NCBI GenBank assembly: GCA_965219685.1
Contig: CBDCOH010000002.1
Span: 1,792,001 to 1,856,000 of the forward strand
Direction of reading: 5' to 3'
DNA from: Candidatus Spongiisociaceae bacterium
GTDB lineage: Bacteria; Actinomycetota; Acidimicrobiia; Spongiisociales; Spongiisociaceae
DNA: 64,000 nucleotides
How positions within the stretch are numbered: the first letter of the stretch is position 1; each line of letters opens with the position of its first letter. Below are positions 1-64,000 of the stretch, one piece after another. Both the position numbers and the translations under genes were made by a program. Under the pieces are notes generated by a model. The model did no database searches, was not told where the DNA came from, and worked only from the letters and a program-made list of their open reading frames with translations.

Positions 1-694
1 CGAAGACGCGGGCGGCGCATTCGGCGCCGGATACCGCTGGCGCTGGTCGAGCCCCCACAGCGGCGGCGGGGTGCTCCAGGACCACCTGCCCCACTACGTG
101 GACCTGATGCGTGACTGGACCGGTCAGGAGCCGGTCGCCGTGATGGCCGACACGAAAAACGTCGCTCGCGACCTCAAGGGTTGGTCGTCCGACGATTCGA
201 GATGGGAGGATATGGGAGTCGCCGTCATCCGATTCTCGGCCGGCTTGACCCTCCGCCTCGAATGCTCTGTGATCGGGAGGGTGCTGTCACCTCTATGGGG
301 TGCGGCGACCGGCATAGGCGAGTGGTCGGAGTGGGGATACGTCATGGGCAGCGAAGGTCAGCTGGTCTTCGACTTCCTGTCGCTTCACGCGTCCGAGCAG
401 GGGAAGATCGCCGTGTGGCGCTCGCCGGCCGCCGGTCCCCGGGGTACCGGATGGACGATGATCGAACAGCCCGAGCCCGACCGCATCCGAGGGTCTGCGC
501 CGAGCGGAGCGGCCAAGGACATGTTCGTCGGCCAGGTACGGGAATTCGCTAGGGCCATCAGAGGCGAAGCCAACCGGTCACCCGATGCCTACGACGGCGG
601 AATCTGCGTGGCCGTGATCGAGGCTGCTTACGAGGCAGCGGAGACCGACCGCACCGTCGAGATCGGATTCACTATCCCGGGCGGAGACAGATGA
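1..694 (+). CDS. Gfo/Idh/MocA-family oxidoreductase, 5'-partial (runs off the window edge)
   Basis: Frame is open from position 2 (EDAGGAFGAGYRWRWSSPHSGGGVLQDHLPHYVD). The GGG-x-x-x-D-x-x-x-H motif and the C-terminal FARAIRG...DG...AVIEAAYEAA are typical of the family. Confidence 0.8.
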   Translation, partial: EDAGGAFGAGYRWRWSSPHSGGGVLQDHLPHYVDLMRDWTGQEPVAVMADTKNVARDLKGWSSDDSRWEDMGVAVIRFSAGLTLRLECSVIGRVLSPLWGAATGIGEWSEWGYVMGSEGQLVFDFLSLHASEQGKIAVWRSPAAGPRGTGWTMIEQPEPDRIRGSAPSGAAKDMFVGQVREFARAIRGEANRSPDAYDGGICVAVIEAAYEAAETDRTVEIGFTIPGGDR

Positions 695-1617
695 CTGCGA
701 CACCCATGCTCAAGGAGCTTCTGGGCCGGGGAAGGCCGGTCTGGATCATGGGCGCTCACGACGTGGTGTCCGCCAAGATCGTCGAGGACGCCGGGTTCGA
801 CGCCGTTGGAATCCAGTCTCTGCAGATCGCAATGGTGGAGGGCCTGCCGGATATCGGGTTGATCACGCCGGACTACGTTGTCGATCTTTGTCGCCGCGTG
901 CGCCGCGCCGTCGACATCCCGATCGTCGTCGATTTCGAGCAGGGCTTCGGGGAGCCATACGCAGCAGTCCATTGGATGAGGGAGTTCGAAGCTGCCGGAG
1001 TCTCAGCAGTGCATATCGACGACTACGGACTCCCATACAAGTGCACCTTCTTCCCACCACACACCATGGGTCTAGAGTCCGTGGACGAAACGGCGGCCAA
1101 GATCCGGGCGATGGTGTCAGAGCGGTCCAACCCGGACTTCATGGTCATCGGTCGTCCCGGCACCTACGTCGCCACCGTCCACGACAACGAAGAGGAGCGG
1201 CGTCGTGATTGGCTGGTGCGTGCCGAGCGTTACTTGGAAGCAGGGTCGGACGCCCTGTTCGCCATCTGCCCGACCGTGGAGTCGGCCAGGTATTTCAGGC
1301 AGGCGGTAGACGCACCCCTGATGACGATCAGAACTCTCGGCACCGAGATGCACGACGAGATCTTCCACTACGAAGAGCCGATCGTCGGATTGTCGATCGA
1401 CGAGATATACGGGCTGGGCTACGAGATGTTCATCGAGCCGACGACGCTGCTCGGCCCGGCGATCAACGCCATGGTCGCGGCCGCAGCCTCAGTCAAGGCA
1501 ACAGGTCGATCGGATTCGGTGTCGGAAGAGCACGGCGAGTTGCAAGAGTTGCTGACGCGATGGGCCGATGCCTCCACCCTGGCTCGATTCACCCAGCAGT
1601 ATTACACAGACGTGTGA
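691..1617 (+). CDS. Isocitrate lyase/PEP mutase-family enzyme with a divergent active-site loop
   Basis: GAHDVVSAKIVEDAGFDAV, VDFEQGFG and AGVSAVHIDD; the usual K-R/K-C-G-H loop reads YKCTF. ATGA overlap with the upstream gene. Confidence 0.85.
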   Translation: MTATPMLKELLGRGRPVWIMGAHDVVSAKIVEDAGFDAVGIQSLQIAMVEGLPDIGLITPDYVVDLCRRVRRAVDIPIVVDFEQGFGEPYAAVHWMREFEAAGVSAVHIDDYGLPYKCTFFPPHTMGLESVDETAAKIRAMVSERSNPDFMVIGRPGTYVATVHDNEEERRRDWLVRAERYLEAGSDALFAICPTVESARYFRQAVDAPLMTIRTLGTEMHDEIFHYEEPIVGLSIDEIYGLGYEMFIEPTTLLGPAINAMVAAAASVKATGRSDSVSEEHGELQELLTRWADASTLARFTQQYYTDV

Positions 1618-1665
1618 GCAGCAGCGGCTCAGCCGTACGCAGGCGTAATCGATGAGGAAGGGTTG

Positions 1666-2457
1666 ATGGATACAGGACTAGCTGGGAAGACAGCACTGGT
1701 CACCGGTGGCGGTACCGGCATCGGGCTGGCAATCGCTTCGGCGCTGGCGGACGAGGGCGTGAACGTGGCCGTGGCGAGTCGCACCGAACGGCCGGAGACG
1801 CTGAGAGTACTGCGCGAGAAGGGAGTTCGTGCTTCCTGGTTCCGGACTGATGTTGGAAACGAAGCCGACATCGTTTCCACCGTTGCTGCAATCCTCTCAG
1901 GCTTCGGGCGTATCGATCTGATCGTCAGCAATGCTGCGCAAACGCACCACGAGCCGATCACCCGCATAACCGCGAGCAGGTGGGAGACCACACTCGCCAC
2001 AAATCTGTCGGGATGCGTGTTTCTGTGTCGCGAGGCACTGAGCCACATGATTCGCGCCGGTCGGGGCAGCGTCCTCGTCATCGGCTCCACGGCGGCCCAT
2101 GTCCCTTTGTACAAGGAATCGGCGTACCGAGCGTCGAAGGCGGGACTCAAGGCGATCGTCGAAGTCATGGCAATCGAGACCGCACCTTATGGCATCCGGG
2201 TGAACCTTCTCACCCCGGGAGCCTTTCCTACCGCGCTGCTCAAGGATCTCCCCGATGGCCAAATCGACGGCAGGTACTTTCCGATGGGTCGAATGGGAAG
2301 GTTCGAGGAAATCGGAGCGGCGGCCGTCTTCCTCCTCTCCGACGCCCTCAGCGGCTACACGACAGGCACCGAACTGGTCGTCGACGGAGGTTACCGACTC
2401 CGGCCGATGGACCTATATAGCGCCGATGAGCTACGGGATCTCAACTCCGGCGAGTGA
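1666..2457 (+). CDS. Short-chain dehydrogenase/reductase (SDR)
   Basis: TGGGTGIG, SNAA, YRASK and VVDGG motifs; GAGGAAGG RBS upstream. Confidence 0.9.
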   Translation: MDTGLAGKTALVTGGGTGIGLAIASALADEGVNVAVASRTERPETLRVLREKGVRASWFRTDVGNEADIVSTVAAILSGFGRIDLIVSNAAQTHHEPITRITASRWETTLATNLSGCVFLCREALSHMIRAGRGSVLVIGSTAAHVPLYKESAYRASKAGLKAIVEVMAIETAPYGIRVNLLTPGAFPTALLKDLPDGQIDGRYFPMGRMGRFEEIGAAAVFLLSDALSGYTTGTELVVDGGYRLRPMDLYSADELRDLNSGE

Positions 2458-2474
2458 ACCGGGCTGACCTATAA

Positions 2475-2891
2475 ACGCCGGCAGCCGGGAGGGGCCTCAA
2501 CCTGGGGATCCTCTTCCCCGACGAGCACGACTGGCAGGTCACCGCCAACTGGGTGACCCGCAACCTCCGGGCCTACGGACTGTCGGACGTGGTGAGCGAC
2601 ATCGCCTTCGTACCGATGCACGTCGAGGGTGAGGACAGCCTGATCGGCAACATGGATGTGACCGCCGAGATCGTCCAGGACCGGTTCCGCCGCCAACTCC
2701 ACGAACACGCCGTACCGGCCGCCAGGGCCATGCTCGAGCGGGGACCCGTGGACGCCATCCTCTTCGGCTGCACCATATGGGGTGGCATGATCCGGGAGGT
2801 GGACCACTTGATCGACGCGGTATGCATCGACCCGATGGTCGCGTCACTCCACCTCGCCGAAGCTCAGGTAAGGATGACGAAGCTGGCCTGA
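2475..2891 (+). pseudogene. 5'-truncated Asp/Glu/hydantoin racemase-family fragment
   Basis: Only the C-terminal half is present (LGILFP...DAILFGCT...IDPMVASL). In-frame TAA at 2472 leaves no room for the N-terminal domain. Confidence 0.6.
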
Positions 2892-3051
2892 GGATGACCC
2901 CTCGCGGCGACGTCCGGTTGGCTGGGGGTTGAGAGACGCGGGAACTTACCTCTGATCGGGGCCGAATAGCGCGCCGCCATGCCTTCACGCGGCACATGTG
3001 GGAGCCTCGCAGAAGGTTGCGCGGTACCCGGAGTGGTCACCTACGGCCCGT

Positions 3052-3225
3052 CTAGCTCCCGTTCACGATCGCATTCGTAGTGGCGGCGGTCGTAGCGATT
3101 CCCGCCAGGATCGCACCGACCAGCCAGCGGATAAACCGGTTTATCGCCTGCTCGAAGCGCAACTCCGCAGTCGCCAGAGCTTCCCGGGCCTTGGCGTCGG
3201 CATAACCCTCCGTTGCAGATGTCAT
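3052..3225 (-). CDS. Small 57-aa protein with an amphipathic helix and C-terminal hydrophobic segment (below the ORF-track cutoff)
   Basis: Hand translation MTSATEGYADAKAREALATAELRFEQAINRFIRWLVGAILAGIATTAATTNAIVNGS*; AGAGGGGGG RBS just upstream. Confidence 0.55.
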   Translation of the reverse strand: MTSATEGYADAKAREALATAELRFEQAINRFIRWLVGAILAGIATTAATTNAIVNGS

Positions 3226-3335
3226 GCTGCTATACCCCCCTCTTGATGTCTCTCTATCGTAACCTATCGCACAGATCAGATCAATCCCGAGTCACACGGC
3301 GGGAGACCGGAGCGCGACAGGGCCGGTGGTGGACC

Positions 3336-4343
3336 TCAACTTCCGCTATTCGGAAGGGGGCCCGGCACTGAACGACTTCCTTCGTCCCTCAAGCGACGGT
3401 CCGATTCGAGCTTCATCAGCTCGCGGTCGCGCCATCGCAGGTGATCTTCCCGCTGTGCCGAGGGGAACCGGGTTTCGAGATCCTCGGCTACTCGCTCGAT
3501 GACTTCCTCGGTCCACGGGTTGTCGCTACCGCGAGCCACCGCCATGCGCGAGTAGGCCGCTCCCACCGTCCGTGCATGAGCACGGATCCCACCCCGGGTA
3601 TTCAACTCGGCGGTGGTGAGAGGCCCGATTATCGACCAGCGGCGGCCCAGCCCCTCGGTTACCACCCGGTCTAGATCCGCGGGGGCGATCACGCCATCTC
3701 TCACCAGGCACAACGCCTCCCGTAGAACGGCGCCCTGCAGCCGGTTGAACACAAGGCATTCGATCTCGCGCCGGATGGTGACCGGGACCATTCCGGCCTC
3801 CGCCAGCAGGTGGCTGACGGACTCGACCGCATCCGGATCTGTGAACGGAGCGGGGGCGACCTCCACCACCTTGACCAGGTACGGGGGATTGCCGGGATGG
3901 ACGAGAAGGCAGCGCGCCCTCCCTCCTAGGTCCGAGGCGATGTCGGAGATGGTCATGCTGGACGACGAACTGGCCAGAGTCGTTCCGGCATCCGCAATGG
4001 AATCGAGCCGCCTGAAGAGTTCCACCTTCAGATCGAGCGACTCGGGAACGCACTCCTGGACATGCTTGGCTCCATCGAGCACCGAGGCAAGGTCAGCCCC
4101 GACTCCGACCCGGGTTATGACATCCTCCGGATCCTCGGGCAGGAGACCGTGCTCGTCCAGCTCGGCCAAGCGCGAAGCCAACTCGGAAGGTATGGCCCGG
4201 CGGCGGCCACCGACGGGCTCGTAGACGGCTACGTCGAACCCTGCCCGGGCGAACATGATCGCCCACCCGACCCCGATCTGACCGCCACCCACGATGGCGA
4301 TCCGGTGGTCGCCGGGCTCCCCCGACCGATCGCCGGGATTCAC
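3336..4343 (-). CDS. 3-hydroxyacyl-CoA dehydrogenase family (L-gulonate/carnitine dehydrogenase-like)
   Basis: GGGQIG Rossmann motif, VQECVPE...K, LASSSS, HPGNPPYL and NRLQGAVLREA. Confidence 0.85.
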   Translation of the reverse strand: MNPGDRSGEPGDHRIAIVGGGQIGVGWAIMFARAGFDVAVYEPVGGRRRAIPSELASRLAELDEHGLLPEDPEDVITRVGVGADLASVLDGAKHVQECVPESLDLKVELFRRLDSIADAGTTLASSSSSMTISDIASDLGGRARCLLVHPGNPPYLVKVVEVAPAPFTDPDAVESVSHLLAEAGMVPVTIRREIECLVFNRLQGAVLREALCLVRDGVIAPADLDRVVTEGLGRRWSIIGPLTTAELNTRGGIRAHARTVGAAYSRMAVARGSDNPWTEEVIERVAEDLETRFPSAQREDHLRWRDRELMKLESDRRLRDEGSRSVPGPLPNSGS

Positions 4344-4353
4344 ACTCGTGGTT

Positions 4354-5289
4354 TCACCCCAGTCCTAGCGAGGCGCACACACCGTCGAGCTGGTCGATCA
4401 ACACCTTCATCTCAGACACCCGGCGCTGTCCTTCCGCGCCGAGCTCCGGGAAGGTGGTGAGGGGCGCCCTCACATCACCCATCGGGTGGCCGACCAGCGC
4501 AGCCAGGGCCTTGGAGTAGCACTGGTGCCCGTAGGTGGGATGCCCGGCCGCGATGATGTGGTCGATCCGGTCGATCAGGCGCCAGATGGACCGGGCGTCG
4601 TCGATACGGCCCGCTTCGAGCAACTCGAAGATGCGGCCCGACGCCAGCGGGAGGTAGTTGCCGTACGGGTTGACGTACCCGATCGCTCCGAGCAGGTAGG
4701 AGTCGACGACCCACTCCCCCGCGTACACCTTCATCCGTCCGTCCGTGGCCTCTATGACCTCCCTAACACGTGAGAGGTGCAGGCTCGACTCCTTGATGTA
4801 CTGGATGCTCTCCAGGTTGTTGCAGAGCCTCGCCACCAGAGCCGCCGACATGTCCACGTTCGAGGTGACGGGATTGTTGTACAGCATGACGGGGATGGAG
4901 ATCGCCGCGTCGATGGCCGCGTAGTAGTTGAAGATCTCGTCGTCGGTGGGCGTGTAGTAGTAGGGGGGGATGATCATCACCCCGTCGGCGCCCTGCGCCT
5001 CGGCCTCGCGGCTGTAGCGGACCGCGTTGGGCGTGTGGGCGTTCATCGTGCCGATGATCACGGGAATCCGGCCGTTGATGTGATTGACGTAGGTGTCTAC
5101 GAGCAGCCGGCGCTCCTCGTCGTTCACGGTCAGGAACTCACCCGTGCTTCCCAGCGCGATAACCCCCGGTACGCCGACATCCAACTGCCAGTCGAGGAAG
5201 TCCTTCAACGCACCGACATCGATCGCCGAGCCATCCTGGGTGAAGGGAGTGACCGTCACCGTGTAGCTGCCCCGAAATTCCTTGGCCAT
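4354..5289 (-). CDS. DapA/dihydrodipicolinate synthase-family Schiff-base lyase or deaminase
   Basis: GSTGEF, PPYY, LYNNP and IKESS (Schiff-base Lys). Confidence 0.9.
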   Translation of the reverse strand: MAKEFRGSYTVTVTPFTQDGSAIDVGALKDFLDWQLDVGVPGVIALGSTGEFLTVNDEERRLLVDTYVNHINGRIPVIIGTMNAHTPNAVRYSREAEAQGADGVMIIPPYYYTPTDDEIFNYYAAIDAAISIPVMLYNNPVTSNVDMSAALVARLCNNLESIQYIKESSLHLSRVREVIEATDGRMKVYAGEWVVDSYLLGAIGYVNPYGNYLPLASGRIFELLEAGRIDDARSIWRLIDRIDHIIAAGHPTYGHQCYSKALAALVGHPMGDVRAPLTTFPELGAEGQRRVSEMKVLIDQLDGVCASLGLG

Positions 5290-5296
5290 TTTTCCT

Positions 5297-5440
5297 CCAG
5301 TTGCCGGTTGCCAGTGGTCAGTGGTCAGTTGCCGGTTGACTCTAACTCACCGCCTACCTGACCGCCGCTCTGTTCGGCCTCCTCGCTCCCACCACCAGCC
5401 ACGAAACCCCTGCCACTGGCTACTTCCCACCGACCACCGA
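5297..5440. repeat. Bipartite degenerate heptamer element
   Basis: Six YCRGTKG heptamers at 5297-5338, then four roughly complementary heptamers (CCACTGG, CTACTTC, CCACCGA x2) at 5413-5440. Confidence 0.7.
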
Positions 5441-7150
5441 GTCAGCTACTTCGGATATGAACACGGGGCGGACCGGGGCTTGGGGGGCGAACCCGGAGAA
5501 CTCGTGGGGAGCGATACCGCTCGCCTCCGCGGCCAGCGCTAGCACCGACGGGCTGCAGTAACGCCCCTGGCACTTGCCCATACCTGCCCTGGTCAGCCGT
5601 TTCGCAGCCCCCGCAGTGCCCGCACCAACACCGAACGAGCTGCGCAACTCACCGAGAGGAACCGATTCGCATCTGCATACCAGGGTGGTATCGCGGGCTA
5701 ACTGCGTCGTCAGGGGCTCGGCCCGGTACAGGTTCTCGAGATGCCGCTGGAACCTGGTGTGGCGGCGCAATAGGCGGCGCCCGGCGTCCCGGATGGACGT
5801 TCCCTCCTCGCCGGCCATACCGGCGTCGGCCAGGATGTCGGCGGCCGCCAGCGAGCCCAGCGCTCCGGCGACATAGGCGCCCTTGACACCCCCGGCATCG
5901 CCGACGACCCACACCGAGGGAACCGAAGTACGACCGGTGCCGCTCCGGGTGACGACCAGGTTCCCGGAGCGCTGATCGACGTGGTGGTCGCAACCCAGCG
6001 CCCGGGATATCTCGTTGGCGGGCACGAACCCGTATCCGAGGCACACCGCGTCGGCTGCAATCTCCCGCTCGGTGCCGATGCGGTGGCCGGACGGATCGAG
6101 GCGGGCGACCACCGCGGCCTCCACTCTTCCGTCTCCCAACACCTCGACGACCGAACTCCGGTCGATCACCGGTACACGAGCCCGGGCCAGGGTCACCCGG
6201 TATTCGAATCCCTTGCGCACCAGCTCGGGCGCCGACAGGAGCATTCCGATCCCGGACCGCCAGTTCTTCCACCCGCGCAGGTCGGCCTGTTCCACCAGGG
6301 CGGGCACCGTGACTCCCGACCGCACCAACTCGGCTGCCACCTGCATGTTGAGGGGACCGTTCCCCGACAGCAGCACCCGCTGCCCGGGCGCCACCTGACT
6401 GGAGCGGAGGAGGGTCTGGGCGGCGCCCGTGGTCATCACACCGGGAAGGGTCCAGCCGGGGATCGGGACCGCCCGCTCGTGCGCTCCGGTGGCGAGCACT
6501 AGGCGTTCCGGCCTCAGAACCCACGAGCAACCGTCGCTGCGGGCGGTGAGCAGGTCGGGCCGGAAGGCTCCCCAGATCGTCACCCCGTTGATCACCCGGA
6601 CCCCGGCTTCCCTCACCCTCTGCACGAGGGCGCGCCCGGCGCGGTACTGGGAATCGAGGCGCCCTTCCTCGATATCCCGGTCCGGGGCGGGCTGCTTGTA
6701 GAACTGGCCCCCGAGCTTGGAACGCTCGTCCATCAGCACGACCTCCACGCCCGCTTCCGCAATCGTCGCCGCGGCCGTGAGCCCGGCCGGCCCCCCACCC
6801 ACGACGAGGACCGGCGGCGACAGATCTCGTACCTCAGATGCCCCGCCACCGGGAACGGGCGTCTCGACCCTGGTAGGTTGGAGCCCGACGGCCATCCTGT
6901 CAGCGGCCGCGACCATGCAAGCCAGCCGGCCCGGGTCGCCGTCGACGACGACCGCGCACTCGTGGCACGCCCCCATGCCACAGAAGACTCCCCGATGCCC
7001 CCCTTCGTTGGATTCCCTGAGGGCCAGATGGCCGGCCGCGGTCAGCGCGGCGGCCAGGGTGTCACCCGCAGCCGCCTCCACGGTCCGGCCGTCGTAGCTG
7101 ATCCGGAGCGTCCCCTCCGGTTCGGCGACCCCCGGGACGCCAACCCGCAT
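5420..7150 (-). CDS. 2Fe-2S plus FAD/NAD(P) oxidoreductase fusion (HcnA-HcnB / opine oxidase / sarcosine oxidase alpha-like) with C-terminal BFD-like cluster
   Basis: N-terminal FCGMGACHEC...LAC; GGGPAG; LATGAHER...PGWTLPGVMT; C-terminal CRCE...RAGMGKCQGRYC. Confidence 0.85.
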   Translation of the reverse strand: MRVGVPGVAEPEGTLRISYDGRTVEAAAGDTLAAALTAAGHLALRESNEGGHRGVFCGMGACHECAVVVDGDPGRLACMVAAADRMAVGLQPTRVETPVPGGGASEVRDLSPPVLVVGGGPAGLTAAATIAEAGVEVVLMDERSKLGGQFYKQPAPDRDIEEGRLDSQYRAGRALVQRVREAGVRVINGVTIWGAFRPDLLTARSDGCSWVLRPERLVLATGAHERAVPIPGWTLPGVMTTGAAQTLLRSSQVAPGQRVLLSGNGPLNMQVAAELVRSGVTVPALVEQADLRGWKNWRSGIGMLLSAPELVRKGFEYRVTLARARVPVIDRSSVVEVLGDGRVEAAVVARLDPSGHRIGTEREIAADAVCLGYGFVPANEISRALGCDHHVDQRSGNLVVTRSGTGRTSVPSVWVVGDAGGVKGAYVAGALGSLAAADILADAGMAGEEGTSIRDAGRRLLRRHTRFQRHLENLYRAEPLTTQLARDTTLVCRCESVPLGELRSSFGVGAGTAGAAKRLTRAGMGKCQGRYCSPSVLALAAEASGIAPHEFSGFAPQAPVRPVFISEVADSVVGGK

Positions 7151-7186
7151 GGCGGAGATCAGTCTCTCGTCAGCGGAGGCCGCTCT

Positions 7187-8728
7187 TCATCCGCCGTTCT
7201 TGCGCCGGTGGGCACGCCACGTGGTCGCCCACCTGGCGGGATCGTCCAGGCCAGACCCGACAATGCGGTGGATCGGTTGGTTGTGGGGGGCGGTCTTCAC
7301 GAGTTCAGGATCGGTGCGCGCCTCTTCGCAGATGGCCGCGATAACGTCGATCCAGTAGTCCATGTCCTCGATCGACCACATCTCGCCGGGCTCCGGCGTG
7401 AACGGCTCCGGGATGAACCAAGGCTCGTGGCTCATCCAGAAGGCATCCACCCCGTAGTCCACCATGCGGTTGGCGACGTCGACCGTGCCGACCCCGGTCT
7501 CCTCGGTGAGTTCCCCGAGGCTGTAGCGGGTCATCTCCATCCGGTGCTTGTCCAGATGGGATAGGCCTTTGGATACGCCGGGGATCTCCAGCAGGCGGGT
7601 CTCCATGTAGTTGTTGGCCAGCAGGGAGAGATCGGCCGCCTCCTTGACCCCGGCCGCGCCCAGGGCCCGCAGCCACGCGTACGCCTTGATAATCACCGGG
7701 ATGTTGCCCAGGTACTCCCGCACCTGGGTGCTGCCGGCCTGCCCCGAAACCTCGATCGTGTAGCCGTCGTCGCCCTTGACCACCACCGGCGTGGTTAGGA
7801 ACGGGGCCAGATCGCTCGAGCATCCGTAAGCGCCCACCGCGGGCCCGCCGCCGGCCTTCGGAGCTCCGAAAGTCTTGTGGAGCATCATCATGCAGGCGTC
7901 GAAACCCAGTTCCCGGGCGCGGATCCTGCCCATTACCCCGTTGAAGTTGGCGTGGTCGTAGAAGCAGAGTCCGCCCACCGAGTGGACGATCTCCACCCAC
8001 TCCTTGATGTGCGGGTTGTAGATGCCGATGTCGTCGGGGTTGTTGACCATCAGGGCGGCGGTTCGCTCCGACGCCACCGACCGGAGCGCCTCCACCGATG
8101 CGTAACCCTCTTCCTCCAGCGGGAGGGTTATCACGTCGAAACCAGCCGCCGCCGCGGTCGCCGGGTTGCACGGATGGGCCTGCGCGGTGGTGATGATCTC
8201 CCGCCTCTGCGCCAGGTTCCCGGCTGCCTCGTGATAGGCGCGGGTCACGGTGGCGTGCAGGAAGGCGGCGTCGGCGCCACCGCCCGGCTGGAACACGAAC
8301 TGGTCCATACCTGTGAGGTCCCGGAGCATCAGGTCCAGGCCGTGGATCACCTCGAGCGTCCCCTGCAACGTCCCGATGTCCTGGTCGGGGTGCGTGTCGG
8401 CCACGAACGGCAAACGGGTCATCGACTCGGTCAGCCTCGGGTTGTACTTCATCGTGCAGGTGCCGAACAGGCTGATGCCCATCATCCCCAGGGTCTCCTG
8501 CGACAGGTGCAGGTAATGGCGCAGCACCTCCGGCTCGGACAGCTCGGGCAGTTCGGCCGCCTCGTCACGTCTCACCGACTCCGGCACCAGATCGGTGGCC
8601 TCGCCGATCCCGTCGAACTCATCGCCGTCGTCGGGGAACAGGACCCCGCGCCTTCCGGGGGCGCCCAGTTCCATGACTAGTGGCTCGTCCCAGACCGCGG
8701 CGTGGTATTTCCTCAAACCCTTCGTCAT
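7187..8728 (-). CDS. gcvPB: Glycine dehydrogenase (decarboxylating) subunit 2-like PLP protein, divergent
   Basis: LPELSEPEVLRHY..LSQ, GTCTMKYNP, LHKTF PLP-Lys motif and GGGPAVG. Confidence 0.85.
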   Translation of the reverse strand: MTKGLRKYHAAVWDEPLVMELGAPGRRGVLFPDDGDEFDGIGEATDLVPESVRRDEAAELPELSEPEVLRHYLHLSQETLGMMGISLFGTCTMKYNPRLTESMTRLPFVADTHPDQDIGTLQGTLEVIHGLDLMLRDLTGMDQFVFQPGGGADAAFLHATVTRAYHEAAGNLAQRREIITTAQAHPCNPATAAAAGFDVITLPLEEEGYASVEALRSVASERTAALMVNNPDDIGIYNPHIKEWVEIVHSVGGLCFYDHANFNGVMGRIRARELGFDACMMMLHKTFGAPKAGGGPAVGAYGCSSDLAPFLTTPVVVKGDDGYTIEVSGQAGSTQVREYLGNIPVIIKAYAWLRALGAAGVKEAADLSLLANNYMETRLLEIPGVSKGLSHLDKHRMEMTRYSLGELTEETGVGTVDVANRMVDYGVDAFWMSHEPWFIPEPFTPEPGEMWSIEDMDYWIDVIAAICEEARTDPELVKTAPHNQPIHRIVGSGLDDPARWATTWRAHRRKNGG

Positions 8729-18321: not shown

Positions 18322-19332
18322 CTAGGGCATCACCGGGTCGTCAGGCAGGAACTCGTTCGTGTAGACCTCGCCGACATCGAACTGATCGTCGATGAAGCCG
18401 AATCCGACCAGAACGTCGAGGCTGGGCTGCCAGGTAGCGTCATCCATGAACAGCAGGCCATTCTCACGCTGCAGATCGGACACCCAGAACCCGTGCAGGG
18501 CCGGAGCTTCCACCTCGATGATCTCTCGCTCCATGTCCGGATAGGTCTCGACCATGAGATCGATGGCATCGGAAGGGTTCTGCAACGCCCACTGCATCCC
18601 ACGAGCGTAGGCACGCACGAAACCCGCGACGATGTCCGGATTCTCCGCGGCGTACGAGTCGCTCGTGATGAGCGTCTGGCCGAGGGACTCGACGGATTCG
18701 GCCATCCAGAAGGTGACTGCCGGTTCGCCGAACTCCGCCGCGGCCATTGCCGGCACCAGGGTGAGGAAGTCGGGGAAGCAATCAACCAGCCCGGTGAAGA
18801 GCACGACCGGGTCGAATCCGACCTCGACTTCTTCTACGACACCGGTCAGGTTGTTGATGTTCCGGTACGACTCCCAGATCGTGTTGTAGCTCTCGAACCC
18901 CTGGAAGCCGACCTTGACGTTCCCCAGGGTGGAGGGATCGTTCGGATCCAGGCCACGGTCGGGACGGCAGATCAGACCCACCGGGCTGTAGGGCTGTGTA
19001 ACGCCCACCGCGACGACCGGAAGGTCGGCCGCGTGGCCTAACAGGACCGACGGTCCCGGCCCCACGGTGATGTCGTGTTCACCCAACCCTACTGATTGCA
19101 CCTGGTCGAACTCACCGCCGGGCGTTATTTCGAGTTGGATCCCCTCTTCGGCGAACCATCCGAATTTTTCGGCAGCCAGGACCGGCACATCACCTGATGT
19201 CGGAAACCAGTCGAAAGAGAACCGAACCGTTTGGACCTCGGCTGGCTCTTCTTCCTCGGCGCACGAAATGCCGACAACCGTCAGCACCAACAGAACGACG
19301 ACCCATCGACCAAAATAACTCACTCGTTTCAT
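18322..19332 (-). CDS. ABC substrate-binding lipoprotein (NMT1/THI5/SsuA-like)
   Basis: Lipobox VGISC; FDW.P...D.P...A...GWF.EEG; ENPDIVAGFVRA. Confidence 0.85.
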   Translation of the reverse strand: MKRVSYFGRWVVVLLVLTVVGISCAEEEEPAEVQTVRFSFDWFPTSGDVPVLAAEKFGWFAEEGIQLEITPGGEFDQVQSVGLGEHDITVGPGPSVLLGHAADLPVVAVGVTQPYSPVGLICRPDRGLDPNDPSTLGNVKVGFQGFESYNTIWESYRNINNLTGVVEEVEVGFDPVVLFTGLVDCFPDFLTLVPAMAAAEFGEPAVTFWMAESVESLGQTLITSDSYAAENPDIVAGFVRAYARGMQWALQNPSDAIDLMVETYPDMEREIIEVEAPALHGFWVSDLQRENGLLFMDDATWQPSLDVLVGFGFIDDQFDVGEVYTNEFLPDDPVMP

Positions 19333-19395
19333 CTCTTCCTCCTCGTCGTTGTCCGCCTTCGTTGTTCGTACGCTGGCTCCCTCCTCGGTTGCCTT

Positions 19396-20439
19396 TTAGG
19401 TGGTGGTCGCGATCACTCCGAGTTCTCCGAGATTCTTCAACGACCTGTCGGCCGGCACGGACGTGTCTCGCCAATGCTCCATGGGCGAGTCCAGGAAGGA
19501 GTTGGCCGGATAGAGGACGACATCCCGGAACATGTCCGCAAAGCTCTCCACGCGGATTCGAAGCAAGCCGTTGGCCATCGAGTTCTCGGACCGTGCCGCA
19601 CGCAGTGCACCCGTATCGAGCACGGAGCTGACGCCCACTGTCTCGTTCGGGGAGGCGTCATAGGACACCGTGTTCCCCCTGAAGTCGACAATGCGTGAAG
19701 AGCCACCTGTGATCGGGTCGGGACTCCCGTCGTCGGAGAAGCCGATCGGGCCCGCGACGTTGGCCGACACGACATACATCATGTTGGCGGCCGCCGCCGC
19801 TACCTTCGCCGCCTCCTCGCCTTCGCTGATCGGCTCGTTGGTCGGGTGAACGAGGGTCTCGGCCCCGCGCAGCATCAACATTCTCGATGCCTCGGGCACC
19901 ATTATCTCTCCACAGGCGAGCATCGCTACGCGCCCGAGCGCCGTCTCAGCCACCGGCCACAGTCCCTCAACTCCATACCGAGCCAGGTAGTCCTCCAGAA
20001 AGTCGTGCGGTGACACCCACTGCGCGGTGTGTATGCGCCGGTAGCGGAGCACTATCTCACCCGAAGGGTCGATGAGGAAGGAGGTATTGAAGAAACGATC
20101 GCGCCACTCGAGATCGGCTTCGAATTGGTTCCCTCCTATATGCACGCCGAGCTCCTGAGCGAGCTGCTGGAGGGGTTCTGTTATCGGACCCGGGACCGGA
20201 TAGCAGGCCTTCTCGATCCACTCGGCCACAGACTCACCCTTGGGGGGCCCCTGAAAAGCGAACTCCGGCAGAACCAGAAGGGCCGGCGGAGGATCTGCGG
20301 GCATTGCCGCCCTGATCATCCGGTCTGCACAATCGAGATTCCTCCGGATGATCTCCCACGCCTCTTCTCTGGTGGATACCTTGCGAGTGATCTCGCTCGG
20401 CATCTGGATACACGTCGCCCGCCATCGGCCTGACATCAT
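19396..20439 (-). CDS. Nitrilase/carbon-nitrogen hydrolase family protein
   Basis: LPEF (Glu), FNTSFLIDPSG, YRRIH (Arg at the Lys position) and LACGE (Cys). Confidence 0.85.
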   Translation of the reverse strand: MMSGRWRATCIQMPSEITRKVSTREEAWEIIRRNLDCADRMIRAAMPADPPPALLVLPEFAFQGPPKGESVAEWIEKACYPVPGPITEPLQQLAQELGVHIGGNQFEADLEWRDRFFNTSFLIDPSGEIVLRYRRIHTAQWVSPHDFLEDYLARYGVEGLWPVAETALGRVAMLACGEIMVPEASRMLMLRGAETLVHPTNEPISEGEEAAKVAAAAANMMYVVSANVAGPIGFSDDGSPDPITGGSSRIVDFRGNTVSYDASPNETVGVSSVLDTGALRAARSENSMANGLLRIRVESFADMFRDVVLYPANSFLDSPMEHWRDTSVPADRSLKNLGELGVIATTT

Positions 20440-20726
20440 GGTCCTCCTGGGATAGCCAAAGATTCGATGATTTCACGGGCCTGGTGGATCCCGAACGCGA
20501 CGGGCGGGCGAGGAAGGGGCGGTTGCTCGTTTCGCGCGAGGAGCTCGAGGGTTATGACGGCTCGGCGGCGATCCAGTTGATCCAAGACTTCCGTGAGGAA
20601 GTCCGACTCCACACTGCAGCCCGAGAGTTCGAGGTAGGAGGCCCTGAACCTCCATCTACCGTCGGCGCCCTCGACGGGCTCGACCGAGAATGCGAGCGGC
20701 ACAGCGAGGTACTCCTCGGGCGTCAC
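20436..20726 (-). CDS. Small hypothetical protein, HicB N-terminal-like
   Basis: MTPEEYLAVP...GRWRFRASYLELSGC.VE resembles the HicB A.xPELPGC pattern. 4-nt overlaps with both neighbours indicate a real, coupled gene. Confidence 0.6.
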   Translation of the reverse strand: MTPEEYLAVPLAFSVEPVEGADGRWRFRASYLELSGCSVESDFLTEVLDQLDRRRAVITLELLARNEQPPLPRPPVAFGIHQAREIIESLAIPGGP

Positions 20727-22039
20727 GAGTCGATACCCCCGGCGGTGATCATGACCTCTGAAGTTCCCCCCTCCATCATCGTCCGGACTTCGCTCACCCA
20801 GTCAGCGCTCCGGGGTAGGACGACGGAAACCCCGGGAGCGTCGTAGCCAGATCCGCTGCTACCGACGACCGCGTGGCCCGACGCGGCATCGGCAGTCGCT
20901 CGCAGGAGAGCCTGGCGCGTTGCGATCACGCCGCCGTCCGTACCGACCAGAGTCTCCTTGGAACGGTCGTATGCAGGACCCATCGACCCGGTCGCCATGT
21001 CATCCTGCTCCTGGTTACCGGTAATGCCACTCCATATGGTGCCGGCTGCCTGAGCCGCCCGGTCTATCAGGTAGTCGTTGGCAAGGTTACGAACCGCCAT
21101 GTAGGTTCCCGGCTGCTTCTCCGCGTATATGCCGCCCTTGCCGGCCGCGTACTGTTGCAACTCCTCATCCGTGAGATCGCGGTCCGGGTGCCACGACAAG
21201 CCGTATACCCAACTGGTCGTCTCGTCGATCGGAACCCAGGCGTGGATCTTGCGAACCTCGGTAGTGCTCTCGGCCGGGACCACGGTGTAGCACGGCGCCA
21301 ACCAATGGTTCACGCGCCAGTAGTAGGCATCTTCGCCGAAGTTCCGCCGGGCGCCGATCATAAGCCCGTAGTCGGTCTCCACGACGTCGAAGTGGGGAGC
21401 TGTCTCCTCGAGGATGTTCTTCACCAGTGGATGATCCGGTTCCTCGAGCAGTTCCTCGCGGTGCAGGTAAGGGACATGGCCGGAGTCGATGTCCGCTTCC
21501 AGTGCCTGGAGCCAGTGACAGGGTTGGAGTCGCTTGCTCACGTATCGGCTCGTTTCGCCCACCCCGAGGTAGCCCAACTCGGGCAAGGGAGGGAGCGAGG
21601 ACGCGTCGCCCATGTATGCCCAGACAATGCCACCTGCCTCGCGTACCGGATACGACGTCTGTGCTACCTCGGGCTGGCCGACGAGCCCGGGGCTGCTCGG
21701 GTTCTCGACACAGTCACCCTGGACGTTGAACTTCCATCCGTGGTACATGCATTGCAGTCCCCGTTCGGCGTTGCGACCGAAGAAGAGCGACGAGCCGCGG
21801 TGCGGACAGAACTCGTTCAGCAGACCCACCACGCCGTCCGTGTCCCGAAAGGCCACCAGCGGTTCGGAGAGGAGCTTGGTCCTGACCGGTGGTGAGTCCG
21901 GGTACGGGATCTCCTCGCTCAGGCACGCAGGAAGCCAGTAGCTTCTCAGTACGTCGCCCATGGCGGACCCGTTTGCAACGGCTGCCAGTGTCCGATGCTC
22001 CGCCGCGTTGAAGCGGAATACTCCGTTCACTGCTTCCAT
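20723..22039 (-). CDS. Rieske non-heme iron oxygenase alpha subunit (phthalate 4,5-dioxygenase/LigXa-like)
   Basis: CPHRG...CMYHGW Rieske ligands; EADIDSGHVPYLH and EQD mononuclear-Fe ligands. Confidence 0.9.
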   Translation of the reverse strand: MEAVNGVFRFNAAEHRTLAAVANGSAMGDVLRSYWLPACLSEEIPYPDSPPVRTKLLSEPLVAFRDTDGVVGLLNEFCPHRGSSLFFGRNAERGLQCMYHGWKFNVQGDCVENPSSPGLVGQPEVAQTSYPVREAGGIVWAYMGDASSLPPLPELGYLGVGETSRYVSKRLQPCHWLQALEADIDSGHVPYLHREELLEEPDHPLVKNILEETAPHFDVVETDYGLMIGARRNFGEDAYYWRVNHWLAPCYTVVPAESTTEVRKIHAWVPIDETTSWVYGLSWHPDRDLTDEELQQYAAGKGGIYAEKQPGTYMAVRNLANDYLIDRAAQAAGTIWSGITGNQEQDDMATGSMGPAYDRSKETLVGTDGGVIATRQALLRATADAASGHAVVGSSGSGYDAPGVSVVLPRSADWVSEVRTMMEGGTSEVMITAGGIDS

Positions 22040-22054
22040 TGTTTCTCCTTGTGA

Positions 22055-23470
22055 CTACCCCTTGGCCACCACTCGCTCGCCCATGTCCGTCCCGGTCCTC
22101 CCCGGCTCCGACCCGTCAGGGAGCACGGTCTTTCCCACGACATCTTCCATGACGTCGATCGCCGACACCGTCCTCGCGTAGAGAGCCGCCGGGATCGCCG
22201 TGAGATAGGGAAAGTCCGACTCGGAGGGGGGTCGCGTACCGGCTGCTTCGAGGGCACGGGCGGCTGAAATCAGAGTACGGCGAACGTGCACTATCGGCGC
22301 GTCGCTCGAAACGAGCCGCTCCTCGGTACGGTCGAGGATCGATCCCATCCCCTCGGTGACGGCACGGTCCTGGAGCCAGACACTCTCGATTCCCGAGAAC
22401 ATCTTCTCACGCTGAAGGTCGCGATCCAATCCGTAGTCGTTTTGTCGATTCAAGAGGGGATAGAACTCCGACTGTGGCTCGACAGTCTTCGGTGCATAGC
22501 CATCCGGAGCTACGTGGGCATCCTGGCCGGAAAGCTGATACTGCCGCACGCGTGGGTCGAGAGGTCCGCGGGTATCGAAATGGACCCGCCACACTATCGT
22601 GCTGTGGTCGTCTCTCGGTACCCATACATTGCACTGGGCAGCCGCATCGACATCGCTCGGCACACCCGCGTAGAACGGCATGACGAAGTGGTTGAACCGG
22701 TAGTAGAACGTACCGGGGCCGGCTTCCCGTCGCGCTCCCGAAAACAGCCCGTAAGCCGTTGGCATCACGGTGATCTCGGGCTGGGGGTCCCTATTCCAGT
22801 ACATCAGTTCGAACTCTGCCGTCAGGACGCCATCCTCCGGCTCGGGTGCAAACTCTGTCTCCCTCTTCACCAGCCGTGAGTCAAACTCGCGATAGGCCGC
22901 TACCGATCCGTGAAGAAACGAGATATGTGAGGGATCGAAGTCCCCCTCCATCGCTTGAGCATAGTTACAACCCAGTAGCTGCTTGGTGATGAGGCGATGA
23001 TCCTCGGGTACGCCCACCCAATCCAAGGGTGGTAGTCGATCGGGCAGATGTTCCTTCGGACCCATGTATACCCAAACGATCCCGTCGGCTTCGTGAACGG
23101 GATAAGAAATGTTCCTTATGCGCTGCCGGAAGTCAGAACGGCTAGGAACATTGGGCATCGCAAGACACACACCATCCACACTGAACTTCCACCCGTGGTA
23201 GATGCAGGTCAGGCCCGATTCCTCGTTTCGCCCGAAGTAGAGGGGGGCTCGGCGGTGCGGGCAAAGGGCTTCCAGTATTCCGACCCGGCCTTCGGTGTCG
23301 CGAAAGGCAACGAGATCCTCACCGAGCAGGCGGAGACGGATGGGACCTGAATCGGGTCCTGCGAGCTCTGAACTGAGGACTGCGGGAACCCAGTAACGCC
23401 TCATCAGGTTGCCCATCGGGGTTCCGGGACCAACGCGGGTCAAGACCCTGTTGCGCTCTTCGCTGAGCAT
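22055..23470 (-). CDS. Rieske non-heme iron oxygenase alpha subunit (phthalate 4,5-dioxygenase/LigXa-like)
   Basis: LTRVGPGTPMGNLMRRYW, CPHR...CIYHGW, EGDFDPSHISFLH and QDRAV. Confidence 0.92.
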   Translation of the reverse strand: MLSEERNRVLTRVGPGTPMGNLMRRYWVPAVLSSELAGPDSGPIRLRLLGEDLVAFRDTEGRVGILEALCPHRRAPLYFGRNEESGLTCIYHGWKFSVDGVCLAMPNVPSRSDFRQRIRNISYPVHEADGIVWVYMGPKEHLPDRLPPLDWVGVPEDHRLITKQLLGCNYAQAMEGDFDPSHISFLHGSVAAYREFDSRLVKRETEFAPEPEDGVLTAEFELMYWNRDPQPEITVMPTAYGLFSGARREAGPGTFYYRFNHFVMPFYAGVPSDVDAAAQCNVWVPRDDHSTIVWRVHFDTRGPLDPRVRQYQLSGQDAHVAPDGYAPKTVEPQSEFYPLLNRQNDYGLDRDLQREKMFSGIESVWLQDRAVTEGMGSILDRTEERLVSSDAPIVHVRRTLISAARALEAAGTRPPSESDFPYLTAIPAALYARTVSAIDVMEDVVGKTVLPDGSEPGRTGTDMGERVVAKG

Positions 23471-23618
23471 CGGAGGGCCCCCTCTCGTCTGCTCACATCA
23501 CACAAGTCAGTCTGCCACCGGTAAGGACCGTTCGCAACTGATCCCATTCATCACTGCCTCGACACCTCAAACCGAAGAAGGGAGGACGCCCGAACTCGAG
23601 AACGAAGCTGATCCTCCG

Positions 23619-24761
23619 TCAGAAACGATCCGGCCTGAAGGGCCGAAGGTCCATCTCCGCCGGAAGGCCCACTACGAGCCTCGCTAACACCCTGCCCATC
23701 AACGGCCCTGCGGTGAGTCCCATGTGGGGATACACCCCTACCACCAGTCCGGGAGGGCCGACGGGACCGACTATCGGACCGAGGTCGGGTGTGGCGAGAC
23801 CCTTGCCGGGCCAGGTGCGGATCAGGCGTACACCCGCCAGGGAGGGCACCACCCGCAGCGCGATCCTCATGTTGGCGACCAGGTTGGCGGGGTTGACCCG
23901 GTTCTCTCCGGTGACAGGGTCGATGTCGGACGACCACCCTCCCCCGATCAGGAGGGTTCCGGCCTTGGCCTGTTTGAAGGTCAGCTGGCCGCCTGCGAAG
24001 TACACCAGGTGGTGGACCATCGGTGCGACCGGTTCGGTGGCTCCCACCTGGGCCGGATCGTCGTGGATGGGGAGCTCCCTCCCCCAGAGCGCCGCGAACC
24101 GGTTCAGATCGTTGCCCGTGGCCAGCACGACTCGTTCGGCCGCGATCTTGCCGGAGGGCGTGGTGACGGTGAACAGCCCTTTGTGGTGGTCCAGCTCGAT
24201 CACCTCCGTGTTGGTTCTGATCTCGACTCCCCTGGACACCGCGGCCCTGGCGTAGGCGGGTGCGGCCAGCATGGAGTTGACCTTCCCCTCCACCCGGCTC
24301 AACTGGGCGCCGGCCATCGACTCGGAGACGTACGGGGCGACCCGGCGGAGGTCCGACGGCCCGAGAAGGTCCGACTCGACACCGGCGGACCGTTCGATGG
24401 CCACCTTCCGTTCTATGTCCCCCATCTGCTCGGAGGTTTCCGCGATGAGCAGGCCCCCGTTGAGGGACACCTCGAGGTCGGTATCCAATACGTCGCCGAG
24501 GTCCCTCCACATCTCCAGCGACTCGGACAGGAAGAGCAGGGAGGGAAGGAAACCGCGGGCCCACCCCTCGCCGAACTCCAGGAAGGAGGAGTGCTGGATC
24601 TGGCCGTGCAGGCTTCCGGCGTTGCGACCGGACGCCTGCGTGTTGAGATCGAACTGCTCGAGCAATACCACCCCGGCCCCGTAGCCGGCCAGATGCCAGG
24701 CCGTCGAACAGCCCGTTATGCCCCCGCCGATGACGAGGACGTCGCAACGGGCGGTTGCCAT
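23619..24761 (-). CDS. FAD-dependent oxidoreductase, DAO family (HcnC / sarcosine oxidase beta-like)
   Basis: GGGITG, ASGRNAGSLH, TPDLGPIVG and C-terminal PFRPDRF. Confidence 0.85.
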   Translation of the reverse strand: MATARCDVLVIGGGITGCSTAWHLAGYGAGVVLLEQFDLNTQASGRNAGSLHGQIQHSSFLEFGEGWARGFLPSLLFLSESLEMWRDLGDVLDTDLEVSLNGGLLIAETSEQMGDIERKVAIERSAGVESDLLGPSDLRRVAPYVSESMAGAQLSRVEGKVNSMLAAPAYARAAVSRGVEIRTNTEVIELDHHKGLFTVTTPSGKIAAERVVLATGNDLNRFAALWGRELPIHDDPAQVGATEPVAPMVHHLVYFAGGQLTFKQAKAGTLLIGGGWSSDIDPVTGENRVNPANLVANMRIALRVVPSLAGVRLIRTWPGKGLATPDLGPIVGPVGPPGLVVGVYPHMGLTAGPLMGRVLARLVVGLPAEMDLRPFRPDRF

Positions 24762-24764
24762 CCG

Positions 24765-25541
24765 TTACGACCGGGCTTTGAGGTCCCGCAGGACCTCGAG
24801 TTCATAATCGGTGGGAGGTTCGGTGACCGCCACATTCAAGGACACTCGGAGCGGCCATCGGGTCTGTTCCTTGACCTGCTCGACGCTGACTCCGGGATGC
24901 GTGGCGACGAGGGTCAGCTCACGGTCCTCGGGATGCGGTTCGAGCACTCCCAGGTCGGTGATGACCGTCTGGGGTCCGGCTCCGGTGAACCCGAGGTCCG
25001 ATCTCGTCTCAGGCATCTCGCCCAGGCCCACCGAGGTCAGGAAGTCGAGCTCGGGAACGAATGCCCGGGCAAGGTGGCGCATGATGACCGTGACCTCCCG
25101 GCAGTAGGAGGCGATCTCCGGAGCCCCGCCCGCACCGGGAAGCCGGACCTTGGGTCTGTGATAGTCCTTTCCGATCACGGTCGTGTTCAGGTTCCCGAAC
25201 CGGTCTATCTGGGCCGCCCCCAGGTACCCGACGTCTATGTGTCCACCCTGGAGCCAGTAGTTGAACATCTCCGGCACCGGGACCACCGCGTCGGCCGTCT
25301 CAGCCAACTCGCCGTCGCCGATGGACAGTGGAAGCTTGGTGGGCTTGCTCCCGAGCACGCCCGACTCGTAGACGAGGAACAGGTTCGGCGCATGGGTATG
25401 ACGCGCCAGGTTGGCGACCGTGCTGGGGAGGCCGATCCCCACGAAGCAGGACATCCCGTCCCGGAGGCTCCGCGATCCGACCACGGCCATGATCTCCTCG
25501 GGAGTCCAACTCCTGGCTTCGCGGTTCGCCGGGCCGCTCAC
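24765..25541 (-). CDS. CoA-transferase beta subunit (3-oxoadipate/glutaconate CoA-transferase type)
   Basis: FVGIGLP, YESG, LGAAQIDRFGNLNTT and LPGAGGAPEIA; GTG start overlaps the alpha-subunit stop. Confidence 0.9.
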   Translation of the reverse strand: MSGPANREARSWTPEEIMAVVGSRSLRDGMSCFVGIGLPSTVANLARHTHAPNLFLVYESGVLGSKPTKLPLSIGDGELAETADAVVPVPEMFNYWLQGGHIDVGYLGAAQIDRFGNLNTTVIGKDYHRPKVRLPGAGGAPEIASYCREVTVIMRHLARAFVPELDFLTSVGLGEMPETRSDLGFTGAGPQTVITDLGVLEPHPEDRELTLVATHPGVSVEQVKEQTRWPLRVSLNVAVTEPPTDYELEVLRDLKARS

Positions 25542-26347
25542 CGGACCCCCAGCACCGACTCGTCCAGCCACCGCAGGAAACGGTCCCGGTCCCTGCTGAT
25601 CCCGTCCCACTCCCGGTAGGCGGGATTGTCGCGCTCGTAGTAGTCCTGCACGTAGGAAGGCCGGGCCCCGCCCGGTACCTCGCAGACCGCGGTGATGGCC
25701 ATCGACGGGATGATGAGGTCGCTCGGGCGGCGGTCCAGTTGGTCCACCACCTCCTCAACAGTCACGATCGAGTACCGCGACGCCAGGATCACCTCCTTGA
25801 GCACCCCGGAGATCCCCCAGATCTGGACGTTCCCGGCCCGGTCGGCGCGCTGGGCGTGAACGATCCCGGCATCCGGGTTGATAGCCCTGACAGCCGCCAC
25901 CGTCCGGCCGGTGAACGGGCAGTCCACGAAGCTCACATAATCGGCGATCTCGGCCAGGGAAGTACCTAGGTAGCCCTTCATCACCGTGAAAGGCATCCCC
26001 GAAGCTCCGGCCACGTACCGGTTGGTGAGACCGGCATGGCTGTGCTCCTCGATTTCCAGCGGCGCCGGCCAGCCGTTCTCCACCGCGTCGCGGAACCTCC
26101 ACAGGGAACCCACGCCCGGGTTGCCACCCCAGGAGAAGAGCATCTTGCGCACACATCCGGCGCCAATCAGCCGGTCGTAGATGAGGTCGGGCGTCAACCT
26201 GACAACGGTCAGGTCCCGGCGCCGCTGACGGATGATCTCGTGGCCGGCCTCGAACGGGATGAGATGGGTGAAGCCCTCCAGGGCGACCGTGAACCCGTCC
26301 TGCACGTATCGGGAGATGGCTTCGCTGAGATCCAGGTGTTCGGCCAT
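25538..26347 (-). CDS. CoA-transferase alpha subunit (3-oxoadipate/glutaconate type)
   Basis: LEGFTHLIPFEAGHEIIRQ, FSWGGNPGVGSL, EEHSH and HAQRADRAGN. Confidence 0.9.
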   Translation of the reverse strand: MAEHLDLSEAISRYVQDGFTVALEGFTHLIPFEAGHEIIRQRRRDLTVVRLTPDLIYDRLIGAGCVRKMLFSWGGNPGVGSLWRFRDAVENGWPAPLEIEEHSHAGLTNRYVAGASGMPFTVMKGYLGTSLAEIADYVSFVDCPFTGRTVAAVRAINPDAGIVHAQRADRAGNVQIWGISGVLKEVILASRYSIVTVEEVVDQLDRRPSDLIIPSMAITAVCEVPGGARPSYVQDYYERDNPAYREWDGISRDRDRFLRWLDESVLGVR

Positions 26348-26462
26348 ACCTCAGGGTCTGGTTCGGCAGCATCCGCCAACGGTCGCGGAGACCGGGCGGG
26401 TGGCGGTCATGTTAGGCGCGGCGGGGTGCAAGCCGAGCCCGCACTTGGGTAGCGACTGGTGC

Positions 26463-27275
26463 TCATCTCGCCGAGTAGCCGCCATCCACGACGAGGACTT
26501 CGCCTGTCATCCACTCGCTGTGGTCGGATGCCAGGAAGGCGGCCGCGGATGCCACGTCGTGGACCGTTCCGAGTCGCGGCCAGGGAGTCAGGTCATGCTC
26601 GGGGTTGTCCCCCATCACGGAGCGGGAGAGCGCCGTCTCGACGAATCCGGGAGATACCGCGTTGACCCTGATCCTGTGCTTCGCGTAGTCGACTGCCAAC
26701 TGCCGGGTGAGTCCTATCACCCCACCCTTCGAAGCCGAGTAGGCCGGCTCCGCGGCGAGCCCGACCATCCCGGCGATGGAGGCAATGTTGACGATGCTTC
26801 CACCGCTCCCGGAGCGAACCATCTGGCCGATCGCCGACTTGCATCCGAGCCATACGCCCTTGAGGTTGACAGCGATCGTCGAGTCGAACTCGGCCTCGGT
26901 CTCCTCAAGGATCGTACGGTGGCCGTGCCAGATCCCCGCGTTGTTGACCATGATGTCGAGGCCGCCCAACTCGGTGACCGCGAGATTCGCGGCCCGTTCC
27001 ATGTCGGATGCCCGGCTCACGTCGGTCTCAACGAAGGTGGCCACGCCCCCGGCGCCTCGTATCAGATCCGCGGTCGGTTCGTGACCGCCCTCCTCATGAG
27101 CGCCGTCCCTGGGCTGTGGCCGGAGGTCCGCGACCAGGATCCCGGCGCCGTCGGCTGCTAGACGGCGGGCGACGGCCCGGCCGATCCCGGAACTGGCGCC
27201 GGTGACGACCGCCACCTTCCCCTCGAGGGGTCGCATGGCGCCTGGCGCGGCCCGGTTACGATTCTGGGAGTCCAT
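26463..27275 (-). CDS. SDR-family oxidoreductase
   Basis: TGASSGIG, NNAG, YSASK and VDGG. Confidence 0.92.
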   Translation of the reverse strand: MDSQNRNRAAPGAMRPLEGKVAVVTGASSGIGRAVARRLAADGAGILVADLRPQPRDGAHEEGGHEPTADLIRGAGGVATFVETDVSRASDMERAANLAVTELGGLDIMVNNAGIWHGHRTILEETEAEFDSTIAVNLKGVWLGCKSAIGQMVRSGSGGSIVNIASIAGMVGLAAEPAYSASKGGVIGLTRQLAVDYAKHRIRVNAVSPGFVETALSRSVMGDNPEHDLTPWPRLGTVHDVASAAAFLASDHSEWMTGEVLVVDGGYSAR

Positions 27276-27353
27276 TACGCCCCTGCTCCGGTCAGCCGCG
27301 GGACCCGATGACCCCGGGCCGGAAACCCGGGACCGGGCACGCCGGATCGAGGA

Positions 27354-28184
27354 TCAGAACTTCTCGTCGACGAAGGTCTGGTCGGTGATGGGCGGACGGA
27401 CGTAGCCGACCCCGGACTGTCGTTCGGGCAGTTCGATGTCATCCCACGGCACATCCTCGTAGGGGATCTGGTGCAGGAGGTGGGCGATGCAGTTGAGGCG
27501 GGCCCGCTTCTTGACATCGGCGTTCACGACGTACCAGGGCGCCTGCTTGATGTCCGTGTGAGCGAAGAGGATGTCCTTGGCCTTGGAGAACTCCACCCAT
27601 CGGGACCTTCCCTCCACGTCCACCGGGGACAGCTTCCAGCGCTTCACGGGATCGGTGATCCGGGACTGGAAGCGTCGCTCCTGCTCAGCGTCGCTCACCG
27701 AGAACCAGTACTTGATCAGGATGATGCCGGACCGTATCAGCATCCGTTCGAACTCGGGACAGGAACGCAGGAACTCGCGGTACTCCTCCTGGGTGCAGAA
27801 GCCCATCACCGGCTCCACGACACCGCGGTTGTACCAGCTGCGGTCGAACAGGACCATCTCACCCGCCGCGGGTAACTCGGCCACATACCGCTGGAACCAC
27901 CATTGGGTCTTCTCCCGGTCACTGGGCGTACCCAGCGCCACAACCCGCACGACGCGGGGGTTCAGGCGTTCGGTGATCCGCTTGATGACACCACCCTTGC
28001 CCGCTGCGTCGCGACCCTCGAAGATGACGACAACCTTCAGGCCCTTGTGCTTGATCCAGCGCTGCAGGCGCACCAACTCCTCTTGGAGCCGTCCCAACTC
28101 GCGCTCGTAGACCTTCCGTTTCAGTTTGGGTCGATCTTGGGGCGGCGCATCCAGTTCGAGCGCCTCTAGGAAATCCACACTCAT
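27354..28184 (-). CDS. ppk2: Polyphosphate kinase 2
   Basis: FEGRDAAGKGG, FDRSWYNR, KYWFSVS, WKLSP.D and KKRARLNCI. Confidence 0.95.
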   Translation of the reverse strand: MSVDFLEALELDAPPQDRPKLKRKVYERELGRLQEELVRLQRWIKHKGLKVVVIFEGRDAAGKGGVIKRITERLNPRVVRVVALGTPSDREKTQWWFQRYVAELPAAGEMVLFDRSWYNRGVVEPVMGFCTQEEYREFLRSCPEFERMLIRSGIILIKYWFSVSDAEQERRFQSRITDPVKRWKLSPVDVEGRSRWVEFSKAKDILFAHTDIKQAPWYVVNADVKKRARLNCIAHLLHQIPYEDVPWDDIELPERQSGVGYVRPPITDQTFVDEKF

Positions 28185-28217
28185 GCGGTAAGGATAACGA
28201 AGGCTCGCAGTCCGCGA

Positions 28218-29237
28218 CTAGGAGAGAGCGGTCAATACCGCGGGAACAGCCTGTTCGAGCACTCCCTCTCCGTAACCGCCTTCCTGGACCACCACCGTCG
28301 GCAAACCGGTCCGCAAGCTCCGCCCCAAGCGCGGGTAGTCATCAGCTCCCAGGCACAGCACCCCGTCCGTTTCATGGGTGTCGACTCCCAGAGCGACCAC
28401 GACCGCTTCGGCCCCGAACGCGGCGACCGCATGCAGGGCGGTATCAAGAGCCGGTTCGTACCGGGCCCATGTGGACCCGCTCGGGAGCGGCAAGTTGAGG
28501 TTGGCGCCATCACCTTCGCCGGTACCCTTCTCGTCCGGGAACCCGGTGAAGAACGGGAAGTGAACTTCGGGATCGCCGTGGATGGAAACGGTCAGCACGT
28601 CGCCCCGGTCCCAGAAGACCGCCTGGGTGCCGTTGCCGTGGTGAGTGTCGACATCGACAACGGCCACCTTCACTCCCCGGACCGCCAGCCAAGCCGCCGC
28701 CAGAGCGGTGTTGTTCAGGTAGCAGTATCCGCCGAAGGTCGACCGAGCGGCGTGGTGGCCGGGCGGTCGGCTCAGCGCGTAGGCGATCCGCTCCCCGCCG
28801 AGGACTGCCCGTGATGCGCCTATCGCACATGCCGCCGAGGACAGTGCCGCCTGCCACGTACCTTGCAGGATGGGATCGACGTCGTTCGAGTAGACGCCGA
28901 GCTGGGCGTCGACGTGGGTGGGCCGCCTCCAGGGTGTCCCCGGTAGGGGGCGGATGTAGGCCACGGCTTCCCCGCTCCCGGGGGCGCCGGTCTCCTCCCG
29001 CCAGCGCGAGTGGGCCGTGCGGAGGAAGTCCAGGTACTTGCGGTCGTGTACGAGGAGCAGGTCGGCCGGATCGATGTCCTCGGGTCGCCTCACGTCGAAC
29101 CCGCCGACGGCTGACAGGGCGGCCAGGATCCGGTCGGCGCGGGCAGCCGTCTCCGCAGGCGGCAGGAGCACCCCGCCGAACCGGTGCGGTTCCGACGGGT
29201 CATGGAGCCGGGTGTCGGGATCGAAGTAGACGATCAT
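28218..29237 (-). CDS. Histone deacetylase family / acetylpolyamine amidohydrolase
   Basis: RPPGHHA, GGYCYLNN, DVDTHHGNGTQ and QEGGY. Likely start is ATG 29237; the longer ORF extension runs antisense into the ABC gene. Confidence 0.9.
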   Translation of the reverse strand: MIVYFDPDTRLHDPSEPHRFGGVLLPPAETAARADRILAALSAVGGFDVRRPEDIDPADLLLVHDRKYLDFLRTAHSRWREETGAPGSGEAVAYIRPLPGTPWRRPTHVDAQLGVYSNDVDPILQGTWQAALSSAACAIGASRAVLGGERIAYALSRPPGHHAARSTFGGYCYLNNTALAAAWLAVRGVKVAVVDVDTHHGNGTQAVFWDRGDVLTVSIHGDPEVHFPFFTGFPDEKGTGEGDGANLNLPLPSGSTWARYEPALDTALHAVAAFGAEAVVVALGVDTHETDGVLCLGADDYPRLGRSLRTGLPTVVVQEGGYGEGVLEQAVPAVLTALS

Positions 29238-29289
29238 GCGATCCGTGTTGCAGGAGTTCGCCACTGTGTGGCCGGATGATAGGCGCCAT

Positions 29290-29320
29290 TGGTAGAGTGC
29301 TGATAGCAACAAGACACAGA
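29290..29320 (+). promoter_or_regulatory. Extended -10 box plus candidate operator of the ABC-nitrilase-amidohydrolase operon
   Basis: TGGTAGAGT followed by TGATAGCAACA-AGACACAGA; the same layout occurs at 54385-54414 on the - strand. Confidence 0.5.
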
Positions 29321-29364
29321 TACCCGCGACGGCATGCCTGGAGGCAGAAAGGATCCGTTCCGAA

Positions 29365-30093
29365 TTGGAACCTGTCATCTCCTTCACTGACGTGACCAAG
29401 TACTTCGGAACCACCCACGCCTTGGACCCCGTCGACCTCTCCATCCGTAAGGGCGAGTTCGTATCGCTGGTGGGCCCTTCGGGCTGCGGCAAGTCCACGG
29501 TGCTCCGCCTCGGATCGGGTCTGATCCAACCGACGTCGGGAACCATCGCCCGCTCGTCGGACAACATCGGATACATATTCCAGGAGCCCACGCTCATGCC
29601 ATGGCGGACCGTCGAGCAAAACGTGCGCTTCCTGGGAGAGTTGGACGGCATGAGCCGCGAGGAGAGCAACCGCCGCACGGCGGAGGTCCTCGCCCTCGTC
29701 GGTCTGGAGGAGTTCCGGAAACATTATCCCCTGGCGCTGTCAGGCGGGATGATGATGCGGACCAGCATCGCCCGATCCCTGCTGCTCGACCCGGAGTTGT
29801 TCCTGTTCGACGAGCCTTTCGGGGCACTCGACCAGATAAGCCGGGCACGGCTGAACGCGGAACTCACGGGGTTGTTCGCCGACAGGCGTTTCGCAGCCCT
29901 GTTCGTCACCCACTCTGTCGACGAGGCGGTGTTCCTCGCATCCCGACTCCTGGTGATGAGCAAGCGGCCGGGACGGATCGTCGCCCAATTCGAGATCCCG
30001 TACAGCTTCCCTCGAAACCCGTCGATCAAGTACGAGCCCGAGTTCGCCGTGCTGGCAGGCCAGGTGGCGGCGGCCCTGGCTGAGGCCTCATGA
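29365..30093 (+). CDS. ABC transporter ATP-binding protein
   Basis: GPSGCGKST, LSGGM, DEPFGALD and VTH. Confidence 0.92.
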   Translation: MEPVISFTDVTKYFGTTHALDPVDLSIRKGEFVSLVGPSGCGKSTVLRLGSGLIQPTSGTIARSSDNIGYIFQEPTLMPWRTVEQNVRFLGELDGMSREESNRRTAEVLALVGLEEFRKHYPLALSGGMMMRTSIARSLLLDPELFLFDEPFGALDQISRARLNAELTGLFADRRFAALFVTHSVDEAVFLASRLLVMSKRPGRIVAQFEIPYSFPRNPSIKYEPEFAVLAGQVAAALAEAS

Positions 30094-30941
30094 GCGACGC
30101 CCCGGTTCCCAACCCGCAGGAAACCGAGGAGTCGGTGGGAAGAGTCAGATCCCTGCTGCGGGTGGCGGTGCCTCCGACGCTCGTGTTCCTGCTGATCGTT
30201 GGCATCTGGTACGGGATGACCTACTTCGTGCTGGAGCCCGACCGCCGCTTCCTCCTGCCGCCTCCCCACGGACTCGTCCAGGAGGGGATACTCGACCTGG
30301 GGACCCTGGGCGAGATAGCCGGCGGCCTCTACCGGACGACCATGGTTGCTCTCCTGGGCCTCGCCATCGCGTTCGCCCTGGGTTTCTCGATGGCCCTGGT
30401 CATGAGCCAGGCCAAGTGGATAGAGCGATCCCTGTACCCGTGGGCGGTGGTCTGCCAGACCGTTCCGATCCTGGCGATAGTGCCCCTGCTGGGGTTCTGG
30501 TTCGGGTTCGGGCTGATGTCCCGGGTGATCGTGTGCGTGATCATCGCCCTCTTCCCCATCGTGATCAACTCGCTGACCGGCCTGCAATCCGTCGAACCCA
30601 AGCTCCACGACCTTCTCACCCTTCACAAGGCAAACCGCTGGACCCGCGCCTTCAGGCTCCAGGTCCCGGCCGCCCGACCCTTGATCTTCACCGGACTCAG
30701 AACCTCCGCCGGACTGTCGGTGATAGGCGCCATCGTCGGCGACTTCTTCTTCGGTCGTGGCCAGCCCGGCCTCGGAATCCTGCTGGATCGCTACAGCCGC
30801 CGCCTGAAGAGCGAGGAACTGCTCACGGCCGTAATAGCCGCCTGCCTGCTGGGCGTGGTGGTCTTCTGGATCTTCGGCGTGATCGGCAGGCGGGCTGTGG
30901 GCCATTGGGACCCTTCGTGGGCAGACGAACGCCAGAAGTGA
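30090..30941 (+). CDS. ABC transporter permease
   Basis: LPPPH, TVPILAIVPL, LFPI and GAIVGDF. Confidence 0.9.
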   Translation: MSDAPVPNPQETEESVGRVRSLLRVAVPPTLVFLLIVGIWYGMTYFVLEPDRRFLLPPPHGLVQEGILDLGTLGEIAGGLYRTTMVALLGLAIAFALGFSMALVMSQAKWIERSLYPWAVVCQTVPILAIVPLLGFWFGFGLMSRVIVCVIIALFPIVINSLTGLQSVEPKLHDLLTLHKANRWTRAFRLQVPAARPLIFTGLRTSAGLSVIGAIVGDFFFGRGQPGLGILLDRYSRRLKSEELLTAVIAACLLGVVVFWIFGVIGRRAVGHWDPSWADERQK

Positions 30942-30984
30942 TCTGAGAAAGACCTCAAGACGACAAGAAAGAAAGGATCCACCG

Positions 30985-33234
30985 ATGCAAAGACGACGAG
31001 GAAGGCGATTCAGGATCATGATCGCCACGGTGGCGGTCCTCGCCCTGGTTGCGGCGGCATGCGGCGAGGACGAAGAGCCGACTACCACCACGCAGGCGGC
31101 GACCACCACCGCAGCCGCACCCGACACGACCGCCGCCCCGGAGGAGATGCCCGATGATGCGATGATGACGTCGTTGGCGGGTGTGTGTCCTGATCCGTTG
31201 GTGATCCAGCTGGACTGGGAGCCGGAGTCGGAGCATGGCGGTATCTACCAGTTGGTGGGTGACGGTTACGAGATCGACACTGACGCCAAGAGCGTGCGCG
31301 GTCCGCTGGTGGCCGGCGGCGACGACACCGGTATCGACATCGAGGTCCGCATCGGCGGGTTCGCGGTCGGGTTCCAGCCGGTGCAGTCGCTCATGTACCA
31401 GGACCAGGACATCTTCATGGGCTTCGTCCGGGCCACAGAGGCCATGGCGAGCTATGCGGATGTTCCGATCGTGAGCGTGATGGCCACCTTCGAGAAGAGC
31501 GCCTTCGCCATCTACTGGGATCCGGAGACCTATCCCAACGTGCATCAGATCGCCGATCTCCGAGACGAGGGAGCGACGATCCTGCTGGGACGGCCCGATG
31601 TGTTCCAGGACTGGTGGCTGGCTGAGGGGATCATGGACGAGTCCCAGATGGACCTGACAGACCAGCCCAAGCCGGCCGCGTTCGTCGGCCAGGGCGGCGC
31701 GGTCGCCGAGGCGGGCTTCGCGACTGCCGAGCCTTACATCTACGAGGCGGAGGTTCCCGAGTGGGGCAAGCCGGTCAGGACCCAGTTGATCCACGACACC
31801 GGGTTCGAGGAGTACTTCCAGGCCGTCGGTGTCCGGGCGGCTGACGCGGTGGACTTCGCGGACTGCCTCACAGAAGTGGTCCCGATGATCCAGCAGGCCC
31901 ATGTGGACTTCCTCAACAACCCGGACCCGACCAACCAGTTGATCCTGGAGTTGGTGGACGCCTATGACACCGGCTGGATCTACACCCAGGGCGTGGCCGA
32001 CTTCGCGGTGTCCACGATGCTGGAACTCGGCATCATGGGCAACGGCGACAACAACACCTTGGGCGACTTCGACATGGACCGGGTCGTCGGTCTGTTGGAG
32101 ATCATCGCCCAGGTCACCGACGCCGACGTCAGCGGGCTAGCACCCGAAGACCTAGTAACCAACGAGTTCATCGACTTCTCCATCGGGCTACCCGAATCGG
32201 CGATGATGACGTCGTTGGCGGGTGTGTGTCCTGATCCGTTGGTGATCCAGCTGGACTGGGAGCCGGAGTCGGAGCATGGCGGTATCTACCAGTTGGTGGG
32301 TGACGGTTACGAGATCGACACTGACGCCAAGAGCGTGCGCGGTCCGCTGGTGGCCGGCGGCGACGACACCGGTATCGACATCGAGGTCCGCATCGGCGGG
32401 TTCGCGGTCGGGTTCCAGCCGGTGCAGTCGCTCATGTACCAGGACCAGGACATCTTCATGGGCTTCGTCCGGGCCACAGAGGCCATGGCGAGCTATGCGG
32501 ATGTTCCGATCGTGAGCGTGATGGCCACCTTCGAGAAGAGCGCCTTCGCCATCTACTGGGATCCGGAGACCTATCCCAACGTGCATCAGATCGCCGATCT
32601 CCGAGACGAGGGAGCGACGATCCTGCTGGGACGGCCCGATGTGTTCCAGGACTGGTGGCTGGCTGAGGGGATCATGGACGAGTCCCAGATGGACCTGACA
32701 GACCAGCCCAAGCCGGCCGCGTTCGTCGGCCAGGGCGGCGCGGTCGCCGAGGCGGGCTTCGCGACTGCCGAGCCTTACATCTACGAGGCGGAGGTTCCCG
32801 AGTGGGGCAAGCCGGTCAGGACCCAGTTGATCCACGACACCGGGTTCGAGGAGTACTTCCAGGCCGTCGGTGTCCGGGCGGCTGACGCGGTGGACTTCGC
32901 GGACTGCCTCACAGAAGTGGTCCCGATGATCCAGCAGGCCCATGTGGACTTCCTCAACAACCCGGACCCGACCAACCAGTTGATCCTGGAGTTGGTGGAC
33001 GCCTATGACACCGGCTGGATCTACACCCAGGGCGTGGCCGACTTCGCGGTGTCCACGATGCTGGAACTCGGCATCATGGGCAACGGCGACAACAACACCT
33101 TGGGCGACTTCGACATGGACCGGGTCGTCGGTCTGTTGGAGATCATCGCCCAGGTCACCGACGCCGACGTCAGCGGGCTAGCACCCGAAGACCTAGTAAC
33201 CAACGAGTTCATCGACTTCTCCATCGGGCTGTAG
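30985..33234 (+). CDS. ABC substrate-binding lipoprotein with two identical NMT1/SsuA-like modules
   Basis: Lipobox VAAAC and a Thr/Ala linker, then the module CPDPLVIQLDWEPESEHG...FIDFSIGL twice. Confidence 0.85.
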   Translation: MQRRRGRRFRIMIATVAVLALVAAACGEDEEPTTTTQAATTTAAAPDTTAAPEEMPDDAMMTSLAGVCPDPLVIQLDWEPESEHGGIYQLVGDGYEIDTDAKSVRGPLVAGGDDTGIDIEVRIGGFAVGFQPVQSLMYQDQDIFMGFVRATEAMASYADVPIVSVMATFEKSAFAIYWDPETYPNVHQIADLRDEGATILLGRPDVFQDWWLAEGIMDESQMDLTDQPKPAAFVGQGGAVAEAGFATAEPYIYEAEVPEWGKPVRTQLIHDTGFEEYFQAVGVRAADAVDFADCLTEVVPMIQQAHVDFLNNPDPTNQLILELVDAYDTGWIYTQGVADFAVSTMLELGIMGNGDNNTLGDFDMDRVVGLLEIIAQVTDADVSGLAPEDLVTNEFIDFSIGLPESAMMTSLAGVCPDPLVIQLDWEPESEHGGIYQLVGDGYEIDTDAKSVRGPLVAGGDDTGIDIEVRIGGFAVGFQPVQSLMYQDQDIFMGFVRATEAMASYADVPIVSVMATFEKSAFAIYWDPETYPNVHQIADLRDEGATILLGRPDVFQDWWLAEGIMDESQMDLTDQPKPAAFVGQGGAVAEAGFATAEPYIYEAEVPEWGKPVRTQLIHDTGFEEYFQAVGVRAADAVDFADCLTEVVPMIQQAHVDFLNNPDPTNQLILELVDAYDTGWIYTQGVADFAVSTMLELGIMGNGDNNTLGDFDMDRVVGLLEIIAQVTDADVSGLAPEDLVTNEFIDFSIGL
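31159..33230 (+). repeat. Intragenic direct repeat: 31159-32189 and 32200-33230 (1031 bp each)
   Basis: Line-by-line comparison by eye found no mismatch; offset 1041 bp; 10-bp unique junction ACCCGAATCG. Confidence 0.95.
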
Positions 33235-33238
33235 TCCG

Positions 33239-34105
33239 ATGGCGTCAGGAACCCTCCGCCTCGCCGTAGCGCAGCCACGGACGGTGGTGGAGCCTGACGC
33301 GGAGGTGAACGTTGCCCGGGCGGTCGAACTGGCCGCCCGGGCATCCACCCTGGGGGCGGACCTGATCCTGTTCCCCGAGGGATACCCCGGACCGGTCCTT
33401 GCCAAACCGAAGGACGACTACGAGGCGGGTCCGGCGATGGAGGCCGCGGCAGGGGAGCACGGCATAGGGATCTGCTGGAGCAGGATGGAGCTCTGTCGCG
33501 ACGGGAACCGCCGACTAGTGGTGTATGTCGTGGACAACCACGGTCGTCAGCTCATCCGCTACGAGCGGGCCCATCCCGCCACGCTGCCGCCCGACGAAAC
33601 CAGGGTCTGGGTCGCGCCGGGCGAGTCCTTGGCGTTCCTCGACCTCGATGGGGTAGGAGTTGGGATCGTGGTGTGCTCGGAGCTGTGGATCCCCGAACCG
33701 ACCCGGGTCCTCGCCCTGCAGGGCGCCGAGATCATCCTGTCACCGGCAGGCGGCGGTTTCACCTCGCTCACCGAGAACTGGCAGACGATCGTGCGGGCCA
33801 GGGCGATGGAGAACCTGTGCTACGTGGCGATGACCAACAACATCTGGCGGGACGAGGTGGGCGCGGCGATGATCGCCGGACCCGAGTACGTGGCGGTGAG
33901 TTCGGGGACCGAGGAGTTGTTGCTGGCGACCCTCGACCTCGACCGCGTCGAGTGGCTCAGGTCGAACGACGACTCGATGGTCGAGCCCAAGGGCTTCTCG
34001 TCCATCCCCGGCCTGCTCAGGGCCCGACGGCCGGAGCTGTACGAGGAGCTGGTCAAGCCGGGTACTGACCTCTACGACTTCCACACCCCTCCCCCGCAAC
34101 GGTGA
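33239..34105 (+). CDS. Nitrilase/carbon-nitrogen hydrolase family protein
   Basis: LFPEG (Glu), YERAH (Arg at the Lys position), VVCSE (Cys) and RARAMEN. Confidence 0.85.
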   Translation: MASGTLRLAVAQPRTVVEPDAEVNVARAVELAARASTLGADLILFPEGYPGPVLAKPKDDYEAGPAMEAAAGEHGIGICWSRMELCRDGNRRLVVYVVDNHGRQLIRYERAHPATLPPDETRVWVAPGESLAFLDLDGVGVGIVVCSELWIPEPTRVLALQGAEIILSPAGGGFTSLTENWQTIVRARAMENLCYVAMTNNIWRDEVGAAMIAGPEYVAVSSGTEELLLATLDLDRVEWLRSNDDSMVEPKGFSSIPGLLRARRPELYEELVKPGTDLYDFHTPPPQR

Positions 34106-35454
34106 AGGACCGCGGGATCCTGGTCCGAGGGGGATACGTCCTCACCTCTTCAACTCCGGAGATGATCGAGAACGGCGCGGTACGGGTCGTCGGCGAGTTG
34201 ATCGACGCGGTCGGGCCGTGGTCCGACCTGCGGGCTCGGCATCCCGACGACGAGGTCCACGGGGACCGCCACTCCATCATCACACCGGGATTCGTCAACA
34301 CCCACGGGCACTTCTCGGAGGCGTTGTTCACCGGAATCGCCGAGGACTACACCCTGGTGGAGTGGATCGAGGCGGTGATCAACCCCACCGCGCCCAATCA
34401 CGACTACGAGATGGCCTACGTGGGCACGCTCCTAGCCGGCATCCAGATGCTCCAGACCGGGATAACAGTCGCCAGCGACATGTACGTCTGCGACCCGGCA
34501 GACCGGCCCGTCACTCCCGGCGTGGTCCGGGCACTGGACGAGTTGGGCATGCGTGGGGTGGTCACATTCGGCGCTGCGGACCGTAGGGGCGCCCCGGTCC
34601 CCGCCATCCTCGAAGAGCATGCCGCCCTGCGGGAAGCGTGCGAGGCCAGCCGCCTGTCCAGTTTCCGGGTCGGGATCGCCCTCCTGGGTGCTCAGTCCGA
34701 GGCCCTGTTCGAGCAGTCCGTGAGGCTGGCGGCCGACCATGGAAGCCATATCCATCTCCACGAGGTCCGGGAGGAAGTCACCGCGATCCGAGCTGCGACC
34801 GGACGGACCCCGATCGAGCAGTGCGCCCGTCTGGGACTGTTCAAGGGGCCGACCATCGCCGCCCATTGCGTTTGGGTCGACGAGAACGACCGCGACATAC
34901 TGGCGGAGCATCAGGTGGGGGTCGCACACAACCCGGTCTCCAACATGATCCTCGCCTCCGGGGTCTGCCCGGTGCCGGCCCTGAGGCGCCTCGGTGTAGC
35001 CGTCGGCATCGGGGTCGACGGCCCCGCAAGCAACGACCGCCAGGACATGCTGGAGGCGATCAAGCTGGCCGTGTTACTGCAGAGGGTCGACCGGCTCCAA
35101 GCGACCGCCCTGTCCGCTCGGGACGCACTGGAGATGGCCACCCTCGAAGGTGCCCGTTCCCTGCGCCTCGACGACGAACTCGGCTCGATAGAACCCGGCA
35201 AGCAGGCCGACCTCGTGGTATTCGACGGCTCGTCCCCGGCGCTTGCCAACGTCCACGACCCATTCCAGAAAGTCGTCTACTGCGCCGGCCCCCGGGAGGT
35301 GTCCGACGTGTGGGTGGCCGGGCAGAGATCGGTGGTAAGTGGGGCAGTCACCCGGGTCGATGTGACTGACGTAGTGGAGCGATCACGTCCCCTCGCCCGG
35401 AAGCTGGCCCGACGAGCGGGAATCGGCGAGCATTCACTGCTGGCTCGGTCCTGA
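34102..35454 (+). CDS. Amidohydrolase, AtzA/TrzA/SAH-deaminase-like heterocycle deaminase
   Basis: PGFVNTHGH, HIHLHE, AHCVW, HNPVSNMILASG and DGPASN. Confidence 0.88.
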   Translation: MKDRGILVRGGYVLTSSTPEMIENGAVRVVGELIDAVGPWSDLRARHPDDEVHGDRHSIITPGFVNTHGHFSEALFTGIAEDYTLVEWIEAVINPTAPNHDYEMAYVGTLLAGIQMLQTGITVASDMYVCDPADRPVTPGVVRALDELGMRGVVTFGAADRRGAPVPAILEEHAALREACEASRLSSFRVGIALLGAQSEALFEQSVRLAADHGSHIHLHEVREEVTAIRAATGRTPIEQCARLGLFKGPTIAAHCVWVDENDRDILAEHQVGVAHNPVSNMILASGVCPVPALRRLGVAVGIGVDGPASNDRQDMLEAIKLAVLLQRVDRLQATALSARDALEMATLEGARSLRLDDELGSIEPGKQADLVVFDGSSPALANVHDPFQKVVYCAGPREVSDVWVAGQRSVVSGAVTRVDVTDVVERSRPLARKLARRAGIGEHSLLARS

Positions 35455-35552
35455 GCCGGCAGCCGAGCGGACCCGCTCGATCGATACACCCTTGCTCCTT
35501 CCTCATGGTGAAGCCTCCGACCATCCATGGAGAATATCGACTGATGCCGTTG

Positions 35553-35581
35553 TTGAACAAGACTGAACTTAGTTGTACACT
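35553..35581 (+). promoter_or_regulatory. Sigma-A-type promoter of the TA operon, probably giving a leaderless mRNA
   Basis: TTGAAC (35553-35558), 17-bp spacer, TACACT (35576-35581); ATG 7 nt downstream at 35589. Confidence 0.65.
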
Positions 35582-35588
35582 TAGCGTT

Positions 35589-35879
35589 ATGTGTTCGACG
35601 CCAGATGCCCTGCCGGATGTGAAGAGCATCCCGATCAGCGAGTTCCGCCAGAAGTGCCTCGCCCTTCTCCCGGCGATAGCCGAGAGAGGGGGGGAAATCA
35701 TCGTCACCCGGCGCGGTAAACCCTTGGCAGTCGTCTCTCCGATCCGCCAGAGCGGGCCCGACACCCTCTATGGCCGCTACTCCGACGGGGACATCGTCTA
35801 TCCCGACCCCACCGCGCCCCATTACTCGGACGAAGAGTGGGATGAGATCGTCGATACCTGGGACGCGAATACCGGCTAG
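35589..35879 (+). CDS. Phd/YefM-family antitoxin
   Basis: IPISEFRQKCLALL..IAERGGEIIVTRRGKPLAVVSP; lies directly upstream of a PIN-domain toxin. Confidence 0.85.
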   Translation: MCSTPDALPDVKSIPISEFRQKCLALLPAIAERGGEIIVTRRGKPLAVVSPIRQSGPDTLYGRYSDGDIVYPDPTAPHYSDEEWDEIVDTWDANTG

Positions 35880-35909
35880 AAGCAGGCGTTCAATGCTGGG
35901 AGCTATTCG

Positions 35910-36347
35910 ATGAAGCGGTCGGTCGTGCTCGATACGCACATCCTCATCGCTTACTTACGGGGAACTCTAGGCCGACCCGGCAAGCCCAGCTCGCTACGCC
36001 GTGTTCTGAGAGATGCATCAGCAGACCGGGGTTTGCTCGTGTCGGCGGCTACTTTCTGGGAAATCGAGTTGATCCGCCGCCACCCCAGAAATGACCTGCG
36101 GGTGCTCCCAGCCACCGACTCTCTCATCTGGTTGTTGAGATCCAAGGGTGTCGCAACGGCCCCGATCACACCCGAACTGGCCGTTCAAGCTATCCGCCTG
36201 CTTGACGAGGGATTCCATAGAGACCCGATGGACCAGTTCATCACGGCTACCGCCATCGAGGAGGGGAGCATCCTGGCCACGCGTGACCAGGCCATCAGGA
36301 CATGGGCCCAAGAACACGGCAAGCCCGATCTGGCCCCGATGGATTGA
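35910..36347 (+). CDS. vapC: VapC-family PIN-domain toxin
   Basis: VLDTHILI, SAATFWEI, HRDPMDQFITATA and LATRD. Confidence 0.88.
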   Translation: MKRSVVLDTHILIAYLRGTLGRPGKPSSLRRVLRDASADRGLLVSAATFWEIELIRRHPRNDLRVLPATDSLIWLLRSKGVATAPITPELAVQAIRLLDEGFHRDPMDQFITATAIEEGSILATRDQAIRTWAQEHGKPDLAPMD

Positions 36348-36391
36348 CAGGAGGTCGTAGGGCGAGGTCCCCATGAACCCGCCCGACATAC

Positions 36392-36868
36392 CTACGCCCC
36401 CGCTTGGCCGGGCTCGAGAATGACGACGGTGGTTCCGTTCGTACGGCGGACTGCGAACTCGTCAAGCTTTCGGTTCACCTCGGTCCATCGTTGCCAGAGG
36501 CGGTGTCGTTCCTCTTCGGTCGCCGGACGCGCGATCACATCACGATCGCCATCGACCAGCTCGACGTGCGCCTCCGGGTTGGACTGGAGGTTCAGCCACC
36601 ACGCAGGCTCAGCAGGGTCCCAGCCGTTCATGGCCATGGTCACCAGGTTGGGGCCGTCCTCGACGTAGGCCAGCATCACAGCGCGCTTCTGTCCAGAACG
36701 GCGTCCGATGGCCGTCAGATGCATTAAGCCGTATTGATCAGGCCTCGGCTGACGGAGTCCCCGCCTCCCACTCGTGAGCCGGTACAGCTGAGCATGAATC
36801 CACCAAGCGAGACGAACAAACCAACGCGGTGGCATCCAATGCGCCTTCTCGCTCCTCGGTTCCGTCAT
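36392..36868 (-). CDS. F420-dependent (deazaflavin) nitroreductase, Ddn family
   Basis: LTAIGRRSGQKR...L.Y and MNGW....PAWWLNLQSNP; GGAGG RBS. Confidence 0.88.
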   Translation of the reverse strand: MTEPRSEKAHWMPPRWFVRLAWWIHAQLYRLTSGRRGLRQPRPDQYGLMHLTAIGRRSGQKRAVMLAYVEDGPNLVTMAMNGWDPAEPAWWLNLQSNPEAHVELVDGDRDVIARPATEEERHRLWQRWTEVNRKLDEFAVRRTNGTTVVILEPGQAGA

Positions 36869-37046
36869 GTGCCATACCTCCGTCGAGACTCTGAGCCGGT
36901 CGGCCAGGCCATCCGGGCGTCACCCATGTTGGACGGCCAGGCGCGGCGATGCACCCTCCCATCTGTCGGGATCAGCTCAGCCAAGAAAGAAGGATCCGAC
37001 CTCACGGCCTCCGGATAGCGCACACATCCTGCCCCAGTACCGGCAG

Positions 37047-37491
37047 GGTACTGGCCTGGGCCGACCGAGCGATAGTCACGAGTGCTCGCGAGCGTCCGGT
37101 CGACCTGGTCCAGCACCAGATAGTCTTCGCGGTCACGGCACGCCAACAAAGCGTCCGGCGGGTGATGTTCAAAGGCGGGACCCTGCTTCGGGTCTGCCAC
37201 CGGCGCGACTGGCGGTTCTCAGAAGACCTGGACTTCGACTGGATCCACGCCGACGACACCAAACCAGCCATGCAGGACTTCTTTGACCGAGTCGTCAATA
37301 CGGCGTCGAGAACCTACCGGACCGCGTTCGACACGAAGTGGGGCGCCAACAAACTCAACATCTACTGGGAGCTGCCCAACGCCACAAGGGATCTGACGAG
37401 GATCGGTGCCAGATCCTGAACGCGGCGCGTGGCCGGCGCTGGAATGACTCACCAGCGCGGGCGTGACTATCGCTCGGTCGATCCGGGCCAG
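37047..37491. repeat. Inverted pair of REP-like sequences flanking the AbiEii fragment
   Basis: Perfect 19-bp inverted repeat CGACCGAGCGATAGTCACG (37062-37080 / 37462-37480), extending imperfectly to ~30 bp. Confidence 0.75.
37081..37419 (+). pseudogene. Truncated AbiEii/AbiGii-type nucleotidyltransferase toxin fragment
   Basis: VMFKGGTLLRVCH...RFSEDLDF signature; only ~110 codons, no credible start, no AbiEi antitoxin. Confidence 0.75.
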
Positions 37492-37657
37492 AACGCCGAA
37501 ACCCGAGCGCGGCGAACGGGATTTCGGAGCGATGATACCGAGCGCGTTGGTGCCCGGGAGAACCACGTGTCCGCAGTCGATCTGATGTGCCGATCAAGAG
37601 CGCTCGGCCGGTGTCTCCCTCGTAGAGGCACCAGGAGAGGCAAGTCCCGGCTAGCAT

Positions 37658-37680
37658 GCAAGTGGGGACTTGCCTATGGT
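37658..37680 (+). promoter_or_regulatory. Palindromic operator and -10 box of the ArsR-VOC operon
   Basis: GCAAGT-N4-ACTTGC (37658-37673) abutting TATGGT (37675-37680), 8 nt before the GTG start. Confidence 0.6.
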
Positions 37681-37688
37681 GTGCAGTC

Positions 37689-37970
37689 GTGGCCAATGTC
37701 TTCGATGCACTCAACGCACCGGCCCGCCGGGCGATCTTGGACGTCCTGGTCGCTCGGGACGACCAAACGCTGTTCGAGATTTGCGGCCGTCTCGCGGCCG
37801 AACATGACATCGGACTCAGCCGACAAGCGATCTCGCAGCACCTCGCCGTTCTCGAAGACGCGCAACTCGTTCGCAGTCGGCGAGACGGTCGCTACAAGTT
37901 CCACACCATCGACACAGCTCCGCTGCGAGCGGCGTTGGCTCGATGGCTCAACGAGGAGACCAACCCATGA
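37689..37970 (+). CDS. ArsR/SmtB-family transcriptional regulator
   Basis: VFDALNAPARRAILD.L, SRQAISQHLAVLEDA and RDGRYKFH. Confidence 0.9.
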   Translation: MANVFDALNAPARRAILDVLVARDDQTLFEICGRLAAEHDIGLSRQAISQHLAVLEDAQLVRSRRDGRYKFHTIDTAPLRAALARWLNEETNP

Positions 37971-38353
37971 CCATCCGCCTTCACCTGACCAGCGTCTTCG
38001 TTGACGATCAGGACGAAGCACTCCGCTTCTACACCGAGGTGCTCGGCTTCGAACCGCGCACCGACGAGCCGGTCGGGGATGGCGAGCGATGGCTCACCGT
38101 CGGCGCCAAGGGACAAGACGTTGAACTGCTCCTGGAACCATCCGGTCATCCCGCCGCCGCGCCGTACCGCGACGCCCTGGTCGCCGACGGGATCCCGCTG
38201 GCGTCCTTTGCCGTCGACGACGTCCAATCCGAGTTCGAGCGCCTCCGCGCCGCTGGGGTGACCTTCACCCAGCGCCCGACGACGATGGGACCGGTCACGA
38301 CCGCAGTTCTCGACGACGGCTGCGGCAACCTCATCCAACTCGTCGCTCAATGA
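37967..38353 (+). CDS. VOC/glyoxalase-family protein
   Basis: SVFVDDQDEALRFYTEVLGF and DDGCGNLIQL; GAGGAG RBS and ATGA overlap. Confidence 0.9.
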   Translation: MTIRLHLTSVFVDDQDEALRFYTEVLGFEPRTDEPVGDGERWLTVGAKGQDVELLLEPSGHPAAAPYRDALVADGIPLASFAVDDVQSEFERLRAAGVTFTQRPTTMGPVTTAVLDDGCGNLIQLVAQ

Positions 38354-38382
38354 CATCGCTCCTTACGAAAGGAAGAATCACC

Positions 38383-38781
38383 ATGGCCAAGTCAATCGAC
38401 TTCCACATCCTGTTCCAGAACGGACAGGCGAGACAGGCTTCGGAGCGCTACGGCGAAATCTTCGACGACTACACGCTCGATCGCCTCGACCTCTACCAAG
38501 GCGACGGCGACGGGCCAGCCGGCCAGGTGAAGGTTGCCGACTTCCGAGTGCTCGGCAGGCGATTCGTCTGCATCGACTCCCCGATCCAGCACGAGTGGGA
38601 CATGACACCTGGCATCGCGCCGTTCATTGAATGTGACGACGACCCCGAACTCGAGCGACTCTTCGATGCGCTCGCCGACGGCGGGACGGTCCACATGCCC
38701 CTCGGCAACTACGGCTTCGGACGGCGCTTCGGCTGGGTCGAGGACCGATTCGGCGTGTCCTGGCTCCTGAACATCACCTGA
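38383..38781 (+). CDS. VOC-family protein, PhnB/3-demethylubiquinone methyltransferase-like
   Basis: LADGG.VHMPLGNYGF..RFGWVEDRFGVSW; AAAGGAAG RBS. Confidence 0.85.
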   Translation: MAKSIDFHILFQNGQARQASERYGEIFDDYTLDRLDLYQGDGDGPAGQVKVADFRVLGRRFVCIDSPIQHEWDMTPGIAPFIECDDDPELERLFDALADGGTVHMPLGNYGFGRRFGWVEDRFGVSWLLNIT

Positions 38782-38910
38782 CCGAAGTCCCCTCGTCTGC
38801 TCGCCGTCGCAGCGGCCAGCACCAGGCTTAGACATCTGAGCTCCCAAACGGCCCCGAGCAGGGCCGCCGCTACTGGCCGCTGCTCCGACAGAGCAGGGCA
38901 TTGCGTATGC

Positions 38911-39177
38911 CTAGGCGATGTAGTTGGCCCACTGCTGCATGATCGGGCGGCAGCGCTCCAGCATGTCACTGCTGGCGTAGGCACCCTCGACGCCGCACAC
39001 GGCATCACCCAGCACCATCCCCACGAGATCCCTCGGTACGCCGGCGTCTGAGCACCAAGAACGGAACGTGGCCCTCAGCCCATGGGCCGAGCTGGGAATG
39101 TCCAGGTCGCGCAGCAGCTTCACATAGGTGTTCTCCGACACCGCTCGCCCCGTGACCGGCGAGGGGAACACCAAGTC
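38911..39177 (-). pseudogene. C-terminal remnant of a P4-like tyrosine integrase
   Basis: VFPSP..G...SENT..KLLR.L.I..SAHGLRATFRSW...EGAYA.SD.LE..R..MQQWANY. The HxxR and Tyr motifs are present; everything upstream is missing. Confidence 0.8.
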
Positions 39178-39326
39178 GCACCGGACCGCCGCGTGCTTCT
39201 CCCCCTAGCTACGAGGTGGCAGACTTTGTCGAAGCCGTGACTACCGGACGCGCCGATGAGGAAGAGCGGCTACGGCACGAATTGGAGAACCGGTAAGCGG
39301 CGACGGTGTGTGCGCCGTACACTCTC

Positions 39327-40288
39327 GACGAGTAGTTCCTAGTTGGTAGTTGCTAGTTGGCGATCCGTGGTTAGCGTTGGATTGGTTCGTTTTCCGGCCT
39401 CCGAATGGCTGTCCGAGTTCCATGTCACGCCGAGTGGTACCTAACCAAGCGGCAGAGAGGGAGCCTCGGCAAGCGAGATCCATGTACACGAGTTGTGCTG
39501 TTACTGTTAGTCGTTGTATACCGATAGTTCAGTATGGCTGGTTCTGGTGGGATGGCTTGGAACTACTCGTCTAGTGTCAGGAGCCACTCGTGTGCTGCTT
39601 TGGGTGAGCACAGGCGGATCACGTCCAGATGAACGTGGTCGAGATGAGCCAGCGCCGCTGGTATCGTCCGGCGCCGCCGCCAATGGCTCTTCAGTGCCCA
39701 TAGAAAGAGGGACTGACGACTCAGGAAGTGCCACCGGAGCCTCTCCGTATTGCCGTGCCACAGTTCCTCGCGAAGGACTCCACGCCGCATCGTCCTCCAG
39801 AACAGCCTCCACAAGACCACTCGTATCGGATAGTCCAACCAGACCAACGTAGTGGCCCTGGACCAGACAATGTCGCGGGCGATGCTGTAGTTACCGTCTC
39901 CGACCCATCTATCGCCCTGCAGTTCCAGCCTCAGCTGTTCTCTGAACACATCGTCCGGCGTCTCTGTCCAATTCGGCCCATGCCGAAGGGCATCGAACTC
40001 TATGTGCGGCATGTCGAGCACTCGGGCAATCCTCGTAGCCAATGTCGTCTTCCCAGCGCCGGTGGTACCGATCAGAACGACACGGTCACTGCCACGAAGA
40101 TGGACTTCGGTTTCAGGATTCTGAATCTGAGAATCGGTCATATCGTTTCGGGAAGCTCGATAGCGGCCACAGTGGCCGGGGGCAACCGTCGCCCGGTACT
40201 CCTCTTGATCGGAAGCAGCCTCATCTAACACTCACCACAGCTCACCAACAATAAACTACCAACTACAGACTAGGAACTAATCGTCTAG
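39327..40288. repeat. Heptamer-rich inverted/direct repeats bracketing the AAA-kinase gene
   Basis: GACGAGTAGTTCCTAG (39327-39342) is the reverse complement of 40270-40285 (15/16) and of 39559-39571 (13/13). TAGTTGG-type heptamers adjoin both outer copies. Confidence 0.7.
39563..40141 (-). CDS. Adenylate-kinase-like P-loop protein (topology modulation protein FlaR-like)
   Basis: GTTGAGKTTLA, HIEFD.L.HGPNW, WVGDGNY and WLDYP. Confidence 0.85.
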   Translation of the reverse strand: MTDSQIQNPETEVHLRGSDRVVLIGTTGAGKTTLATRIARVLDMPHIEFDALRHGPNWTETPDDVFREQLRLELQGDRWVGDGNYSIARDIVWSRATTLVWLDYPIRVVLWRLFWRTMRRGVLREELWHGNTERLRWHFLSRQSLFLWALKSHWRRRRTIPAALAHLDHVHLDVIRLCSPKAAHEWLLTLDE

Positions 40289-41271
40289 ATCACCTCGGTG
40301 TCCTCGTGCCGGACGATCAGCGTCCGGTGAGGGAAGGGCATCTCGATACCGGCGGCATCCAAAGCCTCCTTGATCCGCAGGCGTAACTCACGTTCGGTCC
40401 GCCACTGGACGGAAGGCCTGGTCTTGGCCCGGACCCTTATGAAGATCCCGGATTCACCTAGGGCCTGAACACCTTTGACCTGGGGCGGTTCGGACAGTTC
40501 GTCGTCGCCCCACTCCGGGTCCTCCCACATCTCCTGCCCGGCCTGGCGGATCACTTGCATGGCCTGGCGGAGATCGCAGTCGTACGAGACTTCTATGTCG
40601 ACCTGGGCCCTGGCCCAGAGCTGCGAGAAGTTCGCCAGGTGGGCGATCTTGCCGTTGGGAATCGTCCAGACGACTCCCTGACGAGTCCGGATCGAGGTGG
40701 ACCGGAGCGATACCCTCTCCACAGTCCCCCGACCCTTGCCGAAATCGATGTCGTCCCCGACGCTGTAGGTGTCTTCCATCATCATGAACAGGCCGCTCAG
40801 GAAGTCCCTCACGATCTCCTGCGACCCGAATCCTATGGCGACCCCGACGATTCCGGCGCCCGCGATGAGCGGGCCCAGGTTGATACCGAGTTGGCCCAAA
40901 GCCAGCAGCCCGGTGAACGACCATATGGCGATCATGGCCACACTGCGGAGAACGGTGGCCAGGGTGTCGGCCCGGGCCTTGGCTCGCAACTCCTCCGCCT
41001 CTTGCGAGACCAGGGGATCGCGTCCTACGTCCCTGAGTGACGGCCTGTCGATCCTGTCCCGGAAGTGCTCGATCGCCCTCCTTACAAGGCGGGACACGAG
41101 CCATCCGACCGCCAGTATTAACAGGACCGTCAGCCCGCGTTCGACGAACCATGCAGACAGCCCTGCCAGCAGGCCGCTACCCGACCACTCGTAGACCCTT
41201 TGGCATACGATGCTCGGTTGGTCGCCGCAGACCGCTGGCGCTCCGGTGCCGGTTTGGGCTAGAACGATCAT
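40285..41271 (-). CDS. mscS: Small-conductance mechanosensitive channel (MscS/YbiO-like)
   Basis: AGAGIVGVAIGFGSQ..VRDFLSG, VGD.I, GTVE and IPNG.I. Confidence 0.9.
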   Translation of the reverse strand: MIVLAQTGTGAPAVCGDQPSIVCQRVYEWSGSGLLAGLSAWFVERGLTVLLILAVGWLVSRLVRRAIEHFRDRIDRPSLRDVGRDPLVSQEAEELRAKARADTLATVLRSVAMIAIWSFTGLLALGQLGINLGPLIAGAGIVGVAIGFGSQEIVRDFLSGLFMMMEDTYSVGDDIDFGKGRGTVERVSLRSTSIRTRQGVVWTIPNGKIAHLANFSQLWARAQVDIEVSYDCDLRQAMQVIRQAGQEMWEDPEWGDDELSEPPQVKGVQALGESGIFIRVRAKTRPSVQWRTERELRLRIKEALDAAGIEMPFPHRTLIVRHEDTEVI

Positions 41272-41333
41272 TGGACACCTACGCTTGTCTTCGGGGAACG
41301 AGCCAACGGATTGGCGTCGGCGCAGAGCCTAGT

Positions 41334-41601
41334 CCGGTGGCCGGTGGCCGGTTGCCGTGTCACGACAACCACACCTAGCTCATCGTGACAAGGACCTAGC
41401 TCGGTAATCGAGTACCGTCAAGAGTTAGCACCATTCACCATTCACCATTCACCATTCACCATTCACCATTCACCATTCACCATTCACCATTCACCATTCA
41501 CCATTCACCATTCACCATTCACCATTCACCATTCACCATTCACCATTCACCATTCACCATTCACCATTCACCATTCACCATTCACCATTCACCATTCACC
41601 A
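41334..41601. repeat. Composite heptamer element, copy A, including the perfect microsatellite (CACCATT)x24
   Basis: CCGGTKG x3 (41334-41354), ~70-bp core, then 24 exact CACCATT units plus CACCA (41429-41601). Confidence 0.92.
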
Positions 41602-41626
41602 GCCCCACGGACAACCGACAACGGGC

Positions 41627-42520
41627 TCAGGATGTGGCTTGTTCTACCCTTAGCTTGAAGGTGCGTGCGGAGTGCTGATCCAACGCCCAGTCCACCTGGA
41701 TGACCTCGGGCAGCGAGGCCACCTGCTCGTCCGAAAGTCCCAAGGCGTGGGTCGTCACCAGAACATCACCGGATCCCAGGTCCGGGATGCCATCCGCTCC
41801 TCCCAGGTGAGCCTCGATAGAACCCGAGAAATACTGGCGGACGAGCGACGAGATCCGCTCAATACCCCGCCTGGTGGGTAGGACCACCACCACCCGGCAC
41901 CGCGGGTCGATCGTGGCGATGCGGCGGAGCACACCGGCGGCCGGAACGAAGTTGAGTTCCACGACCCGGTCGAGGCCCGGAGACTTGGCGGCCACATCGG
42001 CGAGATGGAAGAGAGGGACCGCGACCACGTCGAACGTCTCGGTCCAGTCGTCGGCCAGTTCGTCGAGGAGGAGCGGCTCGACCGCCACCCCGGTGGCGTT
42101 CTCGACAATCCGGAACATGCGGCCTAGATCGAACGGGTTGCACTCGGCGAAGGCGACCCTGGTGGTAGTCGTCACCGAGGCGAGAGCCTTCTCGAACATC
42201 CGCTCTATCAGAATCCGGTCGTACCCCGCGGCGGAAGCCCTCGAAACAACGCTGGTCAGGTCCTCCACGATCTTCGACTCGGAGTCGATCCGAGCCGGTT
42301 GGGTGGCGGTCACGAAGGTCCCCCGGCGTTCCTCGGTCCGCACCAGCCCGTCGGCGGACAACCGTCTCAGAGCCCTGCTCACCGTGGAGGGATTCGAACC
42401 GAAGGCAGCCGCCAGGTCCCGGCAGGAAGGTAGGCGCGCGCCCAGCGGGAAGGCGCCGGCGCCGAGCCGCTCGAGGATCAGGAGATAGATGTCGTCGACC
42501 GATCGGGAAGCGCGGTTCAT
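41627..42520 (-). CDS. GntR-family regulator with an atypical C-terminal domain
   Basis: GARLPSCRDLA..FGSNPSTVSRALRRL..DGLV....RRGTFV winged HTH; C-terminal FAECN...VVAVPLFH domain; ATGA overlap with the methyltransferase. Confidence 0.88.
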   Translation of the reverse strand: MNRASRSVDDIYLLILERLGAGAFPLGARLPSCRDLAAAFGSNPSTVSRALRRLSADGLVRTEERRGTFVTATQPARIDSESKIVEDLTSVVSRASAAGYDRILIERMFEKALASVTTTTRVAFAECNPFDLGRMFRIVENATGVAVEPLLLDELADDWTETFDVVAVPLFHLADVAAKSPGLDRVVELNFVPAAGVLRRIATIDPRCRVVVVLPTRRGIERISSLVRQYFSGSIEAHLGGADGIPDLGSGDVLVTTHALGLSDEQVASLPEVIQVDWALDQHSARTFKLRVEQATS

Positions 42521-43488
42521 GGTCTGGTTCCAATGTAGAGGGTCAGGGGATCCTCGCACGGCAACCGCTCGATACCGCAGAATCCCGCTTCGCTCAGCAT
42601 GGCCTCGAGGGTTGCCCGCGAGTGAGCCGCTCCCCCGGTCTCGACGCGCATCATCAGGTCGAACAGCGACCCGAACGCCCCCGGGCCGCTGTCGGCCGAG
42701 AAGTCGTTGACCACCACCCGGCCCCCGGATACGAGCGCGTTCCGTACCCGCTGCAGCAGGTCCACACCCGTCTCCGGTGGTAGGTCGTGCAGGAGGTGCG
42801 ACACCAGAGCGGCATCCACCGACACGGGGGCAACACCGCAGGAAGGATGATCGAAGAGGTCGACCCCGACAACCGAGACACCTGTGCTCGCCAACCGGTC
42901 CGCCGCCCATGCCGCCACCGGGGGGAGATCAACCAGGGTGACATCCGACCCGGCCGCATCGAGCAGGCGCGAATACGTACCGAGCCCGCCGCCCACGTCG
43001 AGCACCCGTTTGCCCGGGGCCAGCTCAGCCAGTTCGTGGAGGGGCGGGCCGCCGATCCTGGCAAGCACATCGAGCGCCTCGAGGAAAGCCAGAGCCCTCC
43101 CGGGACGGGTTCTCAACTGCGATCTCCACGGTTCCATCGCGGCCTGTCCCTCCAGGACGACCTTGTCGAGGCGGGTCCACGCCTCCGCGAAGACCGCTTC
43201 CTTGGCCACGACCAGTGCCATCTCGCCGTCCGGTCCCAGGCGAGCGGCCACGTAGCCGGTGGCGGAGTAGCCATCGGGGGTGGCCTCCGCGAGCCCCAAC
43301 GACACCAGTGCATCCAGCAGCGCGGCGAGGTTCGACGGATCCGCCGACAGTTCCCGAGCCAGGTCTGCCGCTGATCGGGGAGCTCCGGGCAGGACCTCGA
43401 ACAGCCCGACTCGTTGGGCGGCGGCGATCACGGCCGCCGGCTGGTAGCCCGTTATCAAGTCGATCAGGTCCCAGTCGTTGTCGATCAT
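42517..43488 (-). CDS. SAM-dependent O/N-methyltransferase with dimerisation domain (Methyltransf_2)
   Basis: N-terminal AA..VGLFE.L...LA..L helix-turn-helix; VLDVGGGLG, VDLP and SHLLHD. Confidence 0.88.
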   Translation of the reverse strand: MIDNDWDLIDLITGYQPAAVIAAAQRVGLFEVLPGAPRSAADLARELSADPSNLAALLDALVSLGLAEATPDGYSATGYVAARLGPDGEMALVVAKEAVFAEAWTRLDKVVLEGQAAMEPWRSQLRTRPGRALAFLEALDVLARIGGPPLHELAELAPGKRVLDVGGGLGTYSRLLDAAGSDVTLVDLPPVAAWAADRLASTGVSVVGVDLFDHPSCGVAPVSVDAALVSHLLHDLPPETGVDLLQRVRNALVSGGRVVVNDFSADSGPGAFGSLFDLMMRVETGGAAHSRATLEAMLSEAGFCGIERLPCEDPLTLYIGTRP

Positions 43489-45059
43489 CGGCGTCTCAAC
43501 GTTCGATAGAGGCGCCAGCCACGCCGGGCCGCCGACAGGCCGGACAACCTGGCGCGCCTCGAACTCCTGCGACCGAGATCCCCGAGCACGGCCATCGCGG
43601 CGTTCTTGCCGGGCATGCCGGACAGACCACCGCCGGGGAAGGTACCGGCGCCTGACAGGTAGAGCCATGGCGCCTCGGTGCGGTATCCGAGAGCGGTGGG
43701 AGGGCGGCGCGAGAACATCTGGTCGAGGGTCATGTCGATGTGGTTGGGATTTCCGGAGACCGCCCCGGTGCGCCTCTCCCATGCCTGCGGTCCGGTCACC
43801 CGCATGTCGACCATCCGATCCCTGATGTCGTCCCCGGTGATAGAGGCGAAACTGTCCAGAACCCGCTCCGCGGTGGCCATGAGGCCGGCTTCCGTCCATT
43901 CCCCGCCGTGGAGGCGGGCAGGCACGAACGTCGACATCCACGCGGTCCCACCACCCGGGGGCGCCCCCGAGGGATCGAGCGCGGACGGTGACGCCCACAG
44001 GATGGACGGCTCGGAGGGTAAGAGACCGGCCGCGATCTCACCGAAGGAGCGGGTCATGGCGCCCGGCCGGGGCTGGAGCAGCCAGATCGCCTCCGCAGGC
44101 CCGAAGCCGCCAGGTGTCGCCCGTGCGGACAGTGCCAGGTCGACCTTGAACTCGGCCACGTTCAGCGAGCCGCTGGTCGCCTCCCTCGCACCGGCTTCTA
44201 GAGCAGGCAGGCCGGAGACCACGAGACGGCTCGTGCGTGCGATGTCGAGAGTGGAGACCACAACATCGAACCGGTGGTCACCGGTCGCGGAGGTCCGCAA
44301 CGCCACACCACCCTGAGCCCCGTCGATCGATACCACGGCATCGCCGGTGCGGAGGCTTCCTCCGGCAGCTTCGAGCGACTTGGCCAAGGCTTGGATCAGT
44401 TTCTCCGAGCCCCCGACGGGGCGCCCCGGACCGTGTCCGTGCGACCCGGCCAGCAGGAGGCCGAACAGTCCGGTCCCGGGGAGCCAGGGGGGCAGTTGGG
44501 CGAACGAGCCGTACATGGTGAGGGCCGCGGCCAGGTGCTGATCGCTGATGTGGTCGCCCACGATCTTCTCGGACGAACCAAGGATGAGGCCCATGGGGTC
44601 GATGCCTCCGATGGGGCCCAGTCGGGCTATGTCGACAAGTGAGGGACCCGCCGACAACCCGTCGAGGATCGCCAGCAGGTCCGATCCGACCGTTGCGAGC
44701 GTTCTGTACCCGGCGATGTCATCCTGCCCCAGACCGGCGAAGCCCTCCAGCGTCGTATCGAGGTCCCGGTGGAACAGCAAGCTTGTCCCGTCCCCGTATC
44801 CGGCACCGGCTGTCACATCCCGGAAGGCGTACTCCAGCCCGAACCGACCGAGGTCCAGTTCCTCCGCCACCGACAGTATCGCGCCGTGGTCGATCGCCCC
44901 ACGTTCGATCCGATGGCCCGAAGGCAGTTGTTCGGTCCAGATGCACCCGCCCGCGGTCGGGTTCGCTTCGAAGACCGTGACGTCGAGGCCGGCGTTGGCC
45001 AGGTAACAGGCACAGACCAGCCCGTTGTGCCCTCCGCCGATGACGGAGACCCTGGTCAT
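43485..45059 (-). CDS. Phytoene desaturase-family FAD-dependent oxidoreductase
   Basis: GGGHNGLVCACYLA, PVGGS..L, GNPNH.D..LDQ and LYLSGAGTFPGGG.SG.PG. Confidence 0.88.
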   Translation of the reverse strand: MTRVSVIGGGHNGLVCACYLANAGLDVTVFEANPTAGGCIWTEQLPSGHRIERGAIDHGAILSVAEELDLGRFGLEYAFRDVTAGAGYGDGTSLLFHRDLDTTLEGFAGLGQDDIAGYRTLATVGSDLLAILDGLSAGPSLVDIARLGPIGGIDPMGLILGSSEKIVGDHISDQHLAAALTMYGSFAQLPPWLPGTGLFGLLLAGSHGHGPGRPVGGSEKLIQALAKSLEAAGGSLRTGDAVVSIDGAQGGVALRTSATGDHRFDVVVSTLDIARTSRLVVSGLPALEAGAREATSGSLNVAEFKVDLALSARATPGGFGPAEAIWLLQPRPGAMTRSFGEIAAGLLPSEPSILWASPSALDPSGAPPGGGTAWMSTFVPARLHGGEWTEAGLMATAERVLDSFASITGDDIRDRMVDMRVTGPQAWERRTGAVSGNPNHIDMTLDQMFSRRPPTALGYRTEAPWLYLSGAGTFPGGGLSGMPGKNAAMAVLGDLGRRSSRRARLSGLSAARRGWRLYRTLRRR

Positions 45060-46444
45060 AGGAAGGAGTGGACGCCGCTGAGGCCCGCGCTAGCCGCGAC
45101 CGCCCTGGCCAGGAAGCGGCCGCGGGCGATCTGGTCTGCTTCGTCGACGGTGGTGAGCCGGCCATCGGCGAGCAACCGGCGCCCGTCCACCCATACGTTG
45201 CTCACCGACTGCGGTCCGGCGCAGTAGACGACCTGCTGGTAGGGATCGTGGATGGCGGCCAACTCGACCGTGGGATCGAGAAGGACGACGTCGGCGCGCT
45301 TTCGCGGTTCGAGGCTGCCGACCCTGCTGTCGATCCCCAATGCTCGGGCCCCTCCGAGCGTTGCCATCTCCAACGCGTCGACGGCGGACATGACGGCCGG
45401 ATCCAGATGATGAACCTTCTGTAGCAGTGCCGCCATCTTCACCGCTTCGAACATGTTCTGGGAGTCGTTGGAGGCTGGTCCGTCCGTGCCGATCCCGACC
45501 GCCAGCCCTGCCGAGACCAGCCGGGCGAGCGGGCAGACTCCGGAACCGAGGATCATGTTGGCGACCGGGTTGTGCGCCACGGACGCGCCATGGGCGGAGA
45601 GCAGGTCGATGTCCTCTTGGGTGATCCATATCAGGTGGGCGGCCAGCATCGGAACGTCGAGAAACCCGAGCGCCGCGGCCTGGGGCACCGGGCGTCTCCC
45701 CCACCGCAGCGAGGCATGAACCACCTCCTCCCTTACCTCCGCCAGATGGGTGTGCACCCCCCAACCGTTCCGGCGGCACGCGGCCGCACCGGCCTCGAGG
45801 AGTCCGTCGGACTGGCCGAGCAGCGTCCCGATCCCGTACCGGAAGTCGAGGAGTTCCGACTCCCCGGCGAGCCGGGCCAGGTCATGTTGCTCGTCTAGGA
45901 CCTCTTCGATCGGCATGGGCGGAGTCTCGCTGGTCCCCCCGAGCGCGTCCTCGGCGCCGAAGCTGACCGTGCCCCGCAACCCCACCTCGCTGAGACCTCC
46001 GGCAACGCCGAGCGAAGCCCTCGTCCCGGGGTTGGAGTGCACGAACATGTCGTTCACGCAGGTGATCCCGCTCCGGATCATCTCGATCGCCTTCAGGCGG
46101 GTCCCCTCCCGGGCCATCTCGGCGGTGAGGCTCTGAGACACAGGAGTGACGATGTCCTCACCCCATTCGTACAGGGTCTTCTCCGAACCCATGCCCGGCA
46201 CCAACGCCTCGGAGAGGTGGGTGTGGACGTTGACCATTCCAGGCATGACGATCCCGAACCCGTCCCCCACCACCGTCGCGGCGGGATCGATGGCCCGCAG
46301 CCGGTTGTAAGGACCGACGTCGGTGATGGCTCCGGCTTCGATACGGACCGCGCCATCCTCCAGCGGGGGACCCCCGCCCATGGTGAGCACCCAGGCACCC
46401 CGAACCACCACCGTCTCCCGGGGCGGCAGGGCGGCCACCGTCAA
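45056..46444 (-). CDS. Amidohydrolase, AtzA/TrzA/SAH-deaminase-like (paralog of 34102-35454)
   Basis: PGMVNVHTH, HTHLAE, HNPVANMILGSG and DGPASN. Confidence 0.88.
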   Translation of the reverse strand: MTVAALPPRETVVVRGAWVLTMGGGPPLEDGAVRIEAGAITDVGPYNRLRAIDPAATVVGDGFGIVMPGMVNVHTHLSEALVPGMGSEKTLYEWGEDIVTPVSQSLTAEMAREGTRLKAIEMIRSGITCVNDMFVHSNPGTRASLGVAGGLSEVGLRGTVSFGAEDALGGTSETPPMPIEEVLDEQHDLARLAGESELLDFRYGIGTLLGQSDGLLEAGAAACRRNGWGVHTHLAEVREEVVHASLRWGRRPVPQAAALGFLDVPMLAAHLIWITQEDIDLLSAHGASVAHNPVANMILGSGVCPLARLVSAGLAVGIGTDGPASNDSQNMFEAVKMAALLQKVHHLDPAVMSAVDALEMATLGGARALGIDSRVGSLEPRKRADVVLLDPTVELAAIHDPYQQVVYCAGPQSVSNVWVDGRRLLADGRLTTVDEADQIARGRFLARAVAASAGLSGVHSFL

Positions 46445-47700
46445 CCTGCGAGCGCAGCGATCGAGGAACCCAGCACTCCGATGAAGCGGTCTACCTCAGC
46501 ACGCCGGATCACCAGCGGCGGTGCGACCCGGACGGTTCCCGCCGAGTTCAGCATCGAACCGACCACCACACCCCTGCGGGCCATGTCGTCGACCAGCGGC
46601 TGGGCCATTCCGGCCGGATCGACGTCGAACGCGCACCACAGTCCGATCCCTCTGATCCCGACCAGGGTCTCGGGGTGCTGCTCCCGGACGGAGCGCAGAC
46701 CGTCCCGGAGGTACTCCCCCATCTCTGTGGCTCGCTCAACCAGGCCGTCCTGCTCGATCACGTCGAAGGCGGCCACCGCCGCCGCGCAGGAGATCGGGTT
46801 GCCCCCGAAGGTGGTCAGGTGCGAGAGAGGCGGGTCCAGGAACGTGGCAAAGATCTCGGCGGTGGAGATGAACGCCCCCAGGGGCAGGCCCCCGCCGAAG
46901 GCCTTGGCGATGGTGATCACGTCCGGGGTTACCCCCCAGTTCTGGCAAGAGAACCAGTGACCCGAGCGTCCCATTCCTCCCTGCACCTCGTCGCAGATCA
47001 GAAGGGCGCCCCGCTCGGAGCACAACTCCCGCAGTCCGGGGAGGAAACCGTCGGACGGGATCCTCACCCCCCCTTCGCCCTGGACCGGCTCCACGATGAC
47101 CGCGGCTATCTCGCCGTCGATGGCGGCATCGGCGGCGTCGAGATCGTCGAAGGGAACGAACCGAACCGGCTGCAGCAGCGGCTCGAAGGGCTTGCGCCAC
47201 TCCTCCTTCCACGTCACGGATAGCGACCCGAGCGTTCGACCGTGGAAGGAACGCTCGAACGCCACGAAACCCGGGCGGCCCGTGTACTTGCGGGCCAGCT
47301 TCAGCGCCCCCTCGGTGGCTTCGGTGCCGGTGCTGGTCAGGAACGCGACATCGAGATCGCCGGGCGTGACGGAAGCGAGGCGCCGGGCGATCTCCACCTG
47401 GGGCGGCAATGTGAAACGGCCGTACACGTCCACATGGGCGAACCGGTCGAGCTGGTCCTTGATCGCCTCCACGACCACTGGGTGGCAATGCCCGACGTTC
47501 GATACCGCAATGCCCGAGATCATGTCCAGCAGGACCTGGCCCTCGGCGGTCTTCAGCGAGCACCCGGCCGCGTCCACGATGACCCTCTCCTTGATACCGG
47601 GCACTGTCTGGCACAGGTGCGCCACGAAGTCGGATCGGTAGGCGTCGGCATCGGATCCGGACATCACCGGCCGGGTGTCGAGTTGTTTGAACCCGGTCAC
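46441..47700 (-). CDS. Class III PLP aminotransferase (acetylornithine/putrescine aminotransferase-like)
   Basis: GTEATEGALK, FHGRT, EPVQGEGG, DEVQGG.GRSG and AKAFGGG. Start at GTG 47700 (overlapping the aldolase stop) or ATG 47664. Confidence 0.9.
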   Translation of the reverse strand: MTGFKQLDTRPVMSGSDADAYRSDFVAHLCQTVPGIKERVIVDAAGCSLKTAEGQVLLDMISGIAVSNVGHCHPVVVEAIKDQLDRFAHVDVYGRFTLPPQVEIARRLASVTPGDLDVAFLTSTGTEATEGALKLARKYTGRPGFVAFERSFHGRTLGSLSVTWKEEWRKPFEPLLQPVRFVPFDDLDAADAAIDGEIAAVIVEPVQGEGGVRIPSDGFLPGLRELCSERGALLICDEVQGGMGRSGHWFSCQNWGVTPDVITIAKAFGGGLPLGAFISTAEIFATFLDPPLSHLTTFGGNPISCAAAVAAFDVIEQDGLVERATEMGEYLRDGLRSVREQHPETLVGIRGIGLWCAFDVDPAGMAQPLVDDMARRGVVVGSMLNSAGTVRVAPPLVIRRAEVDRFIGVLGSSIAALAG

Positions 47701-48401
47701 TGTCCGTGACCCTGACCGGTAGCCGACCGCTCTCCGAAGGTCCGGAGCATCCATCGCTTCGCTCTTACCAGCTCGGCCCCCGAGTCCTCCATCCGCAGTT
47801 TCCACAGCCTCTCGGGTCTGGCCTCCATCCCGAAGAGGGCGCCCCGGGCCTGCACGACCACCCGAGCCCGTTCTTCCAGGAACCAGAGTCGGGTGGCGGC
47901 TTCGAGGAGATCGCCACCGACCGACAGAGCTCCGTTGGCCGCCAGGAGCATGCTGAAGTCGTCGCCCAGCGTCGCCGCTACCCGGTCGGCGTGCTCGTCG
48001 GACTTGACGAGTTCGATCTCCGGATGGACCCGCACCCCCGCGCCTGCGATGCCACCGAGCCCATGGAGAAGGGGCAGCCGCTCGTTGGTGACACCCCATA
48101 CCACGGCGAAGGGAGGATGGCCCCTGCAGATGGCCACGACTCCGGGACGGGCCCGGTAGATGGCATCGTGCATCGGCGCCTCAAGGGGAAGCCGGTCCAC
48201 CGGACCCCCCACCGGAACGCCCGCATCGACCACGACCACGTCCTCGGCCGTGCAATCGGACATGGGACGGGTGCTGGTGATCAGGAAACCTCGCTCGGTT
48301 CGAGCCGATACATGCCCGAACGCTTCGACCAATCCGGCCGACGCAATCATCCGGGCGGTGGCCGCCACGTCGCTACGCCTCGAACGCGAGACCGAGATCA
48401 T
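47697..48401 (-). CDS. Class II aldolase/adducin-family protein (possible decarboxylase)
   Basis: AFGHVSAR and EAPMHDAIYRARP.V.AICRGH; the usual HxH reads RGH and the NHG motif reads ANG. Confidence 0.8.
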   Translation of the reverse strand: MISVSRSRRSDVAATARMIASAGLVEAFGHVSARTERGFLITSTRPMSDCTAEDVVVVDAGVPVGGPVDRLPLEAPMHDAIYRARPGVVAICRGHPPFAVVWGVTNERLPLLHGLGGIAGAGVRVHPEIELVKSDEHADRVAATLGDDFSMLLAANGALSVGGDLLEAATRLWFLEERARVVVQARGALFGMEARPERLWKLRMEDSGAELVRAKRWMLRTFGERSATGQGHGQ

Positions 48402-49429
48402 CGGCTGTCGAGCCAGGCAACGAGGTGGGTCAGGCTCTCCGGAAGGCCGAGTGGGGTGTCGTTGCCGTCGCCCCTCGCGTAGATGGCTCGTACCGCGCCC
48501 GGGGTCGCCTTGCGGCCTTCGGAGCGGAGCCGGACCGCCAGCCGCGTGCGAGCCTCCTCCAGTTGGTCCTGGCTCGGCATGACCGTCACGAGGTCGGGCG
48601 CCGTTTCCAGGACACCCATGAGTTGGACCGGCCCCTCGAGCCCGCTCCGCGACATGGACAAGCCCTCCGCTCTCCGGAAGGCCCGGTCGGCCAGGAAGCT
48701 GCGATGTGTCAAGCCCGGAGACACCCAGGCGCCGATCGCCGCGTAGTACGGAGACAGCCTCGTCAGTGACTTCGCGATCACTTCTGCCAGGTAGTTGTGA
48801 GTCTCGGCGTAGGCTTGCCGTTCCGCGGGTCCCCACCTCCACTTGCCGTTGCTCAACGGGACGGCGGTGCAGTCCTCCCGCTCGGGCGAGACCGAGGTGC
48901 CCCTCGCCTCGAAGAGTCCGGGATCGTCGTAGGCAGCAGCCGGACTCCGACGCCCCTCCCAGTAGTAGATGTTGGAGTAGGGCACGATCGCCAGAGGTTC
49001 CGAAAGCACGAAACGGTCCAGGTACACGTTCCCCTTCTGCAGGGGACCGTCGTGCACCAGAGCCGGATGCTCACCTTCATCCAGGTAGTCGTGCAGGTCT
49101 ACGGGTGCCGCGGATGCACCGTGCGGCGCCCAGCCTGCCGCCAGCAGCGCCCCGTTGATGGCGCGATGCTCACGACTCGTCGAATACGGCTTGAACTTCG
49201 TGCAGGGGATCAGCAGCGCGACGCGACGGGCACCCGCCGCCGTGTCGGGCGGCGCCCACCGGTCCGCCACGTACTCGTGGAATGCGGCCACCTCGGGATG
49301 GCTCATCGCATCCCGATTGGCCTGCGGGGAGTAGAACCGCAGTGACGGATCCAACTCGAACGGTGGACGGATCTTTCGCGCCGACTCGTCCCAGCGGGAG
49401 TCGATCGTCGCTTGCTCTGTGATGGTCAT
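48398..49429 (-). CDS. Hypothetical protein with an archaeosine synthase (ArcS/DUF5591)-like domain
   Basis: LLIPCTKFKPYSTSREH and LSEPLAIVP...PAAAYD resemble the PCxxxKPYxxSxxH and SPLGxVP...YD motifs; GGGAGG RBS. Confidence 0.6.
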   Translation of the reverse strand: MTITEQATIDSRWDESARKIRPPFELDPSLRFYSPQANRDAMSHPEVAAFHEYVADRWAPPDTAAGARRVALLIPCTKFKPYSTSREHRAINGALLAAGWAPHGASAAPVDLHDYLDEGEHPALVHDGPLQKGNVYLDRFVLSEPLAIVPYSNIYYWEGRRSPAAAYDDPGLFEARGTSVSPEREDCTAVPLSNGKWRWGPAERQAYAETHNYLAEVIAKSLTRLSPYYAAIGAWVSPGLTHRSFLADRAFRRAEGLSMSRSGLEGPVQLMGVLETAPDLVTVMPSQDQLEEARTRLAVRLRSEGRKATPGAVRAIYARGDGNDTPLGLPESLTHLVAWLDSR

Positions 49430-49447
49430 GGTTGCCTCCCGTCAGGT

Positions 49448-50050
49448 TCACCCATCCCGGACTCTCATCAGCATGGAGGTGGGATTGAAGTCATTGCACG
49501 GGGTCAGATCCTGGGGACAGGCCGAGAGCAGCACGACCAGATCCTCATGGACCTGCAGGGTGATGGTGGCACCGGCCTCGTGGGCGGCCCGGTCGGTCAC
49601 CACGTCCCCGTCGTCGGTGACGCGGTTGTGCATGAAGACGTTCCAGGCGGTCTCGCCGTACAACTCCACATCCTCGCCCAGCAGGTCCCGGGCCTGCTCG
49701 AGGTTGGCCAAGCAGTGAGGATGGTCGTCCAGGTCGTAGTCCCGCTTGAAACGTTCATGGTCGCAGCAGGGAACGATGATGTCGTGCTTTTCCACGTCGT
49801 CCCGCACGATCGTGAAGACCGGGTTGCGGTGGTTGGAGAACAGCTGCGAGCCGGTCGCGAGCAGGATCGAAGCGTTGCACGAAACGGTATGGGTCGGGGA
49901 CAGGTACTCGGCGGGATCGTTGCGGAACCACGCGATCAGGTCACCCACCTGGTGGCCTTCAAGATCGACGATATCGAGCAGTTGGCCCTTCTCGACATAC
50001 ACACCCCGGCCCTCCCGAGCCGGGACGATCACTTCAGTTGCTCGTCCCAT
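49448..50050 (-). CDS. DUF1989 / urea carboxylase-associated family protein
   Basis: GQLL.IVDLEG.QVGD, HDII..CC, CLANL and LSACPQD...CN. Confidence 0.88.
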   Translation of the reverse strand: MGRATEVIVPAREGRGVYVEKGQLLDIVDLEGHQVGDLIAWFRNDPAEYLSPTHTVSCNASILLATGSQLFSNHRNPVFTIVRDDVEKHDIIVPCCDHERFKRDYDLDDHPHCLANLEQARDLLGEDVELYGETAWNVFMHNRVTDDGDVVTDRAAHEAGATITLQVHEDLVVLLSACPQDLTPCNDFNPTSMLMRVRDG

Positions 50051-50060
50051 TCTTCCATCT

Positions 50061-50226
50061 CCAGTTGGTCCCGTTGCCCGTTGCCCGTGTACGGCTACCA
50101 CACCTAGCTAGCTCATCGTGGTCGGTCCTAGCCCGGAAGGCGAGTACCCTCCAGAATTCGCCACCATTCACCATTCACCATTCACCATTCACCACTCACC
50201 ACTCACCACTCACCACTCACCACTCA
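50061..50226. repeat. Composite heptamer element, copy B
   Basis: CCMGTTG heptamers, a core homologous to 41355-41428, then (CACCATT)x4 (CACCACT)x5 at 50162-50224. Confidence 0.9.
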
Positions 50227-51411
50227 AACATGGGCTGATCCGGGGAGTTCGCCTACCTCGGGGGTGACCGTGACCTGGCGGGCCGCCGCGGGGGTGTTCC
50301 GGCTGCGGAGGGCTCTGATGCGCCCGTCGATGAGCACCGCGCTGATACCGGGAATGTCGCCTCGTGCCAGCGCCCCGAGCGCGTCGCCTCCGTATGAGCC
50401 CCACGGGGCGTCGGCGATTACGAGATCGGCTGGCCGGCCCACCTCGATCTTTCCGGCCTCCAGGTCATAGACATCGGCGGTGACGCCCGAGGCCCACGCC
50501 CAGACAACTGCCGGGTCGGCGTCGGACAGGGAGGACAGTTCGGCCATCGTCTTGACAACACCCAGGGGCATGACACCGGTTCCGGTGGGAGTGTCCGACC
50601 CGATGATGACCCGGTGTTCGGCGCCGCTCTCGAGCGCTGCGTTCACAATCTTGATCGCGCTGCGGACGTTGCCCGCCTGCACGATCTGGAGAACGAGATC
50701 GGTGTTCCGGACGATCTCGAGAACCCCGTCGTCATCGAGGGAGGAGGGACCACCGTTGACGTGACCGCACACGTCGGGCTTGAGCAGCATCAGGTGCTCG
50801 GTGGTGATCGGCTTGGATCCCGGGATCGAAGCGCCTCCCGAGTGGCACATCACCCGGATTCCGACCTCCTGTGCGGCCTGCACCTGTGGCAGGCCGTCGG
50901 CAGGATCCGCGTAGCGGCCGAACCCGAATTTGGCGAGGCGAACACCCTGTTCCGCCAGGTAGCGAAAGTGCTCCGGTTCCAGGGTGGGCTCCAGAACCAC
51001 CGCGCCCCCATGGACCTTCATGCCGTTGGGCCGGTAGTTGCTCCACGAGCGCTGGGCGAACACTGCGAGGGCGACGACCCCGTCGGCGTCGTGCGGTCTC
51101 CCCGGAGCGTGGATCTCCCCAGGAGAGATCGCCTGGGTGATTCCCCCGTGCACGTAGGAACTGAGAAAACCGACCACGTTCTGGCGGGGCGTGAAGTCGC
51201 CGATGACCACATGGCAATGGGAATCGATCAGGCCGGGGCCCACCGTGGCCCCGTTGGCGTCGATGACCTGGTCGGCCTGCTGGGATCCCGCCGCGGACCC
51301 GATCGAGGCGAACCGCCCGTCCTCGATGAGCAACGCCTCGGCGTCACGAACCGGCTGGCCGAGGTCGCCCGTAACCAGGGTTCCGATGTTGATGACCGCG
51401 GTCCGAGACAA
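50224..51411 (-). CDS. Enamidase-like amidohydrolase
   Basis: NIG.LV.GD...P, PGLIDSHCH...GDFTPRQ, HGG.T..IS.GE.H.PGRP.D, KVHGGAV.LE, HSGGASIPGS, HVNGGP and GSDTPTG match my recollection of the nicotinate-fermentation enamidase. Confidence 0.85.
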   Translation of the reverse strand: MSRTAVINIGTLVTGDLGQPVRDAEALLIEDGRFASIGSAAGSQQADQVIDANGATVGPGLIDSHCHVVIGDFTPRQNVVGFLSSYVHGGITQAISPGEIHAPGRPHDADGVVALAVFAQRSWSNYRPNGMKVHGGAVVLEPTLEPEHFRYLAEQGVRLAKFGFGRYADPADGLPQVQAAQEVGIRVMCHSGGASIPGSKPITTEHLMLLKPDVCGHVNGGPSSLDDDGVLEIVRNTDLVLQIVQAGNVRSAIKIVNAALESGAEHRVIIGSDTPTGTGVMPLGVVKTMAELSSLSDADPAVVWAWASGVTADVYDLEAGKIEVGRPADLVIADAPWGSYGGDALGALARGDIPGISAVLIDGRIRALRSRNTPAAARQVTVTPEVGELPGSAHV

Positions 51412-51421
51412 TCCGGGACCC

Positions 51422-52003
51422 CTAACGCAGTCCGTCCTCGCCTATGACGTCCTCGGCCATCAAGCCCCCCAGCCGCGCGTTCGGGCGTCCGCGGTTGGCC
51501 GCCGCTACCGCCACCACGACCTCGTCGGGCCGGGGAGCATCTCCGGGATTCAAGGTGACCGCGTCGTAGTTGTCGCGCACGTAGAGGGCGTCCTTGTGAG
51601 CAAGGGGGATAGTGATCGGGGTACCGGCAGCTCCGACGATGGTGGCGGACGACATCCAGGCCACCCCGCCGCCGACCTCCTCGCGCAGGGGATTGGCGAA
51701 GGCGGTGGAAAGGAACATCACCACATGTTCCTGGGAACCGGCCAGCCCCGCTATCCCACCCTTCCCGTAGGACTGGACCGGGTCGCCGAGTGCTTCCGTG
51801 GCCATCACCCCCAACCGCAAGCCCAGACCGGCGGAGAATGCGACAGCTTCCGACAGATCCTCGTGGTAGGCGCCCGCGTACGGGTTGTGGATGACGGCCG
51901 CCACTATCACCTTCCGCAGCGGCGGATCGGCCCTGATGCCCTCCCGGCTTCGCTCCTCCTCGATCTGGGTGATGAACTTGCGGATCGGGAACTCGAGACT
52001 CAA
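51422..52003 (-). CDS. Amino-acid-synthesis family protein (AA_synth, function unknown)
   Basis: AAVIHNPYAG, SYGKGG..G..G, IPLAHKD and DAPRPDE...GRP.AR. Confidence 0.8.
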   Translation of the reverse strand: MSLEFPIRKFITQIEEERSREGIRADPPLRKVIVAAVIHNPYAGAYHEDLSEAVAFSAGLGLRLGVMATEALGDPVQSYGKGGIAGLAGSQEHVVMFLSTAFANPLREEVGGGVAWMSSATIVGAAGTPITIPLAHKDALYVRDNYDAVTLNPGDAPRPDEVVVAVAAANRGRPNARLGGLMAEDVIGEDGLR

Positions 52004-52755
52004 AGGGACTCCCTCCTGGCTGCGTCGGCAGCCGGCGGGTAGGTGCGGTCGAACAGTCCCTCTTCCAGGCCGTCCAGGTAGTCGAGGACGTCCTCGAGGT
52101 CCGTGACGTCCACATACTTCATGTGCAGGTCGAACAGGGTGATCTTGTGGGACACCTCCCCGCGGTCGAACACCGCCTCGTGCGGGATGGTGACGAGAAA
52201 ATCGTAGGACAGGGCGTCGACGGCGCTGGCCCGGACGCAGCCGCTGGTGGTGGTGCCGGTCAGGATCAGCGAATCGGCTCCCATCATGTTCAGGTGGCTC
52301 ACCAGGGGCGTCCCGAAGAAGGCGGACGGTTTGCGCTTCTCTATGAACAGGTCGCCGGGCTCCGGCCCGATCTCTGCCACGATCTCGTTGCCCTTGTGGC
52401 CCATGACGTCTACCTCATCCTCGGACCGGGTGCTCTTCAGGGTCCACACGCCGAGGTCGAAGCCATCGGAGCGCCGCGGGTTGGTCGTGTAGATCACCGG
52501 AAGGCGCTTGCGACGGGCCACGTCGAGTATGCGGCGGATCGCCGGGATCCCGCGCTCCCAGGCCTCGGGACCGCAGGCGTAGCGCCACTTCTTGATCGAC
52601 TCGAGGATCGGCTCGGCCCGGTCGCCGCAGAAGTTGTAGTTGACATCGATCACCATGATCGCCGGCCGTTTCCCGTATCCGGCCCGTTTGCCCCAGCCGG
52701 CCTCCTCGAAGACGACCCGGTCGGTGTCGGTGAGCACGTCGTCCCAGATCGGCAT
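52000..52755 (-). CDS. Isochorismatase-family amidase (N-carbamoylsarcosine amidase / maleamate amidase-like)
   Basis: GYGKRPA.MVID, KRKPSAFFGT and TTTSGCVRAS (Asp-Lys-Cys triad); KYVDV. Confidence 0.88.
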   Translation of the reverse strand: MPIWDDVLTDTDRVVFEEAGWGKRAGYGKRPAIMVIDVNYNFCGDRAEPILESIKKWRYACGPEAWERGIPAIRRILDVARRKRLPVIYTTNPRRSDGFDLGVWTLKSTRSEDEVDVMGHKGNEIVAEIGPEPGDLFIEKRKPSAFFGTPLVSHLNMMGADSLILTGTTTSGCVRASAVDALSYDFLVTIPHEAVFDRGEVSHKITLFDLHMKYVDVTDLEDVLDYLDGLEEGLFDRTYPPAADAARRESL

Positions 52756-52757
52756 GG

Positions 52758-54368
52758 TCAACCGCCCCTCACACTGCGGTATCTGGTCGTCTCGGGGGCG
52801 AACCCCGGACGGTCGAACTCGTCGGCCAGCCACCGGTCGGTAGGCGCCACCCGCACCGGGCTCACGGGATCCATCATCCGGGTCGCAGCCCGGAGCGAGC
52901 GGGGTAGGTACTCCCCTCTCGGCTCGCCTACCGGACGCATCCCCGGCGAGTCGTCGGCCCACTCGGCCGAGATCTCTCCGCGCAGGATGGTCATGATGGG
53001 CCAGCCGGTGAAGTCGTGGCCTTCCATGATCGACCAACCCGACCGGGTGTTGATGTGCTCCTTGCCGACGGTCACCTCCCTGCCGAGGTCGATGATCACC
53101 ATGTCGGCGTCGAAACCGGGCAGGAGCGAACCCTTCTGGCCCCAGAGCCCGGAGGTCTTCGCCGGGTTCTCGCAGCTGACCTGGACCGCCCGCTCGAGAC
53201 TGATGCGGCCCTTGTTAACCCCTTCCGAGAGCATCACCGGCAGGAACAGTTCCACACGGGAGAATCCCGTCCGGCAGTCCCAGATGACCGGGTTGTACAT
53301 CTCCTCGTGAGAGGACGGCTCCCATCCGACCACGTGGTCGGAGCCGACCACATCGACGGTCCCGTCGGCGAGGGCCACCCAGAGGGCTTCGATGTTGTCG
53401 CGCCGGCGGAGCGGGACGTTGATGCGCCAGCCGTACTCGGGTTCGGCCCACAGCCAGGGAGGTCCGGTCTGGGCGTAGAGCTCGAGTCCTTCGGCCCGCG
53501 CCCTTGCCACCTCCTCGAACGACAGCCTGGTCGTGCAGTGCTGCAGGTACAGGGGCACGTTGCCCGGGGTCTGCATGGCGAGGTATGCGTAGGAGCGGAT
53601 GTGGTGCGCCTCCAGGAAGTCGGGCGACCGGTCGGTCCAGGACCCGAAGTCGGTTCTCCCGCTCTCGCGGAGGCGGTCCTCGAAAATACGGCCGATCTCC
53701 CAGTTCTCCGGATGGATGTGGACGATCCCCGGACGTCCTATATGGGCGACCTCTTCCATCACCATGAATACGGTGCCGTCGTCGATGCCCTCCCCGAGAC
53801 CGGCCCTCCGCGACGGCCAGTTGGTGTCCGTGTCGTCGCCGAAACCCTTCATGGAACGGGTCTGGAGGTACAGCTTGAAGGAGGTGACGCCGTGCTCCTC
53901 CGCGTACTGGGGGATCTCCCGGGCATGCTCGTCTGTCTCGAGCATGTACGTGAGGTAGGCGTCCACGTGGCTCACCTCGTTGATCACGTCCCGCCCCGAC
54001 GGGAACGACTCGTTGAACGAGACCACATCGGCCCTGGCCACGACTTCCTTGAACGGTTTGGTACCGAGACGGGTGGTGGGCGCCTGGATACCCCACGTGG
54101 TGATGCCCGCCGTGGCCGCCGCCCTCGACTCGGTGGTCATGTCGTAGTCGAATGGCACGTAACACCCGGGATGCGCCTCGGAATCGACCACCCCCGGAAG
54201 GACGTAGTTGCCACGAGCGTCGATCGTCCGCGCAGCTGCCGGCAGCAGTTCTTCGGGCGCCAGAACGGCCACCTTGCCGTCCTTGACCCCGACTGCAACC
54301 CGGTACCGCCCTCCGCCGAGTACGACCGTCCCGTTGACTACTGCGAGATCGAGAGGTTCTCGTGCCAT
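52758..54368 (-). CDS. Cyclic amidohydrolase (allantoinase/dihydropyrimidinase-like), ExH variant
   Basis: PGVVDSEAHPG, TSFKLY, HPEN, QHCT, NVPLR, GSDH and GFDAD; start at ATG 54368 after GGGAG/GGAG. Confidence 0.85.
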   Translation of the reverse strand: MAREPLDLAVVNGTVVLGGGRYRVAVGVKDGKVAVLAPEELLPAAARTIDARGNYVLPGVVDSEAHPGCYVPFDYDMTTESRAAATAGITTWGIQAPTTRLGTKPFKEVVARADVVSFNESFPSGRDVINEVSHVDAYLTYMLETDEHAREIPQYAEEHGVTSFKLYLQTRSMKGFGDDTDTNWPSRRAGLGEGIDDGTVFMVMEEVAHIGRPGIVHIHPENWEIGRIFEDRLRESGRTDFGSWTDRSPDFLEAHHIRSYAYLAMQTPGNVPLYLQHCTTRLSFEEVARARAEGLELYAQTGPPWLWAEPEYGWRINVPLRRRDNIEALWVALADGTVDVVGSDHVVGWEPSSHEEMYNPVIWDCRTGFSRVELFLPVMLSEGVNKGRISLERAVQVSCENPAKTSGLWGQKGSLLPGFDADMVIIDLGREVTVGKEHINTRSGWSIMEGHDFTGWPIMTILRGEISAEWADDSPGMRPVGEPRGEYLPRSLRAATRMMDPVSPVRVAPTDRWLADEFDRPGFAPETTRYRSVRGG

Positions 54369-54384
54369 CGCTCCAAACTCCCGT

Positions 54385-54414
54385 CTGTGTATCTTGTCAG
54401 CAACAGAGACAGTA
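54385..54414 (-). promoter_or_regulatory. -10 box plus candidate operator of the 54368-41627 operon
   Basis: On the - strand: TACTGT, ctc, TGTTGCTGACA-AGATACACAGA. Confidence 0.5.
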
Positions 54415-54423
54415 GCCCATCGT

Positions 54424-64000: not shown

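Follow-up and report, generated by a model that had tools for sequence, protein, structure and literature searches.

What do twelve coupled genes encode when, as a set, they match no described pathway yet are common to distant bacteria? The question is raised by a locus in the window, i.e., the whole stretch of 64,000 nucleotides of a Candidatus Spongiisociaceae genome that was analyzed. Twelve genes at 41627-54368, all on the minus strand, carry the domains named in the initial annotation. In transcription order, these genes are:

g1, 52758-54368, minus strand: cyclic amidohydrolase, hydantoinase/dihydropyrimidinase-like (Pfam Amidohydro_1/3; NCBIfam)
g2, 52000-52755, minus strand: isochorismatase-family amidohydrolase (Pfam Isochorismatase, PF00857, 96.9 bits)
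g3, 51422-52003, minus strand: AA_synth/DUF1185 protein (Pfam PF06684, 188 bits)
g4, 50224-51411, minus strand: enamidase homologue, an amidohydrolase (Pfam; PDB 2vun)
g5, 49448-50050, minus strand: DUF1989 protein (Pfam PF09347, 137.5 bits)
g6, 48398-49429, minus strand: stand-alone ArcS C1-like (DUF5591) protein, the anchor of the system (Pfam PF17884)
g7, 47697-48401, minus strand: class II aldolase/adducin-family protein (Pfam Aldolase_II, PF00596, 93 bits)
g8, 46441-47664, minus strand: class III (omega-type) aminotransferase (Pfam Aminotran_3, PF00202, 363 bits)
g9, 45056-46444, minus strand: TRZ/ATZ-family amidohydrolase (Pfam Amidohydro_1, 188 bits)
g10, 43485-45059, minus strand: CrtI/amine-oxidase-like flavoprotein (Pfam Amino_oxidase and NAD_binding_8)
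g11, 42517-43488, minus strand: SAM-dependent O-methyltransferase-like protein (Pfam Methyltransf_2, 58 bits; Dimerisation, 41 bits)
g12, 41627-42520, minus strand: GntR-family regulator (Pfam GntR, residues 9-70; C-terminal domain without family assignment)

Coordinates and Pfam assignments support a coupled operon that encodes hydrolases and deaminases of the N-heterocycle type and has the GntR gene last, as initially described. By gene coordinates, 4-nt overlaps are found at six of the eleven junctions (g2/g3, g6/g7, g8/g9, g9/g10, g10/g11, and g11/g12), and the remaining five are gaps of 2, 10, 18, 32, and 173 nt. The longest of these gaps, separating g4 from g5, contains one copy of a dispersed repeat that looks mobile. 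A simple scan of 40000-58000 detected no terminator-like site on the minus strand. The gene set had been called unrecognised, and it remains so: no curated NCBIfam cut-off was reached among the matches listed, and a literature search found neither a description nor a published pathway with this gene set.

To place the operon in context, 80 loci were compared, all of them picked via g6, so that every conservation figure depends on this anchor gene. All 12 genes are present in 12 loci, from Acidimicrobiia, Actinocorallia, and Chloroflexota, and at least 10 of the 12 genes are present in 22. Because the complete set recurs in 12 of the 80 loci, the gene set is not a mosaic. Across these 12 loci, which represent two phyla, gene order is rearranged and content is kept; recurrence was the test to which the initial annotation had subjected its own reading. 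The cluster carriers include soil actinomycetes, Chloroflexota, and sponge symbionts. The genes fall into two modules, with both present in 20 loci, the lower only in 20, and the upper only in 18. The lower, ring-opening module contains the hydantoinase-like, isochorismatase-like, AA_synth, enamidase-homologous, DUF1989, and class II aldolase-type genes. The upper module contains the ArcS-C1-like, aminotransferase, deaminase, CrtI-like, and O-methyltransferase genes, together with a plus-strand transporter operon and an HDAC-like gene elsewhere in the window:

28218-29237, minus strand: HDAC/acetylpolyamine-amidohydrolase-like enzyme (Pfam Hist_deacetyl, 215 bits; start MIVYFDP)
29365-30093, plus strand: ATPase of a NitT/TauT-type ABC importer (NCBIfam ABC ATP-binding rows only)
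30090-30941, plus strand: BPD_transp_1 permease of the NitT/TauT-type importer (Pfam)
30985-33234, plus strand: substrate-binding protein fused from two copies (tandem duplication of 1041 bp, in frame)
33239-34105, plus strand: nitrilase-superfamily (CN_hydrolase) enzyme (Pfam PF00795, 93.7 bits)
34102-35454, plus strand: second TRZ/ATZ-family amidohydrolase, a paralogue of g9 (Pfam, 188 bits, and HUTI composite domain)

The operon is thus only part of a system that consists of separable modules plus the transporter/amidase operon and HDAC-like gene at 28218-35454. The importer ATPase and permease are co-located with g6 in 25 and 26 of the 80 loci, respectively. The binding protein, flagged in the initial annotation, belongs to the system, with homologues in 30 of the g6-anchored loci, including inside the cluster in Actinocorallia. 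It has no Pfam match and no PDB sequence match; its single-domain relatives are called ABC substrate-binding or nitrate-type in the Atlas, where NMT1 is found in 16% of one neighbouring cluster. The CN_hydrolase gene is found in 20 of the 80 loci, with all its NCBIfam rows far below cut-off. The second TRZ/ATZ amidohydrolase reaches 296 bits against NCBIfam TRZ/ATZ (cut-off 540), and its homologues co-locate with g6 in many loci. The HDAC-like gene is divergent from the transporter operon, and its homologues (52-69% identity) were located in 17 loci, where they mostly follow g6 directly.

It is highly improbable that the locus is not one pathway, but a chance juxtaposition of unrelated amidohydrolase genes or the biosynthesis of a methylated natural product. 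The methyltransferase and CrtI-like flavoprotein are typically biosynthetic enzymes, a repeat of mobile appearance separates g4 from g5, and the two halves separate in other genomes. These points are set against the full 12-gene set with the same content in two phyla, the six overlapping junctions, the importers with binding proteins that accompany the cluster in about 45 of the 80 loci, and Pfam scans showing no core biosynthetic enzyme (synthetase, PKS, NRPS, or cyclase). The combination of importers and binding proteins, numerous amidohydrolases, and a GntR regulator argues for catabolism rather than synthesis, and the system most likely breaks down an unusual N-rich nucleobase-like heterocycle.

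The lower-module genes show family-level similarity to ring-opening enzymes. The g1 product (gene present in 40 of the 80 loci) scores 185 bits against NCBIfam dihydropyrimidinase, below the cut-off of 393, and its best PDB match is L-hydantoinase 1gkr (E 1.2e-49). At 46-47 bits, the NCBIfam matches of g2 (42 of 80) to RutB and biuret amidohydrolase are weak and fall far short of the cut-offs. The g3 protein matches the uncharacterised proteins 2qtp and 3byq in the PDB; its AF2 model (pLDDT 86.6) aligns in VIA-align with 3byq (Z 26) and 2qtp (Z 20.9), followed by weak Rid/YjgF-like rows (Z about 5). In other loci its frequent partner is a second aldehyde dehydrogenase, and g3 may act in enamine/imine handling or as a decarboxylase. 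The g4 protein is a full-length homologue of the enamidase 2vun (E 2.9e-104, residues 1-380 of 395). It is found in 49 of the 80 loci, and in a 301-genome sample of the class, g4 matches of at least 70% identity occur only in the 5 g6-carrying genomes, adjoining g6. The g5 gene (51 of 80) lies directly upstream of g6 almost always; its product matches NCBIfam UAAP2 (109 bits, cut-off 284.7) and PDB 3oru. For g7, NCBIfam ranks 3,4-dihydroxyphthalate decarboxylase first (60.7 bits, cut-off 200). This gene accompanies the lower module, being absent from the listed upper-only loci L038, L042, L054, L049, and L051; it does occur in L048 and L072.

Among the upper-module genes, g8 (51 of 80 loci) is most similar in NCBIfam to acetylornithine transaminase (392 bits, cut-off 457) and putrescine aminotransferase (353 bits, cut-off 612). 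The g9 protein shares 47% identity with its paralogue at 34102-35454, and its best PDB match is MTA/SAH deaminase 4f0r (237 bits), followed by 8-oxoguanine deaminase (159) and guanine deaminase (83). The g10 flavoprotein scores 200 bits against NCBIfam CrtO (cut-off 1000) with only weak PDB matches, and g11 reaches no NCBIfam equivalog cut-off. Both genes are found in 39 of the 80 loci, together in 38. The regulator gene g12 is present in 29.

The g6 protein matches PF17884 at 26.5 bits, against a cut-off of 26, over an N-terminal stretch of 44 of the 150 profile positions only. Seven residues (P75, C76, K80, P81, Y82, S85, and H88) are invariant among 19 homologues and form the motif PC-X3-KPY-X2-S-X2-H. 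According to the available part of PMC10516641, this motif and domain constitute the archaeosine synthase catalytic core that acts on the preQ0 nitrile. The motif also matches PDB 2q07 (AF0587). The AF2 model of g6 (pLDDT 90.1) aligns with 2q07 at Z 10.9 (rmsd 2.6, 137 aligned), with the next row at Z 5.7; AF0587 is its only clear structural relative in this comparison. The complete catalytic motif of archaeosine synthase is retained in g6, which probably represents the catalytic C1 core of that enzyme. A total of 474 g6 homologues were retrieved, and all names listed for the 120 best read 'hypothetical protein'. In loci that lack the lower module, g6 remains with the upper genes.

A second link comes from the neighbourhood. 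In 5 of the 80 loci, a six-gene module with a Bmp-type ABC importer, Q_salvage (PF10343, the Qng1 family), and IU_nuc_hydro lies directly beside the cluster. These loci belong to Microbacterium (L038, L039, and L041), Nocardioides (L064), and one Actinomycetota MAG, covering at least three lineages and three arrangements; in the MAG the module is co-directional and directly upstream of g1 in a 12/12 cluster. In the text available from PMC11130926, Qng1 and QueK are the two characterised queuosine hydrolases, and Q_salvage is specific for a 7-deaza nucleoside. The window's own genome has the same module at C2:2.589-2.598 Mb, about 750 kb from the cluster. Bmp-type (nucleoside-type) binding proteins stand alongside the cluster in 16-19 of the 80 loci.

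Because of the intact ArcS motif in g6 and the Qng1-like/IU-NH nucleosidases beside the cluster in five loci, we favor a 7-deazapurine substrate, and tentatively read the cluster as a modular catabolism of free 7-deazaguanines (queuine, preQ1, and preQ0; also archaeosine base). The Bmp-type binding proteins, the confinement of close g4 matches to the five g6-carrying genomes of the class sample, and a lower module combining cyclic-ureide hydrolase, ureido amidase, deiminase-type DUF1989, and enamidase homologue also support this reading. The initial annotation, which is partly supported, had suggested a modified purine, pyrimidine, or pyridine; the evidence gathered since favors a pyrrolo-pyrimidine (7-deazapurine), and its pyridine/nicotinate lead gained no further support. 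From the observed domain content, gene order, conservation, and neighbourhood, we infer the substrate and every reaction step by family membership.

The ABC importer (29365-33234) would take up the base. Queuine would be released from queuosine by way of the nucleoside importer and Qng1-like/IU-NH nucleosidases, a separate operon here, and g10 could then catalyze oxidative C-N cleavage at its secondary amine. The 7-aminomethyl group of preQ1 would be converted to an aldehyde by g8 and by an aldehyde dehydrogenase to 7-carboxy-7-deazaguanine. This aminomethyl-formyl-carboxyl sequence fits the strongly conserved gene order g6, aldehyde dehydrogenase, aminotransferase, in which the Aldedh gene adjoins g6 in 29 loci other than the window. 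Nitrile, amidine, and amide forms would be handled by g6, through its conserved cysteine, and the nitrilase-type and HDAC-like amidases, with g6 performing cysteine-dependent nitrile/amidine chemistry on the free 7-deazaguanine. The TRZ/ATZ enzymes (g9 and its paralogue) would take off the exocyclic amino group, and g7 the carboxyl group, as a heteroaromatic carboxylate decarboxylase. In the lower route, g1 would open the pyrimidinedione ring, g2 would hydrolyse off a ureido or carbamoyl group, g5, a putative deiminase for amino/imino heterocycles, would deiminate the 2-aminopyrrole, and g4 would convert the resulting cyclic enamide (lactam) to an aldehyde and NH3. As enamidase yields an aldehyde, a pyrrole ring (carbon at ring position 7) rather than an imidazole is suggested, and this product fits the aldehyde dehydrogenase that many loci pair with AA_synth. 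The route would be completed by g3 together with an aldehyde dehydrogenase. The g12 regulator may keep the operon repressed as long as neither the substrate nor an intermediate is bound.

Several observations count against the 7-deazaguanine reading. Among solved structures, g9 is closest to adenosine-type (MTA/SAH) deaminases and not to guanine deaminase. Only 5 of the 80 loci have the nucleosidase module next to the cluster, and Q_salvage is not enriched with the cluster at the genome level (69 of 301 genomes of the class versus 2 of the 5 g6-carrying genomes there, and 1 of 5 other cluster-carrying genomes). The methyltransferase g11, the near-constant companion of g10, has no role in the scheme, and the aldehyde dehydrogenase that it requires is missing from the window. 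Five genomes with upper-only loci have no enamidase homologue at E ≤ 1e-20, and therefore would not degrade the ring by the proposed route. Queuine is a trace nutrient and an odd match for a system of about 18 genes.

The importer, NitT/TauT-type with distant NMT1-like relatives, would fit pyrimidine-like ligands equally. Aminomethyl-pyrimidine catabolism, starting from thiamine-derived 4-amino-5-aminomethyl-2-methylpyrimidine or its N-formyl form, is nonetheless quite unlikely. The HDAC-like enzyme would deformylate, g8 and aldehyde dehydrogenase would convert aminomethyl to carboxyl, g9 would deaminate the 4-amino group, and g7 would decarboxylate, after which the ring would be hydrolysed and g5 and g6 would handle the amidine products. 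Its points of contact are the importer type and the weak NMT1/THI5 signals of the binding-protein relatives, the deamination of 6-aminopurine/4-aminopyrimidine rings by the best solved relatives of g9, the HDAC-like gene adjoining g6 in 17 loci, and the decarboxylase match of g7; class II aldolase-type decarboxylases of ortho-hydroxy heteroaromatic acids are known. However, no thiamine gene family is found among the neighbour families present in at least four loci, a monocyclic pyrimidine needs no ureide-ring hydrolase together with an enamidase, and a ureido amidase is needless if C2 bears a methyl. The ArcS motif and the Q_salvage and IU-NH genes beside the cluster would also be unexplained.

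Another N-rich heterocycle or amidine/guanidine compound, for example a pyridine, lactam, cyclic amidine (ectoine-like osmolyte), pterin, or host or soil alkaloid, is possible if somewhat unlikely. This corresponds to the general reading of the initial annotation, in which no substrate was named. It agrees with the absence of any equivalog-level match among those listed, with the known role of enamidase in pyridine-ring breakdown, and with a carrier range that suits a widespread compound. The HDAC-like, aminotransferase, and aldehyde dehydrogenase genes also resemble the deacetylase-transaminase-dehydrogenase logic of ectoine/polyamine metabolism. Such a residual class makes no prediction of its own, however, and leaves both 7-deazaguanine links, the ArcS C1 motif and the Qng1-like/IU-NH module, unexplained.

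Purine breakdown by an aerobic/actinobacterial counterpart of the clostridial xanthinase route is an unlikely alternative to 7-deazaguanine catabolism. In such a hydrolytic pathway, the upper genes would trim modified purines to xanthine, g1 would convert xanthine to 4-ureido-5-imidazolecarboxylate, g2 would remove the ureido group, and g7 or g3 would decarboxylate; g5 would then deaminate 4-aminoimidazole, g4 open the imidazolone, and g6 handle the formamidine of formiminoglycine. Step order and number match the lower module one for one, as far as the pathway is laid out in the accessible parts of PMC3519856 and PMC12507026. The system includes two purine-type deaminases, some clusters have IU-NH nucleosidases and nucleoside-type importers nearby, and upper-only organisms could hand xanthine to ordinary purine catabolism. 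Against this, g4 is a close enamidase homologue and not of the imidazolonepropionase type, and an imidazolone cannot give the aldehyde of enamidase. The persistence of g6 in upper-only loci argues that it is not the last lower-route step, and the 7-deaza specificity of Q_salvage does not fit. The scanned window ORFs, a GC3-selected set rather than every frame, showed no uricase, allantoinase, or large subunit of xanthine dehydrogenase, nor the molybdopterin large subunit already reported as lacking. The lower route proposed here for 7-deazaguanines and the clostridial xanthinase pathway are chemically parallel, the likeness being one of reaction steps.

The operon at 41627-54368 contains twelve minus-strand genes, g1 to g12 in transcription order. 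The initial annotation had named a series of twelve domains here, and every one was confirmed by Pfam:

52758-54368, minus strand: g1, cyclic amidohydrolase
minus strand: g2, isochorismatase-family protein
minus strand: g3, AA_synth protein
50224-51411, minus strand: g4, amidohydrolase
49448-50050, minus strand: g5, DUF1989 protein
48398-49429, minus strand: g6, DUF5591 protein (ArcS C1 domain)
minus strand: g7, class II aldolase
minus strand: g8, class III aminotransferase
minus strand: g9, TRZ/ATZ-type amidohydrolase
minus strand: g10, CrtI/amine-oxidase-like flavoprotein
minus strand: g11, O-methyltransferase with dimerisation domain
41627-42520, minus strand: g12, GntR regulator

The genes are coupled as had been described, with 4-nt overlaps at six of the eleven junctions and gaps of 2, 10, 18, 32 and 173 nt at the others. 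The label "enamidase-like" for g4 also proved correct: residues 1-380 align with chain residues 1-383 of the solved enamidase 2vun in a full-length alignment (E 2.9e-104).

None of the twelve proteins reaches a curated cut-off in NCBIfam among the matches listed, and g3 has no NCBIfam match. The g1 protein scores 185 bits on the dihydropyrimidinase equivalog (cut-off 393), below the level of the reductive pyrimidine pathway (PydABC). On the UAAP1/UAAP2 models, g5 stays below both cut-offs (109 bits against 284.7 and 68 bits against 206), and no carboxylase of guanidine degradation (CgdAB-type systems) was found in Pfam scans of the window ORFs. The top NCBIfam match of g7 is an aromatic-acid decarboxylase, below cut-off. 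DpdL was considered as a model for g7 and rejected, as it is a QueD paralogue with no relation to class II aldolases. We had presumed that AA_synth might be a unit like cyanuric-acid hydrolase or barbiturase; neither is among the best 50 structural-search matches of g3, which include Rid/YjgF-like and chorismate-mutase-like proteins at Z of about 5, and the presumption may still hold.

The g6 protein (343 aa) appears from its sequence to be a relative of the ArcS catalytic core and not an archaeosine synthase. It scores 33.2 bits on the ArcS equivalog NF040592 (cut-off 440), and no PUA, TGT-like or C2 domain was detected in it by Pfam. Its match to PF17884 barely passes the cut-off (26.5 bits against 26) and covers profile positions 1-44 of 150 only, and many g6 homologues carry a precomputed PF17884 annotation. 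Residues P75, C76, K80, P81, Y82, S85 and H88 are invariant in 19 g6 homologues (55-85% identity), giving the motif PC-X3-KPY-X2-S-X2-H. In the text available, this motif is the mark of the ArcS C1 domain and PF17884/DUF5591 is the catalytic core; the C1-only phage ArcS2, when co-expressed with a transglycosylase that inserts dPreQ0, yields the archaeosine-type base dG+ (PMC10516641). The only PDB sequence match of g6 is AF0587 (2q07), through the motif. A Foldseek search of the g6 model (pLDDT 90.1) against the PDB gave nothing at E <= 0.001, with 2q07 best at E 0.039, and this relationship, left below threshold, was settled by a wide VIA-align search (Z 10.9, rmsd 2.6, 137 aligned residues, 24% identity; next Z 5.7). 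On the predicted model, AF0587 is thus the only clear structural relative of g6. The extra regions of g6 are without any match.

The conservation of the gene set was examined with g6 as the anchor, because it is central in the cluster and rare. A large protein collection contains 474 g6 homologues; all names listed among the best 120 read "hypothetical protein", and these come mostly from Acidimicrobiia MAGs, sponge-associated lineages included. An alignment of 19 homologues retrieved 191 relatives from a one-genome-per-species collection; the analysis used the best 80 of these as loci, each extended by at most 10 kb per side. Gene presence was scored by local tblastn of the twelve proteins at a query coverage of at least 50%. 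Of the 80 loci, 12 have all twelve genes and 22 have ten or more, every one of them among the 49 loci of at least 20 kb; these figures are conditional on g6, through which all 80 loci were selected. The complete loci belong to five close relatives, another Actinomycetota MAG (L033), four Actinocorallia species (L035, L037, L040, L044) and a Chloroflexia MAG with two complete contigs (L057, L058), and a second Chloroflexi MAG (L070) has 11 of the 12 genes. Gene content is kept between these groups and gene order varies. The set had been open to the objection that it might not be conserved elsewhere; its recurrence as a whole, reordered between lineages, shows that it is not a random mosaic. In an anchor-independent check of 301 genomes of the class, g6 occurs in five; g4 matches of at least 70% identity occur in exactly these five, at most 2 kb from g6. 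Three more of the 301 genomes hold distant g4 homologues only (38-49%).

The 80 loci further resolve into modules. The lower set (g1, g2, g4 and g5, usually with g3 and g7) is found in 40 loci and the g10-g11 pair in 38; they occur together in 20, the lower set alone in 20, and g10 and g11 without the lower set in 18. The lower set is absent in members of Microbacterium, Herbiconiux, Mycolicibacterium and Nocardioides, whose loci have g6, an aldehyde dehydrogenase, g8-g11 and often g12; no enamidase homologue was found at E <= 1e-20 anywhere in five such upper-only genomes. Neighbour families were defined by clustering every long ORF in the 80 loci, and representatives of the clusters were searched with Pfam. 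GC3-based calling picked antisense frames where the GC content was about 71-73%, and was replaced by tblastn mapping together with Pfam searches of each long ORF; three frequent ORF clusters without a Pfam match (12, 16 and 17) are apparent antisense shadows of real genes and were left uncounted. Five extra families accompany g6.

Families accompanying g6 across the 80 loci
Aldehyde dehydrogenase: directly after g6; 29 loci; not in the window
NitT/TauT-type ABC importer, binding protein without a Pfam family: 30 loci
Nitrilase-superfamily enzyme: 20 loci
Second TRZ/ATZ amidohydrolase: travels with g6
HDAC-like amidohydrolase: 17 loci; window copy at 28218-29237, divergent from the plus-strand operon

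Four of these families are present in the window, in the plus-strand operon 29365-35454 and the HDAC-like gene 28218-29237, so the system comprises at least 18 genes in two blocks. The blocks are parted by a toxin-antitoxin and miscellaneous stretch; a Phd/YefM-PIN pair and an AbiEii-like fragment lie between them at 35370-37419. In Actinocorallia, the importer and amidohydrolase lie inside the cluster, in the g3-g4 interval. A Bmp/PnrA-type (nucleoside-type) ABC importer replaces or joins the NitT/TauT type in about 16-19 loci. The nicotinate genes (molybdopterin large subunit hydroxylase, 6-hydroxynicotinate reductase, NicC/NicX) are absent from the neighbour families occurring in at least four loci and from the scanned window ORFs, which agrees with the earlier statement that the window has no molybdopterin large subunit or 6-hydroxynicotinate reductase. 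In two Kaistia species (L078, L080), a distant homologue of g6 (43% identity) belongs to another kind of nitrogen-compound cluster, whose members include an amidase, polysaccharide-deacetylase-like proteins, a flavin monooxygenase, a 2OG oxygenase, a class III aminotransferase, an HDAC-like enzyme, an aldehyde dehydrogenase, TRZ/ATZ amidohydrolases and an AraC regulator.

Regulatory signals were also searched for. An Rfam scan at gathering threshold of the window and four other loci (L035, L038, L057, L054) found a single riboswitch, of the glycine type, in L054 and far from the cluster. No palindrome that could serve as a GntR operator is common to the intergenic regions inspected. The promoter/terminator scan gave no promoter-like and one terminator-like site (plus strand) and is uninformative in DNA this rich in GC. 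The stretch is partly present in sponge, coral and marine metagenomes, with no RNA runs among those listed.

Several repeats and further loci were observed in the window. Within the binding-protein gene 30985-33234, a 1041-bp segment is perfectly duplicated in tandem and in frame (31159-32189 = 32200-33230), and the 749-aa product has two binding-protein copies. In short-read contigs, depth over the repeat unit is about double that of its flanks, and the copy junction is bridged by a 70-nt contig in source-sample runs (X1, X2) and in an independent sponge metagenome (X5); an assembly artefact is therefore unlikely. An intergenic element of about 110 nt, with a variable (CATTCAC)n heptamer array after it, is dispersed in the genome, where it has 27 blastn matches, its own copy counted; arrays of four or more units number 70. 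Two copies flank or interrupt operon genes:

50051-50223: dispersed element in the g4/g5 gap, within the operon
41330-41600: dispersed element downstream of g12, 24 units

A minus-strand pair at 54559-56960 encodes a fumarate-reductase/succinate-dehydrogenase-like flavoprotein (TfrA-like, 554 bits, below cut-off) and an Fe-S subunit. It lies directly upstream of g1 and co-directional with it, is kept there among the 80 loci only in the two closest relatives (L001, L003), and could be a clade-specific ring reductase. On the plus strand, 57514-58446 encodes an orphan CoxM-like FAD-binding subunit of a molybdopterin dehydrogenase, with no large or small subunit seen in the scanned window ORFs. 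Two more nitrogen-compound utilisation clusters (11517-22054 and 60114-63973) contain amidohydrolases, an Asp/Glu/hydantoin racemase, NMT1-type ABC importers, a nitrilase-family enzyme and Rieske oxygenases.

In other genomes, a link to queuosine is seen in the neighbourhood of the cluster. An operon that precedes it in Microbacterium aquimaris has the genes of a Bmp-type ABC importer (binding protein, ATPase and two permeases), of Q_salvage (PF10343, Qng1 family) and of an IU-type nucleoside hydrolase. The same six-gene module flanks the cluster in two further Microbacterium species and one Nocardioides, and in the complete L033 locus it lies directly upstream of g1 and co-directional. In total, the module adjoins the cluster in 5 of the 80 loci, in at least three lineages and three arrangements. 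We take IPR023186 to be the inosine/uridine-preferring nucleoside hydrolase family. In the accessible text of PMC11130926, the QueK family was retrieved under IPR023186, and Qng1 and QueK are the two characterised enzymes that release queuine from queuosine. The genome of the window has the module too, at a distance of about 750 kb and accompanied by genes for a LacI regulator and an MFS protein. This operon (L082; C2:2587290-2597706) encodes a PfkB kinase, LacI, a Bmp-type ABC importer, Q_salvage, an MFS protein and an IU nucleoside hydrolase. It is homologous (42-60% identity) to the module that elsewhere is fused to the cluster, and looks like a queuosine uptake and hydrolysis locus. Q_salvage is present in 69 of the 301 genomes of the class, in two of the five g6-bearing genomes there, and in one of five other cluster-bearing genomes examined (not found in four). 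These genome-level data show no enrichment and count against an obligate link between g6 and Q_salvage.

Among the substrates considered, a pyrrolo[2,3-d]pyrimidine appears to account for the most genes. We tentatively propose that the cluster encodes a first 7-deazapurine catabolic pathway, in which a queuine-type base or queuosine would be imported and the ring system dismantled purely by hydrolysis with a recruited ArcS core and enamidase; we regard this as possible, somewhat short of probable. Imported queuosine would be cleaved by the Qng1-like and IU-NH enzymes to a queuine-type base, whose secondary amine could be oxidised by g10. The g8 aminotransferase may convert the 7-aminomethyl group of preQ1 to 7-formyl, and the conserved aldehyde dehydrogenase would take this to 7-carboxy-7-deazaguanine. 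Nitrile (preQ0), amidine and amide forms may be handled by g6 with the nitrilase-type and HDAC-like amidases, the ArcS catalytic core being presumably recruited to free-base nitrile/amidine chemistry. The two TRZ/ATZ enzymes would deaminate and g7 would decarboxylate. The pyrimidinedione ring would then be opened by g1 to 2-ureidopyrrole-3-carboxylate, the ureido group removed by g2, and the 2-aminopyrrole deiminated by g5; DUF1989 proteins presumably include carboxyguanidine deiminase. Finally, g4 would open the cyclic enamide (a pyrrole-derived lactam) to an aldehyde and ammonia, as enamidase does on tetrahydro-6-oxonicotinate. Since g4 is an enamidase homologue, the product would be an aldehyde and the ring a pyrrole, not an imidazole. 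The end of the route may involve g3 and a second aldehyde dehydrogenase, often paired with g3 in other loci.

Some observations do not fit this scheme. The g11 methyltransferase, nearly always alongside g10, has no role in it; that the genes serve no single pathway, or a biosynthetic one, is nevertheless very improbable given the recurrence of the whole set. The aldehyde dehydrogenase is absent from the window, with seven distant paralogues elsewhere in the genome, and among solved structures g9 is closest to MTA/SAH deaminases, not to guanine deaminases. The upper-only organisms could not open the ring by the proposed route. Catabolism of an N-heterocycle of another kind would leave the ArcS C1 motif and the adjoining queuosine module unexplained; we consider this unlikely, though it carries real weight. 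Distant relatives of the window's importer type bind pyrimidine-like ligands, as an aminomethyl-pyrimidine route might have it; that route, which accounts for fewer of the genes, is distinctly improbable. Queuine is also scarce. Because of these misfits, we hold 7-deazaguanine catabolism as the reading of the cluster with reserve, at a little under an even chance.

If the cluster degrades 7-deazaguanines, it provides a testable gene set for their fate in nature. The available text of PMC11130926, on salvage, names uptake, nucleoside hydrolysis and tRNA re-insertion only. Catabolism would add a microbial sink for a micronutrient that animals, sponge hosts included, must get from bacteria, and would suggest that symbionts may compete with hosts for queuine. 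It would also give functions to AA_synth/DUF1185, bacterial DUF5591, this DUF1989 branch and non-nicotinate enamidases. With another substrate, these roughly 18 genes would still form a system that is widely shared, has carriers in culture and has no pathway on record, and therefore a good target for pathway discovery. Carriers in culture include Actinocorallia aurantiaca JCM 8201 (L035, all twelve genes), Microbacterium aquimaris KCTC 19124 (L038, upper genes and Qng1 module) and Herbiconiux moechotypicola KCTC 19653 (L042).

The cluster was compared with known systems. No NCBIfam equivalog model fits it among the matches listed. The full-text literature searched, with subscription papers mostly outside reach, describes neither the gene set nor any 7-deazapurine catabolic pathway, and phrases for queuine or queuosine degradation do not occur in it. 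The earlier remark that the gene set is not recognisable as a described pathway is supported. From the sequences, we rate it as a probable hydrolytic nucleobase catabolic cluster, with an inferred substrate and an unprecedented use of the ArcS catalytic core. Like phage ArcS2, g6 is a stand-alone C1-like protein, with the C1 motif and the fold of the ArcS-like protein AF0587; unlike ArcS and ArcS2, it lies among small-molecule hydrolases and importers and not among nucleic-acid modification genes. The g4 protein is a full-length homologue of the enamidase of Eubacterium barkeri nicotinate fermentation, but its partners are ureide-type hydrolases, and nicotinate dehydrogenase was unseen in the scanned window ORFs. 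The reductive uric acid pathway of E. coli and C. difficile (XdhD, YgfK, SsnA, HyuA, YgeW, YgeY, YgeX) opens both purine rings with the TRZ/ATZ-related SsnA and a hydantoinase-type enzyme, as far as the text available goes (PMC12507026). By comparison, g9 scores 169 bits on the SsnA model (cut-off 455), and counterparts of YgfK, YgeW, YgeY and YgeX were absent from the scans.

The clostridial xanthinase pathway comprises xanthine amidohydrolase, 4-ureido-5-imidazolecarboxylate amidohydrolase, a decarboxylase, 4-aminoimidazole deaminase and imidazolonase. According to the accessible parts of two papers, its steps are pyrimidinedione opening, ureido stripping, decarboxylation, amino-azole deamination and opening of a five-membered lactam (PMC3519856; PMC12507026). 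The lower route as proposed mirrors it step for step, in a comparison by reaction steps and not by gene families, and would share its oxygen-independent hydrolytic logic. This likeness would also suit a purine substrate, but the final ring opener here is an enamidase homologue; a purine (xanthinase-like) route is improbable. The hosts of the cluster are Actinomycetota and Chloroflexota, not Clostridia or Bacilli. For 7-deazaguanines, an enamidase in place of imidazolonase is what a carbon at ring position 7 would require. Bacterial queuosine/queuine salvage (Qng1, QueK, QueL, transporters) uses the same nucleosidase families and an importer of the kind found beside the cluster in five loci, and the available text of PMC11130926 describes no link between salvage and base breakdown. 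Whereas salvage ends in insertion into tRNA, the deaminases and ring-opening hydrolases of this cluster would destroy the base.

Follow-up and report, generated by a model that had tools for sequence, protein, structure and literature searches.

The gene at positions 48398–49429 (minus strand) of the window, as the whole 64,000-nucleotide stretch of Candidatus Spongiisociaceae bacterium DNA analysed here is termed, encodes a stand-alone bacterial homolog of the C1 catalytic core (DUF5591) of the archaeosine synthase ArcS. Homology to this core, loss of the domains that accompany it in ArcS and a conserved catabolic gene context were all observed. Since the ArcS motif is kept, the RNA-binding parts are absent and the gene belongs to a conserved operon of C–N hydrolases, the target protein probably acts on a free, nitrogen-rich metabolite. 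The explanation we favour, which we hold to be somewhat better than evenly balanced, is that the ArcS C1 core gave rise to a catabolic enzyme in which a cysteine reacts with a carbon of the nitrile or amidine type in a free N-heterocyclic metabolite.

The ArcS C1-like core and its protein family

The gene features listed in the original prediction, namely a 343-amino-acid product, a separate ribosome-binding site, translational coupling to an aldolase gene and two conserved strings, are all present, and lie on the minus strand, which had been left unstated. The open reading frame begins with an ATG, is preceded by GGGAGG at a distance of 5 nt and is located 18 nt past the stop codon of a DUF1989 gene. 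Its TGA stop and the start of the aldolase-like gene share an ATGA (48398–48401), and the product of the latter gene begins with MISVSRS and carries a class II aldolase domain. The first string, LLIPCTKFKPYSTSREH, covers residues 72–88, while the second comprises LSEPLAIVP (residues 142–150) and YD (residues 167–168). The former includes an exact PC-X3-KPY-X2-S-X2-H motif (P75 C76, K80 P81 Y82, S85 and H88), which one study (PMC10516641, accessible part) presents as peculiar to the catalytic C1 core of ArcS. The motif residues are invariant in 36/36 and 40/40 aligned family members in two separate alignments. The protein is thus laid out as an ArcS-like core (residues ~40–170) that incorporates an insertion of ~33 amino acids, followed by a family-specific extension (residues ~170–343).

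A word-indexed search retrieved 474 homologous proteins at E ≤ 0.001, mostly about 335–367 amino acids in length and all unnamed or hypothetical among the matches listed (120 of 474), and an exhaustive search of 50 % representatives gave 86 matches. This number of homologs, together with the invariance of the motif residues in the aligned members, indicates that the target is more than a chance occurrence. True ArcS proteins with TGT and PUA domains (P0189 and P0194; 599 and 596 amino acids) appear only at an E-value of approximately 1e-5, over residues 37–103, and the sole fused form found is a LacI fusion (P0129) on a single contig. A relative is encoded in 190 stretches of the species-representative genomes, and the family occurs in the Acidimicrobiia, Actinomycetes and Chloroflexi. 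The best 80 of these 190 relatives, which formed the basis of the locus survey, include loci from sponge-associated Acidimicrobiia, Chloroflexi and a few Acidobacteria and Alphaproteobacteria, with Actinocorallia, Microbacterium, Herbiconiux, Mycolicibacterium austroafricanum and Nocardioides as the Actinomycete carriers. The family is abundant among sponge symbionts and also found in cultured Actinomycetes. Its median pI is 6.1, compared to 8.7 for split ArcS proteins with a PUA domain, and such a near-neutral value fits a metabolite enzyme. Literature searches on the family and its neighbour families returned no description of this cluster or protein family, and the paper listed for DUF5591 is a phage deazaguanine study.

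The target matches the Pfam DUF5591 profile (PF17884) at 26.5 bits (E = 6.6e-6), only 0.5 bit above the cut-off of 26, over profile positions 1–44 of 150. At E ≤ 10, Pfam returned nothing beyond DUF5591, so that the predicted absence of TGT-like and PUA domains holds, with TGT, TGT_C2 and PUA all missing, and residues 170–343 match neither ArcS nor any Pfam family. Two NCBIfam models of the ArcS alpha subunit (E = 2.1e-8) match the target with 33.2 and 28 bits, where the cut-offs are 440 and 600, the former score being that of the ArcS equivalog NF040592 and under its cut-off of 440. With the family profile, the only PDB sequence match was AF0587 (2q07), across the motif (23 residues; E = 0.002). 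When the family alignment of 36 sequences was compared by hhalign with 19 archaeal DUF5591 proteins, residues 40–170 aligned with the first ~90 columns at 98 % probability (E = 2.7e-13). This stretch takes in both conserved blocks and spans the ~33-residue insertion, with the second block of the archaeal proteins (TSPLGxVP...PAxxYDxP) aligned to SEPLAIVPY...PAAAYDDP in the target. The ~90 aligned columns do not cover the whole 150-position domain, and among the matches listed the precomputed PF17884 match is present in many homologs and absent from many others. Judged by these profile comparisons, the similarity of the target to the ArcS DUF5591/C1 core is one of true, but partial, homology, and the resemblance proposed at the outset is borne out by Pfam, NCBIfam, the 2q07 sequence match and hhalign alike.

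Structural comparison gave a mixed picture. The AF2 model of the target, built with the family alignment, reached a pLDDT of 92.2 and a pTM of 0.91. Its top match among the viral models of BFVD is the DUF5591/ArcS2 protein of Vibrio phage nt-1 (R9TEI9; probability 1.00), at an E-value of 1.5e-3, just above 0.001, and with TM scores of 0.41 and 0.59 when normalised to the query and to the 226-amino-acid phage protein, respectively; the second-best match has an E-value of 0.13. However, Foldseek retrieved no ArcS or other structure from the PDB at E ≤ 0.001, whether the query was the full model or a second, confident one that covered residues 36–175, and likeness to the solved ArcS fold is thus not established. 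The ESM Atlas returned the family's own clusters alone. Support at the level of the fold is thus mixed, and the argument for homology draws chiefly on the motif and on the comparison of profiles.

The catabolic operon and its conservation across phyla

One long operon occupies the minus strand of the window, from a hydantoinase-like gene (54368) to a GntR regulator gene (41627), and with the likely starts assigned its junctions are mostly 4-nt overlaps. In the description that follows, fractions denote occurrence among the best 80 of the 190 loci. Upstream of the target, the operon encodes a hydantoinase/dihydropyrimidinase-like amidohydrolase (52758–54368, minus strand; 536 amino acids; 41/80), an isochorismatase-family hydrolase with weak matches to BiuH and RutB (52000–52755, minus; 251 amino acids; 42/80), an AA_synth/DUF1185 protein (51422–52003, minus; 193 amino acids; 43/80), an enamidase homolog of the amidohydrolase type (50224–51411, minus; 395 amino acids; 2vun, E = 2.9e-104; 49/80) and, immediately adjacent, the DUF1989 protein (49448–50050, minus; 200 amino acids; 137 bits; 51/80). 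The AA_synth/DUF1185 protein matches the PDB entries 2qtp (E = 5.5e-40) and 3byq (DUF1185; E = 1.3e-22), and a representative of its family (L039:2500-3081) matches PF06684 with 190.7 bits. The stand-alone, DUF5591/ArcS-C1-like target itself (48398–49429, minus; 343 amino acids), assigned through Pfam, NCBIfam, hhalign and AF2, is followed by the ATGA-coupled class II aldolase-fold protein (47697–48401, minus; 234 amino acids; Pfam Aldolase_II). The best NCBIfam match of the latter is 3,4-dihydroxyphthalate decarboxylase (58.8 bits, below the cut-off) and its best PDB match is Mlr6791 (2z7b; E = 2.4e-9), an enzyme of vitamin B6 catabolism that decarboxylates a pyridine dicarboxylate. On these matches, the proteins nearest to the aldolase-fold protein are decarboxylases of (hetero)aromatic acids. 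Further downstream are a class III aminotransferase (46441–47664, minus; 407 amino acids; Pfam, 361.7 bits; 53/80), a TRZ/ATZ-type amidohydrolase of the aminoheterocycle deaminase family (45056–46444, minus; 462 amino acids; 67/80), for which the MTA/SAH deaminase 4f0r is the best PDB match (E = 4.6e-69) and purine-type aminohydrolases are nearest, a FAD oxidoreductase of the CrtI/amine-oxidase family (43485–45059, minus; 524 amino acids; 42/80), a small-molecule O-methyltransferase-family protein (42517–43488, minus; 323 amino acids; 40/80) and the GntR-family regulator (41627–42520, minus; 297 amino acids; 30/80), which ends the chain of 4-nt overlaps. Carotenoid tailoring by the CrtI and O-methyltransferase proteins was considered and rejected, as both genes are translationally coupled to those of the deaminase and aminotransferase.

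The window holds a second, separate operon with genes on both strands (28218–35454), the counterpart of which directly adjoins the target homolog in Actinomycetes. It encodes an HDAC-like amidohydrolase on the minus strand and, on the plus strand, an ABC ATPase, a permease, an NMT1-like lipoprotein binding protein (30985–32190), a CN_hydrolase and another amidohydrolase. The unannotated binding protein displays a lipobox and NMT1/THI5-like features, which we treat as a lead only. A conserved neighbour of 396 amino acids was considered as a paralog of the target and ruled out by hhalign (0.6 %).

The neighbourhoods were compared by tblastn with the window neighbours, supplemented with families obtained by clustering the ORFs of the 80 loci. 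At least one catabolic enzyme is present in 77/80 loci (best 80 of 190). The three exceptions include two short loci (4.2 and 6.0 kb) and one of 15.4 kb (L078), where FolD and an asparaginase-like protein are the immediate neighbours. Among the 49 of these 80 loci that extend 8 kb or more to either side of the target, the TRZ/ATZ deaminase (47/49) and class III aminotransferase (45/49) occur most frequently, followed by DUF1989 and the aldolase II (37/49 each), the enamidase homolog (36/49), AA_synth/DUF1185 (35/49), and the hydantoinase, isochorismatase, CrtI-like protein and O-methyltransferase (34/49 each). The GntR regulator (25/49), an aldehyde dehydrogenase (24/49), a lipoprotein binding protein without a Pfam match (23/49), the CN_hydrolase (18/49), the HDAC-like amidohydrolase (14/49) and a Bmp/PnrA binding protein (12/49) were found less often. 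Importer genes beside the target encode NMT1-like (34/80) and Bmp/PnrA-like (19/80) binding proteins (best 80 of 190), the latter including proteins from Microbacterium and Chloroflexi. Furthermore, across the best 80 of 190 loci the gene set is kept between phyla while its order is shuffled, and with an order that varies by lineage the target has no single constant neighbour. The minimal cluster, found in Microbacterium, Mycolicibacterium and Nocardioides, comprises an ABC importer, the target, an aldehyde dehydrogenase, the aminotransferase, the TRZ protein, the CrtI-like protein and the O-methyltransferase, with GntR included at most of these loci and DUF1989 absent.

The DUF1989 gene had originally been taken as a pointer to amidine chemistry. 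This argument is weak, given that the protein attains 108.8 bits against the urea-amidolyase-associated (carboxyguanidine deiminase) equivalog, for which the cut-off is 284.7, and so is no equivalog, and that the gene is missing from the minimal clusters. A guanidine or carboxyguanidine substrate was likewise rejected, with DUF1989 under the equivalog cut-off and present in single copy. In terms of its encoded enzymes, the cluster looks like a system for the uptake and full breakdown of a nitrogen-rich small molecule, and the imported compound is most likely an amino-substituted N-heterocycle or a cyclic amidine.

The varied gene order also bears on whether the target is an enzyme at all. We think it quite improbable that it is a pseudoenzyme, with no catalysis of its own and a part as subunit, chaperone or sensor of the enzymes encoded around it, a role that has been suggested for the inactive cognates of some hydrolases. 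Such a role would be in keeping with the ATGA coupling to the aldolase-like gene and the 18-nt distance from DUF1989, with the existence of the one LacI fusion (P0129), and with DUF1989 enzymes being known as heteromers with inactive cognates, according to the accessible part of PMC11271267. However, the partner would have to change with lineage, with DUF1989, a binding protein or an isochorismatase upstream and the aldolase II, an aldehyde dehydrogenase or an enamidase homolog downstream, and every motif residue is invariant, as would sooner be expected of a catalytic site.

The same loci argue against 7-deazaguanine modification of tRNA or DNA, as performed by ArcS or the phage ArcS2, which we regard as highly unlikely. 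The target resembles ArcS2 in being a stand-alone C1 core, and ArcS2, which forms dG+ in DNA as far as its published description is accessible, is its top structural match; the genome also contains a TGT. This sole TGT is, however, located about 1.5 Mb from the target, and no convincing score was obtained for QueC or QueF in the same genome. The families conserved in at least 10/80 loci (best 80 of 190) comprise hydrolases, an aminotransferase, dehydrogenases, transporters and regulators, with no TGT/DpdA, QueC/D/E, PUA or radical-SAM proteins among them. Moreover, the pI of the proteins is acidic to neutral and the target is tied into a hydrolase operon by overlapping codons. The expectation that the homologs sit with hydrolases and catabolic enzymes, and not with tRNA- or DNA-modification genes, was thus confirmed among the best 80 of 190 loci. 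On the whole, the original interpretation is partly supported: neither of the two outcomes that it named as refuting was obtained, and the choice of a nitrile, amidine or deazapurine as substrate is one suggested by homology and gene context. Rfam searches at gathering thresholds of the window and 14 diverse loci revealed no riboswitch near the clusters, the sole match being a glycine riboswitch at a distance of 9 kb in one locus (L047). That no ligand is named in this way counts against the favoured explanation.

Proposed reaction and substrate

In the explanation that we favour, the protein would have descended from the C1 core as a soluble, stand-alone enzyme, stripped of all nucleic-acid-binding parts and extended by a family-specific C-terminal half of ~170 residues. 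We infer that the invariant Cys76, helped by the invariant Lys80, Tyr82, Ser85 and His88, would attack the nitrile- or amidine-type carbon of a free metabolite to form a thioimidate. While the amine of lysine would resolve this intermediate in ArcS, water would do so in the target, perhaps aided by the family-specific invariant residues Glu87 and Glu144, such that hydrolysis would take the place of amine transfer, with ammonia or an amine freed and an amide or acid left. A substrate of the N-heterocyclic class would subsequently have its side chain converted from amine to aldehyde to acid by the aminotransferase and aldehyde dehydrogenase, followed by decarboxylation by the aldolase-II-fold enzyme and ring deamination by the TRZ/ATZ deaminase. 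Ring opening by the hydantoinase, enamidase and isochorismatase hydrolases would come last. This scheme, to its disadvantage, leaves the conserved methyltransferase and CrtI-like genes unaccounted for.

What is known of ArcS weighs on both sides. In the accessible part of PMC11298593, ArcS is described as joining the amine of lysine to the nitrile of preQ0, and as accepting the preQ0 nucleoside and its 5'-phosphate but not the free preQ0 base. Acceptance of the nucleoside and its phosphate counts for a free-metabolite substrate, whereas inactivity on the free base counts against the favoured explanation. The ArcS literature searched contained no demonstration of its cysteine as nucleophile; in the accessible text of PMC5485725, only QueF and QueF-L have a documented thioimide.

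Alignment of the family with ArcS places Glu87, Arg139 and Glu144 of the target where the ArcS consensus has Ser, Glu and Ser, respectively. These positions are invariant or nearly so in ArcS, and their replacements are invariant in the new family, so that the chemistry may differ altogether. There is an appreciable, though lesser, chance that the target is an enzyme of the same pathway with chemistry unrelated to nitriles or amidines, for example a hydrolase, lyase or isomerase whose substrate is an amide, ureide or enamine intermediate, in which case the core would provide no more than a nucleophile-bearing scaffold. The three replaced positions and the novelty of half of the protein would be consistent with this, as would the dominance of amide and ureide hydrolases in the operon and the fact that a nitrile would be neither made nor needed by any conserved neighbour. 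Against it stands the cross-phylum invariance of the full Cys/Lys/Tyr/Ser/His motif, for which conversion of the preQ0 nitrile to an amidine is the only role given in the accessible parts of the literature, and the pathway already includes at least six other C–N hydrolases for ordinary amides.

Within the favoured explanation, the substrate may be narrowed further, to free 7-deazaguanines (preQ0, preQ1, queuine or archaeosine base), for which the cluster would constitute an undescribed catabolic pathway, although we consider this specific assignment doubtful. The ArcS-core protein would here turn a 7-cyano or 7-formamidino group into an amide or acid, in effect running the QueC reaction in reverse, and the aminomethyl group of preQ1 would be carried to 7-carboxy-7-deazaguanine by the aminotransferase and aldehyde dehydrogenase. 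Decarboxylation of this product would fall to the aldolase-II-fold enzyme, removal of its 2-amino group to TRZ/ATZ, and opening of the rings to the hydantoinase, isochorismatase and enamidase. Such a pathway fits the one chemistry known for the fold, the kinship of TRZ with purine deaminases and the nucleoside-type Bmp/PnrA binding proteins of 19/80 loci (best 80 of 190). It also fits a suggestion, made in the accessible part of PMC10516641, that viral ArcS may revert preQ0 to CDG. A thiamine-type pyrimidine, an ectoine-like cyclic amidine or another heterocycle would, however, fit about equally well.

In the accessible portions of the DUF5591 literature found, the domain has no role other than that of catalytic core in an enzyme, from archaea and their viruses and phages, that modifies nucleic acids. 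Its recruitment into small-molecule catabolism, if true, would widen the chemistry of the fold and would flag a large conserved pathway, with at least twelve genes, for a nitrogen-rich compound. As carriers are available in culture (such as Microbacterium aquimaris KCTC 19124, Actinocorallia aurantiaca JCM 8201 and Herbiconiux moechotypicola KCTC 19653), the function is directly testable.

Comparison with ArcS, ArcS2 and QueF

With the C1/DUF5591 core of ArcS, the target shares the exact motif and the second block, (S/T)xPLxxVP...PAxxYDxP. It differs from ArcS in lacking the TGT-like N-terminal domain and the C2 and PUA domains, in having no radical-SAM family (that of the RaSEA partner) among its conserved neighbours, in the addition of the ~33-residue insertion and the new C-terminal half of ~170 residues, in the presence of Glu87, Arg139 and Glu144 in place of Ser, Glu and Ser, and in being bacterial and encoded in a catabolic operon. 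Since it lacks an equivalog score as well as TGT and PUA domains, and no radical-SAM partner is among its conserved neighbours, the target is not an ArcS. AF0587 (2q07), the C-terminal half of a split ArcS, is the sole solved structure matched by sequence, across the motif, but was not retrieved by Foldseek with either model of the target; this protein presumably carries the C2 and PUA parts. Stand-alone C1 proteins, designated ArcS2, are known from phages, and that of Vibrio phage nt-1 makes dG+ in DNA (PMC10516641, accessible part). ArcS2 proteins of phages and viruses (nt-1 R9TEI9; STSV-2) resemble the target in being stand-alone and include its best structural match, but they occur with DpdA and preQ0 genes and convert dPreQ0 in DNA to dG+, according to the same part of that study, whereas the 343-amino-acid target is found with hydrolases and importers. 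Given these differences in context and length, and the extra half, it is not a phage-type ArcS2. QueF and QueF-L, T-fold enzymes in which a cysteine forms a thioimide on the preQ0 nitrile that is resolved by hydride or ammonia (PMC5485725, as far as accessible), provide a model for the chemistry, but their fold is unrelated and the likeness is analogous only. The target is a member of the ArcS C1 superfamily and would work like the C1 core.

Organisation of the second operon and flanking genes

Apart from the operon encoding the DUF5591-like protein, a second operon with genes on both strands is located at window positions 28218-35454. It comprises an HDAC-like amidohydrolase gene on the minus strand, followed on the plus strand by genes coding for an ABC ATPase, a permease, a binding protein, a CN_hydrolase and a second TRZ/HutI-like amidohydrolase. 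As homologs of the second-operon genes directly adjoin the DUF5591-like gene in Actinomycetes, the pathway in the window genome seems to be divided between two operons. The lipoprotein binding protein ORF (749 aa; window 30985-33234, plus strand), for which no Pfam match was found, carries a 1041 bp segment that is perfectly duplicated in tandem and in frame (window 31150-32190 and 32191-33231), with the five mismatches between the copies all occurring at the junctions. This duplication represents either a very recent event or an assembly artefact.

A succinate-dehydrogenase/fumarate-reductase-like flavoprotein and an Fe-S subunit are encoded at the head of the target operon (window 54559-57239, minus strand), and this pair co-occurs with the target in only two of the best 80 of 190 loci encoding a homolog. 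Just outside the operon, a homolog of the xanthine-dehydrogenase-type FAD subunit is encoded on the plus strand (window 57541-58446).

Deazaguanine genes in the source genome

The genome from which the window derives encodes a bacterial TGT (contig C2:315222-316277), while profile scores revealed no convincing QueC or QueF in this genome. The best QueC match (21.9 bits) reaches 23.4 bits when neighbouring in-frame matches are included (cut-off 22) and covers only 56 of the 210 positions, and the best QueF match (25.1 bits) falls below the cut-off. The presence of TGT without convincing QueC or QueF suggests that the source organism relies on salvaged queuosine precursors.

Homologs in other genomes

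The homolog search identified a single fused form, the 730 aa metagenome protein P0129, in which a LacI-type regulator (HTH and periplasmic-binding-like domain) is joined to a DUF5591-like protein at residues 389-724. Because this fusion is represented by one contig only, it may reflect two genes called as one. In Mycolicibacterium austroafricanum, a glycine riboswitch aptamer (55 bits; locus L047:664-762, minus strand) occurs ~9 kb from the target homolog, and is probably unrelated to the cluster. The homolog in an alphaproteobacterial MAG adjoins a xanthine-dehydrogenase-type molybdenum hydroxylase (locus L077:1681-5368), with Pfam support for the large subunit, a FAD subunit sharing 37 % identity with the window 57541-58446 gene product, and a 155 aa unannotated ORF between these subunits. 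Divergent surroundings were observed in Kaistia dalseonensis (locus L080:7230-20129), where genes coding for a CobW GTPase and a flavin N-hydroxylase-like monooxygenase precede the target homolog, followed by those for a 324 aa unknown protein, an AraC regulator and a 2OG-Fe(II) oxygenase, and then by aminotransferase-, HDAC-, aldehyde-dehydrogenase- and TRZ-like genes.
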